A stretch of DNA of 63,788 nucleotides, the filler included, from Hausera hauseri (lineage: Eukaryota): NCBI GenBank assembly GCA_046269625.1. It is 11 parts of 11 records of this genome, joined end to end, with 100 filler letters (N's around TTAATTAATTAA, not from the genome) between each part and the next. Parts side by side here need not be neighbours in the genome. Positions count along the whole stretch, not along the records: positions 18,896 to 23,970 come from JBJURY010343712.1; 10 more parts are not named here. One strand, given 5' to 3'. The notes below the pieces were generated by a model. It did not search any database. It worked only from the letters and a program-made list of their open reading frames with translations, and had not been told where the DNA came from. This document shows positions 1 through 63,788 of the stretch, piece after piece. A program made the translations under genes and the position numbers. Numbering within the stretch: the first letter of the stretch is position 1; the number at the start of each line of letters is the position of its first letter.

Positions 1-291
1 CAAGTAAAACATTAGTAAGTAAAGTTTACAGAAGCCCCACAGGCAGTAGACCCCTACACATCACCTATAAGATAGAGCTAGGTAGGATAAACATTTGTCT
101 GCAACTATACCACTGCTACCTTACATACGATCTTGTTCAACTCATTAATTCAGTAAGTTATCAAAGTAAAGTCTCTCCCACAACCGAATTAACGGGAACT
201 GCACAATATTGACATACTAACTTTTTTCGAATTGATAAGAGATAATCGGCTTCATACCACAGTTCATGTCGGTACATTTGACTAAAACGCA

Positions 292-2600
292 ATGATTGAT
301 ACGGGAGCCAATGTTTCTCTCGTAGGGAAGCATGCAATACCAGCTGAATTTCTGACACAAATAAAATTAGCTTCAAAAGAATGCATTGGGATTATAACAG
401 CTTTCCATCAATGTACTGAACCATATGGATATTGTAAACGTGAACCCTTGGTCTGCGGAAAAAAGATGAAAGTGACTTTGGATGTGATGACAACTTTAGA
501 TCCTATACGCATTTTAGAAATGAATGTACTACGAAAACTCAGTATTCCATATAAACCTGCAATTAGGATCGATCTGTCCTAAAAACTAGGATATTCCCGT
601 TGATTGTGACAAATCAGACATTTGGATTCATGGTATATTTTTTGTCGATATCGACAATAGTAGTGCGTCTTGTTAATTCAAGATTTATTACATGTATTTT
701 TGTATGATTACCATGGCGGTTGTTGTGTTCAGAAAACGTGTCGATATTATGAGTAAGGTGATACCGATAATATTACCCAATTTGAGGTGAAATAGGTAAT
801 TCTTAAATTCCTGACTATCCGTATCCTGTTTGAGGGTCAACGATGCAACTTTCGGTTCTACCATTTCAGGCTAGAACAATATTTCTGGATGACAATATAG
901 TTGAATTTATACCAAGAATATTTCAAAATGAACTCATGATCTCATTATTGTGTTTATGCAACCGGAGGAACCATTTCCATTAAAGTTTTAAGTTCGTCCA
1001 TTAAATATTCACAAAAATGAAAATAGGTCAAAAATAGTAAAATACTGATCATGAGGAATATGATGTCTAAATTGTAGCAATCACCAGTGATGTAGAAGAG
1101 AAACCAGAAGACACACTTTATGTAAAGCGACGAAAAACTTATCAGTTGAATATGTAGAATATTTTTCGGATCTTGTCTTCGAATATATTGAAATATTTGC
1201 CAAAAGCGAGACAGACATAGGACGTACCGACTTATTCGAGTTTAAATTATCATTTATGACAGATCCTTAGACAAAAAGAAATCGATTTATTACAGCAACT
1301 GATACCCAAATGGTATCCGCCACCTAAAGCACTTCAAAAGGAAATCGAATTATAAATACAAACAATGTTACATAAGAGTATCATTGAAATCTGTCGATCG
1401 CCGTGGCCATCTCCTATTGTTCCGACGAAGAAAGGCAATACCACAAAGCATCGTCCGGGCGTAAATTACGTCACGTTAAACAAAAATTTGACAAATAACG
1501 CTTATCCAATACCACGAATACGAGATATCATTGATGAATTAAACGATTGCAAATAGTTCACTACATTAGATCTGCAAAGCGAATTCTGGCAATTTCCAGT
1601 AGCCGAAAAAGACCATTGGAAGGCAGCACGGAGATGTTTGTCAGTTTACACGCATGCAATTCCAAGAGTTTATCCCATTGGTTTTAAAAGCAGCACTCGG
1701 TCTATAGTATATAAACGATATTTTAATTGCATCAAAAACATGGTCAGCACACTTGATTGAATTACAAGAAGTATTCGACCGAATCAGAGTTTCAAAATTG
1801 AAACTGAACCCGAAAAACTACGAATGCTGTAAAACTGAAGTTAGATATTTTGTATTTTTAGCCTCCATCCAGATTTATGGAATATTGGAATATTCTCCAC
1901 CAACCAGTGAGCATGAAATGAGAGCTGGGTTAGGATTAGAATCATTTTACGCTGCGTTTATAGAAAATTTCACAGAAATCAACTAGCCGCAGTATAAATT
2001 ATTAAAAAAGGACCAGAAATGGGAATGAACTGAAAGAAGCTTTTGATGAACTTAAACGACATTTGGTATCTACACCTATATTGAGTTACCCAGATATTTC
2101 ACTCCAGTTTATTTTAAAGACAAACGCTAGAATCAAAGCCATTGGCAAAATTTTAGCCCAACAGAGTCCTAAAGAAACAACGAACACGTATTTGCACATG
2201 GAGAACAAAGTTTAAGTAACGCTTAAAGGAAATATTCTACTATAGAATTAGAATTACTAGCAATTCTTGATGGACTACGACATTACGAATATTATGTTTA
2301 TGGTCAAAAATTATAATGTTTAATGATTGCAAGGTATTACTCGCGTCACGAACGGACAATAGACATGTATCAAGCCGACTCTAAAGATGAAAGTTAGACC
2401 TTTTGAATTACGATATCGAATACCGATACAAGCTCGGAAAAGATAATACGGATGCACACGAAATTTCTAGGATACCTTATGATAAAATAGTAGTTGCAGC
2501 TTATAAATCACAAGACAAAGAAAAATAAAAAGTATTGAATGAAAAAGTTATGGAACGAGAAATCTGATGATTATGGACATATACGCAGACAAGTCGAAAA
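292..2600 (+). mobile_element. Heavily degenerate Ty3/gypsy pol (protease, RT, RNase H)
   Basis: MIDTGANVS aspartic-protease motif at 292. RT N-terminal SPWPSPIV...NAYPIPRI at 1365-1556 and LKLNPKN...VRY at 1753-1986. RNase H-like YSTIELELLAI at ~2230-2260. Many stops and frameshifts. Confidence 0.85.
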
Positions 2601-3809
2601 GCCTTCGTCGTTCTCTGCCTGCATAGAAATCATCGAGGTGGTTCACGCATATGGAATATGGATAATGCTCAGGCAGTCCGCTGAGGTGTCGCACGAAGCG
2701 GCTACGTTGCAGCAACTCACGCACCGTTCGGTAATCCGAATAAGATCGATGCGGGGTTTGACGATCCTGGACAAGGTGTTATCTTCTGTTGACGTTGGCA
2801 TTTTGCTGGTTTGCCCATTGGCCGTCCCAGCGGCGGATTCTCTTACTACAGCATGGTTCTCCATCTGTATCGTGTATCCAGCTTTGGGTGTTCGATGTAT
2901 CTTTGGAATTAGATACCCCGGAATGGTATGGTCGTTGTATCTGACGATTGCTTCACCAATTCAGGCCCTCGCTGGAGGAGACGAAAGCTTCGCTACCTTG
3001 TCTCTGTAACTCGGGTGATTGGTTCATCGGGCCGATGTCCTACGTTTCCTACAATCGGTTGCTCCTTTTGAGCTACTGCTGTTTTTCGTAAGCTTTTTTG
3101 AGGCATTGTGGATTGAGTTTTGTGATTGATTTCCCTTCTTGTTTGATTGATTGTTTTTTCTCGTTTTTTCCTTTTTTGCTAATTGAACGAATTTGATTTT
3201 TTGATTGTAGACTCCATTTGCTGTTCAACTCTTGATTATTTATATAGTAAGCGCGTTACATAATAGTCAAGAGTTGTCGCGTAATTTAACATTTACTAGC
3301 TGGTAGCTAGTAACTGTGTGAGATTTTGCGCGTTTGAAGTACCCTAGTTGCAATTTTATGCATTTATAATTGTTGTCGGGTATTCTTTTAGTGTTACGTA
3401 ATGAAGTAACTTTAATTTTTGTTGTTGGGCAATTGGTAATGCCCTAGATGCTTTTTATGAAAAGCGGCAAAGCCGGATAATTCGTATAGATTAACGTGGG
3501 TGCAATTTCCACTTGCTTTATGTATATGGACGGTATGACTTTTTGTAGAGTCATCGGAAATTTTCACGAAAAAGTTTAAAATTTGATTTTAACTTTACGA
3601 AGAAATGAGATTTGTTGGTACATTTTGGTATTTGAATCCATTAATTATAAGTAAATCTACTAAATTATTCGATAATAATTGTGTTTATCGGGCATACTAA
3701 TAGATTTAGAATTTTAGTACAAAAACAGAGATGTTTAATTTTTAATCGTTTTGTGGAATTTCCTTATTTGTAACAAACTGTTGTAATTTGTAAGGTGGAA
3801 CCTTACTGT

Positions 3810-4235
3810 GTCTAAAATATGAAGCAACTAATCACACTTCTACTGTACTGCAACTCCACCGGAACAGACAAGCAACGATTTCTGACTATTGGAAAATCGG
3901 TAAAACCACGATGCTTCTGGAACTTCAATCCACAATTCTACTGCACTTACACAGCAAAAAGGTGTGGATGACCTCTAACATCTTCCAAGAATAGTTACTG
4001 CAGTTCAACAAGCAGCTTGCTTCTGAAGGGCGTCGTGTTCATCTACTCTTGGATAACATCACCTCTCATCGCATCCCTAATAATTGTCTCAGCAGCATGA
4101 AGATACACTTCCTCCCACCAAATATGACTGTCAGTAGGCAACCATTGCATAGTGGCACATCCTACAGTTTCAAGACCCAATATTGCTTGCTTCAACTCCA
4201 GAGAATGGTAGAATTGGCCGATACTTATCGACCCA
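3810..4235 (+). pseudogene. pogo/Tigger (CENP-B-like DDE_1) transposase fragment
   Basis: Translation gives ITLLLYCNSTGTDK..FLTIGKSVKPRCF, then WMTSNIF, LLLDNITSH and FLPPNMT..QPL.SG, all characteristic of Tigger DDE domains. Contains a frameshift and a stop. Confidence 0.88.
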
Positions 4236-5700
4236 CTGTTATGTTTGGCATTATTTTGTTTTGATGGTAGTTTAACTCAAACGCCCAAAATACAAATTTG
4301 CAGAAATAGTAAACACAGAAATAGAAGATGAGTAGGATTTCGAAAGTATATTCTATTCACTTGTTTCGTCTGCTGATGTACAAAGTTCCTCGGTGGATTA
4401 TCATGTCGACTCCTGTCTGATGTGTCAGCGAGAAGAACTTTACACCATTCCCATACCAGCATCTGACAACCTAGGGCGCCGCTTTCAGTGGGTGTTTTGT
4501 GGGGAATCAGCTGGCTCCCTGATGGAACCAGCGATTTGAATGGACGGTCGGTCGCAGCCATTAGTTTGATAAATACAACCATGAAGATCAACGAATCTAA
4601 AAGTCGCATCGGTCACCGTCGGCATAGAACTTATCGAGGCTGATTACTAGTAGCACGTACTGGTCGTAGTTCGGCAGTTGAGTGCGATGCTGCACAAATC
4701 TACTCCATTAGAAGAGTTCTCGTGCTATCCGAAAATCTGAATAGGCTCGTTACGGCGCGCGCAATCGTTGGGTCACGGATCGTTTTGTGACGCCTCTCGT
4801 GTGGTTTGGAAAATTGTCGGCTCTATCGAGAATTTCCCTGCAAGGCTGGTCCTTTTAGTAGGTCTTTGCCGAGGTACTGTCTTACAGCGTTGGCTGGTTG
4901 GGACATCTTAGAAATTCGGTATTCCTAATTCGATACCGTCGTTCCCTCTACAAAAGCTCTACCAGATACAACGTCGGCAATAGGGGCCCTTAGTAGTGCA
5001 GCTCGCTTGCTCGTTTGGAAAACTCGTTTACCTGTTCCAGCTTTGGCAGCTGGAAACCCAGACCTCACGTAGTCTTCGCCTGATGCTTGCGTTCCTTTCG
5101 AGAAATATATCCCTCCGTCGTCACAGTCTGTATCAAGGGTGTCGATCCCAGCGTAGCGTAAAAATTTTGTCTCGATTCTTAATCTGTACAGATCCACGGT
5201 GTCGTCTCCGGTTTCATTGTCGGAGCTGCAAAGATTGATAACTTGGTCCTTACTCGTTGATCCTGGTCCCACCGTCTCATCGGCATGCTTTTTGTTTCCA
5301 CCCTTGGGCTTCCTGCCTTATACTTTCCCGGCACACCGGTTTCAGCCTCTTATTTTGTGGACTTCTCAGTTCGTCATTGATCAGATTTGGCGTTTTCATT
5401 TCTTGTCTCTTGTTTTCTTCTGTAATAGGCGTCGTCATATCTGTTTTTCGTGTTCTTCTTTCTTCAGTAAATGGCATCAGAATGTGAGATTCTAGTACTC
5501 TCGCTTCGGGTCTCCTCGGCACCGGCCTGTTTCGTTTTTCCGTTTTCACTTTATCATTCGCAGGTATCGGCACTCTAGTTTCTAGCGTTTTGTTGACTTT
5601 GGTCGACGGCATAGGAATTCGTTTCGGCTCGATCGGAATTTTCTAAACTTCTTCTTGTAAAATACTGTACATATAAAAAAAATTCATTTTATTTCTAATA

Positions 5701-7299
5701 TGTGGGGAGAAATTGAGACAGCCAACACAAAGTCAGGAAATTCAGAAAAGACGAAAGATAATTGTTGTATAAACTTTTATAAATCTCATGAATAATTCTA
5801 TTTTACAATCATCAAATGAGATTGAGTTCAGAATGGTAGAGACCCGATCTACTAACATGGCAACCAACGCTTCAAGAGACTTCTTCAAGAAGAAATTGAT
5901 GCCAAAATAATTCCAGAAAGGTGACAACGTGGAAACCTTTATTGGAAAATGCAAGAGATACTTTGACTTCATAAAGATGTCGGAGACTGACCGAAAAACC
6001 GCGGTCCTGTGCCTGTTGGTGCAAGAAGCACAGGAAAAATAACATCTGGTGAGTCAGAAGGTTAAAGGGTACCAAAACGGTTGAGAACAGCCTTTGCAAA
6101 ACCCACAAAGCTGTGCGAATATCTAAGGGAGGCTTTGGACTACAGAATTTGGGGACAGAGCCGGCCTCCTACTTCAACCAAATCGAACAGCTGGTGAAGG
6201 AAATCTTTAGTCACAAAATAACACCGGAAGATTTAATAGAGGAATTGATGATTCACTGTTGTGATTATCCGCACATGAGAAAGGAAATCTACCGCAGTGA
6301 CGGAAAAAGGATAGAACAAATCAAAGCTAAAATAAGGAAAATTTAAGAAGTTGCAACAAAGACTGAAAAGATAAATACAGCCAGAGAATACACTAAAGAT
6401 GGTCGACGGAGTTATCGGGGTGTGGTGGTGCACAAATTTGACAAACCAAGACAAGAAAGGAGGGATTTCAAACTGCTAATTACGCAGGCAAAGAGGATGG
6501 TGAAATGCTGGTCGTGCCAGAAAGACGGGCATACAGGCCGGACATATACCTCCAACATGCACCAAGAGGTTTTGGTTTCGGGAAAGAAGGAGGCATTAAA
6601 AGATATTGCCCGGAAATAAACCTATAATATGCTACGGGTGTGGTCAGCAAGGATACAAGACGAAACTGCATAAACATAAAATGCCACAGATGTCACATTA
6701 CAGGGCACAGGGAAGAAGCATGTTACACAAAATTAGACAAGAGCAGAAGAGGAAAAAATACGAATACGGAGAATTTCAAAAGGGCGGGGTATGGCAAAAA
6801 AGACGTGGAGAGGGCGTGAACAGCAGGCACGCATTCGTTGCAAATATTGACGAAGACTATGAAAAACCCATCACAGAGTCGACAAACCCAAAAGGCAGGG
6901 CATTGACAGAGTGGAGCCTGTCGGGATATTATATTAAATAACGCCAAAGACTCCCAAAGTATTCAAAGGAATGTAAAAGATATTGAAGAAATGAAGGAAA
7001 GAACACAAGAAAAGGTACGGAGATTCATAAAAAAGGAAACGTTTGGGGATATAAACGAAGAAGTACGATTTATAGAAAATCAAAACGAGAGCCTCTATAA
7101 AGAGACCATTTTTTCCTTGGAAGGATTGACGGAAAGAGGATCACGTACGATAAACTATAAGGACAGCCAGGTATAAAAATAAAGATACAAGGTAGATGGG
7201 AAGACTGCCTATTGGACACATAGGCACGGGTGAACGTGATGAGTAGGAAGATTTTTGAAAGATTGATAGATGTTCAGCTGGAGAAATCAGATATCACGC
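5701..7299 (+). mobile_element. Gypsy family B, copy 1: 5' LTR (5701-5857), PBS, multi-CCHC gag, protease start; degenerate and cut by the contig end
   Basis: TGTGG...ACTAACA LTR followed by a TGGCAACCAACGC PBS-like sequence. Zinc knuckles CWSCQKDGH and CYGCGQQG. WEDCLLDT protease motif at ~7200. Co-linear with 29801-31667. Confidence 0.85.
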
Positions 7300-7399
7300 N
7301 NNNNNNNNNNNNNNNNNNNNNNNNNNNNNNNNNNNNNNNNNNNTTAATTAATTAANNNNNNNNNNNNNNNNNNNNNNNNNNNNNNNNNNNNNNNNNNNN
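7300..7399. other. Artificial contig linker N44-TTAATTAATTAA-N44. Identical linkers at 12999-13098, 18796-18895, 23971-24070, 31668-31767, 37985-38084, 43949-44048, 49647-49746, 54375-54474 and 59325-59424
   Basis: The same 100-nt structure occurs ten times. TTAATTAATTAA places stops in all six frames. Confidence 0.98.
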
Positions 7400-7823
7400 C
7401 CTGCCTGCGCTGTTATCTGGAGCTAATCGCCGCGCAATAAAAAGTAACGCAATATTCCATGGGCTCACATACGCGTTTGATAGTAGGAGTGTGTCACACG
7501 CAAGAATATGCCACATTAAGTGGCATTTATTGCTATAATTGCAAAATGGCTCATTGTAATTGGCAACAGTTTTTCTGGCGATTATTTCCACACAATACAA
7601 TTTTACCCCCGTAAACACGGTATTGTGTCCACACATACGGATGAAATACACACAGAAAACAAATAATAAAACATATTCAGATAGCCTGTTTGTAAAATAC
7701 AGAAATATTTGAAATATGTGTAATTTGATTGGATTTTTTGATTTAATGAGGTCTTACTTTTCAGGCTGCTCCTCAGCGAGGGCCATAATGTCACTAAAAC
7801 TCTGTTGAACCCATTCGAATCAA

Positions 7824-8156
7824 TGAAAGACCTGCAACACAAACACAAGTCACACACTGAACGCTTTAAGAAAAAGAACCAGAACCCTGCAGCAGGCCTA
7901 CCTGTGATCTCGACCCCTTTCTCGTAGGAACCCGGGTATCCGGCGCTGGCCATCACCACGGTAACTGCAGAGCTGCCCTGCTGCCACACGGGGGCGCTGG
8001 AGGCCAGGTTCCCACTTACGGTGTTCATGATGACGTCATAGAGGTCGCTCTGCATCAGGGGAAGCAGAACCTTGCATTCTGGGTCGCCAAAGCGACAGTT
8101 GAACTCCAGAACCTTTGGGCCCTGATTGGTCAACATGAGGCCTGCGTACAGAACAC
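7824..8156 (-). pseudogene. GART: Isolated fragment of GART (GARS domain): 255-nt exon 8156-7902, 70-nt intron 7901-7832, and the first codons (GLS) of the next exon; vertebrate/teleost-like
   Basis: GVLYAGLMLTNQGPKVLEFNCRFGDPECKVLLPLMQSDLY...AVTVVMASAGYPGSYEKGVEITG. Bounded by a ttctttccAG acceptor and a G/GTAGG donor, with a downstream acceptor tgtgttgcAG/GTCTTTCA. Visibly GC-richer than its flanks. Confidence 0.9.
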
Positions 8157-8301
8157 CTGGAAAGAAAATAGTTTACTTTTCATTTCCATCTAAATAATAC
8201 AAATTCGTCTAAAAATAAGAAGGAAAAATACACAAAATAAAGAAGGTTGTATATACACTAATCAAATTATTATTGTTAATCACTAAGATCAGGTTATAAA
8301 G

Positions 8302-10584
8302 TCAAGCGTCCAAGTCCACTTCTTCGGGATCACTGTCGGTTATCGTTGCCCAATCATCGGTAATTCTGATGGTCCTCGTCTTCTTATCATCATTGTTTCC
8401 TAGGTACATTGTTTCTTCAGTCGAAGTAGTTGATCTCAAGCTGGCTTTCAGTCTTTCAAGAATTGTGGTTTGATCCTTTCGTTCCATTCTCGAACGTTCC
8501 TTCCTTTCTGGCTCCAGTATCTCTTTCGTTTTTCCGAAGAGATGTTCGTACTCATCTTCTTTCATCCAGTCATATATGGAATTTTGTATATTCTCCTGAA
8601 TCGTAGCTTTGATAGGCACCCACATAGTTTTCCCGCTTCTTCTTACAAGAAGAGCTGACAACATATAAGCGCTGCTTTTCACATGAATATCGACAATTGT
8701 CCGACTCGAACTAAGCATTATGCAGCGTTTTTCTACATCCGTCTCATGGTTAACTTCTATTCTTAACATGAGTATTTTCTGAGCATCCCGATAGGGTACC
8801 AGGAAAAATTTAGTCCCTTCTGGTTGGTAATACTGGGCTGCTAGCATCTCGTTTCCTGCTGATTCCCAGTCCAATATCTGTTTTTGTCTAATCCCTTGTT
8901 GTATAGTGGCAGTTTTCTCAGGGATAAATTCGTCAATTACGACTGGTATTGTTATCCCATTGAGGAGTGATATTCGTAAGATTCCATTTACTTGTATTTT
9001 CCTTCTTTTTGGGTCCATCATTGCCATGATCAATTGACGCATAAGTTCATTCGTTTCTAAACTTTCGGTTTGAGTCGATATTTGAACTTGCGTTGTCGAG
9101 TCACACTTTCTTTTCAATATTTTCTTTTCTTCGCTTTCCTTTAAATCATCTGTCTCCCCTTCTGATATTTCGCAATTAGGTTCATCGAATTCATCTGGCT
9201 CGATCTTATCTTTTGTTGGAATTTTCTTAATTTCTTTTCCTTTTACTAGAGTGGCCTGGACATCAAATTGCCATTTCATTGTACCAATATATTCCGGTTT
9301 CCGATTCATTAAATCTCCATAATCAAGTATGTTTCCTTGGGAGTCAGTAGGAGTCCATTCATATTAATCGGTAGTTTTCTTGTGAGATTCTATAGTTAAC
9401 TGGAGTCTTCCTTTCGTAGTACTCAAAAATTGTGGAAATTTCAGCATCACTATTATTTGACATAGTTTTCTCTACATTCTTCATGGGGTCCACAACTGCG
9501 CAAGCTCTATTAATCAGTATGCAAAGCACATTAAACGTCTTGTGCGCTTCTAACGCCGCAATTTTGTATCCCAATATAAATTTTGTAACTTCAGCCCTAA
9601 GTTTGGGTGCATCCATTCCGGTTTGAATTTGATTTCAATCTATTCTGTGTCGGTTCCTGTTCAAGTTATGTATTGCTCTTCTTGGGGATATTATTTCGGA
9701 AAAGATAATGTCACCATTTGATTCCGCAATGATGATTTCAATGGGTAATGGAATCTGAGTTCCATTTGATCGTTTTCCATATGCGAAGGAAGTCGCTAGG
9801 TATCTGATGCTCTTAGCTCTGTCAGTTAATAAGATATTGCCTCCTCTTCTTAATTCTTCTTCATTTGGTTCACTTTTAAATTTTATTAGCTCTGGCATTG
9901 AGTATACTCTTTCTGCAACATAAAACTCAATAAAGCCAGTGGTTACATTTCTCTTGATACAGTTGTGATTCCTTTTGGGTCTACTGCATAGTTAATCTGT
10001 AACGATTCCTGATGGTCAATTTTCTCTATTCGATTTTCATTGCCATCTAATTTTTTAAAACTTATCTGACCTCTGCCTAATGCTATGTGAGCTGTTATTC
10101 CTTTATTCTCGTTCATCCATTGTGTGAGAGGGAGGATAGCATCAAAGTGGTATAATTTAAACGGCAGTAGACATCTGTTCCTCGTTTCACCATATTTGAA
10201 GTAATTTGGGAGTTTTGAGACTTCGTCAATAAATTGATTATCCTGATCGAGATGCGTGATTATTTTGTCGTAAAATGTGTACGACATAGTTTGGCGAATT
10301 ACGGAAAGTTTCCTATTTCCTTCTTTGTCATCTGTTTCTTTGTTTGTTCCGCTTCTTTGTCCAGAATCCTGAGTGCTTCCCGTTTAGGGAGCGTTTGCGA
10401 TAACTCGCCTGGAGCTTGAGTTTCCTGTTTCAGGAGCGTTGATTCCTTTTTTTGATGCATTCAGGCTTCCCATTTCGGGAGCATTGTTCTGGTTTCTTAA
10501 TTTCAGGCTTCCCATTTTGGGAGCATAGTTCTGTCTTCGTGGCAAGCTTCCCATTTCGGGAGCATTACTCTGATTTTGTGGCAT
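8302..10584 (-). pseudogene. Retroelement 3' accessory ORF (~760 aa when rejoined): NAPEMGS repeats, DEDDh exonuclease-like domain (~9830-9530), unknown C-terminal domain
   Basis: ORF pieces 10584-10384, 10287-9943, 9898-9635, 9616-9359 and 9309-8302 join through in-frame stops and two frameshifts. IIFSEIISPRRAIHNLNRNRHRID*NQIQTGMDAPKLRAEVTKFILGYKIAA resembles the REX4/ISG20-type DEDDh core. Confidence 0.6.
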
Positions 10585-10599
10585 TTTGTCAGCGATTAA

Positions 10600-12263
10600 A
10601 CTAAAAAATTGTTGAATTATATCTAATTTATATCTTTTCGTGTTAACACACAAGTTAAATTTGATTCGTTCTCTTATTTGATTGGACTTAATATTCTTAC
10701 AAAAATAATTCAAAACGATTGGTCCACCAATCATAAGGATTATATACCAATATGTTGCTAAAATTTCGTATGAGTTGTCTTTACTCAACCCGATTAATAA
10801 GAGAGGTATAAAACAGAATGTGGTTTGTGTATGTTCTTCTCCTCTCTGAATTTCATTAAGAATCAGTGGTATGTCCTTTGTGATATTCAGTGGTTCAATA
10901 TTGTTTAACTCCACTGTCTTATAATTTCGATTGCTTCGTATTATTTCGTAGTAATGAGATTCATTACTTCTCTTTCTTTTACATTTCATTTTATGACTGT
11001 ATTTTGCTACGATTAGACATATTGTACCGATTCCTAATACTACTGCAATTATCCACCAATATTTGAGTAAATACGATTCTGTAATGTCCGGTAAAGTTGT
11101 AGTTATTTTCATTCTTTCATCTTCGTTATATCTTATGTGTTGGTATTGATTTGCTAAGGGTGACGTTTTTATCGTCACTAATTTTGAATTATCTTTCGTG
11201 TATATTTTGATGAACTCATTTGTATCCGGTGTTAGGCCTTTACAAAAATTGCGTTTATTTTTGGAAAACTGAATCTCGACTTTCTCGTGAATACTTGTAC
11301 ATTTTATCCAACTTTTCTCATTTATTTCGTGAGAAATTATTATCTCGATTCTATTTGTATAAGGTTTAAATTTAAATTTAATTGGAAAATCCTTCATAAG
11401 TCTTCCTTTGAAAATATGCTTGTTTTTCTTCATTGTCTTCGTCACCGGTTTGATTACTTCTGCTACTGTTGTGGTTGCTTTGGTTACTTCTCTGGTTACT
11501 TTGGTTACTTCTATCTCTCCCCTACCCTTATGGGTGGTTTTAAGTGTAGAAATTGTAGGAGTATGTATAATATGTAAAATGGATTTCAATTGTGAACTTT
11601 TAATGAAGATAAAGATTGGTAACCGCGAGGAGTGTATTAGATTAGAAATATCTCCTTTGAAGTACATGTCAAAACGGATTATGCACCGAATATTGGTATG
11701 GAGAGCACAGCATACTCGAGGATGTGCACCATTGAGATGACAAAAATGTGGTTGAGGTACATGTCTGGGGTAAGCCTCATACCATATATTAAGCTCGTAT
11801 CCAAGAGGTAAAAGTTGCATAGTCCGGAAATTGAAACATTATTGTTTAAAAATTGTGCAGAGAACTCGTCATAAAGTAGCATATCTGATTTTGGTTTGTC
11901 TATGATATCCATGATATCCTGAAGGGGAACATGAACATTAATGTTCGGTTTCCATTGGATGATATATCCGTCAAGATCCAGAGATTTCAATAATACATAA
12001 TAAGTATAAGAAGTGTCGTAATCTAGGTGGCAACAAGTCTGAAGATGTTTTTCCGGGATAGTGCAACTAGTAGTTGTTTTATCTGAGGAGGTGAATACCA
12101 ACTTCACTTCATGGCGTGAATATACCGGTACGTGTGTTCTAAAGCAAATGCTGGGTTTGCTTCTATCAACGTGAAAAATGGTTGTGTATATAACCAATTC
12201 AGTAAAGTTGTAGGAAGCAGCTGCAAGTTGTGAGAAAAACGTCAATAAAATAAAGAATACCAT
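10600..12263 (-). CDS. Integrase-fused signal-peptide/membrane protein with FN3-like segments, a Thr-rich stalk and TM helices (frame change near 11680-11820)
   Basis: MVFFILLTFFSQLAAA signal-like peptide, in frame with integrase. FN3-like strand motifs HLDYDTSYTYYV and KGLTPDTNEFIKIY...VTIKTSP. EVTKVTREVTKATTT repeat. TM YWWIIAVVLGIGTICLIVA followed by KMKCKRKR. Confidence 0.55.
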
Positions 12264-12419
12264 GCCAAAGTATCTACCCGATATGAGGTGAACTCGGCAA
12301 CTCATAGATTCAAAGTTATCTATGTTTTGCCTCTGAGATAGAGCCGCTATCTTTGGTTCTACTTTATCTGATGATTCTAACTCTACCTGTCTTATGAAAT
12401 CATTGTATGACGTGGATGC

Positions 12420-12998
12420 TTTCGTGACTCTTTGTACGGACACAGCTTCATATTTGTTTGGTCCTTTTTGGATGAAAATAGTTTGTGGGCGTACATCTAC
12501 GACTTTGTATGGCCCTTGTCCTGTACGTGTCAATTTCAAGGATTTTCCTTTCTTTACCGCGGGGTAGTGTACCATTACATAATCACCAATTTTATAGGTG
12601 TGAGGACGCGCCTTTTTATTATACTGTTTCTTGTATCCAGCTTTATATTTTTGCTCAAATTCTTTGGATTCCTTTTGGAAATATTCAAGCCTCTTTAATA
12701 AGTCGTGATATTGTTCTTCCATATGGTCACTTGTCTTCAAGGAAGATGGCAACAACTCTGTATCCAAAGGTAACAGTGGTAATCGTCCGAACATTAAATC
12801 AAATTGTGAATGATTAGTACTCTTCGTAGGTGTAGTATTTATGGCAAATGCAGTCGTTTTTAAATGTTGATGCCAGTCTTTTTGGTCATGAGCAACTTTG
12901 GTAGACAGAATACCTTGAATTGTTCGATTCATCCGTTCGACCATACCATTACATTGTGGATGGTAGGATGTAGTTAGCAAATGTTTGCATTGAAATAT
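12420..12998 (-). mobile_element. Ty3/gypsy integrase, C-terminal half
   Basis: TTSYHPQCNGMVERMNRT, FDLMFGR and the GPY/F module KL...GQGPYKV. Confidence 0.95.
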
Positions 12999-13098
12999 NN
13001 NNNNNNNNNNNNNNNNNNNNNNNNNNNNNNNNNNNNNNNNNNTTAATTAATTAANNNNNNNNNNNNNNNNNNNNNNNNNNNNNNNNNNNNNNNNNNNN

Positions 13099-14460
13099 TT
13101 GTTTAAGTCGACTGGAAAACGTGCAACTGTAGACGTAGTTTCGGGCTTTGTTACCGAACCTATTATGGTAAATGCAAACGATGTCGGCTTTTTGAAAGGC
13201 TGATGCATAGAATTTGCACCCCAAGCAACATTTGCTGGATTTGTTTTGAATTTATTGTGATAATAGCACACCATAGGTCGAGTAGGGGACCTGGCAGATT
13301 TAGAATTTTGCGATGAGGCACGGCTGTGATTAGGTGTGAATCGATTTCATCGCGGCATAGATAAATTGACCAGTTTGGAAGTTAGAGCAGGAATGTCTTG
13401 GTGTATTGCCGTATTTTCAGCTCAAAGACCGTTTATTTGACTATTCAACGCTAAGATTTCAGCATTGGGTGGTGTTATATGCGGTTGTAATGCGGCTGCG
13501 ACGATAGGAGTATAGTGTGTAATTAGTATATCGTAACTTTTATCAGCCAGTTGTGCTAACTTTTCTAACGTGTCAGTATCTTCAAGTACTGTTAGTAAAG
13601 CGCGTATTTCTTTCGGTAATGATTGAAGGAAATATCTGCGCAATAAGTCGGCATTGTTAATCTGGTTTACCCCTAACTTGCTTAATTGGGTCAAGGATGT
13701 TTGTAAGAATTCTGTAGGTTTCTGGTTTCTTATTGAATTATCATTGAAGTATTTTTGGATGATATTATCCAAAGAAGGCTTAGTTAGTTTTAGGACGGCG
13801 TTAAATAGAGTTTCATATAGGTTTACAGTATGGAAGATTTCGGAAAGATTTGGGAGCAGTGATTTGGTACTGGATGGCAAGAGTATTAATAGACTATTTG
13901 CTTTGAGGAAAGGGTCAATAATGCTATATGATTTTAACCACTGTACATGAAACTCTAACCATGTACGACTGGAATGTTGTGTGTCGGTAAAATAATCAAC
14001 GCAAAGGAAATTGACCGCAGGGGATGTTGCAGGTAGGACTAAAGGAGACTGCTTTAACGGAACATGTATGATGGGAATGTCAATAAAATCTTGTTGGTCC
14101 TAAGAAGATGCTTTTGGGTTAGATCCGCCTAGTAAACAGTATTTGGCAGTTAGTATAGATGTAAAAGATTGGCGGGTATAGCTGGTGATAATATCGGATT
14201 GCTGCAAAAAGAATCCATTAAAGCTGAGACAGAAATTAGTCTGTAATGGTTCTCGTTGTAGAGCACCGAACAAATGTGCGATGGTTGCTATTTGATGTAT
14301 ATAGTATGTGTATGTGCGCTTATTTCCAAGTGAGTTAAAAAAATGAAGTTTTCAGATATGTCGGGTGTGCAAACATGTTTATTTTGGAAGAGAAGAGAAA
14401 TAGAGATGAAAGTGTATCATTTCAGGGGTACAGTGCGTCACCGGGGACACGGTCGCACCC
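13099..14460 (-). mobile_element. Gypsy family A gag region (degenerate)
   Basis: KPTEFL...LLRRYFLQSLPKEIRALL...LEKLAQLADK and a CYYHNKF..N.ANVAWG Cys/His box. Homologous to 33200-34200. Confidence 0.8.
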
Positions 14461-14934
14461 AAAGTCCCAGCGTTGTAATTGTTGATCTGTTCAATCAGGG
14501 TGGTGAACATTAGAAAGGGCGTTCTGCGCCTTCGGAATGGTTGGCGTTTGACTGTCTAGTTTTGTAAAGTCCCTTAGGCTTTCATAATTCAAAAAGGGTG
14601 CCGCTCCAGTCTCTGTAGCCTTTTTTGTTGGCTCGAATAAAGCAAGGTTATGACGATCGAGCTCAATTTTAACGATGAAATTATACATAATTTTGGGACC
14701 GTTTATTATGGCTTTGGTTGGTGTAATTAAAAAGCAATATAATAGATGCACCGACCTTTTTGTTAGTTGTTTTTCGGTAATAACTACTTCGGGACGTAGT
14801 CTGATGATTTCGGGACAGTTTCTGGACGTGTTGCTCTTCTAGTGTACGAATCATGTTTATTTGATTCATTATTTCGTTGGATGTTTGTGATTCGCCTTTT
14901 TTATATTCAATGGGCATATCCATCAAAAGGATTC

Positions 14935-15477
14935 TTGGATTTTCGACTCTCCAAACAAGTTCTCGTTTTTGTCTAGCATCTTGCCAACTGTACATCACTG
15001 AGTGATTTGCGGGTAAAATTAATTTTTGATTTGTTCCTACTTGTTTGTAATGTATATCCATATTACCACCCAAATGATTTATCAACTGAACCAGTGCCAT
15101 ACCATCTTGATAGAGTTGTAAAACGATTAAATTCGCTTCTTCTATAATTTGAACTTCAACGAAAATTCCGATAAATTTCTTTTCCAAATTCATCAGTATC
15201 GAATGTGATTCATAAAATAGAAACGGTTGTGTAACAAGAATTTCCGACTGTTCGACTTTGCAACGCATCAGCATAGACTTATCCACTTTCGATCTAGACC
15301 AAAATGGTACTGCTTCACCAGACGGTACTGGTATCCAACCGACGTCTTCGATGATCTCATTACAATACAGTGTCACATCAGATTGATTTATAATCATGTA
15401 ATACGGTAAAAATGTGACAATTTTAGTCAAACCACTGCTGGATAAATTAATTTTTACTCCAACTTCATAAGTCATCG
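14935..15477 (-). pseudogene. VPS13: Intronless internal fragment of VPS13 (VPS13A/C-like adaptor-binding/SHR-BD repeat region)
   Basis: YEVGVKINLSSSGLTKIVTFLPYYMIINQS...VPFW...YQDGMALVQLINH...LPANHSVMYSWQD..RELVW matches the VPS13A/C segment from YQVGVTIDLSS to YTWADP..RRLKW. Confidence 0.85.
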
Positions 15478-16305
15478 GTTTCTTTTGTGCTTCGGTAATG
15501 ATTTCATTCAGAAGCTCGTTTTGCTGGCTATCGACTGTCTGGCCAATTTCGTTGACTGTGAATCAGAATATATTCCCCAACTTCCTGGAACGCTGTAGCA
15601 TATGTACTACCGGTAAAGTCCATTATTTTTATGTTCATCAGAAATCGGTAACTTCTTCGTTGCATTTTTCTTTTGGGCAAGCTTTATAGACCATTTTGGT
15701 CTCGTTTATGGAAGCTACTATGCTTCGAACTTGTAAATATTCCCCTTTATCGTCATTAGATGAACAGCATATCTGTTTCACCGTTACAGATTTGTTGTAG
15801 AAATTTCCCGTGGAAAATGAAGTGTTTTGACTAACGGAAAAGCTTTCATTTTCTTGGAACGTTGTAACAATGGCGCCTTTCAGAACAATCACCGAATAGG
15901 TATTTTCTTCAACACGATCAGAATGATCACTCCACAAAGTCAATCAAATAGTTGATTCACTGCAATCCAGTAAAACTACATCTCTTTTGTGTACTTCTCG
16001 ATTTTGTTTTGCTATCATTAAGGTTGTAGCAGGACCACCACTGTGAGCAATATCTGCAATATCTATGAAACTGCATTCGGGACGTTGTAAAACATCACAA
16101 ATAGCCACAAAATTATACATTTGTACTTTAAATTGAACGGTACCACTTAATTCAACAATCTCGATATCGTTTCTCATCGAAACTTCATATTCACTCTTCG
16201 TATTGCGATACTGCGGATTGGCTTGTTTAACATTTCCATTTGAGACGGAATAAGTTTTGCCTTCTTGTATTAAGTTGCAATACATGTCTACAGCTTCATT
16301 TGCAT
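15478..16305 (-). pseudogene. RPA1: Intronless, disabled RPA1 (RPA70) fragment spanning the end of DBD-A, DBD-B and a deleted DBD-C
   Basis: NEAVDMYCNLIQEGKTYSVSNGNVKQANPQY, REVHKRDVVLLD..*LTLW, YKACPKEKCNEEV and DFTGSTYATAFQEVGEYIL. Contains stops and internal deletions. Confidence 0.88.
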
Positions 16306-17159
16306 CAGTATTTCTCTCATGACCTTCAACTGCAAAGGACATTAAATTTATTTAAGTATCATCAAATTTTAACACCTTAGGACTATCAATTTTTAAACAT
16401 CGGAATCATCTGAATTAATATTCTGATATAAAGTTTGAGCTCTTAATCCTACTTGAACAGACATATCAGGTTTGCTGTTTAACACATTTTTATCTTCATG
16501 TTCACCTTTTTGGCCAGCCTTGGCAGGTTCTGCAAGTTTAACAAAATTTTCCGATTTAAGAAGCACTTTAATCCTAGTGCTGGAAATAGTGCTTTCATAA
16601 TTTAAAGTACCAGCTTTTGAATGTTCTGAGTGTTCTGTATGCTCTGACACCAATATTATCTTTTTTATATTCTTCAAGAAAAGAAATAAATCTTCCATAT
16701 ACTCCAAAAAAGAATGAGGCAAATAATTCTATATATAATTCCAAAATAAGTAAACGAGAAGGATAATCTCTAATAAAACAACAATTACCAACGTTTATTT
16801 TTTAAATTTTTAAATTTTCAATTATTATCGATATATTTACATTTATATATACATACATATATAGTCTGAGTATGAGTCTTTCTCGAACTGTTCGTCTACA
16901 AAGATCTGCAAGAGACTGATTCTGAAATGTACTGTCGACGAATACCTATCATCTGATGAGCTGACGATATATTTGCTGCCATTGGGTAAATATTTGACAC
17001 AGTAGAAACAATATTTATTCGTTGTGAAATTGATTTTGATTTCTTCAACAGGATCATGAGTTTTGTCCAACAATACACAGTTGTCTGCTTTTGTTACTCC
17101 ATGAACAACACGCGGGGCGAAAATAATTGCCAATATTAGTAACTGTACATGTTTTTTTA

Positions 17160-18795
17160 CATGAATTTTACAATCGACACTAGTAGTGGCAAGACGCAAT
17201 GATTCATTAAGCGAACTATGATAGCGATATTAAAGGCATCCATTTGATCGTAAACCATTTGCTTCAGAATTGCAACGTTATTTGCAATATACGAGCCATT
17301 ATGTTTTATAAATTTGAAATAAGAAATCCAGGCAAACAAATAAACGATTACAACTTGACATTTCGTAAAATCCTGACTAGTTGCAGCTGGACTGCGGTGG
17401 CACTCGAGCACGCAGCACCACACTACCCCCTGTTATGGAATGACACTATCGGTTGGCAAGCAAAAAGACAAAGTAGTTAGGTGTAGACGAACTATTGAAA
17501 GAAGCATTTTTTGATGTGATTGAAACAGAAACGTGGAAAGAATACGTTTTGTGGACTATTGCATCTTTGTATGGACAAGGCGTTGAATTTTGTCGACATT
17601 CTGTTCACTGCTGTATTTGCTAAAAGTGACTGTTTTGTGTTTTTTACTGTCATGTTTGATTGTTTGTTGAGATGGTTGGAAGAAAGTTAAATTTTGATTT
17701 GACGTGTCAGCAGCTTGAGAACTAGTTGGTATGTCGTTTTGCGTTGTCTTTTATATTGATGAAGGTTTTGGAGTATCAGGTTGTCGTGCAGGTAGAATGT
17801 GAGAAGAATTGAAAGAATCAAGGAAGTTTTGTGTGGATTCAGCTTAAGATTTCGGTGTATCATCGACGAAGAATGCAGGTTTTACGTTATTTATGTGTAC
17901 GTTTTGCTCTTTATCGTTTCTGAGTATGGTGACCGTGTGTGAACTTAGGTTGAGAACTTTAAATGGTCCTAAATAGTTTGGTTGGAATCCTGCAGGTGAA
18001 GGGTTTTTTATCCAAACAAATTTTGCGTTGAATAGTGAATCAGGTAAATATATTTTATCGCCATGTAATATTTTGCAGAAAGAATCCTGGCTTAACTGAA
18101 CGAAGGGATTTTGTGCAAATATAATTGTTTTGTCAGTTTGTGTGTTGTCCAAGTCGGTGAGCTCAAAAAGTGCCCGAATTGTGGTACCAAAAAGTGCTTC
18201 AGCAGGTGCGCAACCGGTGGTGGTAGACGGCGTGTTGCGCCAACCGAGTAAGAGAAAAGGGAGGATAGTTGTCCAATTCTTATGAAATTTGGCCAGGATT
18301 CTTAGCGAAATCTTGAAAGGGCGATAAAAGCGTTCTAATAAGCCGTTCGACTGGGGATGGTATGAAGTTGTGTGTATGTGATTTATGCCCAGTCGATTAA
18401 CTAGAGATTTGAATAGGTTCGATTTAAATTGGGTACCTTGGTCTGTAATTATATGGCGAGGTGAATCGAACTGGCTAATCCAAATCCTTATGAATGCATC
18501 GGCAATCGAGTCTGTGTTGATGAAGTACAAAGGGACGGCTTCAGGTCAACGAGACGCGCAGTCCATCATTGTTAAAATTAATTGGTGGCCGTTATCGGAA
18601 GGTAATGGGCCAACGATATCTATATGAACTGACTCAAAACAAGATGTACATGGAAAATGAAATAATGGTGGTTTAAGCTATTTAGCGACTTTGAATTTTT
18701 GGCAAGCTACGCATTGCCTAACCCAACTCTGTACATCAGACCTCATTGATGGCCATGTTACGTGACGTTTGAGAAGGCGGAATGTAGCCTTGGAA
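17160..18795 (-). mobile_element. Gypsy family A integrase, PPT (17423-17431) and 3' LTR starting at 17422 (distal LTR end undefined)
   Basis: VHIDIVGPLP, ITDQGTQF, HPQSNGLLERF and YLGPFKV motifs. GGGGGTAG precedes TGTGGTGC. Closely similar to 60990-62350. Confidence 0.92.
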
Positions 18796-19187
18796 NNNNN
18801 NNNNNNNNNNNNNNNNNNNNNNNNNNNNNNNNNNNNNNNTTAATTAATTAANNNNNNNNNNNNNNNNNNNNNNNNNNNNNNNNNNNNNNNNNNNNGGAAC
18901 AAAAGGGCTTATAATTGGCGTAAATATTGTGATGACATCTGCAACTGTTTTCGAAATCTTGGTGTGGCAATTTAGATAATTATAAATGTATATTTCCTGG
19001 ACAAATCGTCGCGTATCTCCGGGACGGTAAAGTGTATTAAAATTTTGGAATGTCTCCATTATTAGGTATCTTTAGGCCAGTAAACTGACACTAAAATTTT
19101 TTCTTTATCTTTAGTCGTTTCCTAGATATTTGCGTTTCTTTTCTACAAAGAAAATGTTTCTTTTTTCCGGACTTTTTATCCGATATT

Positions 19188-20254
19188 AAATGATCCAACA
19201 GAGACAGTTTAGTGTTCTTGTAAGTTTCCTTCCCGAATTGCACAGTGGCATAGAAATGACCTTTAGTGACGCAGTTAAGATGAATTGTTGCCATGGAGAT
19301 ACTTACTTTGGAAGACGTAATCGACCATCCGTGTTTAAGTGCAATGTCAGTCGAGATGTAACTTTTACAACTGCCAGTATCGATCAGAGCGTTGAGTGAT
19401 ACTCCATTGACCAGAATCTTCACTATGGAATTTGAAAGGCCAGTTTGAGATCTGGTTGCTGTCACAGCGGAAGTTAAAGCACTGAGAGTAGACGCCCTTC
19501 GCTTAGGTTTTGATCTGCATACTCTTTGGTAGTGCCCTTTTTTTCCACAGGAATTGCACGTGGCGTCCTTAGCAGGGCATTTAGAGCGGAAATGCCTGTT
19601 GTTGCTTCCACAGAAAAAACAAGTGAATGTCCTAGACATGGCGGCGCTTACTTCATCTTCATTCACGCTTTCGGTATTAGGCACCGGAGGGATCGCGGCG
19701 ACTGAAGCCTCAGCGGGGGTATTGGAAGACGCCTCGAAGCACATAATATGATGTAAAGCGTACTCCATGGTCCGAGCTTCTTCAAAAGCTTGTTGTAGAG
19801 ATAGAGAAGTTTTCTCCAACAGCCTTTGTCGGATGGCGTTGGACGTCAAACCCGCTATGAAGGCGTCGCGTATTGCTTCTTCTTTCCGTACTTCAGCCGA
19901 TACTTGCTTGAAGTTACAGTCTCTCGCTAAGCTCCGTAATTTCTGCAAATACTGATCAAGAGACTGTCCCTTTTCTTGCTTTAGAGTTGCCAGTTGGTGC
20001 CTGGCAAAAACTTCATTTTTAGGTTTGACGTAAATACCGCTGAGTGTCTCTACTATCTGTTCGAACGTTTTGCATTCAGCCACTATCTGATAAACGGCAG
20101 GGCCAATAAAATTGATAATCAGCTTCTTCTTGTCTACGTCAGGGCAGACAGATACAAAGTTATCGAATGTCTGCAACCAATGCGTCCACTTTTCTGAAGC
20201 GGAGGGGCTGTATGGGTCAACATCGAAGCGTTCCGGTCGAAGTAGTCTCTCCAT
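19188..20254 (-). mobile_element. Gypsy family C, downstream tandem copy: gag and protease, truncated at ~19188
   Basis: MERLLRPERFDVDP...W.HW..TF, the CFFCG..H.R..CPA...C..CGKKGHY..VC knuckles and LIDTGS. Co-linear with 23150-23970. Confidence 0.93.
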
Positions 20255-20355
20255 TTTGTAATAGTAAGAAAAGTCACTTACTCAGCAGTTAAATCTCCAT
20301 AGTAGAAATAAAGAATGAAATGAAATCCAGTTAAGAAAAATGTAGTTGATTAAAT

Positions 20356-20541
20356 TGTAATAACAGTAAGTAACAAAAGTAACACAATGCCACAAATCCA
20401 GATAATTTTGGCTTTAATCAACTACAAAATATAAGTTACATATCAACTGGTCAGACCACCAGCTACACACACAATGGACGACGTGAACACGCGATAACAC
20501 AGAAATACAAAACAGTTCACAACAAACAAACAATCATGACA
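20356..20541 (-). repeat. LTR (~186 bp) shared between the two tandem family C copies
   Basis: PPT AAAGAGGGGGTGAA immediately precedes TGTCATG (20541). The LTR ends TTATTACA (20356), contains ATTAAA, and the gag ATG follows ~100 nt downstream. Confidence 0.85.
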
Positions 20542-20710
20542 TTCACCCCCTCTTTGATATTTTCAAAGTCTTTTTCTCAAATTGTAGGAATGGGTCGGTG
20601 GGGGTCTGCTTTGGTCATCTGTAACGGAAGGGTTTGGACTTATTGAAGGGTTTGGAACTGGAACTATTCTAGAATGATTCCCTTCAGAGTTAGCAGCTCT
20701 GTTTCTTAAG

Positions 20711-23700
20711 TTATAGGAATGTCTTGTCTTCAGCATCAGGCACCACCTCCGATGGCTTTTCTCGAACGGCAGTTGTCCGTGTATGTGTATTACTTTCTAC
20801 GGCGATCTCACCCGAAACGTCGGTTTCGAGTGCAGGTACCTCTGAGAGCTGTGTACTTCTAGCTGGCGCTCGAGCCAGTCGATGTAAAGATACAGTCTCT
20901 TCTCGGCCGTCGGACAGGCGCCCGTGTGCGTAAAGTGGATTACATTCAAGCAGTTCCGCTTCTTCGACGAGGGAGTCATACTTTGAAGTTCTATCCTGTT
21001 TCTGCAGCAGAACTGGGCCTGGTTGTGTAAGCCACGTAGGAATGGATACTCCAGACGTTGACTTGCGATTGTAACTAAACAATCGCTCATGTGGTGTAGC
21101 GTTTGTAGATGTACAGAGAAGTGATCTTATGGAGTGGAGGGCGTCAGGTAGGACGGCCTCCCATTGGGCGATTGGCATGCCCCTAGACTTTGTAGCTAAC
21201 GTAATAGTCTGCCACAGAGTCCCATTCAGTCTTTCAACTTGGCCGTTGGCCCGAGGGTTATAAGCGGTAGTGCGGCTTGTACAGATTCCCTTTGAATGTA
21301 AGAATGTCTTGAGCTCATCAGACATGAATGAAGTGCCTCTGTCAGAGTGCACGTAAGAAGGCATCCCAAAGATAGAGAAAAGCTGCCATAGACATTTAAT
21401 GACAGTGGCCGACGAAATGTCGGAACAAGCAAAGGCGAAAGGGAATCTAGAATATTCGTCAATAATTGTTATAAGGTATTTGTTGCGGGTGCATGATGGC
21501 AGAGGACCTTTGAAGTCAACACTTAGTCTTTCAAATGGCTGAGTAGCTTTAATGAGAGGCCTAAGAGAGTTCTTTACGAAACGCGGTTTGACTTCAGCGC
21601 AAACTTCACACTGGTTGATGACAGTCTTAATGTCTTCAGCTGCAAAGGGTAAGTTTTTGGAGCGAACGAAATGTAACATTCGAGTTACACCAGGGTGACA
21701 AAGTGTGTCATGCAGCTGCCGAAGATCAGTTCTAGACATTGCTGATATATAGTTATTTGTATATAAGGCATCTGCAGCCTTGTTTTGTTCTCCAGGTCTG
21801 TACTGGACATCAAAATGAAAGCAAGAAAGTTCAAGTTTCCATCTCTGAATTTTATCATTCTTAATTTTCCCTTTGTGCTTTTGATCGAACATAAAGGCTA
21901 CCGACCTCTGGTCAGTGATTAAGGTAAAGTGCCTGCCGATTAAGTAGTGCCTCCATTTTCTCAGAGCTTCCACTATCGAAAAAGCTTCTTTCTCTATAGC
22001 TGGTAAGTGCCTCTCGCTTGAAGATAAGGTGCGAGAAAAGAAAGCTACTGGCCGACCATCTTGATTGAGGGTAGCAGCAATGGCTACATCAGATGCATCC
22101 GTCTCAACTACCAATGGGCGGTTGTAATCTATAGTGGACATGGCGGCTGTGGCAAGTTCATCTCTGAGATCATCAAATACTGTTTTTATATGGTCGGGTA
22201 GAGGAAATATCTGATTATGAACCAGATGATGTATTCTTTCAGAGAAGCGAGGGATCCACTGGGCGTAGTAAGCCAGCAAACCTACAACTCTCCTTTGAGC
22301 TTGTAGATTATGTGGTGGAGAGAGATCTTTTAAAACTTGAAATCTTTCAGGATCGGGCTTGAGTGATCCATGGGTTACTTCGTAGCCGAGTAGACGAACA
22401 CTGGAGGCAGAGAATGTACTTTTAGCTTCGTTGAATGTGATCCCCCGTTTCTTAGCAGCGTTCAAGAATCTTTGAAGATTTTGATTGTGGTGCTGTTCAT
22501 CATGCCCACAAATCGTGACATTATCCACGTAAGCATACGTGTCCTCGAGCCCTTCTTCCTTGATAAATGCGTCAATTGTCCTTTGAAAGCTGGCAACACC
22601 ATTTGTGACACCAAAAGGTATCCTGCGAAATTGATACAGCTTGCCGCCAGTTTCAAATGCAGTGAATGGACGTTCCTCCTCCCTAATCGGTATCTGGTGG
22701 AAAGCACTTTGTAAGTCAAGTGTGCTGAAGACGGAGTATTTTGAGATCTCTTCTACCATCTCATCAATCCGAGGCAGCGGGTACGCGTCGAGAAACGTGT
22801 AGCGATTGATAGTTTGACTATAGTCAATCACCATCCTTATCTTATGTCTCTCGTTAGTCGTGACTAAAACTTGAGCTCGCCATGGGGATTCTGAGGGCTC
22901 GATAATCTCATTTTTCAATAGTTCATGTATTTCCTTTTCAATGAACTGTTTGTCCTGGACAGAGTAGCGACGTGACTTAGTAGCTATAGGAACACAGTCA
23001 GGAGACAGGTGTTTAAACAGATATGGAGGGTCAACTTTAGCAGCTTCCAACGCACAGATTCGGAACTCCGGTCGAGTTCCACTGAAAGGAAAAATAACCT
23101 TTTCATGCAGGCTCAGAAAGTCAATGCCTAGGATAACATCAGCACACAAATGATCCAACAGAGACAGCTTAGTGTTCTGATAAATTTCATTACCATATTG
23201 CACAGTGGCAAAGAAATGACCTTTAGTGACGCAGTTGAGACGAGAAGAAGCCATGGAGATACTAACTTTGGAAGACGTAACCGACCATCCGTGTTTAAGC
23301 GCAATGTCGGTCGAGATGTAACTTTCACAGCTGCCAGTATCGATCAAAGCGTTGAGTGATACTCCATTGACCAGAATCTTTACTATGGAATTTGAAAGGC
23401 CAGTCTGAGATATGGTTGCCGTCACAGAGGAAGTTAAAGCACTCAGAGTGGACGCCGGCCCTTTTTGTTTTGACCTGCATACTCTTTGGTAATGTCCTTT
23501 TTTACCACAAGAATGACACGTGGCGTTCCTAGCAGGACATTTTGAGCGGAGGTGCCTGTTGTTGCTTCCACAGAAGAAACACGTGAACGTCTTAGACATG
23601 GCGGCGCCTATGTCAGATTCCTTCACGCTTTCGGTACTAGGCGCCGGGGGGAGCGCGGCGACTGAAGCCTTAGCGGGGGTATTGGAGGACTCCTTGTACC

Positions 23701-23970
23701 ACATAGTATGATGTAGAGCGTATTCCATGGTACGAGCTTCTTCAAAAGCTTGTTGTAGAGTTAGAGAAGTTTTCTCCAATAGTCTTTGTCGGATGGCGTT
23801 GGACGTCAAACCCGCAATGAAGGCGTCGCGTATTGCTTCTTCTTTCCGAACTTCAGCCGATACTTGCTTGAAGTTACAGTCTCTCGCTAAGCCCCGTAAT
23901 TTCTGCAAATACTGATCAAGAGACTGTCCCTTTTCTTGCTTTAGAGTTGCCAGTTGGTGCCTGGCAAAAA
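20711..23970 (-). mobile_element. Gypsy family C near-intact single-ORF gag-pol (gag CCHC, PR, RT, RH, IN); 5' end lost at the contig break
   Basis: Uninterrupted ORF of 1065+ aa: LIDTGS; SPWRAQV, DAYPLP, IPFGV and YVDN; ETDASD and DHRS-like TDQRS; H..LCHPG...CEVC; VDFKGP, SDRG and NGQVER. Confidence 0.97.
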
Positions 23971-24070
23971 NNNNNNNNNNNNNNNNNNNNNNNNNNNNNN
24001 NNNNNNNNNNNNNNTTAATTAATTAANNNNNNNNNNNNNNNNNNNNNNNNNNNNNNNNNNNNNNNNNNNN

Positions 24071-24800
24071 TACTGTAAAAGGAGAAAGCAGGTTGTTATG
24101 AGGGGATGAAAGAGGTGTGGAAAGGCTTGAAGGTGCAAAATCGAGTGGGGCAAATGGCTGAATTGTCAGAAGAAATTGAAGTAGAAGTCTTGGGAGAAAA
24201 CGTAGGGGAAAGTGGGTTAATGTACTGAGCAAAGATGGAAGGTAAATTGTTGGATTGCTGCGCGTCGTGTAAAGGTGTTGGTGGAGAAGTGGTTTCGATA
24301 GGAGACGTGTCGTCAATGAAGAAAGCCAGCCTAGCGTTGTTGATGTGGACTGTTACTTCTTTGTCGTCCTTGAGAATGATGATGTTTTGAGAGTGTAAAC
24401 GAATTACTTTGTAAGGGCCAACATATTGAGGTTGAAAACCACATGGCGTCTGATTTTTTAGCCAAACTTGGCAGTATACAAATCGTCGGGTATGTAAGGT
24501 TTATTTCCGTGTAAGTCTACAAAATGTCTTTGCTGATGTCAACGAAGTGTCTCTGTGCCGCTTGTATGGTTTTGTCTGTAGGAATATTGTCCAGTTCAGT
24601 CAGCTCGAATAATGATCTGATAGAAGTGCCAAATGATGCTCCTGCAGGTGAACAGCCTTTAGAAGTAGATGGTGTGTTCCGCCAGCCAAGCAAAACGTAC
24701 GAAAGCAGTGTAATCCAACTACGATTAGACTCAGCAAGGATTTTGAGAGACGTTTTCATCGTTCGGTGAAAGCATTCAAGGCCATTCGACTGGGAATGAT
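24071..24800 (-). mobile_element. Gypsy family A integrase C-terminal fragment (diverged copy)
   Basis: HSQSNGLECFHRTMKTSLKILAE..W...L.YVLLGWRNTPS and YVGPYKV. Confidence 0.85.
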
Positions 24801-26432
24801 AAAATTTCCTTTTCTATAAATAATGATGACAATTCCTAGAAATTCCCGTGACTCCCGTCTACGGAAATAAAAAATCTTACTTAAAGAATCACTTGCTTAA
24901 CTAAAGTTTGGTTTCTTGAATATCCGTCTACCAATATCAAAAATAAAGTGTTAAAACAGCTCTTACTTTTTCAATTTATTCGTGATATTTTGATACAAGT
25001 TATCATAGTCTATTAAATAATTCATGACAGGAAAAAAATTCTCTGAAAATAAAAAATAAATAAATAAATGTTGTGTGCGATGAAGCCATATACTATATAG
25101 TTTTCACTATAATGTGAGTTTAGTCTGCCTCACTTTCGGTTAACCTTTGCATAACTTTGATAGGATTCTTACATGATATATTTTGTTTTTGTTCATCATC
25201 CTGAAATTAAATATTTCTTTATATAAGTTATTTGGACAATAACTGAGAAATTGTAGTGCATCGTATAATCAATTCACTTTTAGATGGAATAGAACCTAAA
25301 TCATTAGGTTATAAAATAAAATGATTTGACAATCTTCCAACATTTATGACACAAACGTTATGTTGGATATGTTTTATATTGTAAATAAAAATTTTGAACC
25401 ATAGACATGCATTTAGCCTTGAATTTGTTTTTATGAAATGACACTTACCAATCGAGTCAAAGTGATAATCAGGTATATATTCATTCCGCTAAACGACGAC
25501 ATTATTATGTTTCAAGTTAATGGTGCTAGATTTGTTGTGAACGTGATTCAAACCGGAATAAACTATTAAGCAATAGACTATTCCATAAAATGACATCTGA
25601 CCTGCTTTGTTCATAGATTAAATACCGATAAAATATGAGACAGTCTATTGTAAGGATGAATGTTATAAAACACGTAAGAATATTGGTCATGGTATTGCAT
25701 TGTACGTTGATCTTTTAACAATTTCAATGCCTTCGCTTCAAATAGAATTCGGTAACACAGTACATGCAATATCAGACAAAATAAAATGCTTTACATCATT
25801 GTCCGATGTTGTGAAGAATCGTACTACATTATAAAAGTGGTAACCACAGACACATTCTTCATCACATTATTTTTTGTAACATTAACACTGTATAACCAAA
25901 ATGCTATTTCTTCACACTTTCTGTTTAAAGTACTATTTAAAATACTTCACTTACAAGCTTTATCAATAAAGAACAAAATGTTAATTCAAAAACTCATCAT
26001 CGTATGATAGGATCACCAACAATAGTCATGACGATGATCAATGGATATTGAATATAACAGAAAATATGAGAAGACAAACAAATAGAAATTATTTTATAAT
26101 TTAAAAATTAATAATTCATTAACGCAGATTTCACTTTAAATTATCTCATATATATTTGATATTTCTGCAGATGCTCACTTTTTCCCACGTAGCATAAGAA
26201 ATTTTCTTCCATGAAAAAAATTTGACACTTTTTGACCATTTCTCATCAAATATTCGATTTCTAACGTGTCATTTATGTTCTTCGATACCAAAAATTAACA
26301 CCGAAACAAAGAAAAATTATCATCCGATTAATAGATAATTATTACCTAATTCTACAGTTTCAATTAAATCAACTACTAGTCAAAAATGTACCAATGTTGC
26401 AAATCCGTAAAAACAATATGCAAACTTATATT

Positions 26433-27260
26433 TTAACTATTAAATTTCCGGTCAATAACATGCTGAACCTCCTCCTTAGTGTACAAATGGAAACGTTTCT
26501 CAGGAGTGATACTACACATTTCAACGTTCGTCGAATCCAGTTTTTCCTCCATCACGTGCTTTAGAATCGACAATGCTTCCATTGCAGCTTCCTCAATTGT
26601 CATATTCTGGTTATAGATTTCCTGCAATGATTGTTGGGCGCCTTCACATCCGGAACCGATGGCTTTTGCATTATAGTGGATATATGTACCGCTCGGGTCC
26701 ATGTGGATCAACTGGGGACCATCACTATCAACGCCGGCAAACAACAAGGCTACACCGAATGGTCGACTCTAAATTTCATTTAATTAACCAAATTACAAAC
26801 TTAAAATGAAGTACCATCGCAACAGGTTCGGAATCATTAGCTGCAAAGGACAGTGCCATTTTACTAACACATTTTGTTATATTTTCAATTGGCATTTGTT
26901 CGTTTGTTGTAAACCAATGATTAGCAGATTCCACGCGAGCTTTCTCAACAAGAATACGAGCATCAGCAACAAGTCCACTAACTGCAATTTCTATGGACAA
27001 TTCAGCATAAATAAGTAATTCATTAAATAATATTTACCAGTGGAATTATCAATACAAAACACTTTTTCCACACTTGATGGAACAATCAACGGTGACGTTA
27101 TTCGTTTTTCAACTGCCAAGACAACACCGTGTTTAGTCTTTATCCCAATTGCAGTAGATCCCAATTTTGTTGCCTCGATAGCATATTCTACTTGGAATAG
27201 ACGACCTTCAGGACTGAAAGTGTTGACTCCATGATCGTATTCAGAATTCGTCATAAACAT
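26433..27260 (-). CDS. PSMA5: 20S proteasome subunit alpha type-5; exons 27260-27038, 26990-26815 and 26768-26433 (244 aa)
   Basis: [30 protein letters not shown] alpha signature, [31 protein letters not shown] and VMEEKL. Two GT-AG introns of 47 and 46 nt give a 735-nt open CDS. Confidence 0.96.
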
Positions 27261-28227
27261 TTTGTAGAATCAATGGTTATGATTAAGTATAATTCAAATA
27301 ATGTGAACTTTAGGAAATTTAAACAAATTGAATTTAAAAGAAATTTTAATTTGTTAAATATGGCAGATATATAGTATTCCACACAATATAACCATGAACA
27401 ACTGAGCAAATATTACATTGATCAGCAAACAAATTTTGTTATCAGATACATTTGAAACGTAGTTTCACCCAGTATTGCGTTTATCTGACTAATGAAAGCA
27501 CAGATGCAGTATTTCTATTTTCGGTGATCAGAGAAAACAACTGTTTTTGCATATATAGTTCAGTGTGTTTTGAGGCTCTATCAATGTTTTTGTTAGTGGT
27601 CCGAACTAAATTATATTCATCTGATATTTTGTAGTTTTACATCATTATTAATGTATAATAATCAACTAAACGAATTATTTTTTGCTGATGAGTGATTATC
27701 CTGTATATTATCGGTAACTTGGATAAAATTTGCTGTAGAATTAATTTGAAATACGTTAAGTTTGAACATAATCTTTGCTATACCTTTTAAGGAAGAAATT
27801 AAATTCCAATAAATTGTTAAACTTAAAAAGTGAAAATAGATTGTTTACAAAAATTATTGAAATTAACTAATAATCACAATTCGGTGGATCAACCTTGATC
27901 ATCAGTTTTCTGTACTTCACAATTTTCACTATATTTTTCCAGTATAATTGCAAAAGAAACAAATTACGAAGAGAATCAAAGATTTGGCGATTACAATAGA
28001 AGAGAAATTGGTTTTGATATAGCCATAGAAATTTTAAGGACACATCTCCAAACATACACCAAATTGGAGGTTGGAATGACGTTAAATTTTAATAAACCTC
28101 AAACGACTGAAAATAAACTTTTAGAATTGGGAAATAGGACGAATGGTGCTGGCAAACATAAGTTTTCTGAACTATTTACTAGAGTACAGAGGTTATTTAG
28201 TGATGCATTGTCTAGATCATAGAGTAA

Positions 28228-29760
28228 TGATTTAACTTGGTTAATTATACTTCTCGTAATTTTGTGCCGAGGAGCTTTTGATTGTGATTATTCCACTGTC
28301 GGAGCATTGTATTCTCTCGTATACCTAGAAAAACATCCGTATGCGGAACAGGATAAGTTTGTTTTTGAAGAAACTAAAAAGTATAGATTATACCAAGAGA
28401 ATCTGTTTATTAGAGTTAAGGCACTTCAATGTAAACTGACTAAACAAATTAAAAAATAGTACTGTGGAAAAGTACATCGACATTCAACACATTTTAATGG
28501 CTATACCTAACGAACCAAAAGAACTAACAACGGATCAGTGTCCAGAAGCTGTGAAGATGGGGAAATTAAAAATAAATAATACAGTCGAAATAGGAGCAGC
28601 CGTAAACGCTATTATATATCACACTATCAACGAAGAAGGTTACACTGAAAGTAATGGAAATTGTTCAGAAAATACAGTTGATGGTGTACAAGCGCCGTAT
28701 ACACTAACTATTATTGAAAAATATATTTCATTTGTTGTAATAAAATATTTAATTATTACAACTGACTGTAAATATGGTACAGAATACTGTAGAACCACTG
28801 ATTCTATTATCGCCTGGACTGCACCTACAGTGGAATGTAATTTGGCATTTCTAAAGAAAATCAGTTTTAATGTAGCTAAAGAAATACGACTTAGTACACC
28901 ATTTGCACGGCGAATTGCCGGAAACGAAGACGAAGAAAAATAGAATCAAATAGAAACACCAACAATTATGATTTCGTCGGAAGTTGAAGATTCAATAAGA
29001 TTCATTCAAAAAGAAAAAGTAAAAAAATGTGGAGTAGAAAACGTTTATGCCACTAATATGGAGAATATATATTACATAAACGGAAATAAGTAATGCTTTA
29101 AAAGCGGTTTATCCTACAGAAGTTAGACCAATGAATTATTACAATGGAAAAATGGATTATTTATTTCATTATATGGTAAACAACCAATAACAAATCTATA
29201 AAAATATGATCCAAAACAATTGCCTACTGGCTGAAGATTTACTAGCATTAAAAGTGGCCGTAGATGATATAAATCCAGTTATAGATACCCTGATACTTCC
29301 AACTAAAGTAAAAGGTATGTTTAGACGGGTATCAGGAGAAGCTATTATAACATTCAGATGTACAGAGGTAGTAGTAGATTTAGTGGATATGAAAGTACGT
29401 AACAACGAAAAAACAGTACAGTATAAAGGTGAAACAAGATACGTGGCCCCGATTACTAGAGTTATGCTGCAAAAATGTGAAGAATCTAGTAAAGTGAGAA
29501 ATTGTTATGAGGAAATTGCTCCCTTATACAAAATAAATAAGGACGACTGGGTAGCTTTACCCGCACGAAATAAAGCTGTAACACCAAAAAAGCTCAATAT
29601 GTTTTCCTTAAAAAGGGACTTGGTTTTTGACACTTATAAAATGTTTTACATTGAGGCATATACGATGTTCAAACTGTGGAGAAATTGAGGCATTATTTGT
29701 TATTTCCTAAACAAATTCAAAGATTAATAATTTTTTATACTCAGAAGGTTACCGATACGT
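28228..29760 (+). pseudogene. Class III fusion glycoprotein (chuvirus-G / herpes gB-like retroelement env) relic
   Basis: Signal-like WLIILLVILCRG then AFDC. Further motifs: ALQCKL, NGNC, CKYGTEYC..IIAW..EC, CGVENVYATN, NNCLL..NP..GMFRRVSGEAIITFRC, YKGETRYVAPITR and C...IAPLYKIN..W. Contains stops and frameshifts. Confidence 0.8.
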
Positions 29761-29800
29761 GGGACAGAAGAGTTAATTGGGAAATATCTTAAGTCCAAAT

Positions 29801-31667
29801 TGTGAGGAGGAATTGAAACTGATATTAACGTTTAAATGTAAATCAAAGATAATTAAATAAACAGCCAACAGAAAGTTAGACAATTCAGAAAAGAAGGAAA
29901 ATAAGACTCATTCCCCGAGTGAAGGAGATAAATCTTATATAAAACTTTTGTAATAAATCGATTATGGATAATTCTATTTTACAGTGATCAAGTGAAGTTG
30001 ATGTCGGGACGGAAGAGATGCGATCTACTAACATGGCGACCAACGCTTCAAGAGACCTCTTCGAGAAAAAATTGATGTCCAAAGAATTACAGAAAGGTGA
30101 AACGTGGAAACCTTTATTGGAAAATGCGAGAGATACTTCGACTTCATAAAGATGCCGGAAACGGACCGAGAAACCGCGATTCTGTGCCTTTTGGCGGAAA
30201 AAGCACAGAAAAAATACAGTATAGTGAGCCAGAAAGTGAGAGTGTACCAAAAATGGTTGGGAAAAGCCTTTTCAAAACCCACAACGCTGTGTGGAGATGT
30301 GCATGAGGCCTTGAACTACAGAATGAGGGGGACAGAGCCGGCCGCCTACTTCAACAAAATCGAACAACTGGTGATGGACATCCTTAGCCACAAAATAACA
30401 GCGGAAGCTCTAACAGAGGAACCGATGATCCACTGTTGCGACAATCCAGAGATGAGGAAGGAAATCTCCCACAGTAATGAAAAAAAAGTAGAACAAATCA
30501 AAGAGAAGATACGGAAAGACCACGAAGTGGCAACAAAGACGGAAGAGATAAACACAGTCACAGAATACACTAAAGAGGGTCGACGGAGTTACCGGGATGT
30601 GGTGGTGCACAAATTTGACAAACCAATACAGGAAAGAAGGGGTTTCAAGCTGCACAATACGCTGGCAAAGAGTATGATGAAATGCTGGTCGTGCCAGAAA
30701 GACGGGCATACATGCAAGACATGCAACTTCCAACATGCATCAAGATGTTTTGGCTGCGGAAAAGAAGGACACATTAACGGGAATTACCAGGAAAGGAAAC
30801 CCATAATATGCTATGGGTGGGGTCATCAAGGACACATAAGACGAAACTGCATAAACATAAAATACAATACATGTCACAATAGAGGGCACAGGGAAGAAGC
30901 ATGTTACACAAAATTGGACAAGAGCAGAAGAGGACAAAATACGTATGCCGACAATTTCAAAAGGGCGAAGTATGGTCAAAAAAGATATGGAGAGAGGTTG
31001 AACAGCAGGCACACATACGTTGCAAATATTTATGTAGATTATAAAGAATCCATCATCGATTTGACAAACCCAAAAGGCGGAGCCTCGACAGAAGTGGAGC
31101 CAGTCGGGGCATTATATCAAACAACTCCAAAGACTCCAGAAATATTCAAAGGAATGGACAAGGTATTGAAGAAATGAAGGAAGGAACACAAGAAAAGGTA
31201 CGGAGGTTCATAAAAAGGAAACGTTTGGGGACAGAAACGAAGAAGTACGATTTGCAGAAAGTGAAAATGACAGCCTTCATGAAGCGAGGGTTTTTCCTCT
31301 GGAAGGATTAACGGAAAAGAGTATCACGTACGATAAACTACAAGGACGGCCAAGTATAAAAATAAAGATGCAAGATAGATGGGCAGACTGCCTATTGGAC
31401 ACGGGGCACGGGTAAACGTGATGAGTAGGAAGATTTTTGGAAGATTGACACATGTCCGGCTGGAGAAATCAGATATCATACTCCGTTGTGCAAATGGTAG
31501 CTCCCTAGACTGCATGGATGACCTGTCCGTAAATGTGGACCTCAAGGGAGTACAGAAGCGCGTAACTTTCATAGTAGTGACAGACATATTACCAGAAATA
31601 ATAGGAGGAATGGAACTACAAAAGACTTTTGGAATCGAATTAGGTTGGAGACAGAAAGACGAAGAGA
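29801..31667 (+). mobile_element. Gypsy family B, copy 2: 5' LTR (29801-30033), PBS TGGCGACCAACGC, gag with four CCHC-type knuckles, protease
   Basis: ORF 30104-31177 carries CWSCQKDGHTCKTC, CFGCGKEGH, CYGWGHQGHIRRNC and YNTCHNRGHREEAC. DCLLDTGARVNVMS spans a frameshift at ~31385-31420. Confidence 0.9.
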
Positions 31668-31767
31668 NNNNNNNNNNNNNNNNNNNNNNNNNNNNNNNNN
31701 NNNNNNNNNNNTTAATTAATTAANNNNNNNNNNNNNNNNNNNNNNNNNNNNNNNNNNNNNNNNNNNN

Positions 31768-34300
31768 AAAGTTAATCTGTAAATTATGGTGGTGAAGGCG
31801 TTGGAATATTGAGCGAAGATGTTCTTCATGCTGTTTTGCGGAAGGTGAAACGAGTAGAATGTCGTCGATATAGGGGTGTGCGAACAAGAAATCGGAAAGA
31901 ATTGAATCGATGTGCCGATGAAAAGTTTGTGCGGCATTCCGCAAACCGAATGGCATAAATAGATATATGTAGAGGCCAAACGGAGTAGTTACTGCGGTTT
32001 TTTCAATGTCTTCAGGTGCTACAGGTGTTTGATGGTAGGCTTTAGCTAGATCAATGGTGGAATAGATGATGGTTGAATTAAGGCGATGAGAGATATTCTT
32101 GATAAGTGGTAAAGGATATGCGTCCATGATAGTCAAGTTATTAAGCTGTCGGTAGTCACCGCATGGTCTAAAGGTACTGTCCTTCTTTTATACGACGTGT
32201 AAAGGTAGTGACCAAGGAGACTTGAAACGGCGTACGATGCCGGAGCGTTCTAGCTCAAGAAATTAGGCTTTTACGGCCTGTCTACGGCGAGGTGACCGAG
32301 GCCGTACTTTTTGGCATTTTGGACGTTGGTGTTGTGTGACTATGTGGTGTAAGGTGCTGTCTGCGGGAGTAAAAGTACGGTCTTTTTTAAGTACGCGTGG
32401 GCAAGATGTGTTAATGAACTGTTGTAAAGTTGTAGGTAGCTGTGAGAGATTCGGTGAAAGTGATGAAACAGCTTGAGCAGTAGCAGATGCAATTTGTGAG
32501 TTGTTAGATGCTGTGCAGTCATGTGGTATTTGGTGCAAGATTGTTGAATTGGAAATGGTGTTGGCTGAAGTATTTTCGTCGAAGGAGTGAACGTTGGTGG
32601 CAGTACCACAATTGTTGACATTGAACTTCGATCAAATGTCAGTATTATTATTTAAAAATTTACGAATAGAATTATCGTTATAAAAAATCAAATTATTCAC
32701 AGACTTTTTTAATACTGACTTCCGCATTCCGGTCAACTGCGCGGTAGTTGAAATGCTATTTATATGCTCAGAAATGCGGCCAGTAGTGCCGTTCCTGAGA
32801 CATCGTTGGCTGCAGTCAACCAGTAGATTATAATGTTTAAGAAAGTCAGATCCTAGAATTGCCGACTAAACGTTAGCGACAGTGAACGTCCAGCGGAAAG
32901 GTGTTGGAAAATTTGGAAGAGTGAAAGATAATTTAGCCATGCCTGAGATTTGCAGCGGTTGGCCCGAAGCAGTGTATAAGGGCCTAAGTTTGAATGGAGA
33001 GTTTTGAACATAAAAGGTTTGCGGTAATAGAGAAATCGATGCACCTGTGTCAATAAGAAAGTCAACAGATTGAGTAGTAGGAGTAGTAATTGCAGACTTT
33101 AAAGTGAAAACAGCGAAGGAGACGTGTCGGCGTTCAGAATGTGAAGGAGTGCCTTTGCCAGAGTTTGACGTGACCTCTGGCGGCGAAGTTAAATTTTTTG
33201 AAAAGGTGAATTAGGGCGACTATTAGAAGAAAAGGCAGTACGTCCGTCATTCGTGTTGAATTTGAAAGTGCAGCCTGGAAGACATTTACGAGCTTGATTT
33301 TTGAACTTTGCATGGTAGATGCAGATAACGGTGTCCGAGGAAAACTTCTGATTATAAAACTTGCATCCTAGGCAGCACTTCTGGGCATTAGCGTTAAATC
33401 TGCTGTGATAATAGCAGTTTCGTGACGCAGAACGGGTACGGTCAGCGACAAAACCCCTCGTCGGGACAAGGATAATTTATTTAATTTATTATTGATGTTA
33501 TTTATAGTTGCCCGCAGTGCAATATTTTCAGCACGTAGCTGAATAAGCTGTTGTTCTATTGGCGTATTAGTTGTCTGAATGTCGATAGCGGCAACTGCTG
33601 CTGAAACTATTGGTTGAGAATTTGTGTGTAGGACATCGTATGTCCTATCGGCCAATTTGGCCAATTTATGAAGTGGCGTGGAGTTTCCCACCACGGTAAG
33701 AAGGGCCCGTATTTGAATAGGTAGGGCATTCAGAAAATAATGGCGTAGAAGATCTGGATTATGCTCCGTAGTTACTCAGAGTACGCAAATGTGCTAACCA
33801 GGTGCGTAGGAAGTCACTGGGTTTTTGTGTTCCCAGTGCATTTTCATTAAAGAAACGTTGCATTATGGAGTCAATTGAAGGTTCGGTATGTTTTAAGACA
33901 GCGTCGAATAATTGAGTATAAGGGTCAGGGTGTTGAAAGATGTCTAGCAGGTTATGTATTGAGGCTTTTATTGAGTTGGGGAGAAGATAGAGTAAACTGT
34001 GGGCTTTAGATAAGGAGTCTGTGATACCATTAGATTGTAGCCAGAGTTGATGGAAGTGAAGCCATGTTTTACTGGACTTTTCATTATCTATGAAGTATTC
34101 AGTGCAGTGTGGAGTATTGGTAGGATTTTTGTGGGGATTTGCATCGATTGAAGGAGATGGAGGGTTTGGTTTAAAGTAGTAGAGAATGGGTATTGGCTTT
34201 TTGTGGTGGTTGTATCCGTGGTGTCAATAGTTGGTGGGGAATTCATTCCATCACGGATACGGAGATGTATGTTGAAGCAAGCATTATTTGAAAAAGAAGG
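31768..34300 (-). mobile_element. Gypsy family A gag-protease-RT (degenerate)
   Basis: RT motifs DAYPLP..IDLAKAYHQ..TPFGLY..MPFGLRNAAQTF..PYIDD, and gag motif LHKLAKLADRTYD. Confidence 0.92.
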
Positions 34301-35194
34301 TAAATTTGCGTTGAGATGTATGATAGTACCGTGATGGCTAAGTTAGAAGTCAGAGGAACCAAGGATAGAAAAACTGCGAATCTAAAGGTTGGGGATGTGC
34401 GGGTGTGTTGTATGGAGGGTATATGTGAAGGTTGTTATAAAAAAGAGAATAAAGATGGGAGCAGTGATGGGAGTGGAGGCGTGATTTGTGGCCGACATCG
34501 AAGGTGCCCTCGACCGACAGGCGTAGAGTTGGCAGTCGGGTGCCCGAGTCTCCCCTCAAACGGCGCAATATATTCGGTAAATATGTCAGCTTGTTTAATT
34601 GGTGTTATACGTTTTGTAGTGACAATATTCGATCGTGAAACGATTGAAATGAGCGCATAGGGTCAATGGGTGTCATCTCAGACAAATTGGAGACTCGGAT
34701 CTGCCAACAGCTGTATATTTAGATATATACAAAGAAATTTCGGGCATTATTTAGGCAAATAACTTATAAATATCGCCAATGATAGAAACCTTATGCGGTA
34801 TTACATTGATAATAATTTCGTCTCCCGATCCGCATAGAGAGATTTGAAACGGTTTGTTGTTGAAAGTAATAAGACGAAATCCGATTGGTGGTATCTGAAT
34901 TACTATTTCATCGAGTTTTAAGTGAGAATTTTTGTAATGAAATTTAACGGTACGGACTTTATCATTCATAGACATACAAAGTTGAATAAGATTCAAATAA
35001 CATTTATACTTTTCCCCGTCAAGAGTAATTTTGTTGTCTATTACGTCAGAGTAGAAAAACTTAAACAGACGTGGATTGGTGCCGATACAATGGAAAAATG
35101 GATAATCTGGAATTTCAATTTTCCGTAATTTCTGGAAATCATTTTAACCTCCCTGCACAACCCACAAACCATGTTAATGCCAAGTTTGATTAAT

Positions 35195-35800
35195 CTAGAT
35201 GACCAATGAATTCTTCGGGACTTATAACCAACGGAATAGACGTAATTGCGATTATGGTAATTACCCGAATGAATCTGTTGTTGCAGCAACTGGCCAATAA
35301 ACAACTGAATAAGTGATTCAATTCGTAAATTGAAACTACGATCATCATTTATAACTAAGGCGACTTGTTGGGACTCATTTCGTGAAATGTACACGCGCCT
35401 ATCAACGGTAAGCGAATTCGACGGCAAACCTAGATCTTTATAGGAATGTGCCGGACAATACATAGTTCTATCAGTATAATAAACGCAATTTTGCTGCAGG
35501 GGACAAGGCACATTGAATTTCGACGTACATCAAGAATAAAAACATCTAATATCCGCACCGGATTTGCCATACGACAAACAAATGGTTTTTGCGGCGGACA
35601 CAAATGATTCGGGAGCGTTATTGAATGTACCGCACTGCATTTCAAAAACACTGTTACACCACAATGCACAATTAACATGGAGCCATTTGTTCGTGTCAAA
35701 ACACAACAAACGATCAGCACCGTTTTCCGACAAATAATGGCTTCGTTTACAGAGCGAACAAATTCGATTATCGGCGAGATCGTTCCGCCTTAAGACACAT
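35195..35800 (-). pseudogene. KMT2C/KMT2D (trithorax-related) fragment: extended PHD and start of FYRN; upstream Ser/Lys-rich sequence to ~37140 may belong to it
   Basis: DNRICSLC...GADRLL..DTNKWLHVNCALW..VFE, then MYCPAH...VDRRVYISRNE..QVA and LRIESLI...IGQLLQQQ...VGYKSRRIHWS. Has an in-frame stop and lost Cys/His residues. Confidence 0.85.
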
Positions 35801-37349
35801 TTAGAATTGAAAGAGGGCTTTTTAAATTGATTATCGGAAATAACCAACGAGTGACAAGATGACTGGTCGGTAAGAATTTTGGGGTGGAACGTTAAGTACT
35901 TTTTCATTTTGTAATTTTTTTGCGTTACCGACGCAGTTGCTGTCGCAGTCGCTGATGACGACTTTAATTGCTGCAAATTCAATTTCTATTTTACGAATAA
36001 CTTATCACAAATGACGAAATTACCGGATTTCTTGGACAACTGTTTCGATTTCGACAAGGATCCTTATAAAATCGCCGACATTTCCGATGGTTGTTCCTTA
36101 TCAATGTTTGATTAGTGATCTCTGCTAGTCGGTAGCAGAGCAAATACTATATCCAGAGGTATTGAGGATTGTTCCAACATTTTTGTCGCCGACAATTTAT
36201 CGCGGATATCATTAAAATTAATTATATTCTCCGTTCCTTTTATTAAAACATCTTTATCCTGCACATTTTTGATGTAAATTCTTCGGTGATAACAGAAGAG
36301 TCATCAGACAGATTAACTGTTTCCGGAAACTCTATTTTACTTTGTTCGCAATCCAGAATATTAAAGCTTAAATCACATTTTTCAAGAATTAAAAACGGCT
36401 TTTTGTTTGAGTCAATAATAGAGTTTATTTCATTATCTTCATAGTTGTCTTCGTCTATTTCAGGACGTATAAGCGCCGAACAAATTGGACTATTTTTGGC
36501 TGTAGATATTGAGGATGATTCATTTCTGTTTACAGGCGAATACTTTTATCAGTAGACAAATCCAAATGAAATTTACTGATTTCGAATGACTCTTCCATAA
36601 TTTCCAATGCTGGCTTATTTCTTTTCCATTGCTTACGTTTGGCAGAAACAACAGCCGTTACTTCAATAGAATCTTCATTATCTAGTGAATGTGAATTTTC
36701 TGATGATTCTTTGGTTGAATCTACACTCACAGAAAGTTCGTCCTTGGAACACTCAGTTTTAGACGATCTAATTCTAGTACATCTCTTTTGTGTTAGAATA
36801 ACCGAATCTGAGAAGAATCTTTTACCTTTCGCTTTTTAATGGCGATATTTTGCTGCATATTACTCTTCAATTTATCAAATTGTCACTTGAAGATTCTACG
36901 TTGTTGAATTTATTGCTTTCTGGATGTTCGATTTTTCTGTCTGAATCATTAATCTTTTCAGCATTTAAAATCGTAGATGAAACAGGTTGATAAACATTTG
37001 AATTTTTTCTCTTTTAGCTGATTTATCAGAAATCGATTTAGATAAACTTTTCTTCATTATTCGCTTATCCGTCAAAAGTTTTGGAGATTCCTGAAATTCC
37101 TTCACTGGTTGACGTTCTGAAGAAACCGTCATTTGACATAGATTTTTATCAATTGTGCTAATGAGTTATCTCCATCGGGGACAATCCACATCCAATAAAA
37201 TCCATTTGTCATATATTTTTGCATATTTTTCGGCTTCTGCTTTGAGTTTTTCCAAGTCAAACTGGATATTAATCCGATCTAAATCGTCCAAATCCACTCG
37301 CTTCGACAATTGCTGAATGGTGTATGTTACGTCATGAGGATTTATTCCA

Positions 37350-37984
37350 GTTTCAAAAGTCATATTTCCTACCTGGATGCTAACAACTTGTATGGATGGG
37401 CAATGAGCGCCCCATTGCCATATTATAACTTCAAGTGGGTTGAGCATCCTGAAGACATCCCTATCCTGGACCTGGATCCCACTGGAGATACGGGCTATAT
37501 ATTGGAGGTGGATATGGAATATCCGGCTTCCATCCACACAAGGCACCAACAGCTTTCTTTCCTCCCTGAAACCAAACCACCGCCCCATGGAACGCAGCGA
37601 AAGCTGCTCTGTCATTTGGGTAATAGGGAGAGGTATGTAGTCCACTATATCAATATCCAGCAGGCAGTTAAACATGGACGTCGCATTACTAAGGTCCAAA
37701 GAGCCCTACAGTTCAGACAGTCCATGTGGCTGCAGTCCTACTTTGATCTGAACACCAAGCTGCGGACAAATACCAAAAATGATTTCGAGAAAGATCAATT
37801 TAAGCTGTAGAATAACAGCGTTTTTGCAAGACGATGGAGAATACCTGCAACAGACTCAACATCGAGCTAGTATGTAACTGGAAGCGGGCAAAGAAGCTTA
37901 TTGCCAGGCCTAACTTCTACAGCAGCACCATATATGCTGAGAACTTGGTAGGCATCCATATGCTGAAAACAGCATTAGTATTCA
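37350..37984 (+). mobile_element. Polinton/Maverick-type protein-primed family B DNA polymerase fragment
   Basis: YLDANNLYGWAMS.PLP, GYILEVDMEYP, YVVHY.N.QQA, FEKDQFKL*NNSVF / KTMEN and KKLIARPNF. Contains a stop and a frameshift. Confidence 0.92.
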
Positions 37985-39801
37985 NNNNNNNNNNNNNNNN
38001 NNNNNNNNNNNNNNNNNNNNNNNNNNNNTTAATTAATTAANNNNNNNNNNNNNNNNNNNNNNNNNNNNNNNNNNNNNNNNNNNNTACACAGAAATTATTT
38101 TCTGTTTACAAACTATGTCATATTATCAAAATATTTTCAAAAGCTTTTAGGTTTGCTGCTTGCCGGAATCAGAACCAAGTGTCGTAGGCCCACAGAGGAA
38201 AAGTATACCTAACTTGAATATATATTAAAGAATTGTTGAATGATAAAGATTTTTTGTTATACTAATTGTTTTTAGTAAAACAGTACCTGAGGAAGCAAAA
38301 TGTTAGAGAAATTCATCTAAAATATAAAAATGTAACGTTTTGATTGTAATAATCTAGTATGCTGTGTAAAATCATGTTGAAATATTATTTGGAATTTTTC
38401 GCTGAAAGTTAAAATTGTACCAATTAAAATTTGAGACATGATGGACAAATTGAGCATATCAGAATATAAATTTTAATTACATTCACATTATTTATTATTT
38501 ATTAATACATAGTCTGACAAATAAATTCGGAGACTGTATAATAAATTAATACATTATGTAATTGAAATTAAAATTTGTTCATTGACTTGTATTTTACGCA
38601 CTTAGTTTAATTTTCCCATTTCACCAGTGTTTTAATTTCCTGTAAACGCATAACATTAAAATTACCTTATCTCTGTAAATCTTCTTTCTGGTGTATGAAA
38701 AGAACATTGCTAACGATATACTGAACACAGCGAACCCAAGAAAAATTAATACGCAATGGATCTTCGTAATATTTTGATCGCTTCCATATGATGTTAAATT
38801 TTTATATATCTGAGGGACACATGAGTTCATTTTGTTTCTTAATTAGAGTCGAATATCGATTATTTATATTCATGCTAAACTTGGATGAATTTTACTCTGA
38901 AAAATATTTCATGCAATGATCCAATAAAAACAATATTGAGATTTTATTAGCCATAGTTGCAGGCGAAAAGAAAAACAATTTCATTTCGTCACACAGTCAA
39001 ACAAATTCAGTAATTGTGATTTTTGTAGTTCATATAAAACTGAACTCTCAAAGAAAACTCCAAATTTCAACAAAACAAATTTACTGAACGTTTGCTACAA
39101 CTTTGATACAGTGAAATCAGTATTTGATTCTTGACGGATAAATAGAGTTTTTGCAGCATAATACAACTGTAATGAATAAATTTTGATTTCATTTACATTA
39201 TTATTTAGTCTGAAAATTATGTAAATGAAATTAAAATTTGTTCACATGCTTCGTTTTTATGAAGCTATGCCCAATTTGTACGTAGATTGTTTGAAACATT
39301 GAATTAATTGAAGCGTGGTTTTTAAACATGATGAAAATTTCAGAGAATGACCTTTAAATTTGATAAGTAATATTTTTTGTTTACATATTAAATTGTCGGG
39401 CAGAGCCATCATCGGGTCCTTGTGGAAAAGTCAAATTTTATTCATTTGTCTAAAAAGCTTGGTGGCTTAATTATTTTGCAAAACTCAAACAAAATGCATG
39501 TTATGTATATACACTAGACAAATATTGGCTAAGTTTCTCATAAATTAAGTGCAACGCCATTTAAAAAGAATTTAGGCNNNNNNNNNNNNNNNNNNNNNNN
39601 NNNNNNNNNNNNNNNNNNNNNNNNNNNNNNNNNNNNNNNNNNNNNNNNNNNNNNNNNNNNNNNNNNNNNNNNNNNNNNNNNNNNNNNNNNNNNNNNNNNN
39701 NNNNNNNNNNNNNNNNNNNNNNNNNNNNNNNNNNNNNNNNNNNNNNNNNNNNNNNNNNNNNNNNNNNNNNNNNNNNNNNNNNNNNNNNNNNNNNNNNNNN
39801 N

Positions 39802-42800
39802 CTCTCCCTCTCCCTCTCCCTCTCCCTCTCCCTCTCCCTCTCCCTCTCCCTCTCCCTCTCCCTCTCCCTCTCCCTCTCTTTCTCTCTGTCTGTCTGTCTG
39901 GCTCTGTCTCTGTCCTTGTTTCTGTCCCTGTCTCTGTCTCTGACTCTGTCTCTGTTTCTGTCTCTTTCTTTCAATGTCTCTGTCTCTGACTCTGTCTATC
40001 TATCTATCTCACTGTATCTCTCTCTTTTTCTCTCTCTGTTTCTGTCTCTGTCTTTCTGAAGCTGTCTCTGTTTGTCTCTCTGTCTCCCTGTCTCTCTCTC
40101 GATATCTGTCTCTATCTATATCTGTCTCTGTCTCTGTTTCTCTGTCTCCCTGTATCGCTTTCCCTCTCTCCCACGCTGTATCCTCTCTCTCTGTCTCTTT
40201 GTCTCGCTCACTCTCTTCGTCTCTCCCTCTCTCTGTCGCTCTGTCGCTCTGTCTCTGTCTCTGTCTCTGTCTCCGTCTCCGTCTTTGATTCTGTCGCTCT
40301 CTCTCTCTCTCTCTGTTTTTCTGTCTCTGTCTCTCTACCTGTGTCTCTCTGTCTCTGTCTATGTTTCTGTCATTCTTTGTCGCTCTCTCCCTCGCTCTCT
40401 GTCTCCATGTTCCTCTCTTTTTCTCTGTCTCTCTGTCTCTCTGCCCCTGTCCATGTCTCTGTGTATCTTTGTCTATCTGTTTCTCCCTCTCTCTGTCGCT
40501 ATGTGTCTATCTGTGTGTCTCTGTTTCTCTTTCACTCTCTCTTTCTCCGTCCCTCCGTCTCTCTGTTTCTCTCTGTCTCTCTTTCTCTCTGTCTTTCTCC
40601 GTCTCTCTATATCTGTCCCTGTATGTCACTCTCTGCATCTCTCTATCTGTCTCAGTTTGACTCTCTGTCTCTCTGTCTCTGTCTCTGTCTATCTCTCCAT
40701 CTTTTTGTCTCCGTCTCTCTGTCTCTGTCACTGTCTCTCTTTCTCTCTGTCTAACTTTCTCTCTCTCTGGCTCTCTCTGTCTCTCTCTCTGTCTCTCTGT
40801 CTCTATCCCTATCTCTGTGTCTCACTGTCTCGGTCTCTGTCCCTGTCTATCTATCTCTCTCCCTGTCTCTCTCTCTGTATCTCTCTGTCTCTTTCTGTGT
40901 CTGTCTCTCTGACTCTGTCTCTGTTTGCCTCTCTTTCTCTCTCTCTGTTTCTCTCTCAATCTCTCTCTCTCTCTCTTTGTAGCCATCTCTGTCTCTGTCT
41001 CTGTATATGTCTCTCTGTCTCCCTGTATCGCCGTCTCTCTCTCTCTCTCTTTCTCTCTCTCTCGCTGTCTCTTCTCTCGCTGACTCTTTGTCTCTCTCTC
41101 TCTTCGTCTCTCTCTCTCTGTCGCTCTGTGTAGCTCTGTCTCTGTCTCTGTCTCTGTCTCTCTGTTTCTGCATCTGTTTCTCTTTCTCACTCGCTGTCGC
41201 CCTCGCTCTATGTCTCCATGTCTATCTCTCTCTTTGTCTCTGTCTCTCTGCCCCTGTCTAAGTCTCTGTGTCTCTATATCTATCAGTCTCTCTCTGTCTC
41301 TATGTTTTTATATCTGTCTCTCTGTCTCTTTTNNNNNNNNNNNNNNNNNNNNNNNNNNNNNNNNNNNNNNNNNNNNNNNNNNNNNNNNNNNNNNNNNNNN
41401 NNNNNNNNNNNNNNNNNNNNNNNNNNNNNNNNNNNNNNNNNNNNNNNNNNNNNNNNNNNNNNNNNNNNNNNNNNNNNNNNNNNNNNNNNNNNNNNNNNNN
41501 NNNNNNNTTCCTCTGTCTCTTTCTCCCTTTGTCTCTGTCTCTGTCTATGTCTCTCTTAATCTCTGTCCCTCTCTATCACTGTCTCTGTGTGTGTCTATGA
41601 CTCTGTGTCTCCATGCCTCGCTGTATCTCTCTCTCTCTCTCGCTATCTCCCTCACTCTCTGTCTCTTTCTCTCTTCCTCTCACTCTCTTTGTCTCTCGCT
41701 TTTTGTCTCTCTCTGTCGCTATGTCTCTATCTCTGTCTCTCACTATGTCTCTGTCTCTTTCTCTCTCTCTCACTCGCTGTCTGCCTTTCTCTCTGTTTGT
41801 CTCTGCTCTCTCTGTCTCTTTCTATCTCTCGGTCTCCGTCACTGTTTCTGTTTGTCTCTCTCTGTCTCTCTGTCTCTGTATCCGTTTGTCTCTCTGTCTC
41901 TGTCTCTTCGTCTCTGTCTTTGCCTCTGTTTCTCTGTCTCTCTAACTGTCTCTCTCTTTTTATCTGTACTCTCTCTGTCTCTCTGTCTGCCTCTCTCTGT
42001 CTCTCTCTCTCCGTTTCTGTCTTTTTCTCTGTTTCTTTCTCTTTCTCTGCGTGTGTCTCTGTTTTTTTCTCTCTTTCTCTGCCTGTGTCTCTGTTTTTTT
42101 TTCTCTCTCTCTATATATCTCTCTCTGCGTTTCAGTCTCTGTTTGTCTGTCTCTGACTTTTTCTTTGTTTCCTCTCTCTCTTTCTTTCTATCTCTCTGTA
42201 TGTTCCTGTTTGTCTCACTCTGCCTCTCTGTCTCTGTTCCAATTTCTGCTTGTATCTCTATCTCTCTCTGTCTCTGTCTCTCAGTGTCTCTCTTTTCCTC
42301 TGTTTGTCCCTCTATCGATCTCTATCTGTCTCAGTTTGCCTCTCTGACTTTCTGTCTCTGTCTCTCTCTTTGTCCCTGTCTCTCTGTGTCTCTATCTCTG
42401 TCTCACTCTATCTGTCTCCCTTTCTCTCTTGCTGGCTCTATCTCTCTGTCTGCCTCTGTCTCGGTCTCTGTCTCTGTCTATGTCTCTGCCTCTATCTCTG
42501 TCTTTTGGTCTCTGTCTTTCTGTCTCTGTCTCTGTCACTGTTTCTCTCTCGCTCTCGCTTTCACACTTTATCAATGTCTCCCTCTCTCACTCTCTGTTTG
42601 TATTTATGTCTCTGTCTCTCTGTCTCTCTCTGTTTCTCTTTCTCTTTCTCTCTCTCTTCCTCTCTGTCTTTCTGTCTCTGTCTCTCTGTCTCTGTCTTTG
42701 TTTCTCTCTCTGTCGCTGTCTCCCTCTCTCTATATCTCTATGTCTCGCTCTCTCTTTGTCTCTTTCGCTGTCTCTCTCTCTGTCTGCCTCTCTCTTTGTC

Positions 42801-43871
42801 GCTGTNNNNNNNNNNNNNNNNNNNNNNNNNNNNNNNNNNNNNNNNNNNNNNNNNNNNNNNNNNNNNNNNNNNNNNNNNNNNNNNNNNNNNNNNNNNNNNN
42901 NNNNNNNNNNNNNNNNNNNNNNNNNNNNNNNNNNNNNNNNNNNNNNNNNNNNNNNNNNNNNNNNNCTCTATCTCTGTCTCTGTCGCTCCTTCTCTATGTC
43001 TCTCTGTCTCTCTGCCTCTCTCTCTGTGTCTCTCTGTGTCTCTCTCTCTGTCTTTCTGTCTGTGTCTCTCTATCTCTGTCTCTGTGTCTGTTTGTCTCTG
43101 TCTCTCTCTCTATCTGTTTCTGTTTGTCTCTCTCGCTCTCTCTGTCGCTTTCTCTGTCTCTGTTTGTCTGTCTGCTCTGTCTCTCTCTCTATGTCTTTCT
43201 GTCTCTGTCTCTGTCTCTCTCTGTCACTGTCTCTGTCTCTGTCTGAGTCTCAATCTTAGTCTCTGTCTCTGTCTCCCTGTCTCTCTCTTTTTCTGTCTCT
43301 CTCTCTCTGTATCTGTCTTTGTCTCTGTCTCTGTATGTCTCCCTGCCTCTCTGTCTCTGCCTCTCTGTCTCTGTCTCTGTTTCTCTATCTCTCTCTGTCT
43401 TTGTCTCTGTCTCTCTGTCTCTATGTCTCTCTGTCCCTATCTGTCTGTCTGTCTATTTCTCTGTCTGTCTGTCACTCTCTCTCTCTCTTTTTGTCTCTGT
43501 CTCTCTGTCTCTGTCTCTTTCTCTCTATCTGTCTCTGTCTCTGTCTCTGTTTGTCTCTCTCTGCCTCTTTGTATCTGTGTCTGTTTCTCTCTCCCTCTCT
43601 CTCGATTTCTCCCTCTGTGTGTGTGTCTCTCTCTTTCTTTGCCTCTATCTCTCTGTCTGACTATCTGTGTGTCTCTTTATCTCTCCGGCTCTGTCTCTGT
43701 CTCCCTGTCTCTCTGTCACTCTGTCTCGCTCTCTCACTTTCCCTCACTCTCTCTCTATCTCTCTGTCTTTCTGTCTCTGGCTCCCTCTCTCTGATTGTCT
43801 CTGTGCCTCTCTGTCTCTGTCTGTCTGTCTCTGACTATGTTTCTCTCTCCCCCCCTATCTCTCTCTCGCTG

Positions 43872-43948
<77 letters not shown>
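39802..43948. repeat. Long degenerate (CT)n/(CTCTGT)n/(CTCTCC)n polypyrimidine simple-repeat tract with internal N gaps
   Basis: The + strand is almost entirely C/T with interspersed G. There is a perfect (CTCTCC)n run at 39802-39875 and (CT)n at the right end. Confidence 0.97.
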
Positions 43949-44048
43949 NNNNNNNNNNNNNNNNNNNNNNNNNNNNNNNNNNNNNNNNNNNNTTAATTAA
44001 TTAANNNNNNNNNNNNNNNNNNNNNNNNNNNNNNNNNNNNNNNNNNNN

Positions 44049-45126
44049 AGATGTCATGATGACGACTCAATTAATCCATGGTATTTGGTCACGAGATTTG
44101 GTTAAACAATTAATTTTGGCTAGATCTGAAAACTTTGAAGGAATTCTACAGTTAGCTCAAGATTTAGAAATGACACTCGACAGATATGTCAGACACAACG
44201 ATAGAAACGACAAAAATAATGATCGAAGTGATCGTAACGACAGAAATCGAAATGACAATTGTGGAAGAAAAGATAGGCGATTTACGGGTAACAAAAATTA
44301 TGGGAACCGAAATAATAGCAGTTACAGAAATGGCCGAAGTAATAATTATACTAATACGAACAGATCAGATTTTAACTGGGATAGGACTAGAGGAAATTAT
44401 AAAGGCTCGAACTACTCGAATCAAAACGGCGATAACCGAAATAATGATAATCGACGGAATGCAGACAACGCGCAAAGTTTGTCAAATCAGTATAATAAAA
44501 GTATGAATAGATCTAAGTCACCTGTGAACGAAGACGGTCGACAAAGAGTCGGCAGAAATGGGAATTTAGTCTGTTTTACTTGCGGCAATGAAAGACATAT
44601 ATCAAGATCATGTTCAAACCCACGTAGCGTTTCATTTACCGCGCCAAATAAGATCAGTATGATTAGGATTAATGAAAATTTAGAAACAAAGTATGGTGTT
44701 CGCGGTGATACAGGCACTATAATTAATATACAAGATTTGCGGAAGTTTCTAGATACTCAGACTGAATCCAATAATCCACAAATTTTGATGGCCAGAAAAC
44801 AATACAGAAATAAACTAAGATTACTAGATGTATATCATGGTTTAGCAGAACCGAAAACTGATTACGAACATGCGATAGCACCTAAGCGAATTGACATGAC
44901 ACGAAAAAAGAGTGTTCCGACAAGTAATAAACCATCTGATAAACCAGGCACAACGACAGAAGTCGACTTAGATGCAGCGCCTGAGTTTACGGTTGAAAAA
45001 GTAACTAAGTCTACTGATGACGATACAGCAGAAAAAGAGTTTAAGGAGCCATTAATACTTAAAATTATGAAAAATAGAGGCCGTAGCCCTTCCTTAAAAA
45101 CGAAACGTAGAAGTCGTTCACGCTGA
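44049..45126 (+). mobile_element. Retroelement gag C-terminus (Asn/Arg-rich, CCHC knuckle) with a possible vestigial protease motif
   Basis: QLIHGI...LVKQL...FEGILQLAQDLE (end of capsid), CFTCGNERHISRSC at 44572-44613, and RGDTGTIINI with DTG at 44707-44715. Confidence 0.8.
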
Positions 45127-48100
45127 CAAGTAACTAGAGAGAAAATAGAAGAAACGAAAAATAGGTACACCATTGTAGACAGTGACGTAGAACATAGCAT
45201 AAATACACCACAAATTGATCCATTCACACCTATCGAGGTAAAAGAATCTACAGTGTCAATTAAGGAAATTAACGAAATTTGCCCACTTCCCACTAGTTAG
45301 GAAGAAACGTTAAATGTTGATGATTTTGATCCAAGGAAGTGGAAAGTCCGACGTTAGTGAAAAAACGCCGATGAGTTGAAGAAAATGAGAATTAGATGCT
45401 AGGACCCAGAAATATTACAACGTAACTTGGAAAGGCTTAAGCAAATTAACAAACAAATAGATATATCCGGAAAAAAGCAACAGTTTCCTGAGAGGTTATC
45501 TAAAAGGTTAAAATTATGCAGTGAAGAAAGGCTCAATGAAGCAATCGACTTAGGACAACCTGAGGAGGTATCACCTGAAACGTTATTAAAATGGAAGCAT
45601 GAATTAGACTTATGGATTAAAAGTGGAGTCGAATTTTCGGAAGGATGGAGCAAAAACAATGATAGTGTTGATGTGAAAGTCACTAAGGCTCAGACGCTAC
45701 TGTCTACCTTAGAAACAAACCCAAAACTAAAGAGAGTAGTCCGTAATTTAGAGCGTATGATGGATAAAATTCTCTGGGCAATGATTAATCGGCTTAGAGA
45801 AAAACCGGCTAGCAATCGAAGTAATATCAATTTAAAAATATTGGGTATAGATCCAGTAGATATTCCTCTCTTAATGGAGATGATAAAAATCGCTTTCGCT
45901 GTACCTAAACAATACACGAACCTAGCGAATCGAATCAAAATGGAAAATGAAAAGAGAACACAAATTTATAGTTTGAGAAACCGAATTATGTCTCCAAATA
46001 ACGAAGAAACCAAATACGTAGTAAAAGCTTGTATCATAGAATTTGGTGAATATAAGGATGAATTTAGTTGTCAGCCGGATTATAAATTTTATAAAAGGTC
46101 TAGATGATAAATTGAAGGATGCATATAAGATGCTAGACAAAGCTATATTGGCAAAGCCAATAATCGCTAATCAAGTGTCGGAATGGTCCGGATTAATAAT
46201 GAGGCTAAGAAAATTAGTAGAAGACCGTAAGAAAGAATTTCCAGAAAGCGAACCATCTATAAACAGGCAACTAGAAGAAAATGCACGTGATTTAGATACA
46301 ATACAAGCAGAAATAGACATCCGTACGCAATTCGAAGCTTTACGACGACTAAATTTTATGAAGAAGAAGCAAGAAACGACAATAGTGGAACAGATTTATA
46401 AAATGATCGAAGAAACCAACTTTACAACAAAGCAGAATATGACTTGCGCTTACTGTCCAAGATTAAGAAACATCCAACTAGAAGGAGTCCAACATTTAAC
46501 AGATAAACCTATCGACGAGATTTCAATCCAGGATATCAAAACCCTAGACATTTGTCAAAAACATAGAGCAGCTTTAGCGCCAGCAATAAAATTCTTGCTT
46601 AAACCACAAGAATGGATGGCCGGAACAGATCAAAACTGCCATACCGAGTTAACAAAAATAAGAAACAACCAACATCTTAGTTTCGAGGAATCTAAGTTCG
46701 TAAAGAAATTGCTGGATGCAATGAATGCCGACTCAAAAGTCATAAATGAGATGTATGAGTTAGCCTTCCTATTAGTAGAAATGGCAGAGATTAATGATGA
46801 GAAGATGAGACAACTGATGCCTAAAATAAAACAGATTGAAGAAACGTGCATCAAAACCACACAAAGAGCAACTAGGTTAGACGAATTAGTAAAAGAGCTC
46901 GGAATCTACCGGAACAAGTATGCTTTTACCGAATCAGAAATCAAAAAAGAGCGAGAATTTGTACAAAGATGGCAAATAGATGTAATTATTGAACTAACTG
47001 ATTATCACCAAAGGGGATTCATCAATTCTAATGAATTAGGCGAATTACTGAAAATGATTCAATATGCCTGTGGAAACGGAATAGGTTTCCGAATAACGCA
47101 GATGAAAGAAATGCAACCAAGATTGAAAAAAATTCGAGAAAATGTGCAAAGAACGAATACAGCCTTAGTAGACTATGGACTTCCAGATGTTGGAAATGAA
47201 CAGGAATGGGATGCGTATTTAGATGCCATAACGGCCGAAAATCCCGTCACTCCAGTACAACTAAATGCAATAGAAACGTGTCCGCAGAACAGGAGATTCA
47301 ATGTGGAGATGCTCCTGGATTCAGCGCTAACTGAAAGAGATTTATTTGAACTAATTGACGTAAATATTACTGAAAGTAAGTGAAGACAACTTATTCCGAT
47401 CTTAACTAAATTATCGAGTAAAAATACAATTTATAGCACAATGCCGAAACTTTTGATAAGGAAATACGCTAAAATCTTGAGGGCTAAACTTGAGGTAACG
47501 ATGAAAGTAATGGTATCATCCGAGTGGATGGACGAAAAAGAATGTGAGTTAACTACATATTCCTATGCAATGGACGTAAGAGAATGGTTATTAAATAATG
47601 GCGGAACAAATGAGCTAAATTATAGATTTTACTTTAGAGGTAGAATACTCGACAATTTAGAACAATTAATAGATATAGGGATTATCCCCGACGAAACAAA
47701 TCGAATAGTAGTAATAATAGCCAATGAACAGACAAAAGAAGAAGCCACGCGTAAGGCCAAGACAGAACAATGCGTAGGACAAATCATGGGAGTCCGAGAT
47801 GCTGCAATGTATTTCTACTATTTACAAACGGATGATGGCAAGGAACAATAGGAAAAGAATTTAGTGCCGCTGAGTGAAATGATAGCCAATGTCCCAAGAC
47901 AGAAACGCCCAGTCGGTAGGCCTAAGAAGACACGAGAAGTAGTTTATTACAATGGAGAATTGATTAGAGAGTTGAGACAAATGTCGATTCCTACTTTCTG
48001 CACAGAGTATGAAGAATTAAACAAATTAATGAAGAAATTAATACGTATTGTGAATTATTCAAGTCTTCGAGATGACACATTAGATGATAAAGAAAAAGCA

Positions 48101-48442
48101 ATATTCAATGTAGCTAGAATTATGAAAAGTTCCCGTTTTACACTATCAAAAAGTAACTTAACTGACGAATCGGTAATTGAAAAGATCATGATAGAAAACA
48201 CCACTGAAAAATTAAGGAAAGTATTACTATACTCAGCTATCAAAGTAAACTCTAATCCAGAGAATGAAATTAATAGAGCTACAAGCTCAGCACGAAGAGC
48301 GGCGAGAAAGCTACCCTGCGAAGTAAATTGGTCGAGACTATTTGATAAAGAAGAAGACAAACGACCCAGAAATACCAATAGGCTTAAAGATGTGCTACGT
48401 AATTTGGTAACAACTGATAATAATAACCGGAAAAACGAATAA
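45127..48442 (+). pseudogene. ~1100-aa unknown region continuing the gag frame: helical/coiled-coil region, ubiquitin-like domain (~47486-47720), AT-hook (47903-47929)
   Basis: ORFs 44056 and 45427 share one frame. ORFs 46043, 47441, 47864 and 48632 share a second frame, implying one frameshift near 46050. YRFYFRGRILDNLEQLIDIGI resembles the ubiquitin motif [29 protein letters not shown] is an AT-hook. Confidence 0.6.
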
Positions 48443-49646
48443 AATTGGCTAATCAGCTTACTTACCTTGATGATGCTAATAAAGCACATAGGTGCTGTTA
48501 CCATCTACGACTGCAATAAGTTTAAACGACGGCAGAAATATTCCCTAATGGATTTGGAAGTGTGCGAAGATGCCAGGCCGCACAAGTTATAAACGAGAGA
48601 GAAAAACTATTTTCTGTACCAACAACAAGAATTGATAGCATTAGATGGATTGGAATGTATGATGAGACGATCTCGAAGCATTTTTCACTGTGGATTAATA
48701 CATGGATATTCTTCAATAATCAAACCAACAACTCCTCCAATTCCGATGAACTTAGAACGCCAGCACTGCAAACAGGCTAAGGAGATCGGAAGAGTACAGT
48801 GGGACTGTATGGAATTAGAAATGCAACCAGGAAAGATAATTAGCATATAAGATAGTGGTCTGAACGTTAGACATGCATAATGGACATTGTAACGGAGCGG
48901 AATACGACACGGGAAAAGGATTACAAACAAAAGTAGTGGTCGTGGATTTCTATGAATCAGAGATGCGAGCACAAAAAGTAATGTTCCATAGTGTCACTAA
49001 ACTATATATCGAGGATCAAAAATGACATTTACAAGACGGAACCTGTGCTTTCAGAAGTTCTGTTATAATATGGGAACCTCCCTCTGGAAGAAGCTGCAAT
49101 TTTATCAAAATTAAGGAATTAAAGTTTAATGAAACTACCGGAAAGCGATATGTGGGTAAATCTGGCAACAACTCAAGGACACGCGAAGACATATCAGAAC
49201 ATCCTACACCACTATATTAATATCTGATCAGCATGGACTAAAATTTATTATGAAAGAAATGATTTCTCGATGTTAAGTAGTGATGTTCGCTACTAACTAT
49301 GGAGAGTTTTTTGTCGCAGAAACAAAAATAAATGCAAGGACTTACAAACTAGAAACGCAGGTTATCCGAATTGAGGATTGTCTGAAAAACAGAGACGATT
49401 ATTTCTGTTACAAGGGACAAGTCGGAATAACCGAGTTATATCACAAAATGATAACACATGATTGTAAATTAGATATGGAGATCATAAGAACAAAACTGGC
49501 TCTTATTTACGCTAATCCCGAGTTAGCATTCACAATAATTCCTATGAGAGAAGGAATTTTTGGTCGAGTTATCTGTGAAGTACTATTAATTTACCAATGT
49601 GAGAAAAGAGATGTATCCATCAACGTTGAAGAAAAACGCTGCATGC
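48443..49646 (+). pseudogene. Class III fusion glycoprotein (chuvirus-G / gB-like env) relic, in frame with the upstream polyprotein and cut by the contig end
   Basis: NWLISLLTLMMLIKHIGA signal-like stretch then VTIYDCN..YSLMDLEVC. Further motifs: LECMMRRSRSIFHCG, HCKQAKEIG, NGHC, and HDCKL..NPEL..EGIFGRVICEVLLIYQCEKRDV..C. Aligns with 28228-29760. Confidence 0.8.
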
Positions 49647-49930
49647 NNNNNNNNNNNNNNNNNNNNNNNNNNNNNNNNNNNNNNNNNNNNTTAATTAATT
49701 AANNNNNNNNNNNNNNNNNNNNNNNNNNNNNNNNNNNNNNNNNNNNTTAAACATAAGTATTGCTAGTGGGTTGTTGAAATTTTCATGGCGAGTTTTTCGA
49801 GCCAAAAATCACGAGAATCGGTTTAACTGTTCTCAAGATATAAGCTTGACAGACTCCCATGCTTTTTTATTTTTAAAATTGTTTACCTTCAGCAAATTTA
49901 AACAGTTTTATTTTACAAACACATAACATG

Positions 49931-49973
49931 CTCTAGAACGTTCTGGAATCTTCCAGAGTGTTCTAGAACATTA
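49931..49973. promoter_or_regulatory. Heat-shock-element-like array of alternating nGAAn/nTTCn pentamers
   Basis: cTCtaGAAcgTTCtgGAAtcTTCcaGAGtgTTCtaGAAcaTTA: exact 5-bp phase with six perfect and three imperfect units. Confidence 0.6.
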
Positions 49974-52900
49974 TGCAATACATACATTGTTGTATTTATG
50001 ACGCGTTATTTTGATAGTAGCCTTGCTCAAGCAATAGAGTTAATAAGAGTAGAAGTTTTCGGAACTACTCTTTGGAATGATAAAATGAATAAGATAAATA
50101 AAATGGGTTGCAGTATAGGTTGCCTGGAATTTGTGCCATTGAGCCCCCTGTTCTGGTTATGCGCCTTGATCAAGGTTTGTTACTTTGTCCAGGACTTTTG
50201 GCTCTCGTATATAGGCATAGTTAAAATCTTGACAAATATTCGACTCCCATTAAATCGGGTAACCAAAAGTCGACATGCGCTTCTATACGATAATGACGGA
50301 TTCAGTATGCTACGAAACCCTGCGGCTGGAATCGAATTGAAGATATCGGACCTTAAGGTATTTTAGGGCTCGTTCCCTGCACCTGGTTCTATGGCGCTGC
50401 TTTCATCCGTTTAGAATATACGCACCTTAAGTTTTTAAGACGCCAAAAACTATATATTCTACCTATTACCTTTATCTTTCACCCTGAATACGCCCCGCAA
50501 CTACACACCTTCTTCACATCCTATAGTGTTAGTCTTGCATTTAAAGTCAATCAATCAGACCAGAATAGAAACGATGCAGCAATGTACAAAAATTGTACGT
50601 TTACTAATTGTATATTTGCTAATTATTCATGTAATTGGTAATGTGCAAAACCGCTCCTCTTTAGGAAAAACTGGCCCTCTTCAGGGCCACAATTTGTGAT
50701 TGCTTTCGTTTTCTTTTTGACTTAGTTTTGTTAGTGCTTCATCGGCTTAATAATATTTGACTAATTGTTTTGTCGAAATATTGCATTACATCATATTTTG
50801 CGTCCTAATTTCTATTGGTTGTTATGTAGTATATAAGAAAAAGTAAATATTTATTATTCCGTTCCAATGTCAAACATGCTGTGCTGAATATGCCGTGATA
50901 ATTGTAGCACATTCAATATCCATATGGTAGGACGTATCGATTATCACTGCCTCAATTGTTTTGTTAAATGGATGCAAATAAAGCAGTGCTGTTTAGCGGA
51001 CACTACACAAAAATTTTCCAAATCTTTCTGCCTACTCCGTAAATCCTTTTCAGAAATTGTAAAATCATCATGCGCCACACCACTGCAAAACATGACTAAG
51101 GACCCTAACAATTCTACAAAAAGCTCTTAGAAAATCCGATGAACATTTCCAGTTGAACGTAAGACTACAGCAACGCCACAGCCGATACCTGTACCGATCA
51201 CCATACGTAACGCCCACTTTACTTGACCACTGGATAATGCACTCGTTGCAACTCATAATGCACTCTCCACTTATACCTACTGCTAAAGCCCTTGGACACT
51301 TCTTCCACAAGGGCAATAGCACGTATGTACATAAATCTCTATTTTTTAAAAATACCAGACTGAAGCTGAGAGCTACTACTTCCTAAATAGGTTCTTAGGT
51401 AAGTATAACAATGTCCCACAAAGTACAAAATCATATATTTTCCAGATAGTCGGAGTGTCCTCACTTTTCTAACCCTACTATCTGATGCCACCATCCCTTC
51501 CGAAACGTCTCTGACTAAACTTCTCAAGTTCTTCAAAGTTGAAAAATTTGCCGATAATATGTCAAATACCCCCTACCATCTAAACCTAAGAAGGAAGACC
51601 TGCAGGTTGGCACCCCGACAGTAGCGATCATGACAGTCGTGTTATCAATAATTATTCAAGGTAATCACTTGGATTTTATTAATATATGCAGATCATGGGC
51701 GTTTTTCTCGTTTAAATTCCTTAAGTACAAAGCCCATGAATGTAATAGTAATAGTAATTTAGTTTTAAAATACATCGATTTTGCTTCCGATCGGCAAAGC
51801 ATTTTATTTAATTCATTTATTCATTTCAAATTGAAACAGAAAGGAATTTTTGACAAGTTTATCTCATAGGATGAATTTTTCAGAAGTTTCAAACTGTTGC
51901 TAAACTTCAACTGTATATGTGTAAAAATTCACCATTTCCAGAGCTTTCGGCCAGTGTTTGGTTTTTTCAGATTCCAAACACCTCAAATGTTACCGCAATT
52001 TGAATAAATTATGGTATTGTCTACCGGACGGAAATCGGGATTTCTGCTTTTTAATCTTTGTTGGGTACAGGGGTTTTATTTCAACCTTTAACGCGTATTC
52101 ACATATGTAGTTTATCCACAATGCAGTTTATTTATTCGTTTATTTTCGGAATAAATTTCAATTTACTATATCTTTCGTTTACAATTGTCAAAATCTACGT
52201 TTTCTCGTCATCCAGTGATTCCATCGCTTCATACATTGTCATTCAACAATTTTATTAAATCGACTAAACTTAAAATTTCATGTTATTGATTAATTACTTT
52301 CTCTATAGCTACGATCTGACCGAATTTTTCCTTTTCATCTAATGGTTTTTTTATCGACAGTTTTCTTTTATCTAATGATATCCCCTTCATCAATACAATA
52401 ATTACTTTTGTTATACTATAGGAATCCAAATGTCCAAAATGTAGAAATTCTAGTATAATTTATTCGATTCATCACTATTCACTGACATCATCTAGTTAAT
52501 TTTACTCTACTAGTTTACTATTCTCCTTATACCCTCTTACACGGCTTTTATTCACATATACCCATGATATTTTACTTATTAATTATTCCACAATGTATTT
52601 AGTACCAAAAATTTATATGACGCTACATACTTTTCCTTTAAGATACCAATAATTTTAATATATAATAAAACACTCTGCCACTAGTATCATATTCTCTTAT
52701 ATCGCACACCTTTAGTAGTTTATATACTTCTCGATTCATTATGGATGAATTCCATCTACAATTTAATATTGGATGCATAATTTCCTGAGCAGTCTCTAAA
52801 ATACTATTCATAGTCATCAGATACATTATCTTCGAGCTTGTCTTGCAAGCATAACAAATCACAATGAATCAATATATATTCTACCATGTTCCCAATTCAA

Positions 52901-54476
52901 TTTAGGCGATGAATACCATCGAATACTGTGTCATTTCGAATGTATCAATCATCCATCCTTCTTCGGATATTCGTCCTATTCATTTTCGGTGACCATATAA
53001 TTACATATTTGCCAACTACGGTTCACGCAGCCACCGATTTCTCTGGTTTCTTTCTTCCACCATAAACAGTTCCACCATAAACAGTTCTTTTTACCAGTCT
53101 TTCAGAACACTCTTTGTCGAATCATCAATATAATCCTTAAATTCTTTTAGCATATAAAATTCTTACTGACCCCTTTGAATAATTAAATTTCATAAATTTA
53201 TTATAAAACAACAAATTACAATAAAATACTGGCAAAAATCAATAACATATATATACTTATTTAAATCTTTACCATTGATGTCTTCATGATTTGCAGAACT
53301 GTTATCTTTGTTTATTTCTTAGTTGTTGTTTAGGTTACTGTGAATAATGTATCATTGTATATATATAAATGAAAAATGTACCAGTATAATCTGGCTTTAA
53401 TTTCTAAAGACCACTTGAGAATTAACCAAATTTTTATATCAGTAAGTCGTGTTTTGAACGTCGTATAGCCAGTTTATATACTAGCTCGTGTGACAAGTAA
53501 TGGAATTTCTAAAAATCTCCGAGCTGTTTTGTGTATTCTCCAAATGGATTTTTATTATTTTAAAATTCTGCAACTGCCTGTAACCTGTGTATTTTCTAAA
53601 TGGATTTGTTATTTTTAGATTCCACCGTTGTTTGTTCTATTGGACTCATCATTCTTAGTCACTAAGTGCAATATTTCCAATGGACTAAATTAAACATTTA
53701 CTTTTCAATGGATTCTCAGTGTATTGTGCACTTTGTATAATGCATGTGTACTTATTGATTCACCAAATGCATATGCGTTGCGTTTGTTCATCTACCAAAT
53801 GTAGTACTCCAATTCCTTTCCATTATTCGTCAATCGTCATATTGTTATTAGTGGGAATACTTTTATTGATTTTTAAATTGCCTATTTGTAACGTGTTATT
53901 AAATTTCACAAGTTTGTTCTCGATTCTTATAATTGATTATTATGATATTATGTTAACATGTGTGACAATTATTAAATTGAATTCTTGCCCGTTTTTGCAT
54001 CACATTTTCATTATCGATTTTCAAAACACTACAGAACGACATGTGTTGTCTTATTTCAATTTTTTTAACAGGTTATCAAATCACCTTTACTGTACAGATT
54101 GGCATGTGTTGAATTGCAAATTATTTGTATTATTGTTTGCTTATTGACAAATTATAATTTCTGTTAATGACAAATTACAATTTCTGTCAAAACTCTGTAT
54201 TACCGTATTATAATTTCACTTAATATTCTGTATTGCCATGTTCAATATTCATAGCAGCTTTAGTTAATTTATTATCTGGTTAACAATCGTTGTACAAAGA
54301 ACAGCCATTTTAAAGGACACCCATCAAAAGGGGTTCAACAAAAGAAATAAAGGAAAATAAAAAAATGATTTATTNNNNNNNNNNNNNNNNNNNNNNNNNN
54401 NNNNNNNNNNNNNNNNNNTTAATTAATTAANNNNNNNNNNNNNNNNNNNNNNNNNNNNNNNNNNNNNNNNNNNNAC

Positions 54477-54975
54477 CTAATCATCAATATTGGAATTATA
54501 GGAAATCCGATATTATTGATTTTTGCACACTTGCACATGTATTTTGCACTGCACAGTATATATCAAGGTTCATCTTGATGTGCTCTATCTACCTGCACTT
54601 GACCCCAATCGATTCCATCAATCCTACGCTGAACGGTGAAAAATATGTAAAAAGTGAAAAAGTGCCTTAGCAACCGTATCGAAGAGCACACTTGATTCGA
54701 GTATTTTCGTGATCTGTAGCACATCAAGTACTCTACCCGCCAGTATTTGTGTAATATTGATATTATTGATTTTTATTTTATAGCGAAAAAGCCTATTGGA
54801 AGTCTGTCCCAATTGGTAATTATTCGAAAACCACTCAATATGCTTAAATTCTAATTGCACATTCACACAGTGCATCATATGTGCTTTCGATTTCACTCGG
54901 TGCCGGGTGCTAATCATCAATATTGGAATTATTGGAAATCCGATATAATTGATTTTTCCACACTTGCACGTGTGA
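54477..54975. repeat. Imperfect direct repeat (~65-nt core at 54477 and 54909, ~432-nt spacing) within a non-coding repeat rich in GTGCAC/ATCGAT-like words
   Basis: ctaatcatcaatattggaattat.ggaaatccgatat.attgattttt.cacacttgcac.tgt occurs twice. Confidence 0.75.
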
Positions 54976-55245
54976 AACACACATGAGCAGTATACTAAAC
55001 AATGGGCACTTATGTGCACTATCGAGTTGCACTTTGTCCCGATCGATTCGATTAACTGTGCAATGTGCAGCTATCGATTTGTGAAATTTACAAAAATGTG
55101 CATAGCAAAGGTGCTTAGGGGCACCGTTGCTAGCACATTACCGATCGATAGTGCTCAGTGTGTACTATCTATTGGCACATGTGCAGAATTAATTTATCAA
55201 TTCGTACACCCCCCGTGGGTGGGACAGAATACCATTTTTCCACCA

Positions 55246-57290
55246 CTATCCTTTTTCATGTTTGTTCATTGCGTGTGATCCGTACGCAATCACTCTCTCG
55301 CGCCCCAGTCTATTCTTCTGTGATAATATCGATCTAATTGTGTCGAAGCATGCGTCCGTATCGCGGATAATTTCTCTGTTGAAGTCAGTGAAACCTAGTA
55401 TTGGTGGTGTGGCTAAGGCTCTTTTCATTAACTCAAAAGCCTTGTTACATTGCTCGTTCCGTATTAGTTTCTTGTCATTTAATCCACATAGTTGCTCAAA
55501 TGTCTTGGATTTTGCTGCGTAACCTTGGATAAATCTTCTGTAGTATTTGCAGATTCCTAAGAAGCTTCTCAAATTCTTGAAACATTTTGTTTTCTCAAAG
55601 GACTTAATTGCTTCCAGTTTTGATGGATTTTCTGTATTCCCTTGTCATTCACTATGTGTCCTAAAATTTTATTTCTTTGTTGAGGATGTGACATTTCTCT
55701 GGGTTTATTCTGAGACCTGCTTGCGTGATCCACTGCAATACCTTTTCTAGTATCCTATAATGCTCTTCTAGAGTCTTAGAGAAGATTAGTATATCATCTA
55801 GGTATACCACTGTTTGTTCAATATCCCCTAGTACTTTATTCATTAGTTCTTGGAAGGTGCCCGGAGCTGCTTCTATGCCGAATGGCATCCTGTTAAAACA
55901 GAACTGTCCTAATTTGGTTGAAAACGCCGTCTTCAATTTGGAGTATTCCTCTAACTCGACTTGTAATATGCATTCCCTAGGTCGATTGACGTGAAAAATT
56001 TGGTCCCGTGTAACCTGTCCAATATCTCTACCACGTTAGGCATGGGGAAGGCTTGTCATTCTGTTATAAGATTCAGCCGTCTAAAGTCCAGACATATTCT
56101 GACGTCGTTCTTGTCTCTCTTCTATACGCATATCATTGGTGTATTCCATGCTGAGTTACATGGCTTGATAATGTCGTTTTCCCATAGGTTTCAGATGGTC
56201 TCGTCAATCTTTTTTTCTAGGTTTACTGGTTGCCTGTGAAGTTTGATATACTTCTGGGTATTTCTGTATAAAGTTGAGTAGCTGTAGTCATTCACCTCAA
56301 GAGCTTCCTTGGCCCTGCTGACTCGTTCTTGGTTACTCACCTTAGGGCCGAACTTGGCTTTCAGATTGCATATATCTTGCTGTAATGTTTCCGTTTTCAT
56401 GCGTTTCCATCCAAGTTCTATTCCGAATGCCTTTTTTAGGTCCACACCACTTATTATTTCTGGGCGTAATTCCGACTCTACCAAAAATGTCAGGCGTTTC
56501 CTTAGACCCTTGATTTCTACGTTTGTTGTCAGTGTGCCCAGGCAATCTAAGGGGCTATTGTTCGCACATTGTAGTGTGGTATTTGATTGCTTTGTGTGTG
56601 TTTGCAATTTTATCCACGATCTTTTTGCTTATGACGTTTACCCTGGCCCCTGTGTCTAATAAGCAATCTTCCCATCTGTCTTGTATCTTTAATTTGATTC
56701 CTGGTCGTCCATTAAACTTCCTGTATGATATATATTCGACATGCAATTCGTCTAGCGTGAAGATCTGTGTATCGTTCCCACTCTTCTCCATTCCGTTGGA
56801 GGATACTTCCTGGAAATTTTCCGTTTTTATAAATTTCCGTACTTTTTCCTGTGTCCTTTTATCCATCACTATATCTCCGTGTCCCCTTGTTGATCCATCT
56901 ATACTGTTTGATATAATACTACTATTATACATAACAATATTTTGTAGACTGAATCTATTGTAGTGCCCCGATTTCCTCCACTTCTATCGGGGCTCTGCCT
57001 TTTGGGGCATTTGACTCCTGTTCCGATTTGGTTTCTTCTTCCTCTACGTTTGCGATTTCCCCGTCTTCTTTTCAGATTATCCCCGTACCTTCTTTTCACT
57101 TTGTATGTATCCTACCTGGTTGTCTTTTCTGCACCTGCCTATCCTCTATGGTGGCATCTCACACAGCTAAGGTTGGTACAATTTCGTCTGATGTGTCCTA
57201 GCTGACCACATCCGTAAAATCTTATTGGTTTCCTTTCGGGACACTGCCTGCCTATGTGTCCTTGTTTTCAGCATCCAAAGCATTTTATTA
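55246..57290 (-). mobile_element. Gypsy family B-related copy: gag end, protease, RT, start of RNase H
   Basis: RWEDCLLDTGARVNV, KTAFST...RMPFG..APGTFQ..VYLDD, RSFLG...YYRRFI, and DTDAC...ERVIAYGS. Confidence 0.93.
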
Positions 57291-57932
57291 GTCTCTGTTT
57301 GGTAGAACTGACTTAAAGTGAATCCAAAATAACGATAAGTAATGTGACAAAACAATAAATCCAACAAGTAGCTTCGGATAAGCTTCATTTTTAAGTTTCA
57401 AGATTCAAAAAAATTGTCAATTCAATTAATCAATTTTTTACATCATATTTACAAAGAAAAATCACAATATCGCAACATGATGTCACAAATGTCATTCTCC
57501 TGTCAATATCAGCTGGGTACACTTCGCGAAGTTGTCACGAGTCAGAAGGTTTACCATGATTTCTTCGTAAGGTCAAGAGAATTTGTTAACAACCTTTTGC
57601 TGACAATTTTGTAGACTGCTGTTATAATTGTGCTAAAGATTGAATTAGTTTCTTTATAGTAATGTATGTACACAATTTTTTTAAATATTTTATGAGTAGC
57701 ACTTCATGGCCAATGCACTTTAATCAGCAGAGAGGTGATATGTAGTGTATTGACAATTGAGATGAACTGCGTATTTACTTTGAACAGTTCTTAAAATCGG
57801 GCACACAGCTATCGTTATATACAATATGAAATGATCATTTGTATGTGATTCATCTGCCCGTTTTGCACAGAGTTGGGTGTTGACAGGACACGAGGTGCGC
57901 CCGCAACCACGGCACCACAGCCCATAATCATA

Positions 57933-59008
57933 ATGTCCTCAAAGTTAGGAGGAGTAAAATTCATACATCAAGAAGCTACATTTAAATGTGGAAAAGCAAT
58001 CCATTCCACTAACTATCCTTCCTACTATGTTGCAGATTCTGAGATACCTGATGTTGACAACTTACCAGTCGATATTAAAAGTTTTCTGAATTTAAGAGAT
58101 CATTTCCATATCCGAGATGACTATGGACGTTTTCAAATTGATTAAGAATTTGATTCAAGTAGAATGGTCACCCAATGATAACATTACCGACCCCGGAGAT
58201 ATGTTTTATAGTCGGGATAAGTATCTAGAAAATTTTGGATGGATATATCCGTCTCAAATGCAGGAAAACGAAAGGAAATGAAACGACTCCATCGAAGAAA
58301 TGGAAGAATTAAACACACCGTATATTGCAGAAGTCAAAGATTCAACTCATGAATCAGATACCGATATTTTCGAAGACATCATAGATAATCAAGATGTATT
58401 GCAGATTTTGGCCTCAGATGATGAAGAAATGAATCAACATGACCAATGGTATGGTAGCCTACCAAAACCAGATAATCAACAACAAACTGAAATTTCAGTC
58501 ACGGATCAGCTGGCCCTAAGGATAACGAATTCCTTACTTGGAAGCGAAAAAATTACTTTTAATTTCAGAATAATTATAAAAACGGGATACCTAAACTTAC
58601 CGATTCCTATTCATGATGTAGAACGACCTTATTATATATCAAAACCTATAGACTCAACTGAAGTTAGCAAGTGGACCTCAGAGATCAACGAATTAATCGG
58701 ATTAATTTTCCAGACTGTAGAAAACATATTTTATCATTCCCTATCGGGTCACAACTGCTATCTTAAGACTGCCGATAAATTTCAGGATAAGATTCAACTC
58801 AAAACTGCAGATAAAGATATTGAAAAATGAAACCACGGACGATATTAAAAGTTTTTACCATGGTGCTAAGTTGAAAAGCGTGCTAATGATAAAGAGAAAT
58901 CAACCGACGTTGATACCCGTGGAACGCGTTCCACCAGGTAAGAAACCAGACCGAGATGATTTTTTAGCCACCAGAATATCCGATGAAATCGTGGACTTAG
59001 ATGGTTGA
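57933..59008 (+). pseudogene. Unknown ORF (~350 aa when rejoined), homologous to the C-terminal part of the retroelement accessory ORF at 8302-9360
   Basis: EWSPNDNITDPGDMFYSRDKYLENFGWIYPSQ aligns with EWTPTDSQGNILDYGDLMNRKPEYIGTMKWQFDVQ. A second shared block is KIxxN..I..P..I...WxSxxNE. Both ORFs end VDLD[GA]*. Confidence 0.6.
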
Positions 59009-59424
59009 TTCTGCCCAATCCAGAACAGATTTATTTTGATTCGTGGGACTCAGTCGCCGATCCCAGTTGTCAGTTGATTTTTGACATTGATTCAGACTTG
59101 CTTTGACATTGATTAAACGGCATCTTGCGTGTGTTGTATCCTTCATTTTATGCTGTATATTCTTTCTTGACAATTGACAATTAGATGTTCACTGTGTAAA
59201 TGTATTTTCTTATATCTATGTCGTATTTTTGCTTTATTTTCACCAGTCACCTTGTATTTGTAAATATAATATCTATCATCTTATTACTTAACCCTTTTGT
59301 TTACTTGCACCACTTTTAAGGGTANNNNNNNNNNNNNNNNNNNNNNNNNNNNNNNNNNNNNNNNNNNNTTAATTAATTAANNNNNNNNNNNNNNNNNNNN
59401 NNNNNNNNNNNNNNNNNNNNNNNN

Positions 59425-62410
59425 CTTGCCGACACACAAATCCAATCAAACCACTTTCGTGACAACAACAGCCTTTACTATGCTTAGCCAAGCAACGCAA
59501 CAATATCTAATCAAATCTTGTTTCTATACAATTAAAAAAGACCCAACATTTCGACCGGCTAACATGACGTTTCATCATATCATCACAGAAAACCCTAGGC
59601 CCGTTAGGCAGGAACTCCGCCCACTTTCACCACACCGTCGACAGGCAGTACAAGCGGAATTCTCTGCACTCGAGCAAGCTGGCTTCATAAAACGCCCTAA
59701 ATCACCATGGGCATCACCACTCCACGTCGTCCCAAAGAAAGATGGCACATTCCGTCCATGTGGTGACTATTGACAACTTAATAATGTCACAACCATGGAT
59801 GCTTATCCTCCACCTTTGATTAAGGATATATTGCATTCTTTACACAAGACTACGATTTATTCAACCATAGATCTCGAAAAAGGCTACCACCAAATACTGG
59901 TAGCACCAGAAAACATCCCAAAAACGGCCATTACAACACCTTTTGGTTTTTTCGAATACGTATTCATGCCGTTCGGTTTAAAAAACGCAGCACAAACTTT
60001 CCAACAACACATCGATTCAGTTCTTTGAGGCTTGCCATTTGCGTATTCATACATTGATAACATACTAGTCGCATCGACATAGCCAAAACAACACGAAGAA
60101 CATCTCAAACTACTTTTCCCACGCTTGCACAACAACAATTTGCAAGTGAACTTTTCTCAATGTTCCTTCTTTCAGAAAAAGGTAAAACTCCTAGGCCACG
60201 TCATCACACATTACGATCACAGTCCACAGCCTTATAAAATCCATCAGCTACGAAACATCAAGCTACCAAAAGCCACTACGGATATGCGTAGTTTCCTTGG
60301 GATTCTACATTTTGTCAATAAATACGTCCCACACTGTAGCCAGTTAACTGTTCCTTTCGCTCAACTATGAGCAGGGCCGAAGAAAAAGCTCATATATTGT
60401 ACGCCAGAACTTATTAACCAGTTCGACGAACTTCGCGACAAGCTCAAAACAGTCGAAATTTTAGCCTACCCCAAAACCTGTTGGTGACCTCATTTTAACA
60501 ACCGACGCATCAACTACAGCAGTAGGAGCTGTTCTTCATCAAATGTCTCAAGGTATAAATGAACCGTTAAAATTCTTTTCACGCAAGCTGCAGCCACACA
60601 AACGGCGCTATTCTACCTTCGATAGAGAACCCCTGGCTATTGTTTTAGCTCTGAAACATTTTTCACACTTGCTGAACACAAACCTCTCGCTCACGTAATG
60701 AACATGAAACAACCATCACTGCGACAAAAATTCCATATATCAACATTTAACTTTGAAATTCGGCATATTTCTGGCACAGACAATTTAATAGCCGATTTCT
60801 TATCATGGTCAGTTGGAGCAATCAGCGTCACACCAATATTTTCAAAAGAAAAGTTAATCCAAAATCCACCTTCCAATGCAATTCTGAGACAATACAAATC
60901 TATGCAAATCATCGATGGAATAGCCATGAATACTTCGACACCTGAACAACATTTGCCAATTTTGGCACCTGCTTTCCAACAAACTGCATTTCAACATGTT
61001 CATTCTTTGAATCACCCAGGTTCAAAGACTACATTCCACTTTCTCAAACGCCACGTAACATGGCCATCAATGAGATCTGATATACAGAGCTGGGTTAGGC
61101 AATGCGTAGCTTGCCAAAAGTTCAAGGTAGCTAAATATTTTAAACCACCATTATTCCATTTCCAATATACATCCCGCTTTGAGTCAGTTCACATAGATAT
61201 CGCTGGCCCATTACCTTCCGATAGCGGCCACCAATTCATCTTAACAATGATAGACCGCGCGTCTCGTTGGCCTGAAGCCGTTTCATTTGCGCTCCATCAA
61301 TATAGACTCCATTACCGACGCATTTATAGGGATTTGGATTAGCCGGTTCGGTTCATCTCGCTATATAATTACCGACCAAGGTTTCCAATTTGAATCGAAC
61401 CTATTCAAATCTCTAGTTAATCGACCAGGCATAAATCACATACACACAACTCCATACCACCCCCAGTCGAACGGCTTATTGAAACGCTTTCATCGCACTC
61501 TCAAGATCTTGTTAAAAATACTGGCCGAAACGTATAAGAATTGGACAACCATCGTTCTTTTTGTTTTACTCGGGTGGTGCAATACGCCGTCTACTACCAC
61601 CGGTTGCACACCCGCTGAGGCACTTTTCGGTACCACAATTCGTGCACTTTATGAACTCACCGATTTGGACAACACACCAACTGACGAAACAAATAGGTTT
61701 GCACAAAGTCACTTCGTTCAGTTAAGCCAGGATTCCTTCTGCAAAATAGTACACGGTGACAAAACATACTTACCTGACTCGCTATTTAATGCAAAGTTCG
61801 TGCGGATAAAATATCCTTCACCTTCCGGATTCCAATCGAACTACTTAGGACCATATAAAGTCCTCAGTCTAACTTCACACACGGTTACAATACTCAAAAA
61901 CGATAAAGAGCAAAACGTACACATAATTAACGTAAAACCTGCATACTTCGTCAACTACACACCGGAATTTTCAGCTGAATCCACACAAAACTTTCTTGAT
62001 TCCTTATATTCTTTCATTCTACCTGCACGACAACCCGCTACTCCAAAACCTGCAGTAACTCAATCAGCTACACTAAACGACATACCAACCAGTTCTGAAC
62101 CTGCTGAAATCTCGAATCAAAAATTAACTTTACCCAAATCTCTTCAACAGGCATTAAAACAGCACGTCAAACGAAGCAAAACAGCAGCTTTTAGCAAATA
62201 CAGCAGAGAACAAAATATCGATAAGATTCAACGCCTTGTCCACACAAAGACACAATAGCTTATAAAACTATTCCTTCCACGTTTTCACTTTTTTCGCTTT
62301 TTTATAGTTTCACTTCTGCTATTGGGAGGGGTGGTGTGGTGCCGCAGACTCGGGCGCTAACACAATCCAACTGAACCGAATTCTGCGATAAATACAAAGA
62401 TATCTATAGT
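59425..62410 (+). mobile_element. Gypsy family A pol (RT, RH, IN), PPT 62324-62334 and 3' LTR starting at 62335
   Basis: SPWASPLHVVPKKDG.FRPCGDY, MPFGLKNAAQTFQ, TTDAS, RYSTFDRE, H...HPG..C..CQ, HIDIAGPLP and HPQSNG motifs. GGGAGGGGTGG precedes TGTGGTGCC. Confidence 0.95.
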
Positions 62411-63412
62411 TTCTGAAATTCATATAGAATTACAATCAGGGATTCCAGACCATCTTCCAATCCTTCCATGATACAAATACTAGTCAACTGACGAAGTTGA
62501 CTGTGATCGCCTCAAAGTCAATCGAGTGAAAGACGGTCGTGCTCTATAGCCGCTGAAATCATTACCACCAGACAACAAATTCACGATTGTTTACTGCAAT
62601 TATATCGCATGCATCCAAAAAAATCATAATAATATTTACAGACAAGCAATTCCTACGGTGTGAAAAATTACAATGTCAGAAAATTTATGGTGTATGAAAG
62701 TTATCACATCAAAATGTTTTAAATTTCTCTTCTAACTAATTAATCAGCAAAATATTTTTCTCCAATTAGTTCAAATGCCGATTTCCTCCGTAAATCAATG
62801 GACAGTCAACAACGTGCTGACATCGGCGAACGTTAACCAAGTCCACAGCATTCAGGGGCCCCAGATTTTGTTTTCGCAATCTCCAACAAACGAACAGTTC
62901 ATAATGCAAAATAGAGCAGACATGAACAATCCGTCTTCGGCGATAGGAGTTACTTTTTTGCAGATATGTTGTGATTATATTAACTTTAATATTAGTAATT
63001 GATTTTTGAATAAACATTGATTCCTTGGTTTATTTCACCTAACTTTACATTTGGATTATTTATGCAAACTACAATAGTGGTGGTGAGCAATCTAACTGAG
63101 TCGTTACCGTTATTGATTGAATTTGGTCAATGGCAATTCCGAATGGTAGATGTCTGTTATTTGTAATTGGTTTGCGACAACCCATAATACGACACTCCCG
63201 ATGGAAATATGATGCATGTAATATCCAGTGGACACTTGCGGACACACTGCCTCGGTTTCAATTGATTAAACGGCAGTGCATTAATACACTCAGTAAAATG
63301 TCCGCGGTAGTTGATATTCGCTATCATGATTGATTGAAACACTGTTCATGCTGAACCTATTTATATGTGTGTGATTATAAACAAAATGTATGATAAATGC
63401 ATCACCAACGAC

Positions 63413-63788
63413 ATGAAGTTGCAGAATAGTGCCATTGTCCAGATTGTAGACCCCGCTGAAAGTGGCCAAACGTACTTTGTTTGCAAATTGCTGCAGAACT
63501 ACCGTGACATGTTCCAATCGCCAGTGTTCAGTCACATATACTGGCATCAGAGTGTTGGTGATAATGGTGAGTCCGGTTTTACACATCGAGAATTTTGTAA
63601 ATTAAAATCGTAACGGTAATTGATAGGCTTGATGAAAACTGGTCAGAGAGATTACGCAACGGTGACTTTGTTGTCATTGACGATTTATTTCAAGAGGCAA
63701 CGAAACAAACCGACTTCAACAACCTGTTCACGAAGATTGCACGGCACCGTGGTGTGACGGTTATTTTCATTACGCAAAACATGTTCCA
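63413..63788 (+). mobile_element. Polinton/Maverick-type A32/FtsK-like packaging ATPase, degenerate and running off the window
   Basis: Decayed Walker A IVDPAESGQT. After a frameshift: Walker B FVVIDD and the LFTKIARHRGVTVIFITQN signature. Confidence 0.85.

Follow-up and report, generated by a model that had tools for sequence, protein, structure and literature searches.

The Hausera hauseri assembly GCA_046269625.1 raises the question of how a fish-like piece of GART, a purine-synthesis gene, came to lie in the non-coding tail of a retroelement. A preliminary description of the locus had set two origins side by side, a host-to-parasite capture of vertebrate DNA or pre-mRNA inside an LTR element and a host/parasite chimeric contig. 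We analysed one window, a stretch of 63,788 nt in which separate contigs are joined by N44-TTAATTAATTAA-N44 spacers; PSMA5, the clearest cellular gene in it, is not physically linked to the contig that carries the insert. Here we show that the insert is of fish origin, that both of its boundaries can be placed, that it retains introns, and that it lies in sense orientation inside the element. The GART insert is a well-defined sequence feature and probably a recent, functionless capture across phyla.

A poeciliid-type GART segment with retained introns

Compared with public runs, window positions 7828-8203 (minus strand), 376 nt, are a GART segment of poeciliid type in which introns are retained. 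The parts of the insert and the spacer before it, in the direction of the gene, are as follows.

8204..8301, minus strand: AT-rich spacer of 98 nt (GC 0.235) from the ORF stop to the insert, unlike fish sequence past 8203; 5' junction at 8204/8203
7828..8203, minus strand: whole insert, a poeciliid-type GART genomic segment, gapless in X1, X2 and X3
8157..8203, minus strand: 3' part (47 nt) of the upstream fish intron with its acceptor AG; no listed difference to X1/X2, 1 to X3; GC 0.23
7902..8156, minus strand: GART exon of 255 nt, comprising the end of the GARS ATP-grasp domain and the start of the C domain, with Q28K in RFGDPExQ; GC 0.58, GC3 0.75
7990..8059, minus strand: mosaic tract of 70 nt, in which 11 of the 13 differences to X1/X2 are clustered
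7832..7901, minus strand: intact 70-nt fish intron, GTAGGC...TTGCAG; no listed difference to X1/X2, 1 to X3
7828..7831, minus strand: first 4 nt (GTCT) of the following fish exon and 3' junction; the loose ends of X1-X3 at 7828 continue as GART

One contig in each of the runs X1, X2 and X3 covers 7828-8203 without a gap, with 13, 13 and 15 differences, respectively. Past 8203 these contigs depart from the window, presumably into the remainder of the fish intron, and past 7828 they run into the next GART exon, translating ...TRLQDAGLQ. Neither end of the insert coincides with an exon boundary. The match in a fourth run, X4, extends over 7875-8163 with 5 differences, and both introns differ. To X1 and X2, the two intron parts of the insert together show 0 listed differences over 117 nt. 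The exon peptide matches human GART at E=6e-36 and is recognized by Pfam as GARS_A (2.6e-12) and GARS_C, with both domains incomplete (only profile positions 165-194 of 194 and 1-25 of 92, respectively), and no further GART piece is found elsewhere within the window. In a scan of 2811 windows of 200 nt (mean GC 0.376, sd 0.063; simple-repeat contig excluded), the insert region was the GC-richest (0.60) and no second GC-rich, CpG-poor, fish-like patch was seen among those of the other contigs; GC3 is 0.75 in the exon versus 0.32-0.38 in the element frames.

Much of what the preliminary description had read from this region is borne out: an exon with intact splice sites (8156-7902, acceptor ...ttttctttccag, donor GTAGGC), a 70-nt intron after it (7901-7832), and a distance of 145 nt between the stop of the accessory ORF (8304-8302) and the exon. 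The fish affinity suggested there now holds at the DNA level, introns included, although “teleost” proved too broad for a donor of poeciliid type. The exon with its 3' intron had been called teleost-like; the fish segment also holds 47 nt of upstream intron, which carry it to 8203. The “first three codons” of the next exon shrink to one codon and a third, as only GTCT (7831-7828) is fish; the third codon (Ser) is coincidental, because X1-X3 read ...TRLQDAGLQ there. We also considered whether the 255-nt exon might be the spliced product of two vertebrate exons, and hence proof of an RNA intermediate, an idea prompted by what we take to be a human GART exon boundary inside the matching region; the X1-X4 contigs cross it gapless, with no intron there. 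X1, roughly double the other runs in number of letters, also holds a second, more distant GART-like contig over 7899-8151, with a depth of 9.45, a different intron and a 75-nt skip at this presumed boundary that decides neither way.

With respect to the donor, the insert peptide is ~95% identical to Poecilia protein: identities reach 80/84 in Poecilia mexicana and P. formosa, 79/84 in P. reticulata and P. latipinna, 77-78/84 in Xiphophorus, and at most 75/84 in other fish among the rows shown. A tree of 34 rows, from which one chosen row without the anchor motif was dropped, groups the insert with Poecilia and Xiphophorus (support 83/76, unstarred). In seven clusters, no listed member (for the largest, 15 of 25 are listed) was a named fish protein that matches the insert or the X1-X3 type. 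When 37 words of the stretch were looked up in a run index, the best of the 24 listed runs contained 0.54 of the words and none contained the full set, nor did any RNA run among the 24 carry the stretch; the comparisons given here cover four of them (X1-X4), and not X5-X12 or the 12 rows whose share is below 0.2. In Xiphophorus hellerii, more than one locus is recorded as GART-like or partial GART (proteins P0241, P0244-P0249, P0251 and P0253).

The differences to X1 and X2 are far from evenly spread. Random placement reproduced their clustering in ~1 in 100,000 draws, or in 4 in 10,000 if confined to the exon, for a tract that was picked post hoc; outside the tract, the insert differs from X1/X2 at just 2 of 306 nt. 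X4 shows none of the 11 tract changes (3 of its 5 differences are listed), so the insert's flanks resemble X1-X3 and its middle resembles X4. The simplest reading of this mosaic would be that gene conversion or introgression had altered the tract in the donor fish, and GART-like duplicates in poeciliids could explain it through gene conversion. A possible alternative is an assembler jumping between two host haplotypes, which leaves the junctions unexplained.

One further change, C-to-A at 8073, replaces Gln with Lys (Q28K) and is absent from all four runs. Gln occupies this site of RFGDPExQ in 134 of 135 fetched GART motifs, many of these rows being isoforms of the same species, and also in the three PDB alignments shown, one human and two bacterial-type. 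Because Gln is near-invariant and the 8073 change is private, Q28K is unlikely to occur in a live host allele. M34 was considered as another private post-capture change (L in 116 of 116 aligned fish rows) and was dropped, X4 showing no difference at 8055. The piece is, judged by its sequence, a passenger that would not encode a working enzyme, because it has no start, comprises ~85 of ~1010 codons, and lacks the Gln that is conserved in RFGDPExQ.

The carrier element and the resident genome

The insert lies on a contig of 5599 nt (7400-12998, GC 0.374), in a non-coding tail between the ORF at 9363-8302 and a polypurine tract (PPT), 217 nt short of the latter. Apart from the insert and its spacer, the contig holds the following features.

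12339..12998, minus strand: C-terminal half of an integrase of Ty3/gypsy type, truncated where the contig starts (12998); 13 homologues
10384..12305, minus strand: possible membrane-protein gene in two overlapping frames, with low-confidence folds (pLDDT 54 and 50)
9359..10383, minus strand: three more orphan frames (9634-9359, 9991-9635 and 10383-9943) with no family match
8302..9363, minus strand: accessory orphan ORF, 353 codons stop to stop, with relatives ~88-93% identical in X1, X2 and X4
7611..7827, minus strand: 217-nt stretch with an exon-like piece (7827-7758), a GTAAGA donor at 7757 and an AT-rich, 72-nt intron-like stretch to AG at 7686
7601..7610, minus strand: candidate polypurine tract GGGGGTAAAA
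7400..7599, minus strand: presumed start of the 3' LTR (TGT...), from its position after the PPT, truncated by the contig end 200 nt on

The integrase frame has 13 matches among 1034 candidates, nearly all of them RT/RNaseH/integrase polyproteins, the best being an arachnid record (E=2e-34, 36% identity). Pfam rve_3 is matched only weakly (E=0.0055), and a GPY motif is present, which we take to be the C-terminal GPY/F motif of gypsy-type integrases. At the other end, both the PPT at 7610-7601 and the TGT at 7599-7597 are there as first described, and a PPT followed by a presumed LTR starting with TG is what a Ty3/gypsy element should have; no second LTR copy exists within the window. By these sequence features the carrier is a gypsy-type LTR element, and its composition is not fish-like.

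Among the genes of the element, the 353-codon ORF has no homologue among 1.84 billion representatives, in Pfam or in the ESM Atlas. We nevertheless read it as a genuine element gene, because its relatives are ~88-93% identical in three runs and, of the 24 differences listed from a table with 110 further rows, 16 are synonymous. The frames at 12305-10384 are laid out as a hydrophobic leader, a seven-strand beta-sandwich, a Thr-rich stretch, a second beta-rich region, a transmembrane segment, and a tail with Tyr. Leads from the ESM Atlas score 0.78-0.81, under the reliability line, and Foldseek rows are FN3/C2-like or cytokine-receptor-like, none of them significant; fold searches with two parts of these frames gave nothing at E<=0.001 (best Z 7.3). 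On such modelled folds, the region could be a receptor-like gene captured long ago. A 19-nt core, in five imperfect copies spaced 39-45 nt apart, occurs at 10377-10577, where an NAPEMGSL-like peptide is repeated at the end of a 484-codon frame.

The 217-nt tail piece abuts the insert in the same orientation as the GART exon, and its exon-like part with GTAAGA, mentioned in the preliminary description, could be located, with the donor at 7757. It is possibly a second captured piece. None of X1-X4 covers 7611-7827, a gap that carries no weight as evidence, and no match to it was found in PDB sequences, Pfam or Rfam; a TTI1 Pfam match over this exon-like piece (E=0.0033) fell below the cutoff and was taken as chance. 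Low-depth contigs in X1, X2 and X4 match ~7566-7608 (~40 nt), and four of those in X1 carry other letters upstream of 7608. Shared sequence over ~7566-7608 followed by divergence upstream supports the PPT/LTR boundary and shows that copies vary in their tail.

The presence of element relatives in the fish runs allows a further reading, in which the element resides, or once resided, in fish and captured GART in a fish cell by ordinary within-genome capture; the contig would then come from fish, or the element would have passed to the worm with its load. Such an origin has the merit that an unspliced transcript is easiest to reach in the cell making it, and the element encodes a possible surface protein. 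The depth of the relatives compared with that of fish GART is ~3 versus 44 in X2, 2-5 versus 40 in X4, and 2-11.5 versus 12.7 in X1, and the X1 range nears that of GART, which fits a fish-resident element; the X2 and X4 relatives, at ~1/10 of single-copy depth or less, and X3, with no element relatives in the bins shown, argue against it. The low-depth relatives in X2 and X4 are probably co-sequenced parasite DNA and not fish germ line, contig depth being no measure of copy number. Further points against residence in fish are the lack of a close fish homologue of the integrase and, more weakly, the absence of CpG depletion: the observed/expected ratio of the element is 0.87, and none of the 10 C>T/G>A differences listed falls at CpG, with few sites to judge from. 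Overall, we find a fish-resident element quite unlikely.

No nucleotide sister of the element was found within the window, and a viral scan gave none. The single match of a metagenome scan (L001) was considered as a sister and set aside as due to chance, lying in a gene beside a phage terminase-like frame. The relatives in X1, X2 and X4 match window 8314-9000 as well as 7566-7608; fish runs of this sort are an untapped source of sister copies.

The contigs of the window are mostly retroelement pieces from a short-read, fragmented and repeat-rich assembly. PSMA5 (27260-26436, minus strand) has introns of 47 and 46 nt, its last exon is ~70% identical to its best single-copy matches, and its EATKLG motif occurs in 15 of 120 homologues, of which the named ones are all flatworms. 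Short introns of a monogenean are reported to have modes near 32 and 58 nt (PMC4040987). We infer from these sequences that the resident organism is a parasitic flatworm, monogenean-like. The insert contig appears to belong to this flatworm, a tie made by composition only (CpG o/e 0.87 versus 0.89-1.05 in contigs with cellular genes).

Against this background, the exon could be supposed to be the organism's own GART, or a functional, horizontally acquired purine-synthesis gene, as its open frame and intact splice sites over 255 nt might suggest. The first version, which the preliminary description had named as the outcome that would overturn its reading, is refuted, the exon grouping with poeciliids and the PSMA5 of the window being flatworm-type. 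Protein identity to Poecilia is 95%, versus ~70% for the best matches of the resident PSMA5 exon, the window holds no other piece of GART, the next exon ends after 4 nt, and Q28K speaks against function; taken together, this explanation is hardly conceivable. To our knowledge, parasitic flatworms lack de novo purine synthesis, a point not used as evidence here; a paper showing that absence was not found in the literature searched.

Capture or chimeric contig

Our preferred reading, held with moderate confidence, is a recent, functionless host-to-parasite capture, in which 376 nt of host GART DNA came to lie in the tail of a gypsy-type element of what looks to be a flatworm parasite of livebearer fishes. 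The main competitor is a library or assembly chimera, in which ligation, amplification or a misjoin in the assembly graph put host fish DNA from the sample into a contig of a worm retrotransposon. We consider the chimera rather unlikely, and the indirect evidence as a whole favours capture over it.

The flanks on both sides of the insert are non-fish, so that two junctions lie 376 nt apart, and an artefact needs two independent misjoins at that distance. That none of the 24 listed runs has the identical sequence also speaks for a real capture. No shared word able to seed a misjoin is visible at either junction. Similarity across the junctions did not exceed chance (shuffle p values of 0.07 and 0.95), and equally high control scores were obtained for 8% of 643 adjacent element 30-mers and 24% of 244 AT-rich controls. 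No other GC-rich, CpG-poor patch is present among the 2811 windows of other contigs, and a chimera must also yield Q28K at a near-invariant site.

Several observations are equally at home with a chimera. The near-identity of both intron parts to X1 and X2 is one, and the low divergence outside the tract (2/306), which contamination would also yield, weighs against capture, as does the nature of the private 8073 change, a single C-to-A of a common damage type seen in a comparison of 4 of 24 listed runs. Identical stretches flank the mosaic tract, so an assembler could switch host haplotypes there, and the assembly is of the short-read, fragmented and repeat-rich kind in which this may happen. 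No read or contig of X1-X4 spans either junction, and no second, independent carrier of the insert exists among the 24 listed runs. Relatives of the element occur in fishes resembling the donor, which suggests that the donor species could be the very host of the worm and that host DNA was thus possibly in the library; assemblies of monogeneans are known to suffer from contamination by host DNA (PMC4040987). On our preferred reading, the junctions would be present in the living animal.

Possible routes and known systems

If the capture is real, the likeliest route, with a little better than an even chance, would be a double template switch. The worm would take up host cells or tissue, a fish template would reach a cell in which the element replicates, and reverse transcriptase would switch to a fish template, either a transcript not yet spliced or a fragment of DNA, and then back, with the second piece possibly chained during template switching. 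The retained introns imply that the template was a nuclear precursor or DNA, which is the chief departure from the double-switch model of PMC5131818. The sense orientation, the non-coding site and the abutting exon-plus-intron-like piece fit multi-template capture by LTR elements as set out in PMC5131818. The alternative, to which we give not quite an even chance, is that a break in this copy or its cDNA was repaired with ingested host DNA. Break repair accounts better for the introns, though not for the site or the orientation.

Retroviral v-onc transduction is a familiar precedent for host sequence recombined into a retroelement genome; its 5' junction is often intronic, it normally loses internal introns, and its cargo is expressed. 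The GART insert likewise lies within a retroelement genome, but keeps its introns, and appears not to be expressed. In LTR-mediated retroposition in animals, the template is described as the animal's own mRNA, retrocopies are detected by intron loss, and the switch points show short stretches of sequence in common (Tan et al. 2016, PMC5131818). As in that work, a partial cellular gene lies inside an LTR element, pieces can be chained and the end can fall anywhere; unlike those retrocopies, the insert comes from a donor in another phylum and keeps introns. The gene fragment is indeed internal to the element, but intron loss is missing: the insert retains its 70-nt intron and 47 nt of the one upstream, and holds no spliced junction, as X1-X4 too have no intron within the exon. 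Nor does a parent gene in the same genome emerge, with a poeciliid-type donor, a flatworm-type PSMA5, and contigs linked by composition only. The conflict of similarity and phylogeny with the resident genome is that expected of horizontal transfer.

Transfers between animal phyla mostly concern self-moving transposons, or old genes whose route is lost. A transfer of 5S rDNA from Xenopus to Protopolystoma xenopodis has been proposed (PMC12294053), and resembles the present case in that DNA of a vertebrate host turns up in the assembly of a parasitic flatworm and contamination is the chief alternative; that case involves a multicopy RNA gene with no carrier named in the text available, whereas here a protein-gene fragment lies in a retrotransposon with two sharp junctions. 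DNA crossing between hosts and helminths has been tied to retroelements, with an RTE common to snail and Schistosoma (PMC13155389), AviRTE in birds and filarial nematodes (PMC4844689), and host-helminth retroelement transfer also reported in PMC6542046. In the RTE and AviRTE transfers, as reported, the element itself moves, unlike the worm-type element here, which holds non-mobile host DNA as cargo. A horizontal origin has also been proposed for cki in parasitic flatworms (PMC12693960), which is likewise a metazoan-to-flatworm gene transfer; as presented there, cki is ancient and functional with its route unknown, whereas the GART insert would be recent and non-functional, with a possible route. 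In the literature searched, supplements and most subscription papers aside, we found no report of a vertebrate protein-gene fragment in a flatworm LTR element, or of this insert, and PMC7986700 and PMC9804148 offered nothing that bears on it.

If real, the insert would mean that DNA of an ordinary vertebrate gene had passed to a parasite very recently, and it would still be within its possible carrier element and with both junctions readable; a host-to-helminth route of gene flow would become directly testable, and the insert would keep a trace of the fish on which the parasite lineage had fed. If an artefact, it would show that host filters acting on whole contigs overlook short internal host segments.

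A bolder version of the capture, which we regard as very unlikely, would have the element form retrovirus-like particles that display its beta-sandwich membrane protein. Where the worm feeds, these would infect cells of the fish's skin or gills, undergo recombination there with fish transcripts that are still unspliced, and carry their load back to the worm germ line. Under that shuttle, the low-depth relatives in fish runs would partly be somatic infections, the variable tail upstream of the PPT would record repeated captures, and vertebrate-to-flatworm gene flow would be ongoing.

Other contigs of the window yielded observations of their own. At 28440-29688 (plus strand), two frames match Pfam Monjiviricetes_fusion (E=8e-4 and 2.4e-12) and are adjoined by a gag-like frame at 30101-31177; the region is probably an env-bearing retroelement with an RNA-virus-type glycoprotein, and a frame at 49277-49702 resembles these fusion frames by eye. 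A fragment of type B DNA polymerase at 37283-37810 (plus strand; PF03175, E=5.6e-7) is presumably Polinton- or adintovirus-like. Fragments of VPS13, RPA1 and a FYRN-domain (KMT2-like) gene, at 14681-15562, 15944-16351 and 35041-35985 (minus strand), lie beside retroelement pieces and are, by view, mostly intronless. A degenerate CT/CTGT simple repeat of ~4 kb, with scaffold gaps and low CpG, occupies 39802-43948 and may be of host or resident origin. Finally, pairs of retroelement copies on different contigs, with ~75-92% identity, were seen at 5718-7296 and 29861-31478, at 17523-18795 and 61021-62291, and at 19188-19487 and 23148-23447.

What the first reader, a model, noticed from the sequence alone, without database searches (positions are those of the whole stretch)
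8302..12998. Gypsy element with ~4 kb of non-canonical cargo after integrase
Seen: integrase runs in frame into a signal peptide, then a membrane-protein region, then a ~760-aa accessory ORF. All are on the same strand with no intervening LTR. The cargo does not resemble an errantivirus F-type env or the gB-like envs found elsewhere in this window. Inference: a complex-retrovirus-like gypsy lineage encoding a surface protein plus intracellular accessory factors, possibly undescribed.
Basis: partly seen in the sequence, partly recalled or inferred. Interest (0 to 1): 0.85.

Follow-up and report, generated by a model that had tools for sequence, protein, structure and literature searches.

The report
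Mobile element with orphan membrane cargo
This is a decayed copy of a many-copy jumping gene whose integrase runs straight into about 4 kb of conserved coding sequence with no known relatives, predicted to make a cell-surface protein and a likely inactive nuclease instead of the usual viral envelope.

Summary
The cargo is real, belongs to the element and is under purifying selection; its function is inferred. On a 5.6-kb contig (7400-12998, minus strand) a gypsy-type integrase runs in frame into a signal-like stretch, three Cys/beta-rich segments, two membrane helices, short repeats and a DEDDh-exonuclease-like domain without catalytic acids. A separate 353-codon frame follows. The '760-aa ORF' is not one frame: it crosses two stops and two frame changes. 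Two public runs with different organism labels hold diverged relatives along the whole cargo (3444 and 329 contigs laid). Sites that vary among copies are 21 silent to 7 replacing, against 7 to 16 for changes nearly private to this copy (p 0.002). No cargo homologue was found, including among 1.84 billion representatives for a 631-residue piece. It is neither an F nor a gB envelope. FN3 is only a weak lead. RT, gag and LTRs are not on the contig, so 'gypsy' is likely but unproven. The 3' end abuts a GART gene fragment through a join that no listed contig supports. Extra membrane and exonuclease ORFs are known from rotifer LTR elements; this fused layout was not found in print.

The parts
12400..12998 (-). 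C-terminal half of a gypsy-type integrase with GPY/F module; cut by the contig start
   Evidence: Pfam rve_3 E 0.0055; 21 pol polyproteins, best E 1.5e-32; GPY motif at 12515
12216..12263 (-). Predicted internal signal sequence, in frame with the integrase
   Evidence: Hydropathy peak 1.66 at 12287-12231; Met, hydrophobic core, Ala-Ala-Ala-Ser read from the sequence; no signal-peptide predictor was run
11569..12215 (-). Two Cys-Cys-containing segments of the predicted ectodomain; frame change near 11832 in this copy
   Evidence: no Pfam or PDB match; FN3 profile not significant
11155..11568 (-). Thr-rich linker and a third, beta-rich segment (weak FN3 lead)
   Evidence: Linker 31% Thr/Ser/Pro; strands in a low-confidence model; Atlas FN3-type leads at 0.77-0.82; FN3 profile 130 of 1000 shuffles as good
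11005..11061 (-). Membrane helix 1, followed by a basic patch and a Tyr-x-x-Ile motif (about 10956)
   Evidence: Hydropathy 2.33; the only confident part of the model, block pLDDT 70-91
10711..10818 (-). Short hydrophobic stretch (possible second internal signal) and membrane helix 2
   Evidence: Hydropathy 1.67 at 10767-10711; positions
10420..10584 (-). Three to four short imperfect peptide repeats
   Evidence: 34-nt self-match at 88%; motif positions
9946..10383 (-). 146-codon orphan segment in the same frame as the membrane part, behind a stop at 10384-10386 that other copies do not share
   Evidence: no family match
9359..9802 (-). DEDDh-exonuclease-like domain, no acidic residue at the ExoI or ExoII positions in this copy; stop at 9635-9637 that other copies do not share
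   Evidence: Profile of 83 bacterial and phage DEDDh proteins: joint best of 2532 window tiles, E 0.053; 0 of 2000 shuffles as good; hhalign probability 66.6%; no Pfam or PDB hit
8302..9363 (-). Separate 353-codon orphan frame (first Met at 9309)
   Evidence: no homologue; silent changes dominate among copies
8204..8301 (-). About 100 nt of U-rich non-coding element sequence; no purine tract or LTR before the join
   Evidence: Covered by X1 contigs; no purine run of 12 or more after 8509
7828..8203 (-). Flank, not cargo: 376-nt GART (purD) gene fragment, cut on both sides
   Evidence: Pfam GARS_A E 2e-12; human GART E 3e-36, best bacterial 8e-23; one X2 contig of 4759 nt matches with 13 differences and goes on unlike the window at both ends; GC3 0.75 against 0.32-0.37 in the element

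Best explanation
This is a decayed copy of a multi-copy mobile element, likely a Ty3/gypsy LTR retrotransposon, whose integrase frame continues into a conserved cargo predicted to yield a non-fusogenic cell-surface protein and a membrane-tethered, likely inactive exonuclease, followed by a separate accessory ORF. Shown: the order of parts, many diverged relatives in two runs, frame conservation, purifying selection, and four breaks at which other copies differ from this one. Inferred mechanism: the cargo is made as the tail of the pol polyprotein (or from a spliced or internally started RNA). The internal signal sequence would send it into the ER, and signal peptidase would free the integrase. 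The first product would be a type I membrane protein: three beta-rich segments and a Thr-rich stalk outside, a basic and Tyr-motif tail inside. A second internal signal and helix would anchor a cytosolic part that ends in the DEDDh-like domain. The most likely role is host modulation or adhesion at the cell surface, with RNA binding or shielding from silencing by the pseudo-nuclease, which would help the element persist or pass between cells without a fusogen.
For: 3444 X1 contigs and 329 X2 contigs lie on the stretch, at 99+/95-99/90-95/under 90% likeness 462/736/1062/1184 and 24/51/92/162, with cover in every cargo bin. One X1 contig (depth 153) joins the integrase end (12424) to the signal region (12294); X2 contigs span 10622-11358 and 10072-10418. 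Seven of 8 listed length differences in the cargo are multiples of three, and the eighth lies at this copy's own break (12 of 27 rows shown). Variable sites 21 silent: 7 replacing; near-private sites 7: 16; Fisher p 0.002; neutral silent share 0.21-0.33, binomial p 6.5e-6. At the two stops nearly all laid depth differs from the window (2143 of 2167 and 1794 of 1802 in X1; all in X2). Hydropathy and order of parts. DEDDh-like match above all shuffles. A-rich sense strand shared by integrase and cargo, 36-40% A. Precedent for membrane and exonuclease ORFs in LTR elements (PMC5408684).
Against: No RT, gag or LTR on the contig; the integrase has no close relative (best 33% over 182 columns, unplaced in the tree). 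No contig spans the whole element, so the order in other copies rests on overlapping short pieces. X1 may be the window's own sample. The scored sites are 51 rows from the best-supported rows that the tool chose to show (40 of 1037 and 40 of 279). Both folds were low confidence (pLDDT 32 and 38) and the fold search found nothing. FN3 was not supported by Pfam, PDB or a home-built profile. The DEDDh match is weak (10.8 bits), tied with a chance tile, and the idea came from looking at the same sequence. Topology, cleavage and function are untested. More distant integrase relatives run on into unaligned sequence.
Confidence: 0.5

Rival explanations
1. Same element, but the surface protein is a true envelope: an unrecognised fusogen or attachment protein that lets particles or cells pass the element on, a further type beside F, gB and FAST-like sORF2.
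For: It sits where env sits, right after the integrase, with signal, Cys-containing ectodomain, membrane helix and basic tail; it is conserved under selection. The published errantivirus survey used F and gB baits and would not have caught it (PMC13524379, methods section).
Against: The ectodomain is about 400 residues of three small segments and a Thr-rich stalk; no hydrophobic fusion-peptide-like window was found between the signal and helix 1 in the working frames; no fusogen family match. The nearest Atlas leads are receptor-like FN3 proteins, all under 0.9.
Confidence: 0.17
2. The element is a Ginger1-like DNA transposon or another integrase-bearing element without RT, and the cargo is a long C-terminal extension of its transposase.
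For: Ginger1 transposases carry a gypsy-like integrase with GPY/F and extra C-terminal domains (PMC2836005). No RT, gag, purine tract or LTR is on the contig. only looked at proteins of 770-2195 aa, which favours pol hits.
Against: Described Ginger1 tails are OTU, Ulp1 or PHD domains, and none matched; many Ginger1 genes have introns, and none is evident over 4.7 kb of coding sequence here; a signal sequence and membrane helices fit a nuclear transposase poorly; 20 of the 21 integrase hits carry an RT domain and the other an RNase H domain.
Confidence: 0.12
3. The cargo is passive baggage: captured host or viral sequence, amplified with the element but without a function for it.
For: Other contigs in the window show host gene pieces (VPS13, RPA1, FYRN) beside gypsy parts; more distant integrase relatives do not show this cargo; the rotifer ORF3s showed no clear departure from neutrality (PMC5408684, discussion passage).
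Against: Silent changes dominate among copies and length differences keep the frame in both runs; base composition matches the integrase; no host parent was found.
Confidence: 0.08
4. The arrangement is an assembly chimera or a chance insertion next to a single-copy host locus.
For: The contig's other join (element to GART fragment at about 8203) has no listed bridging contig, and X2 holds that GART locus without the element.
Against: The integrase-cargo frame is open across the join, a different X1 copy bridges it, and many diverged contigs cover the whole cargo in two runs.
Confidence: 0.03

Closest known systems
Bdelloid rotifer Vesta/Juno LTR retrotransposons with non-env ORF3 (Rodriguez 2017, PMC5408684; passages and section 3.2 read)
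   Same: Extra ORFs after pol that are membrane proteins without env homology, or DEDD-family exonucleases.
   Different: There the ORF3s are separate, the membrane ones 210-230 aa, and the DEDDy catalytic residues are intact. Here about 970 codons follow the integrase in frame and join a large ectodomain, two helices and a DEDDh-like domain without catalytic acids; one more ORF follows.
Errantiviruses with F- or gB-type env (Chary and Hayashi, PMC13524379; abstract, passages, first part of section 5 and the methods section on identification read)
   Same: Gypsy-type integrase followed by a signal, an ectodomain and a membrane anchor.
   Different: No F or gB match; ectodomain small and segmented; long cytosolic extension and extra ORF.
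Burro/GYPSM1 giant gypsy elements of planarians (PMC6431247; passages read)
   Same: Accessory domains and an env fused in frame into one polyprotein.
   Different: Their cargo lies between gag and protease and holds BIR, BCL2, MATH, ankyrin and an F-like env; none matched here, and this cargo lies behind the integrase.
sORF2/FAST-like proteins of MDG1-group elements (PMC11952523; passages read)
   Same: Env-free membrane protein with a basic juxtamembrane patch; in some moth elements encoded after pol.
   Different: Those are stand-alone proteins of 63-107 aa, selected for a myristoylation motif; here the helices lie inside a long frame fused to integrase.
Ginger1 DNA transposons (PMC2836005; passages read)
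   Same: Gypsy-like integrase with GPY/F and a fused C-terminal extension.
   Different: Known extensions are OTU, Ulp1 or PHD, with terminal inverted repeats; no membrane cargo is described in the passages read.

Membership tests
Ty3/gypsy LTR retrotransposon (Metaviridae) | DDE integrase with GPY/F module | tested here: met
   C-terminal half present; 21 pol hits, best E 1.5e-32; GPY motif at 12515
Ty3/gypsy LTR retrotransposon (Metaviridae) | gag, protease, RT and RNase H upstream of the integrase | not testable with these tools
   The contig starts inside the integrase; no genome is held
Ty3/gypsy LTR retrotransposon (Metaviridae) | Purine tract and LTR at the 3' end | tested here: inconclusive
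   None in the 100 nt between the last stop and the GART fragment; the copy looks cut off there
Ty3/gypsy LTR retrotransposon (Metaviridae) | Placement in a named clade by RT/IN tree | tested here: inconclusive
   Integrase unplaced among 25 rows, no named reference clades on hand
Errantivirus (env-carrying gypsy) | env homologous to F or gB glycoproteins | tested here: not met
   No such Pfam match in the cargo; the window's other env gives PF24664 at E 8.8e-13; no homologue
Ginger1 DNA transposon | OTU, Ulp1 or PHD domain behind the integrase | tested here: not met
   No such Pfam match
Ginger1 DNA transposon | Terminal inverted repeats and no RT | not testable with these tools
   Neither end of the element is on the contig
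DEDDh (DnaQ/RNase T) exonuclease | Profile similarity over the core | tested here: inconclusive
   10.8 bits, 0 of 2000 shuffles as good; hhalign 66.6%, score 31.9 against best 22.4 of 60 shuffles; but E 0.053 window-wide with a tie and no Pfam or PDB hit
DEDDh (DnaQ/RNase T) exonuclease | Catalytic acidic residues of ExoI, ExoII, ExoIII | tested here: not met
   No acidic residue at the aligned ExoII position or in the ExoI-like strand (by eye); ExoIII not aligned; holds for this decayed copy, family state only partly seen
Fibronectin type III ectodomain | Profile or fold match of the three segments | tested here: inconclusive
   Atlas leads 0.77-0.82, all FN3-related but under 0.9; Pfam none; bacterial FN3 profile: 57, 553 and 130 of 1000 shuffles as good; model pLDDT 38, no fold match
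sORF2/FAST-like fusogen | Stand-alone 63-107-aa protein with short ectodomain | tested here: not met
   Both helices lie inside a 484-aa frame

The most novel reading that the evidence does not exclude
A gypsy lineage has evolved a surface apparatus unrelated to F, gB or FAST proteins: a receptor-like membrane protein and a tethered pseudo-nuclease cut out of the pol polyprotein by signal peptidase, used for cell-to-cell spread or for damping host defence, as accessory genes do in complex retroviruses and large DNA viruses.
Probability: 0.2. Interest if true: 0.85.

Novelty: new variant of a known kind. Interest (0 to 1): 0.55.

Why it matters
Surveys of infectious gypsy elements use F and gB baits, so lineages with other surface proteins are missed. 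A conserved, homologue-free membrane cargo fused to integrase would widen the known ways in which retrotransposons meet membranes and host defence, and it gives a bait for finding such lineages in animal genomes. If it proves to be a Ginger-type DNA transposon, a membrane cargo would be stranger still.

Tried and rejected
Homologue searches that found nothing: the 353-aa frame among 5.8 billion proteins of 194-618 aa (longer and shorter not searched), in viral contigs and in the Atlas (no usable hit); the 484-aa frame in metagenome contigs; the 631-residue read-through among 1.84 billion representatives (the first Cys segment, the exonuclease-like part and the last ORF were not in that query); PHROGs, three hits of unknown function at E 0.035-0.079; PDB sequences (best E 0.094, thermonuclease, taken as chance). 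Single-sequence folds were low confidence and Foldseek gave 0 matches at E 0.001. The three ectodomain segments show no significant likeness to each other (14-15% identity). An FN3 profile from 33 bacterial and phage domains did not support FN3. One search returned only near-identical DnaQ proteins and was not used. The integrase tree was unresolved. No RNA holder listed. No likeness between cargo and other contigs of the window. Three look-ups of earlier findings returned nothing. The Atlas was not searched with the exonuclease-like part, so that part has no Atlas result. Rejected: a single 760-aa ORF; GART as cargo; summed contig depth as a copy number.
Full report
Setting. The window is a pool of contigs separated by N-spacers; the finding fills one of them, 7400-12998. 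No genome is held. The host is an animal; which one was not established.

What the sequence shows. On the minus strand the contig starts inside an integrase. The 439-aa frame 12998-11682 has a weak Pfam integrase match (rve_3, E 0.0055), a GPY motif at 12515 and 21 pol-polyprotein relatives among 4631 candidates of 770-2195 aa (best E 1.5e-32); none of the 21 aligns beyond residue 217. The same frame goes on into a hydrophobic stretch ending in Ala-Ala-Ala-Ser and a Cys-Cys segment. After a frame change near 11832 the 484-aa frame 11838-10387 holds a second Cys-Cys segment, a Thr-rich linker, a third segment, a membrane helix (11061-11005), a basic patch and Tyr motif, a short hydrophobic stretch, a second helix (10767-10711) and short repeats. 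A stop at 10384-10386, 146 more codons, a frame change near 9945, a frame with a stop at 9635-9637 that ends at 9359, and a separate 353-codon frame (9363-8302) follow.

The cargo belongs to a multi-copy family. Two runs hold the stretch, from two studies with different organism labels (shares 0.48 and 0.15); X1 may be the window's own sample. Laid at 80% likeness, 3444 X1 contigs and 329 X2 contigs fall on the contig, spread over all likeness bands, with cover in every cargo bin. Depth is no copy number, but so many distinct variants cannot come from one locus. One X1 contig of depth 153 joins 12424 to 12294, that is integrase end to signal region; X2 contigs span 11989-12297, 10622-11358 and 10072-10418. 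No piece spans the whole element. Distant sisters thus have another or a much diverged 3' region.

The cargo is under selection and this copy is decaying. From the rows shown (40 of 1037; 40 of 279) I kept the 51 different rows in cargo codons. I dropped 10 rows in the GART exon, 3 non-coding rows, 2 integrase rows and 4 rows at or beside breaks. Sites that vary among X1 copies (share under 0.9) are 21 silent to 7 replacing; sites where nearly all copies differ from the window are 7 to 16 (Fisher p 0.002; 22:8 and 6:15 at a 0.95 cut). The neutral silent share is 0.21-0.33; 21 of 28 against 0.33 gives p 6.5e-6. The rows are the tool's best-supported ones, not a random sample, and sites are not independent. 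Seven of 8 listed length differences in the cargo are multiples of three (12 of 27 rows shown); in the last ORF they are three letters or compensating pairs, with one single-letter case at 9484 at depth 16 of 440 (all 9 rows shown). At both stops nearly all laid depth differs from the window (2143 of 2167 and 1794 of 1802 in X1, all in X2), and at the frame changes near 11832 and 9945 one and three X1 contigs differ from it at the break. No length difference is listed at the 9363 boundary. So the family likely has one long frame from integrase to 9359 (about 970 cargo codons) and a separate last ORF; this is inferred from short pieces.

What the cargo resembles. No F or gB match, while the env at 29191-29685 matches PF24664 at E 8.8e-13. 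No homologue for the 631-residue piece 11838-9946 among 1.84 billion representatives, for the last ORF, or in metagenome contigs. For the ectodomain the Atlas gave FN3-type receptor leads at 0.77-0.82, a level that a third of shuffled proteins reach. Pfam, PDB, a 33-domain bacterial FN3 profile and a low-confidence fold did not confirm FN3. The 9802-9359 part looked by eye like a DEDDh exonuclease (family pattern recalled). A profile of 83 bacterial and phage DEDDh proteins ranked it joint first among 2532 overlapping tiles of the window (10.6 bits, E 0.053, profile positions 18-135; a short chance match tied). None of 2000 shuffles reached its 10.8 bits, and hhalign gave probability 66.6% over 75 columns against at most 10% in 60 shuffles. 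Pfam and PDB gave no such hit and the fold was unusable (pLDDT 32). The catalytic acids are missing at the aligned ExoII position and, by eye, at ExoI. I take it as a likely pseudo-nuclease, at moderate confidence.

The ends. About 100 nt after the last stop the contig turns into a 376-nt GART fragment (7828-8203), with GC3 0.75 against 0.32-0.37 in the element. An X2 contig of 4759 nt matches it with 13 differences and goes on unlike the window at both ends; no listed contig bridges the join (human-like contigs are filtered, so a hole proves nothing). No purine tract or LTR precedes the join. The element's 3' end is lost or the join is chimeric; this does not touch the integrase-cargo link. 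With no RT, gag or LTR in view and an unplaced integrase, gypsy membership is likely but untested; Ginger1 transposons also carry GPY/F integrases with fused tails (PMC2836005).

Mechanism. Shown: layout, family, selection. Inferred: translation as the tail of pol or from a subgenomic RNA; release of integrase by signal peptidase at the internal signal; a type I surface protein with small beta-rich segments; a second anchor holding a cytosolic part that ends in the pseudo-nuclease; a separate accessory protein. I favour adhesion or host modulation plus RNA shielding (0.5) over a new fusogen (0.17), a Ginger-type element (0.12), passive baggage (0.08) or an artefact (0.03).

Comparison with print. 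Nine answered searches of open-licence PubMed Central and bioRxiv text found no description of this layout; subscription papers, Repbase, Dfam and GyDB were not searchable and no supplements were read, so a deposited family may exist. Read in passages or named sections: PMC5408684 (rotifer LTR elements with separate membrane or DEDDy ORF3), PMC13524379 (F and gB errantiviruses), PMC6431247 (Burro polyproteins), PMC2836005 (Ginger), PMC11952523 (sORF2), PMC6338049 (lists a DnaQ-like exonuclease as a known accessory domain of LTR elements), PMC9040795 (Odin, no env). Each ingredient has a precedent; the in-frame fusion of integrase, large orphan ectodomain, two helices and a pseudo-nuclease was not found.

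Verdict. A real, selected, element-borne cargo without detectable homologues; new variant of a known kind; interest 0.55.

Noticed in passing
window 28440-31667 (+), related copy at 5718-7296: A gB/chuvirus-type env (PF24664, E 8.8e-13) lies upstream of a zinc-knuckle gag-like frame and a protease-like motif (by eye): env-gag-pol order. PMC13524379 (methods) reports that order from two arachnid genomes. The gag region recurs at 79-92% identity. It could also be two tandem elements.
   Followed up: partly
window 44050-48439 (+): A gag-like frame with one zinc knuckle is followed by about 3.3 kb of long A-rich frames (234, 447, 155, 196 aa) with no Pfam match: possibly a second element with orphan cargo.
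   Followed up: partly
window 14684-16351 (-): Intron-free VPS13 (PF25036, E 1.7e-7) and RPA1-like (PF16900, E 7e-4) pieces lie between a gypsy integrase and a gag-like frame on the same strand: captured host fragments or a compact genome.
   Followed up: partly
window 35044-37807: A FYRN-domain piece (E 7.6e-8, KMT2-like by recall) and a protein-primed-type DNA polymerase B piece (PF03175, E 5.7e-7) lie beside gag and RT fragments.
   Followed up: partly
window 7828-8203 (-): Vertebrate-like GART fragment with GC3 0.75 inside an AT-rich contig, cut on both sides; run X2 holds the locus uncut. The assembly may mix DNA of two organisms, such as a parasite and its host; not settled.
   Followed up: partly
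window 19094-23968 (-): A nearly whole 1085-aa gag-pol frame followed by a second copy of the same gag (90% over 300 nt).
   Followed up: no
window 39545-44000: About 4.4 kb pyrimidine-rich simple-repeat array with internal N runs.
   Followed up: no

Follow-up and report, generated by a model that had tools for sequence, protein, structure and literature searches.

In the Env-carrying Ty3/gypsy errantiviruses a third gene behind pol encodes an F-type or HSV/gB-type protein with a signal peptide, an ectodomain and an anchor (PMC13524379). The env position can also hold an accessory gene other than a canonical fusogen: the LTR retrotransposons of bdelloid rotifers have non-env ORF3 types that encode GDSL, DEDDy and small transmembrane (TM) proteins (PMC5408684). 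In the MDG1 group, the FAST-like sORF2 is a non-Env membrane protein of 63–107 aa, with an ectodomain of about 30 residues, a myristoylation motif and a basic run after its TM segment (PMC11952523). Atlas virus, a BEL/Pao element, encodes Gag-Pol-Env with phlebovirus-like GN/GC, the membrane gene being in frame with Pol and the FN3-like domain III being part of a class II fusogen (PMC9094657). The giant planarian Gypsy elements Burro and GYPSM1 combine tandem repeats with many accessory coding regions, whose listed domains are MATH, BIR, BCL2-like, ankyrin and SUMO-like, and have env between gag and pol (PMC6431247). Our comparison covers part of each of these articles. The word ‘fibronectin’ has no occurrence in the main texts of PMC13524379 (nor has ‘immunoglobulin’), PMC11952523, PMC5408684 and PMC6431247. 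A signal peptide, FN3 domain(s) and an anchor occur together in cellular surface proteins such as contactin, NCAM, Robo, LAR and the cytokine receptors, and also in the cestode EG95 family (PMC2671473), which is likened here by description only.

The DNA analysed here (the window) is a stretch of 63,788 nucleotides, filler included, consisting of 11 joined parts of the Hausera hauseri genome (GenBank assembly GCA_046269625.1). On one of these parts a many-copy element carries a putative FN3 membrane-protein gene where its relatives carry env. As in the errantiviruses, this is a third gene behind pol with a predicted signal peptide, ectodomain and anchor; unlike their Env, the protein appears to consist of three small beta-sandwiches and a Thr-rich spacer, with no furin site and no PF24664 match. 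It resembles the bdelloid ORF3 types as a gene in the env position that is no canonical fusogen, but would encode a multi-domain, receptor-like protein and is followed by further ORFs. With sORF2 it has in common that an element encodes a non-Env membrane protein with a basic run after the TM segment, whereas it differs in a predicted signal peptide and in the length of its ectodomain, about 380 residues. The position in frame with Pol and the putative FN3 topology recall Atlas virus, although nothing here points to a class II fusogen; the many accessory coding regions and tandem repeats recall Burro and GYPSM1. From the cellular FN3 proteins it differs in its low identity (5–18% in structural alignments), in the lack of a Pfam fn3 match, in its CC-containing repeats, and in being intronless and element-borne. 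No EG95 match surfaced in phmmer or word-based searches.

Non-env third genes are thus already known (PMC5408684, PMC6431247), and the tandem-FN3 type is apparently new among them: in the literature searched, which consisted of listings and the openings of abstracts outside supplements, Repbase and subscription journals, no tandem-FN3 membrane protein was described as an accessory gene of a retrotransposon. The finding rests on one broken copy, one intact relative and weak models. It bears on how LTR retrotransposons that have no fusogen move between cells, and on what non-env third genes do.

The element and its integrase

The part taken from JBJURY010223410.1 occupies positions 7400–12998 of the window. 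The gene lies on its minus strand, directly behind a Ty3/Gypsy-type integrase, of which the C-terminal half and a linker of about 50 residues are present at 12264–12998 (−), in frame with the predicted signal peptide. The contig edge at 12998 falls inside the integrase, leaving RT and the LTRs off the contig. In Pfam the integrase reaches rve_3 with E 0.0055, under the cut-off of that family. Its best solved relative in the PDB is Ty3 Gag-Pol (E 5e-14), and its top long matches are named K02A2.6-like (E 1e-34). The GPY motif is present, in keeping with a Gypsy-type DDE integrase that has a C-terminal GPY/F module. All 10 integrase matches examined carry the RT domain PF00078; they come from 477 candidates of 770–2195 aa, a size range that leaves shorter, RT-less proteins outside the search. 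Because RT and the LTRs are off the contig, the name LTR retrotransposon derives from the integrase, and on this basis the element is likely to be one. No long direct repeat involving 7400–12998 is found among the repeats listed, and the 5′ end of the element is off the contig.

Two public runs yielded 3444 (X1) and 329 (X2) contigs on 7400–12998, most of them under 95% alike. By identity, the X1 contigs divide into 462 at 99% or above, 736 at 95–99%, 1062 at 90–95% and 1184 under 90%. Contig cover spans the whole of 8200–12998, and the high cover of the element fades near 8200. Summed X1 depth is 733–3213 over 8522–12261 and under 1 over 7400–8147, depth here being distinct from copy number. 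No RNA data set was listed as containing the stretch, a result that has no bearing on expression. The initial annotation had described a retrotransposon-borne gene, and the location behind a Gypsy-type integrase in a many-copy element is in line with this. One X1 contig joins 12294 to 12424, which links the 5′ end of the gene to the integrase end in another copy. At 22 integrase-related loci (25–43% identity) we found no relative of the membrane gene, nor any match under E 0.1 to the accessory ORFs; 10 Pol proteins likewise contained no relative of the membrane gene.

Reading frames and the frame break

An exhaustive phmmer search of 1.84 billion representatives returned a sole match, P0001, an intact protein of 479 aa (E 5e-4, 27% identity) that is a singleton on one 4939-base ENA contig. 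Neither this search nor the word-based ones located a donor gene or close host relative; among the latter, ORF B (see below) had no match in 4295 candidates and a second search found only P0001 itself among 3340. Viral contigs gave no relative of the membrane gene with P0001, an alignment or the 353-aa ORF as queries; the same holds for metagenome contigs (a second alignment as query), prokaryote genomes (P0001 as query) and PDB sequence searches.

In this copy the gene is divided between two frames. ORF A stays open from the integrase on through the start of a hydrophobic leader at 12263 and continues to 11679. ORF B (11838–10384, 484 aa) lies in the −1 frame and overlaps the end of ORF A. 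The annotation had put the frame change near 11680–11820. We place the break instead at about 11839–11870 (−), for two reasons: the match of ORF B to P0001 starts at residue 1 of ORF B, and variants in the overlap (11838–11682) favour frame B. The tblastn pieces are 12176–11925 in one frame and 11844–11161 in another. Contig cover dips at 11835–11859, and long pieces either stop at 11832 or have their start at 11849, leaving overhangs that do not align. The N-terminal part of ORF A is 33% identical to P0001 residues 79–163 over 85 residues (E 3e-11), and ORF B is 22% identical over 228 residues (E 2e-10). Since the intact P0001 matches both halves domain by domain, both frames belong to one gene; the frame change does not separate off unrelated non-coding sequence. 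The comparison thus supports the view that the two frames encode one putative type I membrane protein.

We consider it highly probable that intact copies make one continuous protein. No indel bridging the break appears among the variant rows shown (40 of 873 in one table and 40 of 222 in the other), so that continuity in other copies is argued from P0001 and from the switch of frame in the variants. A canonical slippery heptamer is present at 11850–11844 (−), in phase with ORF A and right at the break; a stop follows in the −1 frame at 11841–11839, two codons past it. The string RLTPDMYL in ORF A was considered as a repeat motif and rejected, as it falls in the frame that is not conserved.

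ORF B extends to 10384, beyond the end at 10600 given in the annotation. The stops at 10386, 9635 and 9364 are sites at which most other copies differ, which indicates that this copy has decayed at several places and that the C-terminus proper may be situated past 10384. ORF B ends, with its stop codon, in tandem in-frame repeats of 39–42 bases at 10384–10583 (−), found by TRF with periods of 39 and 42, about 3 copies and scores of 134–138. Each repeat has a small hairpin, and the array may be either an RNA signal or a repeat at the peptide level; the region folds only slightly better as RNA than its shuffles (z −1.70, 10 of 200).

Domain organisation

Reading from the N-terminus, the predicted protein has a leader, repeat 1, repeat 2, a Thr-rich spacer, repeat 3, a TM segment, a basic run and a tail with Tyr motifs. 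Repeat 1 (11925–12191, −, in ORF A) has four Cys including a CC pair. Repeat 2 (11602–11838, −, in ORF B) also has a CC pair, and repeat 3 (11158–11391, −) is nearest the membrane. All motifs quoted in the annotation are present on the minus strand, including HLDYDTSYTYYV at 12029–11994 in ORF A, GLTPDTNEFIKIY at 11238–11200 and VTIKTSP at 11178–11158. These had been read as marking two FN3 segments. Both sites stand, but the count does not, since a third repeat lies between them, from ORF B residue 1 through 60 and on (11838 to about 11600). Similarly, the Thr/Val/Lys-rich stretch described as a stalk exists (11428–11562, −) but lies between repeats 2 and 3 and not next to the membrane. It has 13 Thr in 45 residues, and P0001 has a Thr run at the same place. 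Its length varies among copies, with in-frame indels of 3, 12 and 9 bases.

Each window repeat aligns best with its own counterpart in P0001, with scores of 124, 90 and 94 for repeats 1–3 that none of 1000 shuffles reached in each case. Within P0001, repeats 1 and 2 are alike (score 76, 0 of 1000 shuffles). The window repeats show no significant match to each other, the scores being reached by 102, 231 and 620 of 1000 shuffles. P0001 has an extra helix after the leader, ends about 30 residues past its TM segment and is without a second hydrophobic stretch.

Assignments of the signal peptide and TM segments rest on hydropathy (19-residue peaks) and on helices in the AF2 models. A predicted signal peptide (12213–12263, −) begins at the Met at 12263 and has a moderate peak of 1.85; P0001 has a hydrophobic helix at residues 16–29. 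The predicted TM helix 1 (11005–11061, −; peak 2.33) aligns with the TM segment of P0001 and is the best-predicted part of the ORF B model, with pLDDT around 70. It is followed at 10912–11004 (−) by a basic stop-transfer run and a tail with Tyr-x-x-hydrophobic motifs. The signal peptide, the TM helix with its basic run, and the Tyr motifs (SHYYEI at 10959 and NYKTV at 10926) therefore all stand as annotated, the first two as predictions. The Tyr-x-x-hydrophobic motifs are at ORF B residues 296, 297 and 306, and P0001 has one at 475, short motifs of this kind arising easily by chance; a basic run and such motifs are common to both tails.

A second hydrophobic stretch at 10705–10767 (−) is a possible TM segment, with a marginal peak of 1.67; it is absent from P0001 and outside the fold model. 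It had been annotated as a TM segment that echoes the first. The stretch is there, but the likeness is weak: the local score of 41 between the two is reached by 8 of 2000 shuffles, for a pair picked post hoc and with hydrophobic clustering uncontrolled. The ORF A tail, too, ends in a hydrophobic stretch (peak 2.0).

Predicted fold

The AF2 models were built on alignments of only 2–3 rows and are of low confidence. The model of ORF B residues 1–313 has a mean pLDDT of 39.5, and in it repeat 2 comprises five strands and repeat 3, at pLDDT around 45–50, seven. The P0001 model (mean pLDDT 49.6) has three all-beta domains, with local pLDDT of about 55–67 in repeat 1. As the annotation had proposed, the models were compared with known structures by Foldseek. 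All-beta sandwiches were predicted in both proteins, if at low confidence. The P0001 model gave 45 PDB matches at E ≤ 0.001, lambda gpJ first and then fibronectin, contactin and cytokine receptors; the matches listed are mostly tandem-FN3 proteins. In contrast, the window ORF B model had no match at E ≤ 0.001, and the rows listed, from E 0.04, are again mostly tandem FN3 proteins. Phage tail and FN3 proteins make up most of the viral structures listed as matches to the P0001 model.

Compared with FN3 domains individually (VIA), P0001 repeat 1 reached Z 8.1–8.5 with rmsd of 2.1–3.0 Å over 77–87 residues, and window repeat 3 reached Z 6.5–7.1 with rmsd of 3.1–3.5 Å. The repeat 3 values tie with those for a glycoside-hydrolase domain (Z 7.2) and an archaeal pilin (6.9), and the best, 7.2, is within the background of 7–8. 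In the ESM Atlas a 433-aa arthropod cluster ranked first for both queries (0.82 and 0.88), and the named neighbours were mostly FN3 membrane proteins at 0.78–0.87, values below 0.9 being a lead only. Pfam fn3 matched neither ORF A nor ORF B, nor any of the three repeats taken singly, nor P0001.

Hallmarks of FN3 domains are the Leu-x-x-x-x-x-Tyr pattern of the E–F loop and the core Trp of strand B. The Leu…Tyr pattern is present in window repeat 1 and in all three P0001 repeats; the Tyr is replaced by Phe in window repeat 3 and by Cys in window repeat 2. Window repeat 1 has no Trp at the matching place. We consider an FN3-like fold quite probable, and with the same probability the protein would be a single-pass surface protein with three FN3-like domains.

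The annotation had also set the protein apart from fusogens, and we found no feature of the F, gB, class II or FAST types. The furin motif R-x-K/R-R is absent from ORF A, ORF B and P0001, in which the only R-x-x-R motifs come after the TM segment, and the window ectodomain model has no long helix. PF24664 (gB-type Env) does not match the gene, while three other ORFs of the window do. Behind the second hydrophobic stretch there are about 270 residues with 3 Cys in frames B and C, compared with the Cys-rich GC of about 500 residues. Size excludes an sORF2/FAST-like protein, ORF B alone having 484 aa and P0001 479 aa against 63–107 aa. Of the matches listed for the P0001 model, 50 to viral structures and the others to PDB entries, none is a fusogen, an absence that does not exclude a family. 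The three PF24664 matches (E 0.0008, 8.8e-13 and 1.9e-07) are broken gB-type (Monjiviricetes-like) glycoprotein remnants at 28440–29688 (+) and 49277–49646 (+), on two other contigs.

Variation among copies

The variant tables consist of the best-supported rows, 40 of 222 in one and 40 of 873 in the other. In the former, 15 of the 22 listed variant sites in 12267–11870 are at third positions of frame A (p 0.0009); adding the site at 11861, in the break zone, gives 15 of 23 (p 0.002). In the overlap (11838–11682) four of five sites are at third positions of frame B and none of the five at those of frame A, and in 11681–11560 the third-position count for frame B is 6 of 12 (p 0.18). The tail of ORF A is unconserved, with four of five variants at its second positions and a variable stop codon. 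The other table shows no excess, with 3 of 11 ORF B rows at third positions.

The six common indels listed for ORF B all have lengths divisible by three, as has the one in the last ORF; the two listed in non-coding DNA below 8302 do not. Three single-base indel rows fall in the integrase, each in single X2 contigs, and at a 2% share there are three frame-breaking indel rows in minor copies. From the third-position bias and the six frame-keeping indels it follows that the gene was likely under selection. If this is true, a receptor-like tandem-FN3 protein maintained by selection at the place of env would extend the types of accessory gene by a new one.

Possible roles

The annotation had named three roles for the protein: attachment, superinfection exclusion and immune modulation. 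Attachment is our best guess among them. We suggest, as a tentative assignment that falls a little short of an even chance, that the protein is an attachment protein which does not itself fuse membranes. The gene has the position of env, and FN3 arrays mounted on a spacer make a binding device. FN3 domains commonly serve cell-surface binding (PMC2671473, in the part covered), and MDG1 elements show that a retrotransposon and its capsids can pass between cells by means of a membrane protein that is not Env (PMC11952523, part covered). The signal peptide would direct the protein into the secretory route, whether it is made from a subgenomic RNA or released as part of the Pol polyprotein. The Thr-rich spacer could then lift the two outer, probably disulfide-bonded domains off the membrane to bind a surface partner, and the basic run and Tyr motifs might sort the protein to membrane sites where capsids gather. 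In this way the protein would attach a producing cell or particle to the cell next to it, and fusion, if needed, would be supplied from elsewhere, for example by the gB-type Env of other elements in the same genome. A bolder version, in which a Gypsy lineage replaced its fusogenic envelope with a tandem-FN3 adhesin that builds cell contacts for the passage of capsids, seems to us rather doubtful. If true, it would be an adhesin route of retrotransposon spread distinct from Env and from the FAST-like sORF2. A receptor-like protein of this kind, if under selection in the env position, would give a test of whether adhesion alone, or adhesion with a borrowed fusogen, supports spread.

The same fold could serve a decoy or signalling receptor that acts on the host, by binding a ligand or receptor there or by signalling through the Tyr motifs, and favours cells or animals with an active element. 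The structural neighbours include cytokine receptors, receptor kinases and phosphatases, and the long tail of the window protein has several Tyr motifs; moreover, domains linked with apoptosis and ubiquitination occur in the giant Gypsy elements of planarians (PMC6431247, in the part covered). These receptor-type matches tie with pure adhesion proteins, however, the long tail is missing from P0001, and the gene sits in the env position, so we regard this reading as unlikely, if less so than the remaining alternatives taken one by one. Receptor mimics occur in large DNA viruses, and a decoy receptor here would be their retrotransposon counterpart. Tyr-based endocytosis-type motifs could also pull a receptor inside, as superinfection exclusion would require if the protein occupied or removed the receptor of competing Env-bearing elements. 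The genome does have gB-type Env remnants, described above, but nothing here ties the FN3 protein to an Env receptor, and the known retroviral exclusion proteins derive from Env itself; we consider exclusion very improbable. An unrecognised fusogen, or the partner subunit of one in the manner of Gn and Gc, is no more probable; the second hydrophobic stretch would then act as the internal signal of a subunit that follows it. The env position and the two hydrophobic stretches would suit it, and the gene is in frame with Pol as in the Gag-Pol-Env belpaoviruses, whose Gc domain III has FN3 topology (PMC9094657, in the part covered). What follows the second stretch, though, is far from a Cys-rich, 500-residue Gc in its length of about 270 residues and its 3 Cys, P0001 ends about 30 residues past its TM segment, and the window protein has no fusion peptide, furin site or long ectodomain helix.

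Two further explanations concern the gene more than the role. The gene could be a functionless captured host gene or scrap, or the whole could be a DNA transposon of the Ginger type, whose integrase is Gypsy-like. In favour, the 3′ side of the element has a GART piece of foreign appearance (7828–8203, GC 0.52 against 0.34–0.38), RT is off the contig, and the RT search covered only proteins of at least 770 aa. This is improbable given the third-position bias and in-frame indels among copies, a GC content like that of the rest of the element, the lack of introns, the lack of a close host relative in 1.84 billion representatives, and a layout kept with P0001 at 22–33% identity. The least probable reading, barely below exclusion and the fusogen, is a programmed −1 frameshift at the heptamer 11850–11844 that would give a short and a long product. 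The heptamer is canonical, ORF B is in the −1 frame, neither read table lists an indel at the break, and ORF A ends in a hydrophobic stretch; yet the stop at 11841–11839 follows within two codons in that very frame, the ORF A tail is not conserved and its stop codon varies, P0001 is continuous, and contig alignments break off at the zone.

Neighbouring sequence

Downstream of the gene, and under the same high contig cover, the ORF list gives further accessory ORFs of the element on the minus strand at 9943–10383, 9635–9991, 9359–9634 and 8302–9363. The accessory ORFs over 8302–10383 have no Pfam match and only weak PHROG rows (E 0.035 and 0.079), and the largest has no PDB match under E 1. The 353-aa ORF combines a single hydrophobic stretch (1.64) with a C-terminus that is acidic.

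An exon of GART, together with its flanks, lies at 7828–8203 (−), adjoining the 3′ side of the element (Pfam GARS_A E 2e-12; human GART E 8e-33). It is almost uncovered in X1, but a 4759-base contig of X2 matches it over 376 bases, of which 13 differ. Because it is nearly uncovered in X1 yet matched in X2, the exon looks foreign to the host of the element, and the idea that it marks a host insertion site was dropped.

On another part of the window, 44050–48442 (+) begins with a Gag-like ORF with a CCHC knuckle (weak Pfam match, E 0.044). Behind it come about 3 kb of long ORFs of helical appearance, with no family match and no protease or RT in view; this is possibly an unusually long gag region of another element. 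Finally, one contig at 13420–17230 (−) has intron-free-looking pieces of host genes before a gag-like ORF, namely WD40-like, an RPA1 OB domain and a VPS13 VAB domain (E 1.7e-07).

What the first reader, a model, noticed from the sequence alone, without database searches (positions are those of the whole stretch)
20341..20426. Primer-binding site complementary to the element's own LTR: Tf1-like self-priming
Seen: just inside the LTR there is no TGG tRNA-type PBS. Instead the sense strand reads TTTAATCAACTACA (20354-20341), the exact 14-nt reverse complement of TGTAGTTGATTAAA within the LTR (20426-20413), which overlaps the ATTAAA poly(A)-like signal. Established: S. pombe Tf1 primes reverse transcription using the first 11 nt of its own mRNA annealed to the PBS. 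Inference: transcription starts near AGTTGATTAAA, and this chromodomain-less metazoan gypsy self-primes.
Basis: partly seen in the sequence, partly recalled or inferred. Interest (0 to 1): 0.72.

Follow-up and report, generated by a model that had tools for sequence, protein, structure and literature searches.

The report
Self-priming animal Gypsy retrotransposon lineage
This jumping gene, and about thirty related families, carry no tRNA landing site; the spot where DNA copying must start instead pairs exactly with a piece of the element's own end-repeat while the letters change from family to family, so the group likely starts copying itself with its own RNA, a trick shown experimentally only in yeast.

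Summary
Observation confirmed. One base behind a 186-nt LTR (20541-20356, minus strand) lies a 14-nt exact complement of an LTR segment; 0 of 20,000 shuffles reach 14. The element is a single-ORF, chromodomain-less Ty3/gypsy whose named relatives are all from animals. In 84 related loci the pairing recurs: 28 of 35 testable families pair over 10 nt or more (ORF control 4 of 620), with 30 different PBS 12-mers in 32 families, none with TGG, and at least 86 double-sided changes on a gag tree. G-U pairs are nearly absent, as template copying would give. A second hairpin starts exactly at the predicted cut (23 of 32); Tf1's 'pretzel' duplexes were not found. Self-priming is therefore likely (0.8), but no RNA data were available: the start site, the cut and priming itself are untested, and pairing runs 2-3 nt past the initiator-like AG. 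It works like Tf1 but is not a Tf1/sushi chromovirus. Not found in ten literature searches; I recall unverified Repbase notes on self-primed animal Gypsy families. This scan reported a like-described clade several times before on other DNA.

The parts
20356..20541 (-). LTR, 186 nt, TGT...ACA; the only full copy in the window, serving as 3' LTR of the upstream copy and 5' LTR of the downstream copy
   Evidence: depth step and loose ends at 20356; single blastn hit
20413..20426 (-). LTR arm complementary to the PBS (predicted self-primer); ends in ATTAAA; initiator-like AG at 20423-20422
20389..20412 (-). Hairpin P2 (GCCA...TGGC) that begins at the base after the arm, i.e. at the predicted cut between 20413 and 20412
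   Evidence: 23 of 32 families; shuffle mean 2.3, max 8
20341..20354 (-). Primer-binding site, one base (A20355) behind the LTR end; no TGG
20546..20555 (-). Polypurine tract of the upstream copy, 4 nt before the LTR
   Evidence: sequence
20711..23968 (-). Upstream copy: open gag(part)-PR-RT-RNase H-integrase frame, 1085 aa, no chromodomain; its 5' end is lost in an assembly gap at 23971-24070
22520..22531 (-). RT active-site motif YVDN (YxDN in 90 of 120 relatives)
19091..20254 (-). Downstream copy: gag and protease from ATG 20254; likeness to the upstream copy (90.3% over 823 nt) ends at about 19188, where other repeat DNA begins

Best explanation
The element is a compact, chromodomain-less Ty3/gypsy retrotransposon whose PBS pairs with a 13-14 nt arm of its own LTR, and it likely primes minus-strand DNA synthesis with that arm instead of a tRNA. 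Shown: the position of the PBS, its exact complementarity to the arm, covariation across families, the hairpin behind the arm. Inferred from the Tf1 pathway: transcription starts at or just inside the arm (20426-20423), the RNA 5' end folds onto the PBS, the element's RNase H cuts after the arm (20413/20412, at the foot of hairpin P2), the freed 3'-OH primes copying of U5 and the rest of R, and plus-strand synthesis later copies the primer, which writes any change in the arm into the PBS. A likely side effect is that the pairing hides the ATTAAA poly(A)-like signal in the 5' LTR while leaving it free in the 3' LTR.
For: Position: in elements with both LTRs the repeat ends at CA and the PBS follows after one base; spacer 1 in 27 of 30 families with a stem. 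Prevalence: 28 of 35 testable families (best member; 41 families in all, 6 with under 120 nt upstream set aside) and 50 of 75 loci pair over 10 nt or more, against 4 of 620 ORF positions and 27 of 1190 swapped upstream regions. Specificity: own LTR 14.1 nt on average, foreign LTR 4.0 (10 of 870 reach 10). Covariation: positions 3-9 and 11 are Watson-Crick in 32 of 32 families; at least 86 double-sided changes over positions 1-13 on a gag tree against 11 non-pairing cells; RNAalifold on a MAFFT alignment of 26 of these families finds the same 13 pairs, 12 with double-sided change. No tRNA signature: TGG in 0 of 32, 30 distinct 12-mers. Copying signature: 405 Watson-Crick, 2 G-U, 9 mismatches in 416 cells; with a mismatch-tolerant search 808/14/23 in 65 of 79 loci, against 270 Watson-Crick and 110 G-U in control hits; locus L021 differs from its eight family members by one arm letter in both LTRs and by the matching PBS letter. 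Sharp end: the base after the arm faces the spacer without pairing in 31 of 32 and starts hairpin P2 in 23 of 32. Precedent: Tf1's first 11 bases pair with the PBS and RNase H cuts between 11 and 12 (PMC7175516, passage).
Against: No RNA evidence at all: start site, cut and primer are untested. Pairing covaries at positions 12-13 (28 and 30 of 32) although the most common pyrimidine-purine start motif lies at position 11 (14 of 32) and the outermost paired base is T in 17 of 32, an unusual start base; no positioned TATA box. The two flanking duplexes that Tf1 needs (PMC10085805, passage) are not above a cross-family control. 7 of 35 families fall below 10 nt: two at 9, one decayed 11-of-13 match (L048), four without a recognisable arm. 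The 32 families were chosen by an exact-match search, which lowers G-U counts; the gag tree is weakly resolved (7 of 29 inner branches well supported).
Confidence: 0.8

Rival explanations
1. Self-priming, but the primer arm comes from the 3'-LTR copy of the RNA (its own 3' end or a co-packaged RNA), which holds the arm plus the U3 letters before it; transcription would start at the initiator-like AG (position 11).
For: Explains why pairing covaries at positions 12-13 and often runs to 14-18 nt (27 of 32 families at 13 or more) while the start-like motif sits at position 11.
Against: No precedent seen in the papers read; a cut after the arm in the 3' copy removes most of the R region needed for strand transfer; dispersed or pyrimidine starts at positions 13-16 would explain the same data more simply.
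Confidence: 0.1
2. The duplex is only a regulatory hairpin that hides the poly(A) signal in the 5' LTR; priming is done by something else.
For: The arm ends in AATAAA or ATTAAA in 18 of 32 families; the pairing can form only at the 5' LTR.
Against: It names no primer, and the only PBS position is occupied by the complement. 12 of 32 families have no such hexamer in the arm or behind it yet keep the duplex. An ordinary RNA helix should tolerate G-U, as the closing pair of P2 does (12 of 23), but the arm duplex does not.
Confidence: 0.06
3. The PBS binds a tRNA half or another host small RNA and the match to the LTR is secondary.
For: Half-tRNA priming without TGG exists in some copia lineages (PMC6317226 and PMC5445492, passages); no tRNA library was on hand to exclude single matches.
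Against: 30 different PBS 12-mers in 32 families, each matching its own LTR and not that of others; no Rfam match at E<=1 in 20200-20700 (a weak test for 14 nt).
Confidence: 0.03
4. Chance or an assembly artefact at this locus.
For: The window has many scaffold gaps and the shared-LTR tandem could be a collapsed join.
Against: 0 of 20,000 shuffles; arm and PBS on one X1 contig; the same anatomy in dozens of other families.
Confidence: 0.01

Closest known systems
Tf1/Tf2 (Schizosaccharomyces pombe), Tj1, Tosmo/Tcry and the Tf1/sushi group of chromoviruses
   Same: Ty3/gypsy domain order; no tRNA PBS; PBS right behind the LTR end and complementary to a short LTR segment (PMC7175516, PMC4600332, PMC10085805: passages).
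   Different: No chromodomain; 13-14 nt rather than 11 nt duplex; no pretzel duplexes found, a local hairpin at the cut instead; arm ends in a poly(A)-like hexamer; YxDN in RT; hosts across invertebrate phyla.
Plant Tcn1 (gypsy) and TAR (copia) lineages, predicted self-primers
   Same: Predicted by the same sequence criterion, 10 nt or more complementary starting 0-5 nt behind the 5' LTR (PMC6317226, passages), which this clade meets.
   Different: Plant hosts; Tcn1 are chromoviruses, TAR are copia.
Mag-cluster non-chromoviral Gypsy elements (Mag A/B/C, SURL) and small animal clades (Cigr-1, MolGy1-16)
   Same: Animal hosts, short LTRs with ends like those listed for Mag C (PMC3601003, Table 3 passage), double Cys-His knuckle in 117 of 120 relatives (its link to Mag is recalled).
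   Different: No reference sequences were on hand, so the clade name is not settled; PMC6238403 has no mention of PBS or tRNA in its main text. CsRn1 is excluded by its tRNA-Trp PBS, CHCC knuckle and 4-bp TSD (PMC2582038, passages).
Nematode BEL/Pao elements (Cer7-Cer12, Atlas virus)
   Same: Natural YVDN in place of YxDD in RT (PMC554778, PMC9094657: passages).
   Different: Another superfamily; the shared letter is likely convergent.

Membership tests
Ty3/gypsy LTR retrotransposon | gag-PR-RT-RNase H-integrase order, LTR with TG...CA, PPT before the 3' LTR | tested here: met
   best solved relative is Ty3 Gag-Pol (E 1.9e-54); 5-bp target duplications in 7 of 10 related full elements printed
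Self-primed LTR retrotransposons (works like Tf1) | No tRNA-type (TGG) PBS | tested here: met
   0 of 32 families
Self-primed LTR retrotransposons (works like Tf1) | 10 nt or more of PBS, 0-5 nt behind the LTR, complementary to the own LTR | tested here: met
   window 14 nt; 28 of 35 families; controls 4 of 620 and 27 of 1190
Self-primed LTR retrotransposons (works like Tf1) | Complementarity kept by compensatory change | tested here: met
Self-primed LTR retrotransposons (works like Tf1) | The arm is the 5' end of the RNA | not testable with these tools
   no RNA holder listed; motif evidence is mixed
Self-primed LTR retrotransposons (works like Tf1) | RNase H cut after the arm and primer linked to minus-strand DNA | not testable with these tools
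   RNase H domain present; activity untested
Tf1/sushi group (chromoviruses) | Chromodomain behind the integrase | tested here: not met
   none in the window ORF, none listed for 120 relatives, none at E<=0.1 in 7 of 7 scanned
Tf1/sushi group (chromoviruses) | Three-duplex 'pretzel' around the PBS | tested here: not met
   leader and U5-end helices own 10.8 and 9.7 against cross-family 11.2 and 10.1, sd 2.5; ungapped helices only
Tf1/sushi group (chromoviruses) | RT phylogeny inside the chromovirus branch | not tested
   no named reference sequences on hand
Mag cluster of Gypsy | RT phylogeny with Mag/SURL; double Cys-His knuckle | tested here: inconclusive
   double knuckle in 117 of 120; phylogeny not run
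CsRn1 clade | tRNA-Trp PBS, CHCC knuckle, 4-bp TSD | tested here: not met

The most novel reading that the evidence does not exclude
A pan-animal, non-chromoviral Gypsy lineage has evolved its own form of self-priming in which the primer is taken from the 3'-LTR copy of the RNA: one 13-18 nt arm is at once primer, poly(A) signal and strand-transfer acceptor, cut at the foot of a conserved hairpin by an RT whose active site reads YxDN.
Probability: 0.1. Interest if true: 0.82.

Novelty: new variant of a known kind. Interest (0 to 1): 0.55.

Why it matters
Self-primed reverse transcription has been shown at the bench only for yeast Tf1-type elements and, in the papers read, is tied among Gypsy elements to the Tf1/sushi chromoviruses. 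A widespread animal lineage outside that group, with a different RNA architecture, would mean that tRNA-free priming arose or survived more than once, which bears on the open question whether hairpin priming came before tRNA priming (PMC3601003, passage). Such elements would also be out of reach of tRNA-fragment silencing at the PBS (inference) and be missed by finders that demand a tRNA PBS. The covariation set gives an exact, testable cut site.

Tried and rejected
No whole genome is held for this window. No RNA holder listed for the stretch; this says nothing on expression. Viral contigs gave no relative in two scans. Three contigs (L019, L029, L052) begin right at the arm, which looked like start-site evidence; they hold 77, 55 and 55 LTR letters, common assembly word sizes (recalled), so I rejected it. 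X1 variants in arm and PBS (20419, 20425, 20342) give no paired change and were not used. A Tf1-type pretzel was sought and not found. No positioned TATA box upstream of the arm. ARAGORN found no tRNA gene in the window; Rfam nothing in 20200-20700. Naming the clade failed: cluster members carry only generic names; searches for 'Mag lineage', YLDN, Cigr-1 and Saci-2 gave no match to this anatomy; Saci-2 has a CCCH knuckle. PMC3026039 (Anopheles Gypsy) has no word on PBS or self-priming in its main text, and PMC2774666 none on self-priming. A sequence look-up of earlier scan notes with P0001 found nothing.

Full report
Observation. On the minus strand, 20354-20341 is the exact reverse complement of 20426-20413 (14 nt, not extendable); no other stem in the region exceeds 8 nt. 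None of 20,000 dinucleotide shuffles of the LTR reaches 14, and of 16,956 sampled windows of the same geometry only the two readings of this locus do. The stem is the main helix of the folded RNA (z -2.1).

Anatomy. The LTR is 20541-20356, TGT...ACA, 186 nt, preceded by a polypurine tract at 20555-20546. Contigs of the one DNA holder found (run X1, perhaps the source of the assembly, so not independent) step up in depth over these bounds and two run on with other flanks at 20356. One contig holds the arm and 12 of 14 PBS letters without a difference. The LTR is shared by two copies, 90.3% alike over 823 nt and 3960 nt apart: an upstream copy with an open 1085-aa gag-PR-RT-RNase H-integrase frame whose 5' end is lost in a gap, and a downstream copy with gag and protease that breaks off near 19188. 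Whether the tandem is real or a collapsed join is open and does not affect the pairing.

The clade. The polyprotein has at least 961 relatives; the best 120 are 50-67% identical, mostly about 1200 aa in one frame, and the named ones come from a snail, a nematode, two flukes, a woodlouse, a damselfly and, among cluster members, a coral. No chromodomain is listed for the 120, and none appears at E<=0.1 in the 7 scanned. 117 of 120 have a double Cys-His knuckle and 90 of 120 read YxDN at the RT active site, the window YVDN. I could not name the clade: no named references were on hand.

Comparative test. A gag alignment fetched 80 loci from metagenome contigs (the best 80 of 183 confirmed) and 4 from genome contigs. 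With the window they form 41 families at 80% gag DNA identity; 6 have under 120 nt upstream and were set aside. In elements with both LTRs the repeat ends at CA and the PBS follows one base later; 7 of 10 printed show 5-bp target duplications. 28 of 35 families (best member) and 50 of 75 loci pair over 10 nt or more, against 4 of 620 ORF positions and 27 of 1190 swapped upstream regions; a PBS pairs with its own LTR over 14.1 nt on average and with foreign LTRs over 4.0. Of the 7 families below 10 nt, two have 9, one has a decayed 11-of-13 match and four show no arm. For column counts I used the 30 families with 9 nt or more plus two short contigs that still hold the stem (32). Positions 3-9 and 11 are Watson-Crick in all 32; there are 30 distinct PBS 12-mers and no TGG. 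On a gag tree (identities 38-82%, weakly resolved) positions 1-13 need at least 86 double-sided changes against 11 non-pairing cells. RNAalifold on a MAFFT alignment of 26 of the 32 (loops of 30-60 nt) returns the same 13 pairs, 12 with double-sided change.

Why priming rather than any hairpin. The complement sits exactly where minus-strand synthesis must start and nothing else there could bind a primer. G-U pairs are nearly absent: 2 of 416 cells, and 14 against 808 Watson-Crick in a mismatch-tolerant search that took 65 of 79 loci, where control hits had 110 against 270. Locus L021 differs from its eight family members by one arm letter in both LTRs and by the matching PBS letter. Both fit a PBS that is rewritten from the primer in each round (inference; that Tf1's primer stays on during reverse transcription I saw only as a reference title). 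The base after the arm does not pair in 31 of 32 families and opens a second hairpin, which I had not selected for, in 23 of 32 (shuffles: mean 2.3, max 8 of 2000 rounds). The arm ends in AATAAA or ATTAAA in 18 of 32; 12 have no such hexamer there or behind it, so hiding the poly(A) signal is at most a second role.

What does not fit neatly. [quoted passage not shown] Here an initiator-like AG falls at positions 11-10 (A in 21, G in 26 of 32; pyrimidine-purine step in 14 of 32), yet pairing covaries at positions 12-13 and runs 13 nt or more in 27 of 32, ending on T in 17. Either transcription starts further up, or the primer comes from the 3'-LTR copy. The two extra duplexes of the Tf1 pretzel (PMC10085805, passage) are not above a cross-family control. 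No RNA run was listed, so start site, cut and priming are untested.

What is known. Ten full-text searches and passages of 15 papers (term passages only, no whole texts or supplements, which may bear on PBS lists, e.g. those of PMC6317226 and PMC6238403) tie self-priming to Tf1/Tf2/Tj1 and the Tf1/sushi chromoviruses of fungi, vertebrates and non-seed plants, and predict it for TAR copia. None describes it for a non-chromoviral animal Gypsy. The library lacks most subscription papers and Repbase Reports; I recall Repbase entries that call some animal Gypsy families (mosquito, sea anemone, frog) self-primed, which I could not verify and which may cover this clade. YVDN is known in nematode BEL/Pao RTs. 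This scan noted a like-described animal Gypsy clade several times on other genomes; those notes are not independent support.

Verdict. Real feature; works like Tf1 (0.8) but is not a Tf1/sushi member; a new variant of a known kind, with a fair chance that it was noted before in repeat databases. Interest 0.55.

Noticed in passing
window 22520-22531 (-) and P0001-P0120: RT active site reads YxDN instead of YxDD in the window and 90 of 120 relatives; known in nematode BEL/Pao elements; a useful tag for the clade.
   Followed up: partly
window 18896-23970: Two 90%-alike copies in tandem share one LTR; a real tandem or a collapsed assembly join.
   Followed up: partly
window gaps, e.g. 23971-24070, 18796-18895: Ten 100-nt scaffold gaps are two runs of 44 N around a 12-nt spacer (TTAATTAATTAA where read); three further plain N runs lie in the 39.5-44 kb repeat.
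   Followed up: no
window 39500-44000: Long array of 8-14 nt units with extreme strand skew.
   Followed up: no
window 17523-18795 and 59582-62291: Another Gypsy family in two inverted copies, 75-89% alike, about 27-42% identical to this clade's polyprotein; further RT fragments near 1344-1649, 31771-32322 and 55664-56244.
   Followed up: no
window 5718-7296 and 29861-31478: Direct repeat pair, 79-92% alike, 24.2 kb apart, ending in a protease-like frame.
   Followed up: no
window 14681-15562 (-): ORF with a VPS13 adaptor-binding domain match (E 1.7e-07).
   Followed up: no
L081-L084: Relatives of this animal retrotransposon lie in contigs filed under bacterial metagenome-assembled genomes, probably eukaryotic contamination.
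   Followed up: no
L001:540-1440: Family with an 884-nt LTR (most others 150-310 nt) whose PBS runs into the gag start codon.
   Followed up: no
window 10460-10577: Three copies of a 37-nt unit, 81-89% alike.
   Followed up: no

Follow-up and report, generated by a model that had tools for sequence, protein, structure and literature searches.

A broken accessory ORF behind an envelope fragment in Hausera hauseri and its likely relative in a Ty3/gypsy element

Genes and features of the locus

The window, by which we mean the whole analyzed stretch of 63,788 nucleotides from Hausera hauseri (assembly GCA_046269625.1), consists of 11 small contigs of 4-8 kb each with N-TTAATTAATTAA-N spacers between them, and the locus of interest lies on the contig at 54475-59324. 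The host is an animal with short introns, and pieces of GART, VPS13, RPA1, a proteasome subunit, and a KMT2-like gene are found in the window, several of them broken: RPA1 with in-frame stops abuts a VPS13 segment at 14491-17229 on the minus strand, and at 34751-35985, also on the minus strand, a KMT2-like PHD/FYRN gene is frameshifted; these are either pseudogene copies or errors of assembly. The window is rich in decayed Ty3/gypsy elements and also holds a DDE transposase and a type-B polymerase. One public sequencing run (X1) has 0.23 of sampled words in common, and its contigs were placed at 80% likeness; the X1 depths given below are sums over the contigs of this one run, not copy numbers.

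The stretch 57933-59008, which the initial annotation had read as one ORF, comprises three frames with an in-frame stop at 58279-58281, and its first part matches envelope genes. This reading frame opens at 57855, contains an ATG at 57933, and ends with a stop at 58143-58145; within it, 57858-58145 (plus strand) is best read as a fragment, ~70-95 codons long, of the central part of a gB-type envelope glycoprotein gene of chuvirus/Monjiviricetes-like kind, recognized by its similarity to two PF24664-positive genes on other contigs. One of these is part of a glycoprotein gene behind a gag-like ORF (49193-49645, plus strand; PF24664 E=1.9e-7 and 3.8e-16), and the other lies at 28860-29685 (plus strand; E=8.8e-13 and 2.4e-15). 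Against the genes at 49.2 kb and 28.9 kb the fragment scores 76 and 57, each reached by 0/3000 shuffles; BLASTP against a window glycoprotein gives E=3e-8, and a held-out profile built from the two PF24664 genes has the fragment as its sole other match in the window (E=5e-4, the next at 1.2). The fragment has no direct Pfam match, its strong link to PF24664 being transitive through the two window genes, and the frame 57855-58145 has no match to the accessory family described below. Because glycoprotein similarity is absent both upstream (184/300 shuffles as high) and downstream (67/300), the envelope piece is a mid-gene scrap; of a full ectodomain with signal peptide and transmembrane anchor, for which the PF24664 model has 653 aa, only ~90 codons are present. 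A homology between the 57933 piece and the ORF upstream of the relative at 8302-9363 was considered and rejected, its score of 37 (68/3000) being far below the envelope match.

The two comparator genes stand in settings of their own. The second gB-type glycoprotein gene, at 28200-29900 (plus strand), is directly followed by a gypsy gag at 29926-31478, and the same gag family recurs, 84% identical, at 5756-7296, there behind the DDE transposase, so the adjacency of glycoprotein and gag may be an insertion. On the contig at 44049-49646 (plus strand), a gag-like ORF with a CCHC knuckle (PF00098 E=0.042) is followed by ~3 kb of long ORFs and then by the PF24664 glycoprotein. These long ORFs have no RT or integrase match; one looks ubiquitin-like and one AT-hook-like, by eye only and without Pfam support.

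Directly behind the envelope fragment lies the accessory ORF. Its N-terminal block, acidic linker, and second block occupy 58117-58830 (plus strand), as placed by alignment to the relative at 8302-9363 and covered by at least four X1 contigs, which carry between 1 and 56 differences, and its in-frame ATGs at 58117 and 58123 overlap the end of the envelope frame. A C-terminal piece in another frame, at 58802-59008 (plus strand), ends ...EIVDLDG-stop and is assigned by the match of its end to the 8302 ORF and by an excess of silent differences. The copy is dead, carrying the stop at 58279-58281 and a frame change near 58800-58830; an altered genetic code was dropped as an explanation because the breaks include TGA, TAA, and frame changes. 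Behind it, a T-rich 3' non-coding tail runs from 59009 to 59324 (plus strand) and ends TTTTAAGGGTA at the contig break. The initial annotation had described such a tail ending AAGGG, and it is indeed there, the last letters before the assembly spacer being AAGGGTA; to judge from these letters, the tail may end in the first bases of a polypurine tract, with an unassembled 3' LTR to follow. A hairpin at the 3' end is no stabler than shuffles (z=0.4), and the tail has no Rfam match.

X1 depth changes sharply along these pieces, from 9687 and then 1028 over the envelope fragment to 82-447 over the middle of the accessory ORF, <10 over its end, and 0 beyond 59172, where the lack of cover is no evidence either way. 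Given the ~20- to 100-fold gap between envelope and accessory pieces (9687 vs 82-447), most envelope copies probably lack such an accessory ORF beside them. No X1 contig bridges the envelope/accessory junction among the eight pieces listed, so that the join may be old, recent, or the natural gene order.

The claim that no gag or pol surrounds the ORF fails on the same contig, whose minus strand carries gag knuckles, protease, RT, and RNase H at ~55.2-57.4 kb. This decayed Ty3/gypsy remnant (55160-57390; Pfam RVT_1 E=2.7e-24, RT_RNaseH_2 1.5e-13, RVP 0.005) sits ~540 bp upstream of 57933-59008, on the opposite strand and pointing away from it, and is probably a separate insertion. The gypsy copies at 30.7 kb and 6.6 kb have matching gag knuckles; in the remnant itself the start of gag is missing and no integrase was seen. 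X1 depth is ~1e5 or more over most of gag-pol and drops to 15 at 57391, the start of an apparently non-coding spacer of low depth (57391-57857, X1 depth 15-24) that reaches to the envelope fragment. At the other side of the remnant, 54475-55160 (minus strand) is its non-coding repeated end, with very high depth, repeats D1 and D2 lying 433 nt apart, and 'goes back' joints in X1; the repeat measures ~145 nt and its two copies, at the 3' end of the remnant, fall within 54477-55055.

The accessory ORF and its relative

The other member of the family (P0001) has 353 unbroken codons at 8302-9363 on the minus strand of the contig at 7400-12998, where it is the final ORF of a gypsy element and is preceded by an integrase and several additional ORFs. 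The integrase matches gypsy K02A2.6-like polyproteins (21 matches among 4631 candidates, best E=1.5e-32), and it continues in frame into an extension that includes a hydrophobic stretch; next come an ORF whose product has a membrane-like segment and one that had been called an exonuclease, and then P0001. No envelope gene stands next to the accessory ORF in this element. P0001 begins in a different frame exactly where the upstream ORF stops and so may represent the end of what was a longer ORF, now broken. The integrase end, at 10387-12998 (minus strand), is in frame with ~230 extra residues that include a hydrophobic signal-like stretch, and the ORF after this extension combines its membrane-like segment with a weak reovirus p10 (FAST) match (E=0.16) and a short MLPKWEA-type repeat, without belonging to any family. 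The supposed exonuclease (9362-9991, minus strand) has no nuclease match in Pfam; by eye it is reminiscent of the DEDD nuclease type of fold, without obvious catalytic acids. A splice acceptor of host GART follows ~143 nt after the P0001 stop with no evident LTR between, and a GART exon with a short intron occupies 7606-8172 (minus strand), the element seeming to end LTR-less inside or beside the host gene.

Two blocks had been aligned by eye between the ORFs at 58 kb and 8302, and both are present where they had been placed. In the pairwise alignment with shuffling that had been proposed as a check, 8305-9363 (minus strand) against the single frame 58129-58827 (plus strand; P0002, with the internal stop written as X) gives a local score of 89, above all shuffled controls: 0/2000 plain shuffles and 0/2000 ten-residue-window shuffles are as high, and in a larger run 0/20,000 reach it (maximum 81; Gumbel p ~1e-5). 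BLASTP of the pair gives E=2e-4 with 38/188 residues identical (20%), and tblastn across the window with compositional correction gives E=0.014-0.05. Block 1 is significant alone (0/2000 shuffles), carries most of the signal, and has no acidic bias; block 2 alone is marginal (55/2000 as high), the stretch after it is not significant alone (849/3000), and a weak third block (94/5000) lies in order between block 2 and the C-terminal ends. Those ends read PEEVDLDA in the 8302 ORF and DEIVDLDG in the copy at 58 kb, both directly before the stop, and over the last eight residues their match is equaled by 0/3369 other stop-terminated frame ends (1/3369 over six residues). The linker is acidic in both, as the initial annotation had it (30% and 27% D+E), but that of the 8302 copy is also 20% K+R; removing the linker raises the score to 111, a post hoc trimming that we leave uncounted. 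A three-way alignment into which the C-terminal piece was forced misplaced that piece and was discarded.

Could the likeness be chance together with a common acidic composition? The identity of 20%, the marginal standing of blocks 2 and 3 taken alone, and the choice of the pair by eye among many possible pairs all lean that way, but the shuffles and the Gumbel estimate lean more heavily against it, as does a search of 1050 six-frame chunks of the window in which the best non-self match was to chunks of P0001 (89) and the next unrelated chunk reached 54. The lack of acidic bias in block 1, the collinear order of the blocks, the independent match of the ends, and the T-rich tails after both ORFs further oppose it, and we regard chance as highly improbable. 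The two ORFs are, on this comparison of sequences, very probably real homologues, and the similarity, as the alignments have it, is real but weak.

Several diverged copies of the accessory ORF exist, since the X1 contigs on its frame carry 1, 20, 40, and 56 differences over 210-305 nt. In the C-terminal piece, 8/10 listed differences fall at third codon positions (p=0.003) and 7/10 are silent, against 23% expected and against 1 and 0 in the other two frames; these counts are of 10 differences from 3 contigs of one run, among the 40 of 473 differences listed, and are without a positive control. The excess of silent differences points to purifying selection on the C-terminal accessory frame in related copies, and the family appears to have been under selection because its diverged copies differ mostly at silent positions. 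The proposal of a conserved, unnamed retroelement domain is supported: the homology beats shuffles, the ends match independently, the changes are mostly silent, and no library names the family.

Searches for relatives came back empty. No homologue of P0001 was found in 1294 candidates (lengths 194-618 only), and a profile of both accessory copies against 1.84 billion representatives returned none at E<=1e-3. The accessory ORF had no match in viral contigs (0/87 and 0/38 candidate stretches), metagenome contigs (0/60 and 0/526), or PDB sequences (0); Pfam, NCBIfam, and PHROGs gave nothing better than E=0.079, with no nuclease or esterase domain matched in P0001 or P0002 in these libraries or the PDB. 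The 21 gypsy polyproteins have no region similar to the accessory ORF, and the window holds no third copy. The ESM Atlas offered no usable match to P0001 (a 182-aa ORF had a top score of 0.79, at chance level), and AlphaFold2 on the two accessory sequences gave a pLDDT of 33 twice. A word search of the literature found no description of the family, although words cannot reveal an unnamed sequence. Since the window's Pfam-positive envelope pieces also found 0/439 candidates and no locus, these blanks are weak evidence of novelty and the lineage seems poorly represented. The protein family nevertheless appears unnamed.

Origin of the locus

The reading that we favor, and consider fairly probable, takes the locus for the 3' end, dead and rearranged, of a complex Ty3/gypsy LTR retroelement of errantivirus-like or Burro-like type. 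The order observed is a mid-gene fragment of a gB-type envelope with a broken accessory ORF directly after it; either an internal deletion or template switching between co-packaged RNAs of the elements would have brought the two together, after which the copy would have decayed through one stop and one frame change, and a 3' LTR, if any, would begin at the contig break, not upstream. Against this reading, neither accessory-bearing element shows an LTR or a PPT. The intact protein would have been a soluble intracellular accessory factor of ~290-350 residues with no long hydrophobic stretch by eye, running from a short block with a Trp through an acidic linker and an alpha/beta domain to a conserved acidic end, VDLD[AG]-stop. 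A tentative guess from this architecture and position, and one that we hold as possible but not as expected, is that it acted as an adaptor binding a host or element protein via short motifs and so aided replication or blunted host silencing. Bolder, and to our minds unlikely, is the suggestion that the accessory ORF is a lineage-specific selected module swapped as a 3' cassette between envelope-bearing and envelope-less gypsy elements, much as retroviral accessory genes are; the cassette of envelope fragment and accessory ORF may then have spread as a non-autonomous element with its LTR at the contig break, and the acidic C-terminal motif would mark a host target, e.g., in anti-silencing.

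The initial annotation had instead suggested, as a possibility, that the ORF sits on a mini LTR element traveling alone, with 57741-57869 as its 5' LTR; in such a non-autonomous element the envelope/accessory cassette would be mobilized in trans. Of the proposed LTR, most of which falls in the low-depth spacer, the TGT start and ACA end stand and nothing else marks it as an LTR. A TGG, a putative primer site, follows 4 nt after the ACA, and the motif of TG..CA ends plus TGG occurs 15 times in 57301-58000 against 4.5 +/- 3.5 in base shuffles, a clumped count, since many starts share one end; 397/500 base shuffles contain the pattern at least once. That TGG lies within the open envelope frame, which starts, together with a weaker envelope alignment, at 57855-57858 and runs through the segment end, and the window contains no tRNA gene for comparison with the primer site. 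A repeat search found no second copy of 57741-57869 in the window or in the contig, which ends at 59324; the segment is connected with the 3' tail solely by a 22-nt match (77%) between 57739-57760 and 59156-59177, just one of 56 short families, and the purine run that closes the tail at the contig break is what would be expected before a repeat. Within its own element an LTR is not expected to be the part repeated least, and in X1 depth is 15-24 over 57391-57876 (~22 at the proposed LTR) against 82-9687 over 57877-58686, below the coding pieces that it supposedly flanks. Non-autonomous elements of the TRIM or LARD type, the kind that had been proposed, need two LTRs, a PBS, a PPT, and a TSD, and none of these is shown here (for LARDs, see parts of PMC6431247). 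With no second copy, low depth, and a coding frame through its end, the mini element is very doubtful.

Two further origins compete with a rearranged 3' end of one complex element. The envelope scrap and the accessory ORF might be chance neighbors from two unrelated insertions, brought together by nested insertion and deletion and never part of one RNA; the contig consists of many different fragments with abrupt changes in depth, neighboring contigs hold broken host genes and mixed elements, and the P0001 element has no envelope beside its accessory ORF. Yet the two pieces share a strand and, with no spacer between them, overlap at an in-frame ATG, in an order, envelope then extra ORF, that is known (in the parts of PMC6431247 covered here), and we judge chance adjacency unlikely. 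A viral origin is more doubtful still: here the locus would derive from a negative-strand RNA virus, as an endogenized piece with the glycoprotein gene and a further viral gene after it, and the same kind of viral gene would have been captured by the gypsy element at 7.4-13 kb. Fast-evolving viral proteins are often without detectable relatives, and the envelope class is Monjiviricetes-like. Chuvirus glycoprotein EVEs are moreover described as common beside LTR fragments (PMC10084718, PMC7642597, in the passages covered). Set against this, the accessory ORF has no match in viral contigs, Pfam, or the PDB, a gag precedes the window's closest glycoprotein, and the high envelope depth fits amplification by retrotransposons.

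Relation to known complex retroelements

LTR elements have been described as carrying additional ORFs, either in place of env or downstream of it (parts of PMC6431247 and PMC5408684), and a gB-type chuvirus-like env is reported to be widespread in gypsy elements, with a GAG-ENV-POL order in flatworms, nematodes, and bryozoans (PMC13524379, in part). Functionally uncharacterized accessory ORFs and gB-type env are already known in gypsy elements, and only this protein family appears unnamed. The errantiviruses with HSV/gB-type env in the latter account have the same envelope class as that found here, in a gypsy-rich genome, and their GAG-ENV-POL order is the one suggested on the contig at 44049-49646; in contrast to them, our locus has only the ~90-codon envelope fragment, with no linked pol or LTR on the envelope strand. 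An intact errantivirus has gag, pol, and env on one strand between LTRs, whereas the gag-pol of this contig is on the opposite strand and incomplete. No ORF like that after the envelope fragment is described in the passages of PMC13524379 that were covered or in the nine Platyhelminthes rows of its supplement 1.

The planarian Burro (GYPSM1) is a giant gypsy element with a CCHC gag, long extra domains, a mononegavirus-like env before pol, and accessory ORFs, and is also found as decayed fragments (PMC6431247, in part). Its layout is resembled by the contig at 44049-49646, with a gag knuckle, extra ORFs, and the envelope gene that is the closest match of our fragment. The MATH, BIR, BCL2, ankyrin, ubiquitin-like, and dUTPase domains described for Burro have no Pfam match in the accessory ORFs or in 44049-49646, on contigs that are only 4-8 kb. 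The likeness to Burro is one of layout, and the accessory family may already be present, without a name, in transposon libraries.

In the bdelloid elements Juno and Vesta, ORF3 exemplifies modular accessory ORFs that stand behind pol and are common to different retroelements, the same pattern as here, but those non-env ORFs (DEDDy, GDSL, TM) are of named enzyme families, while our accessory ORF is without a family (PMC5408684, in part). Chuvirus glycoprotein fragments near LTR remnants are likewise described as common, and in Anakin, which combines BEL/Pao with a chuvirus glycoprotein, the glycoprotein was amplified by LTR elements and left as fragments, as here (parts of PMC7642597 and PMC10084718); unlike Anakin, the pol genes tested here match Ty3/gypsy, and Pfam showed no BEL/Pao domain. 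Troyka elements were rejected as a comparison because they have no env and have CG termini (PMC12440569, in part).

Accessory ORFs of invertebrate gypsy elements are mostly uncharacterized, and some are expected to counter host defenses or to aid spread from cell to cell. A family under selection and common to two elements of different build would be one to consider for such a role. Only two window sequences and the short contigs of one run represent the family, the copy at 58 kb being a fossil, and its value is as a lead for annotating the complex retroelements of this genome, not as a new kind of element.

Other repeats and mobile-element pieces lie elsewhere in the window. A piece of type-B DNA polymerase at 37283-37810 (plus strand; PF03175 E=5.7e-7) is possibly from a Polinton-like element, inverted repeats occupy 38468-39244 (38.5-39.2 kb), and long CT-rich simple repeats at 39.8-43.9 kb are the source of many spurious ORFs.
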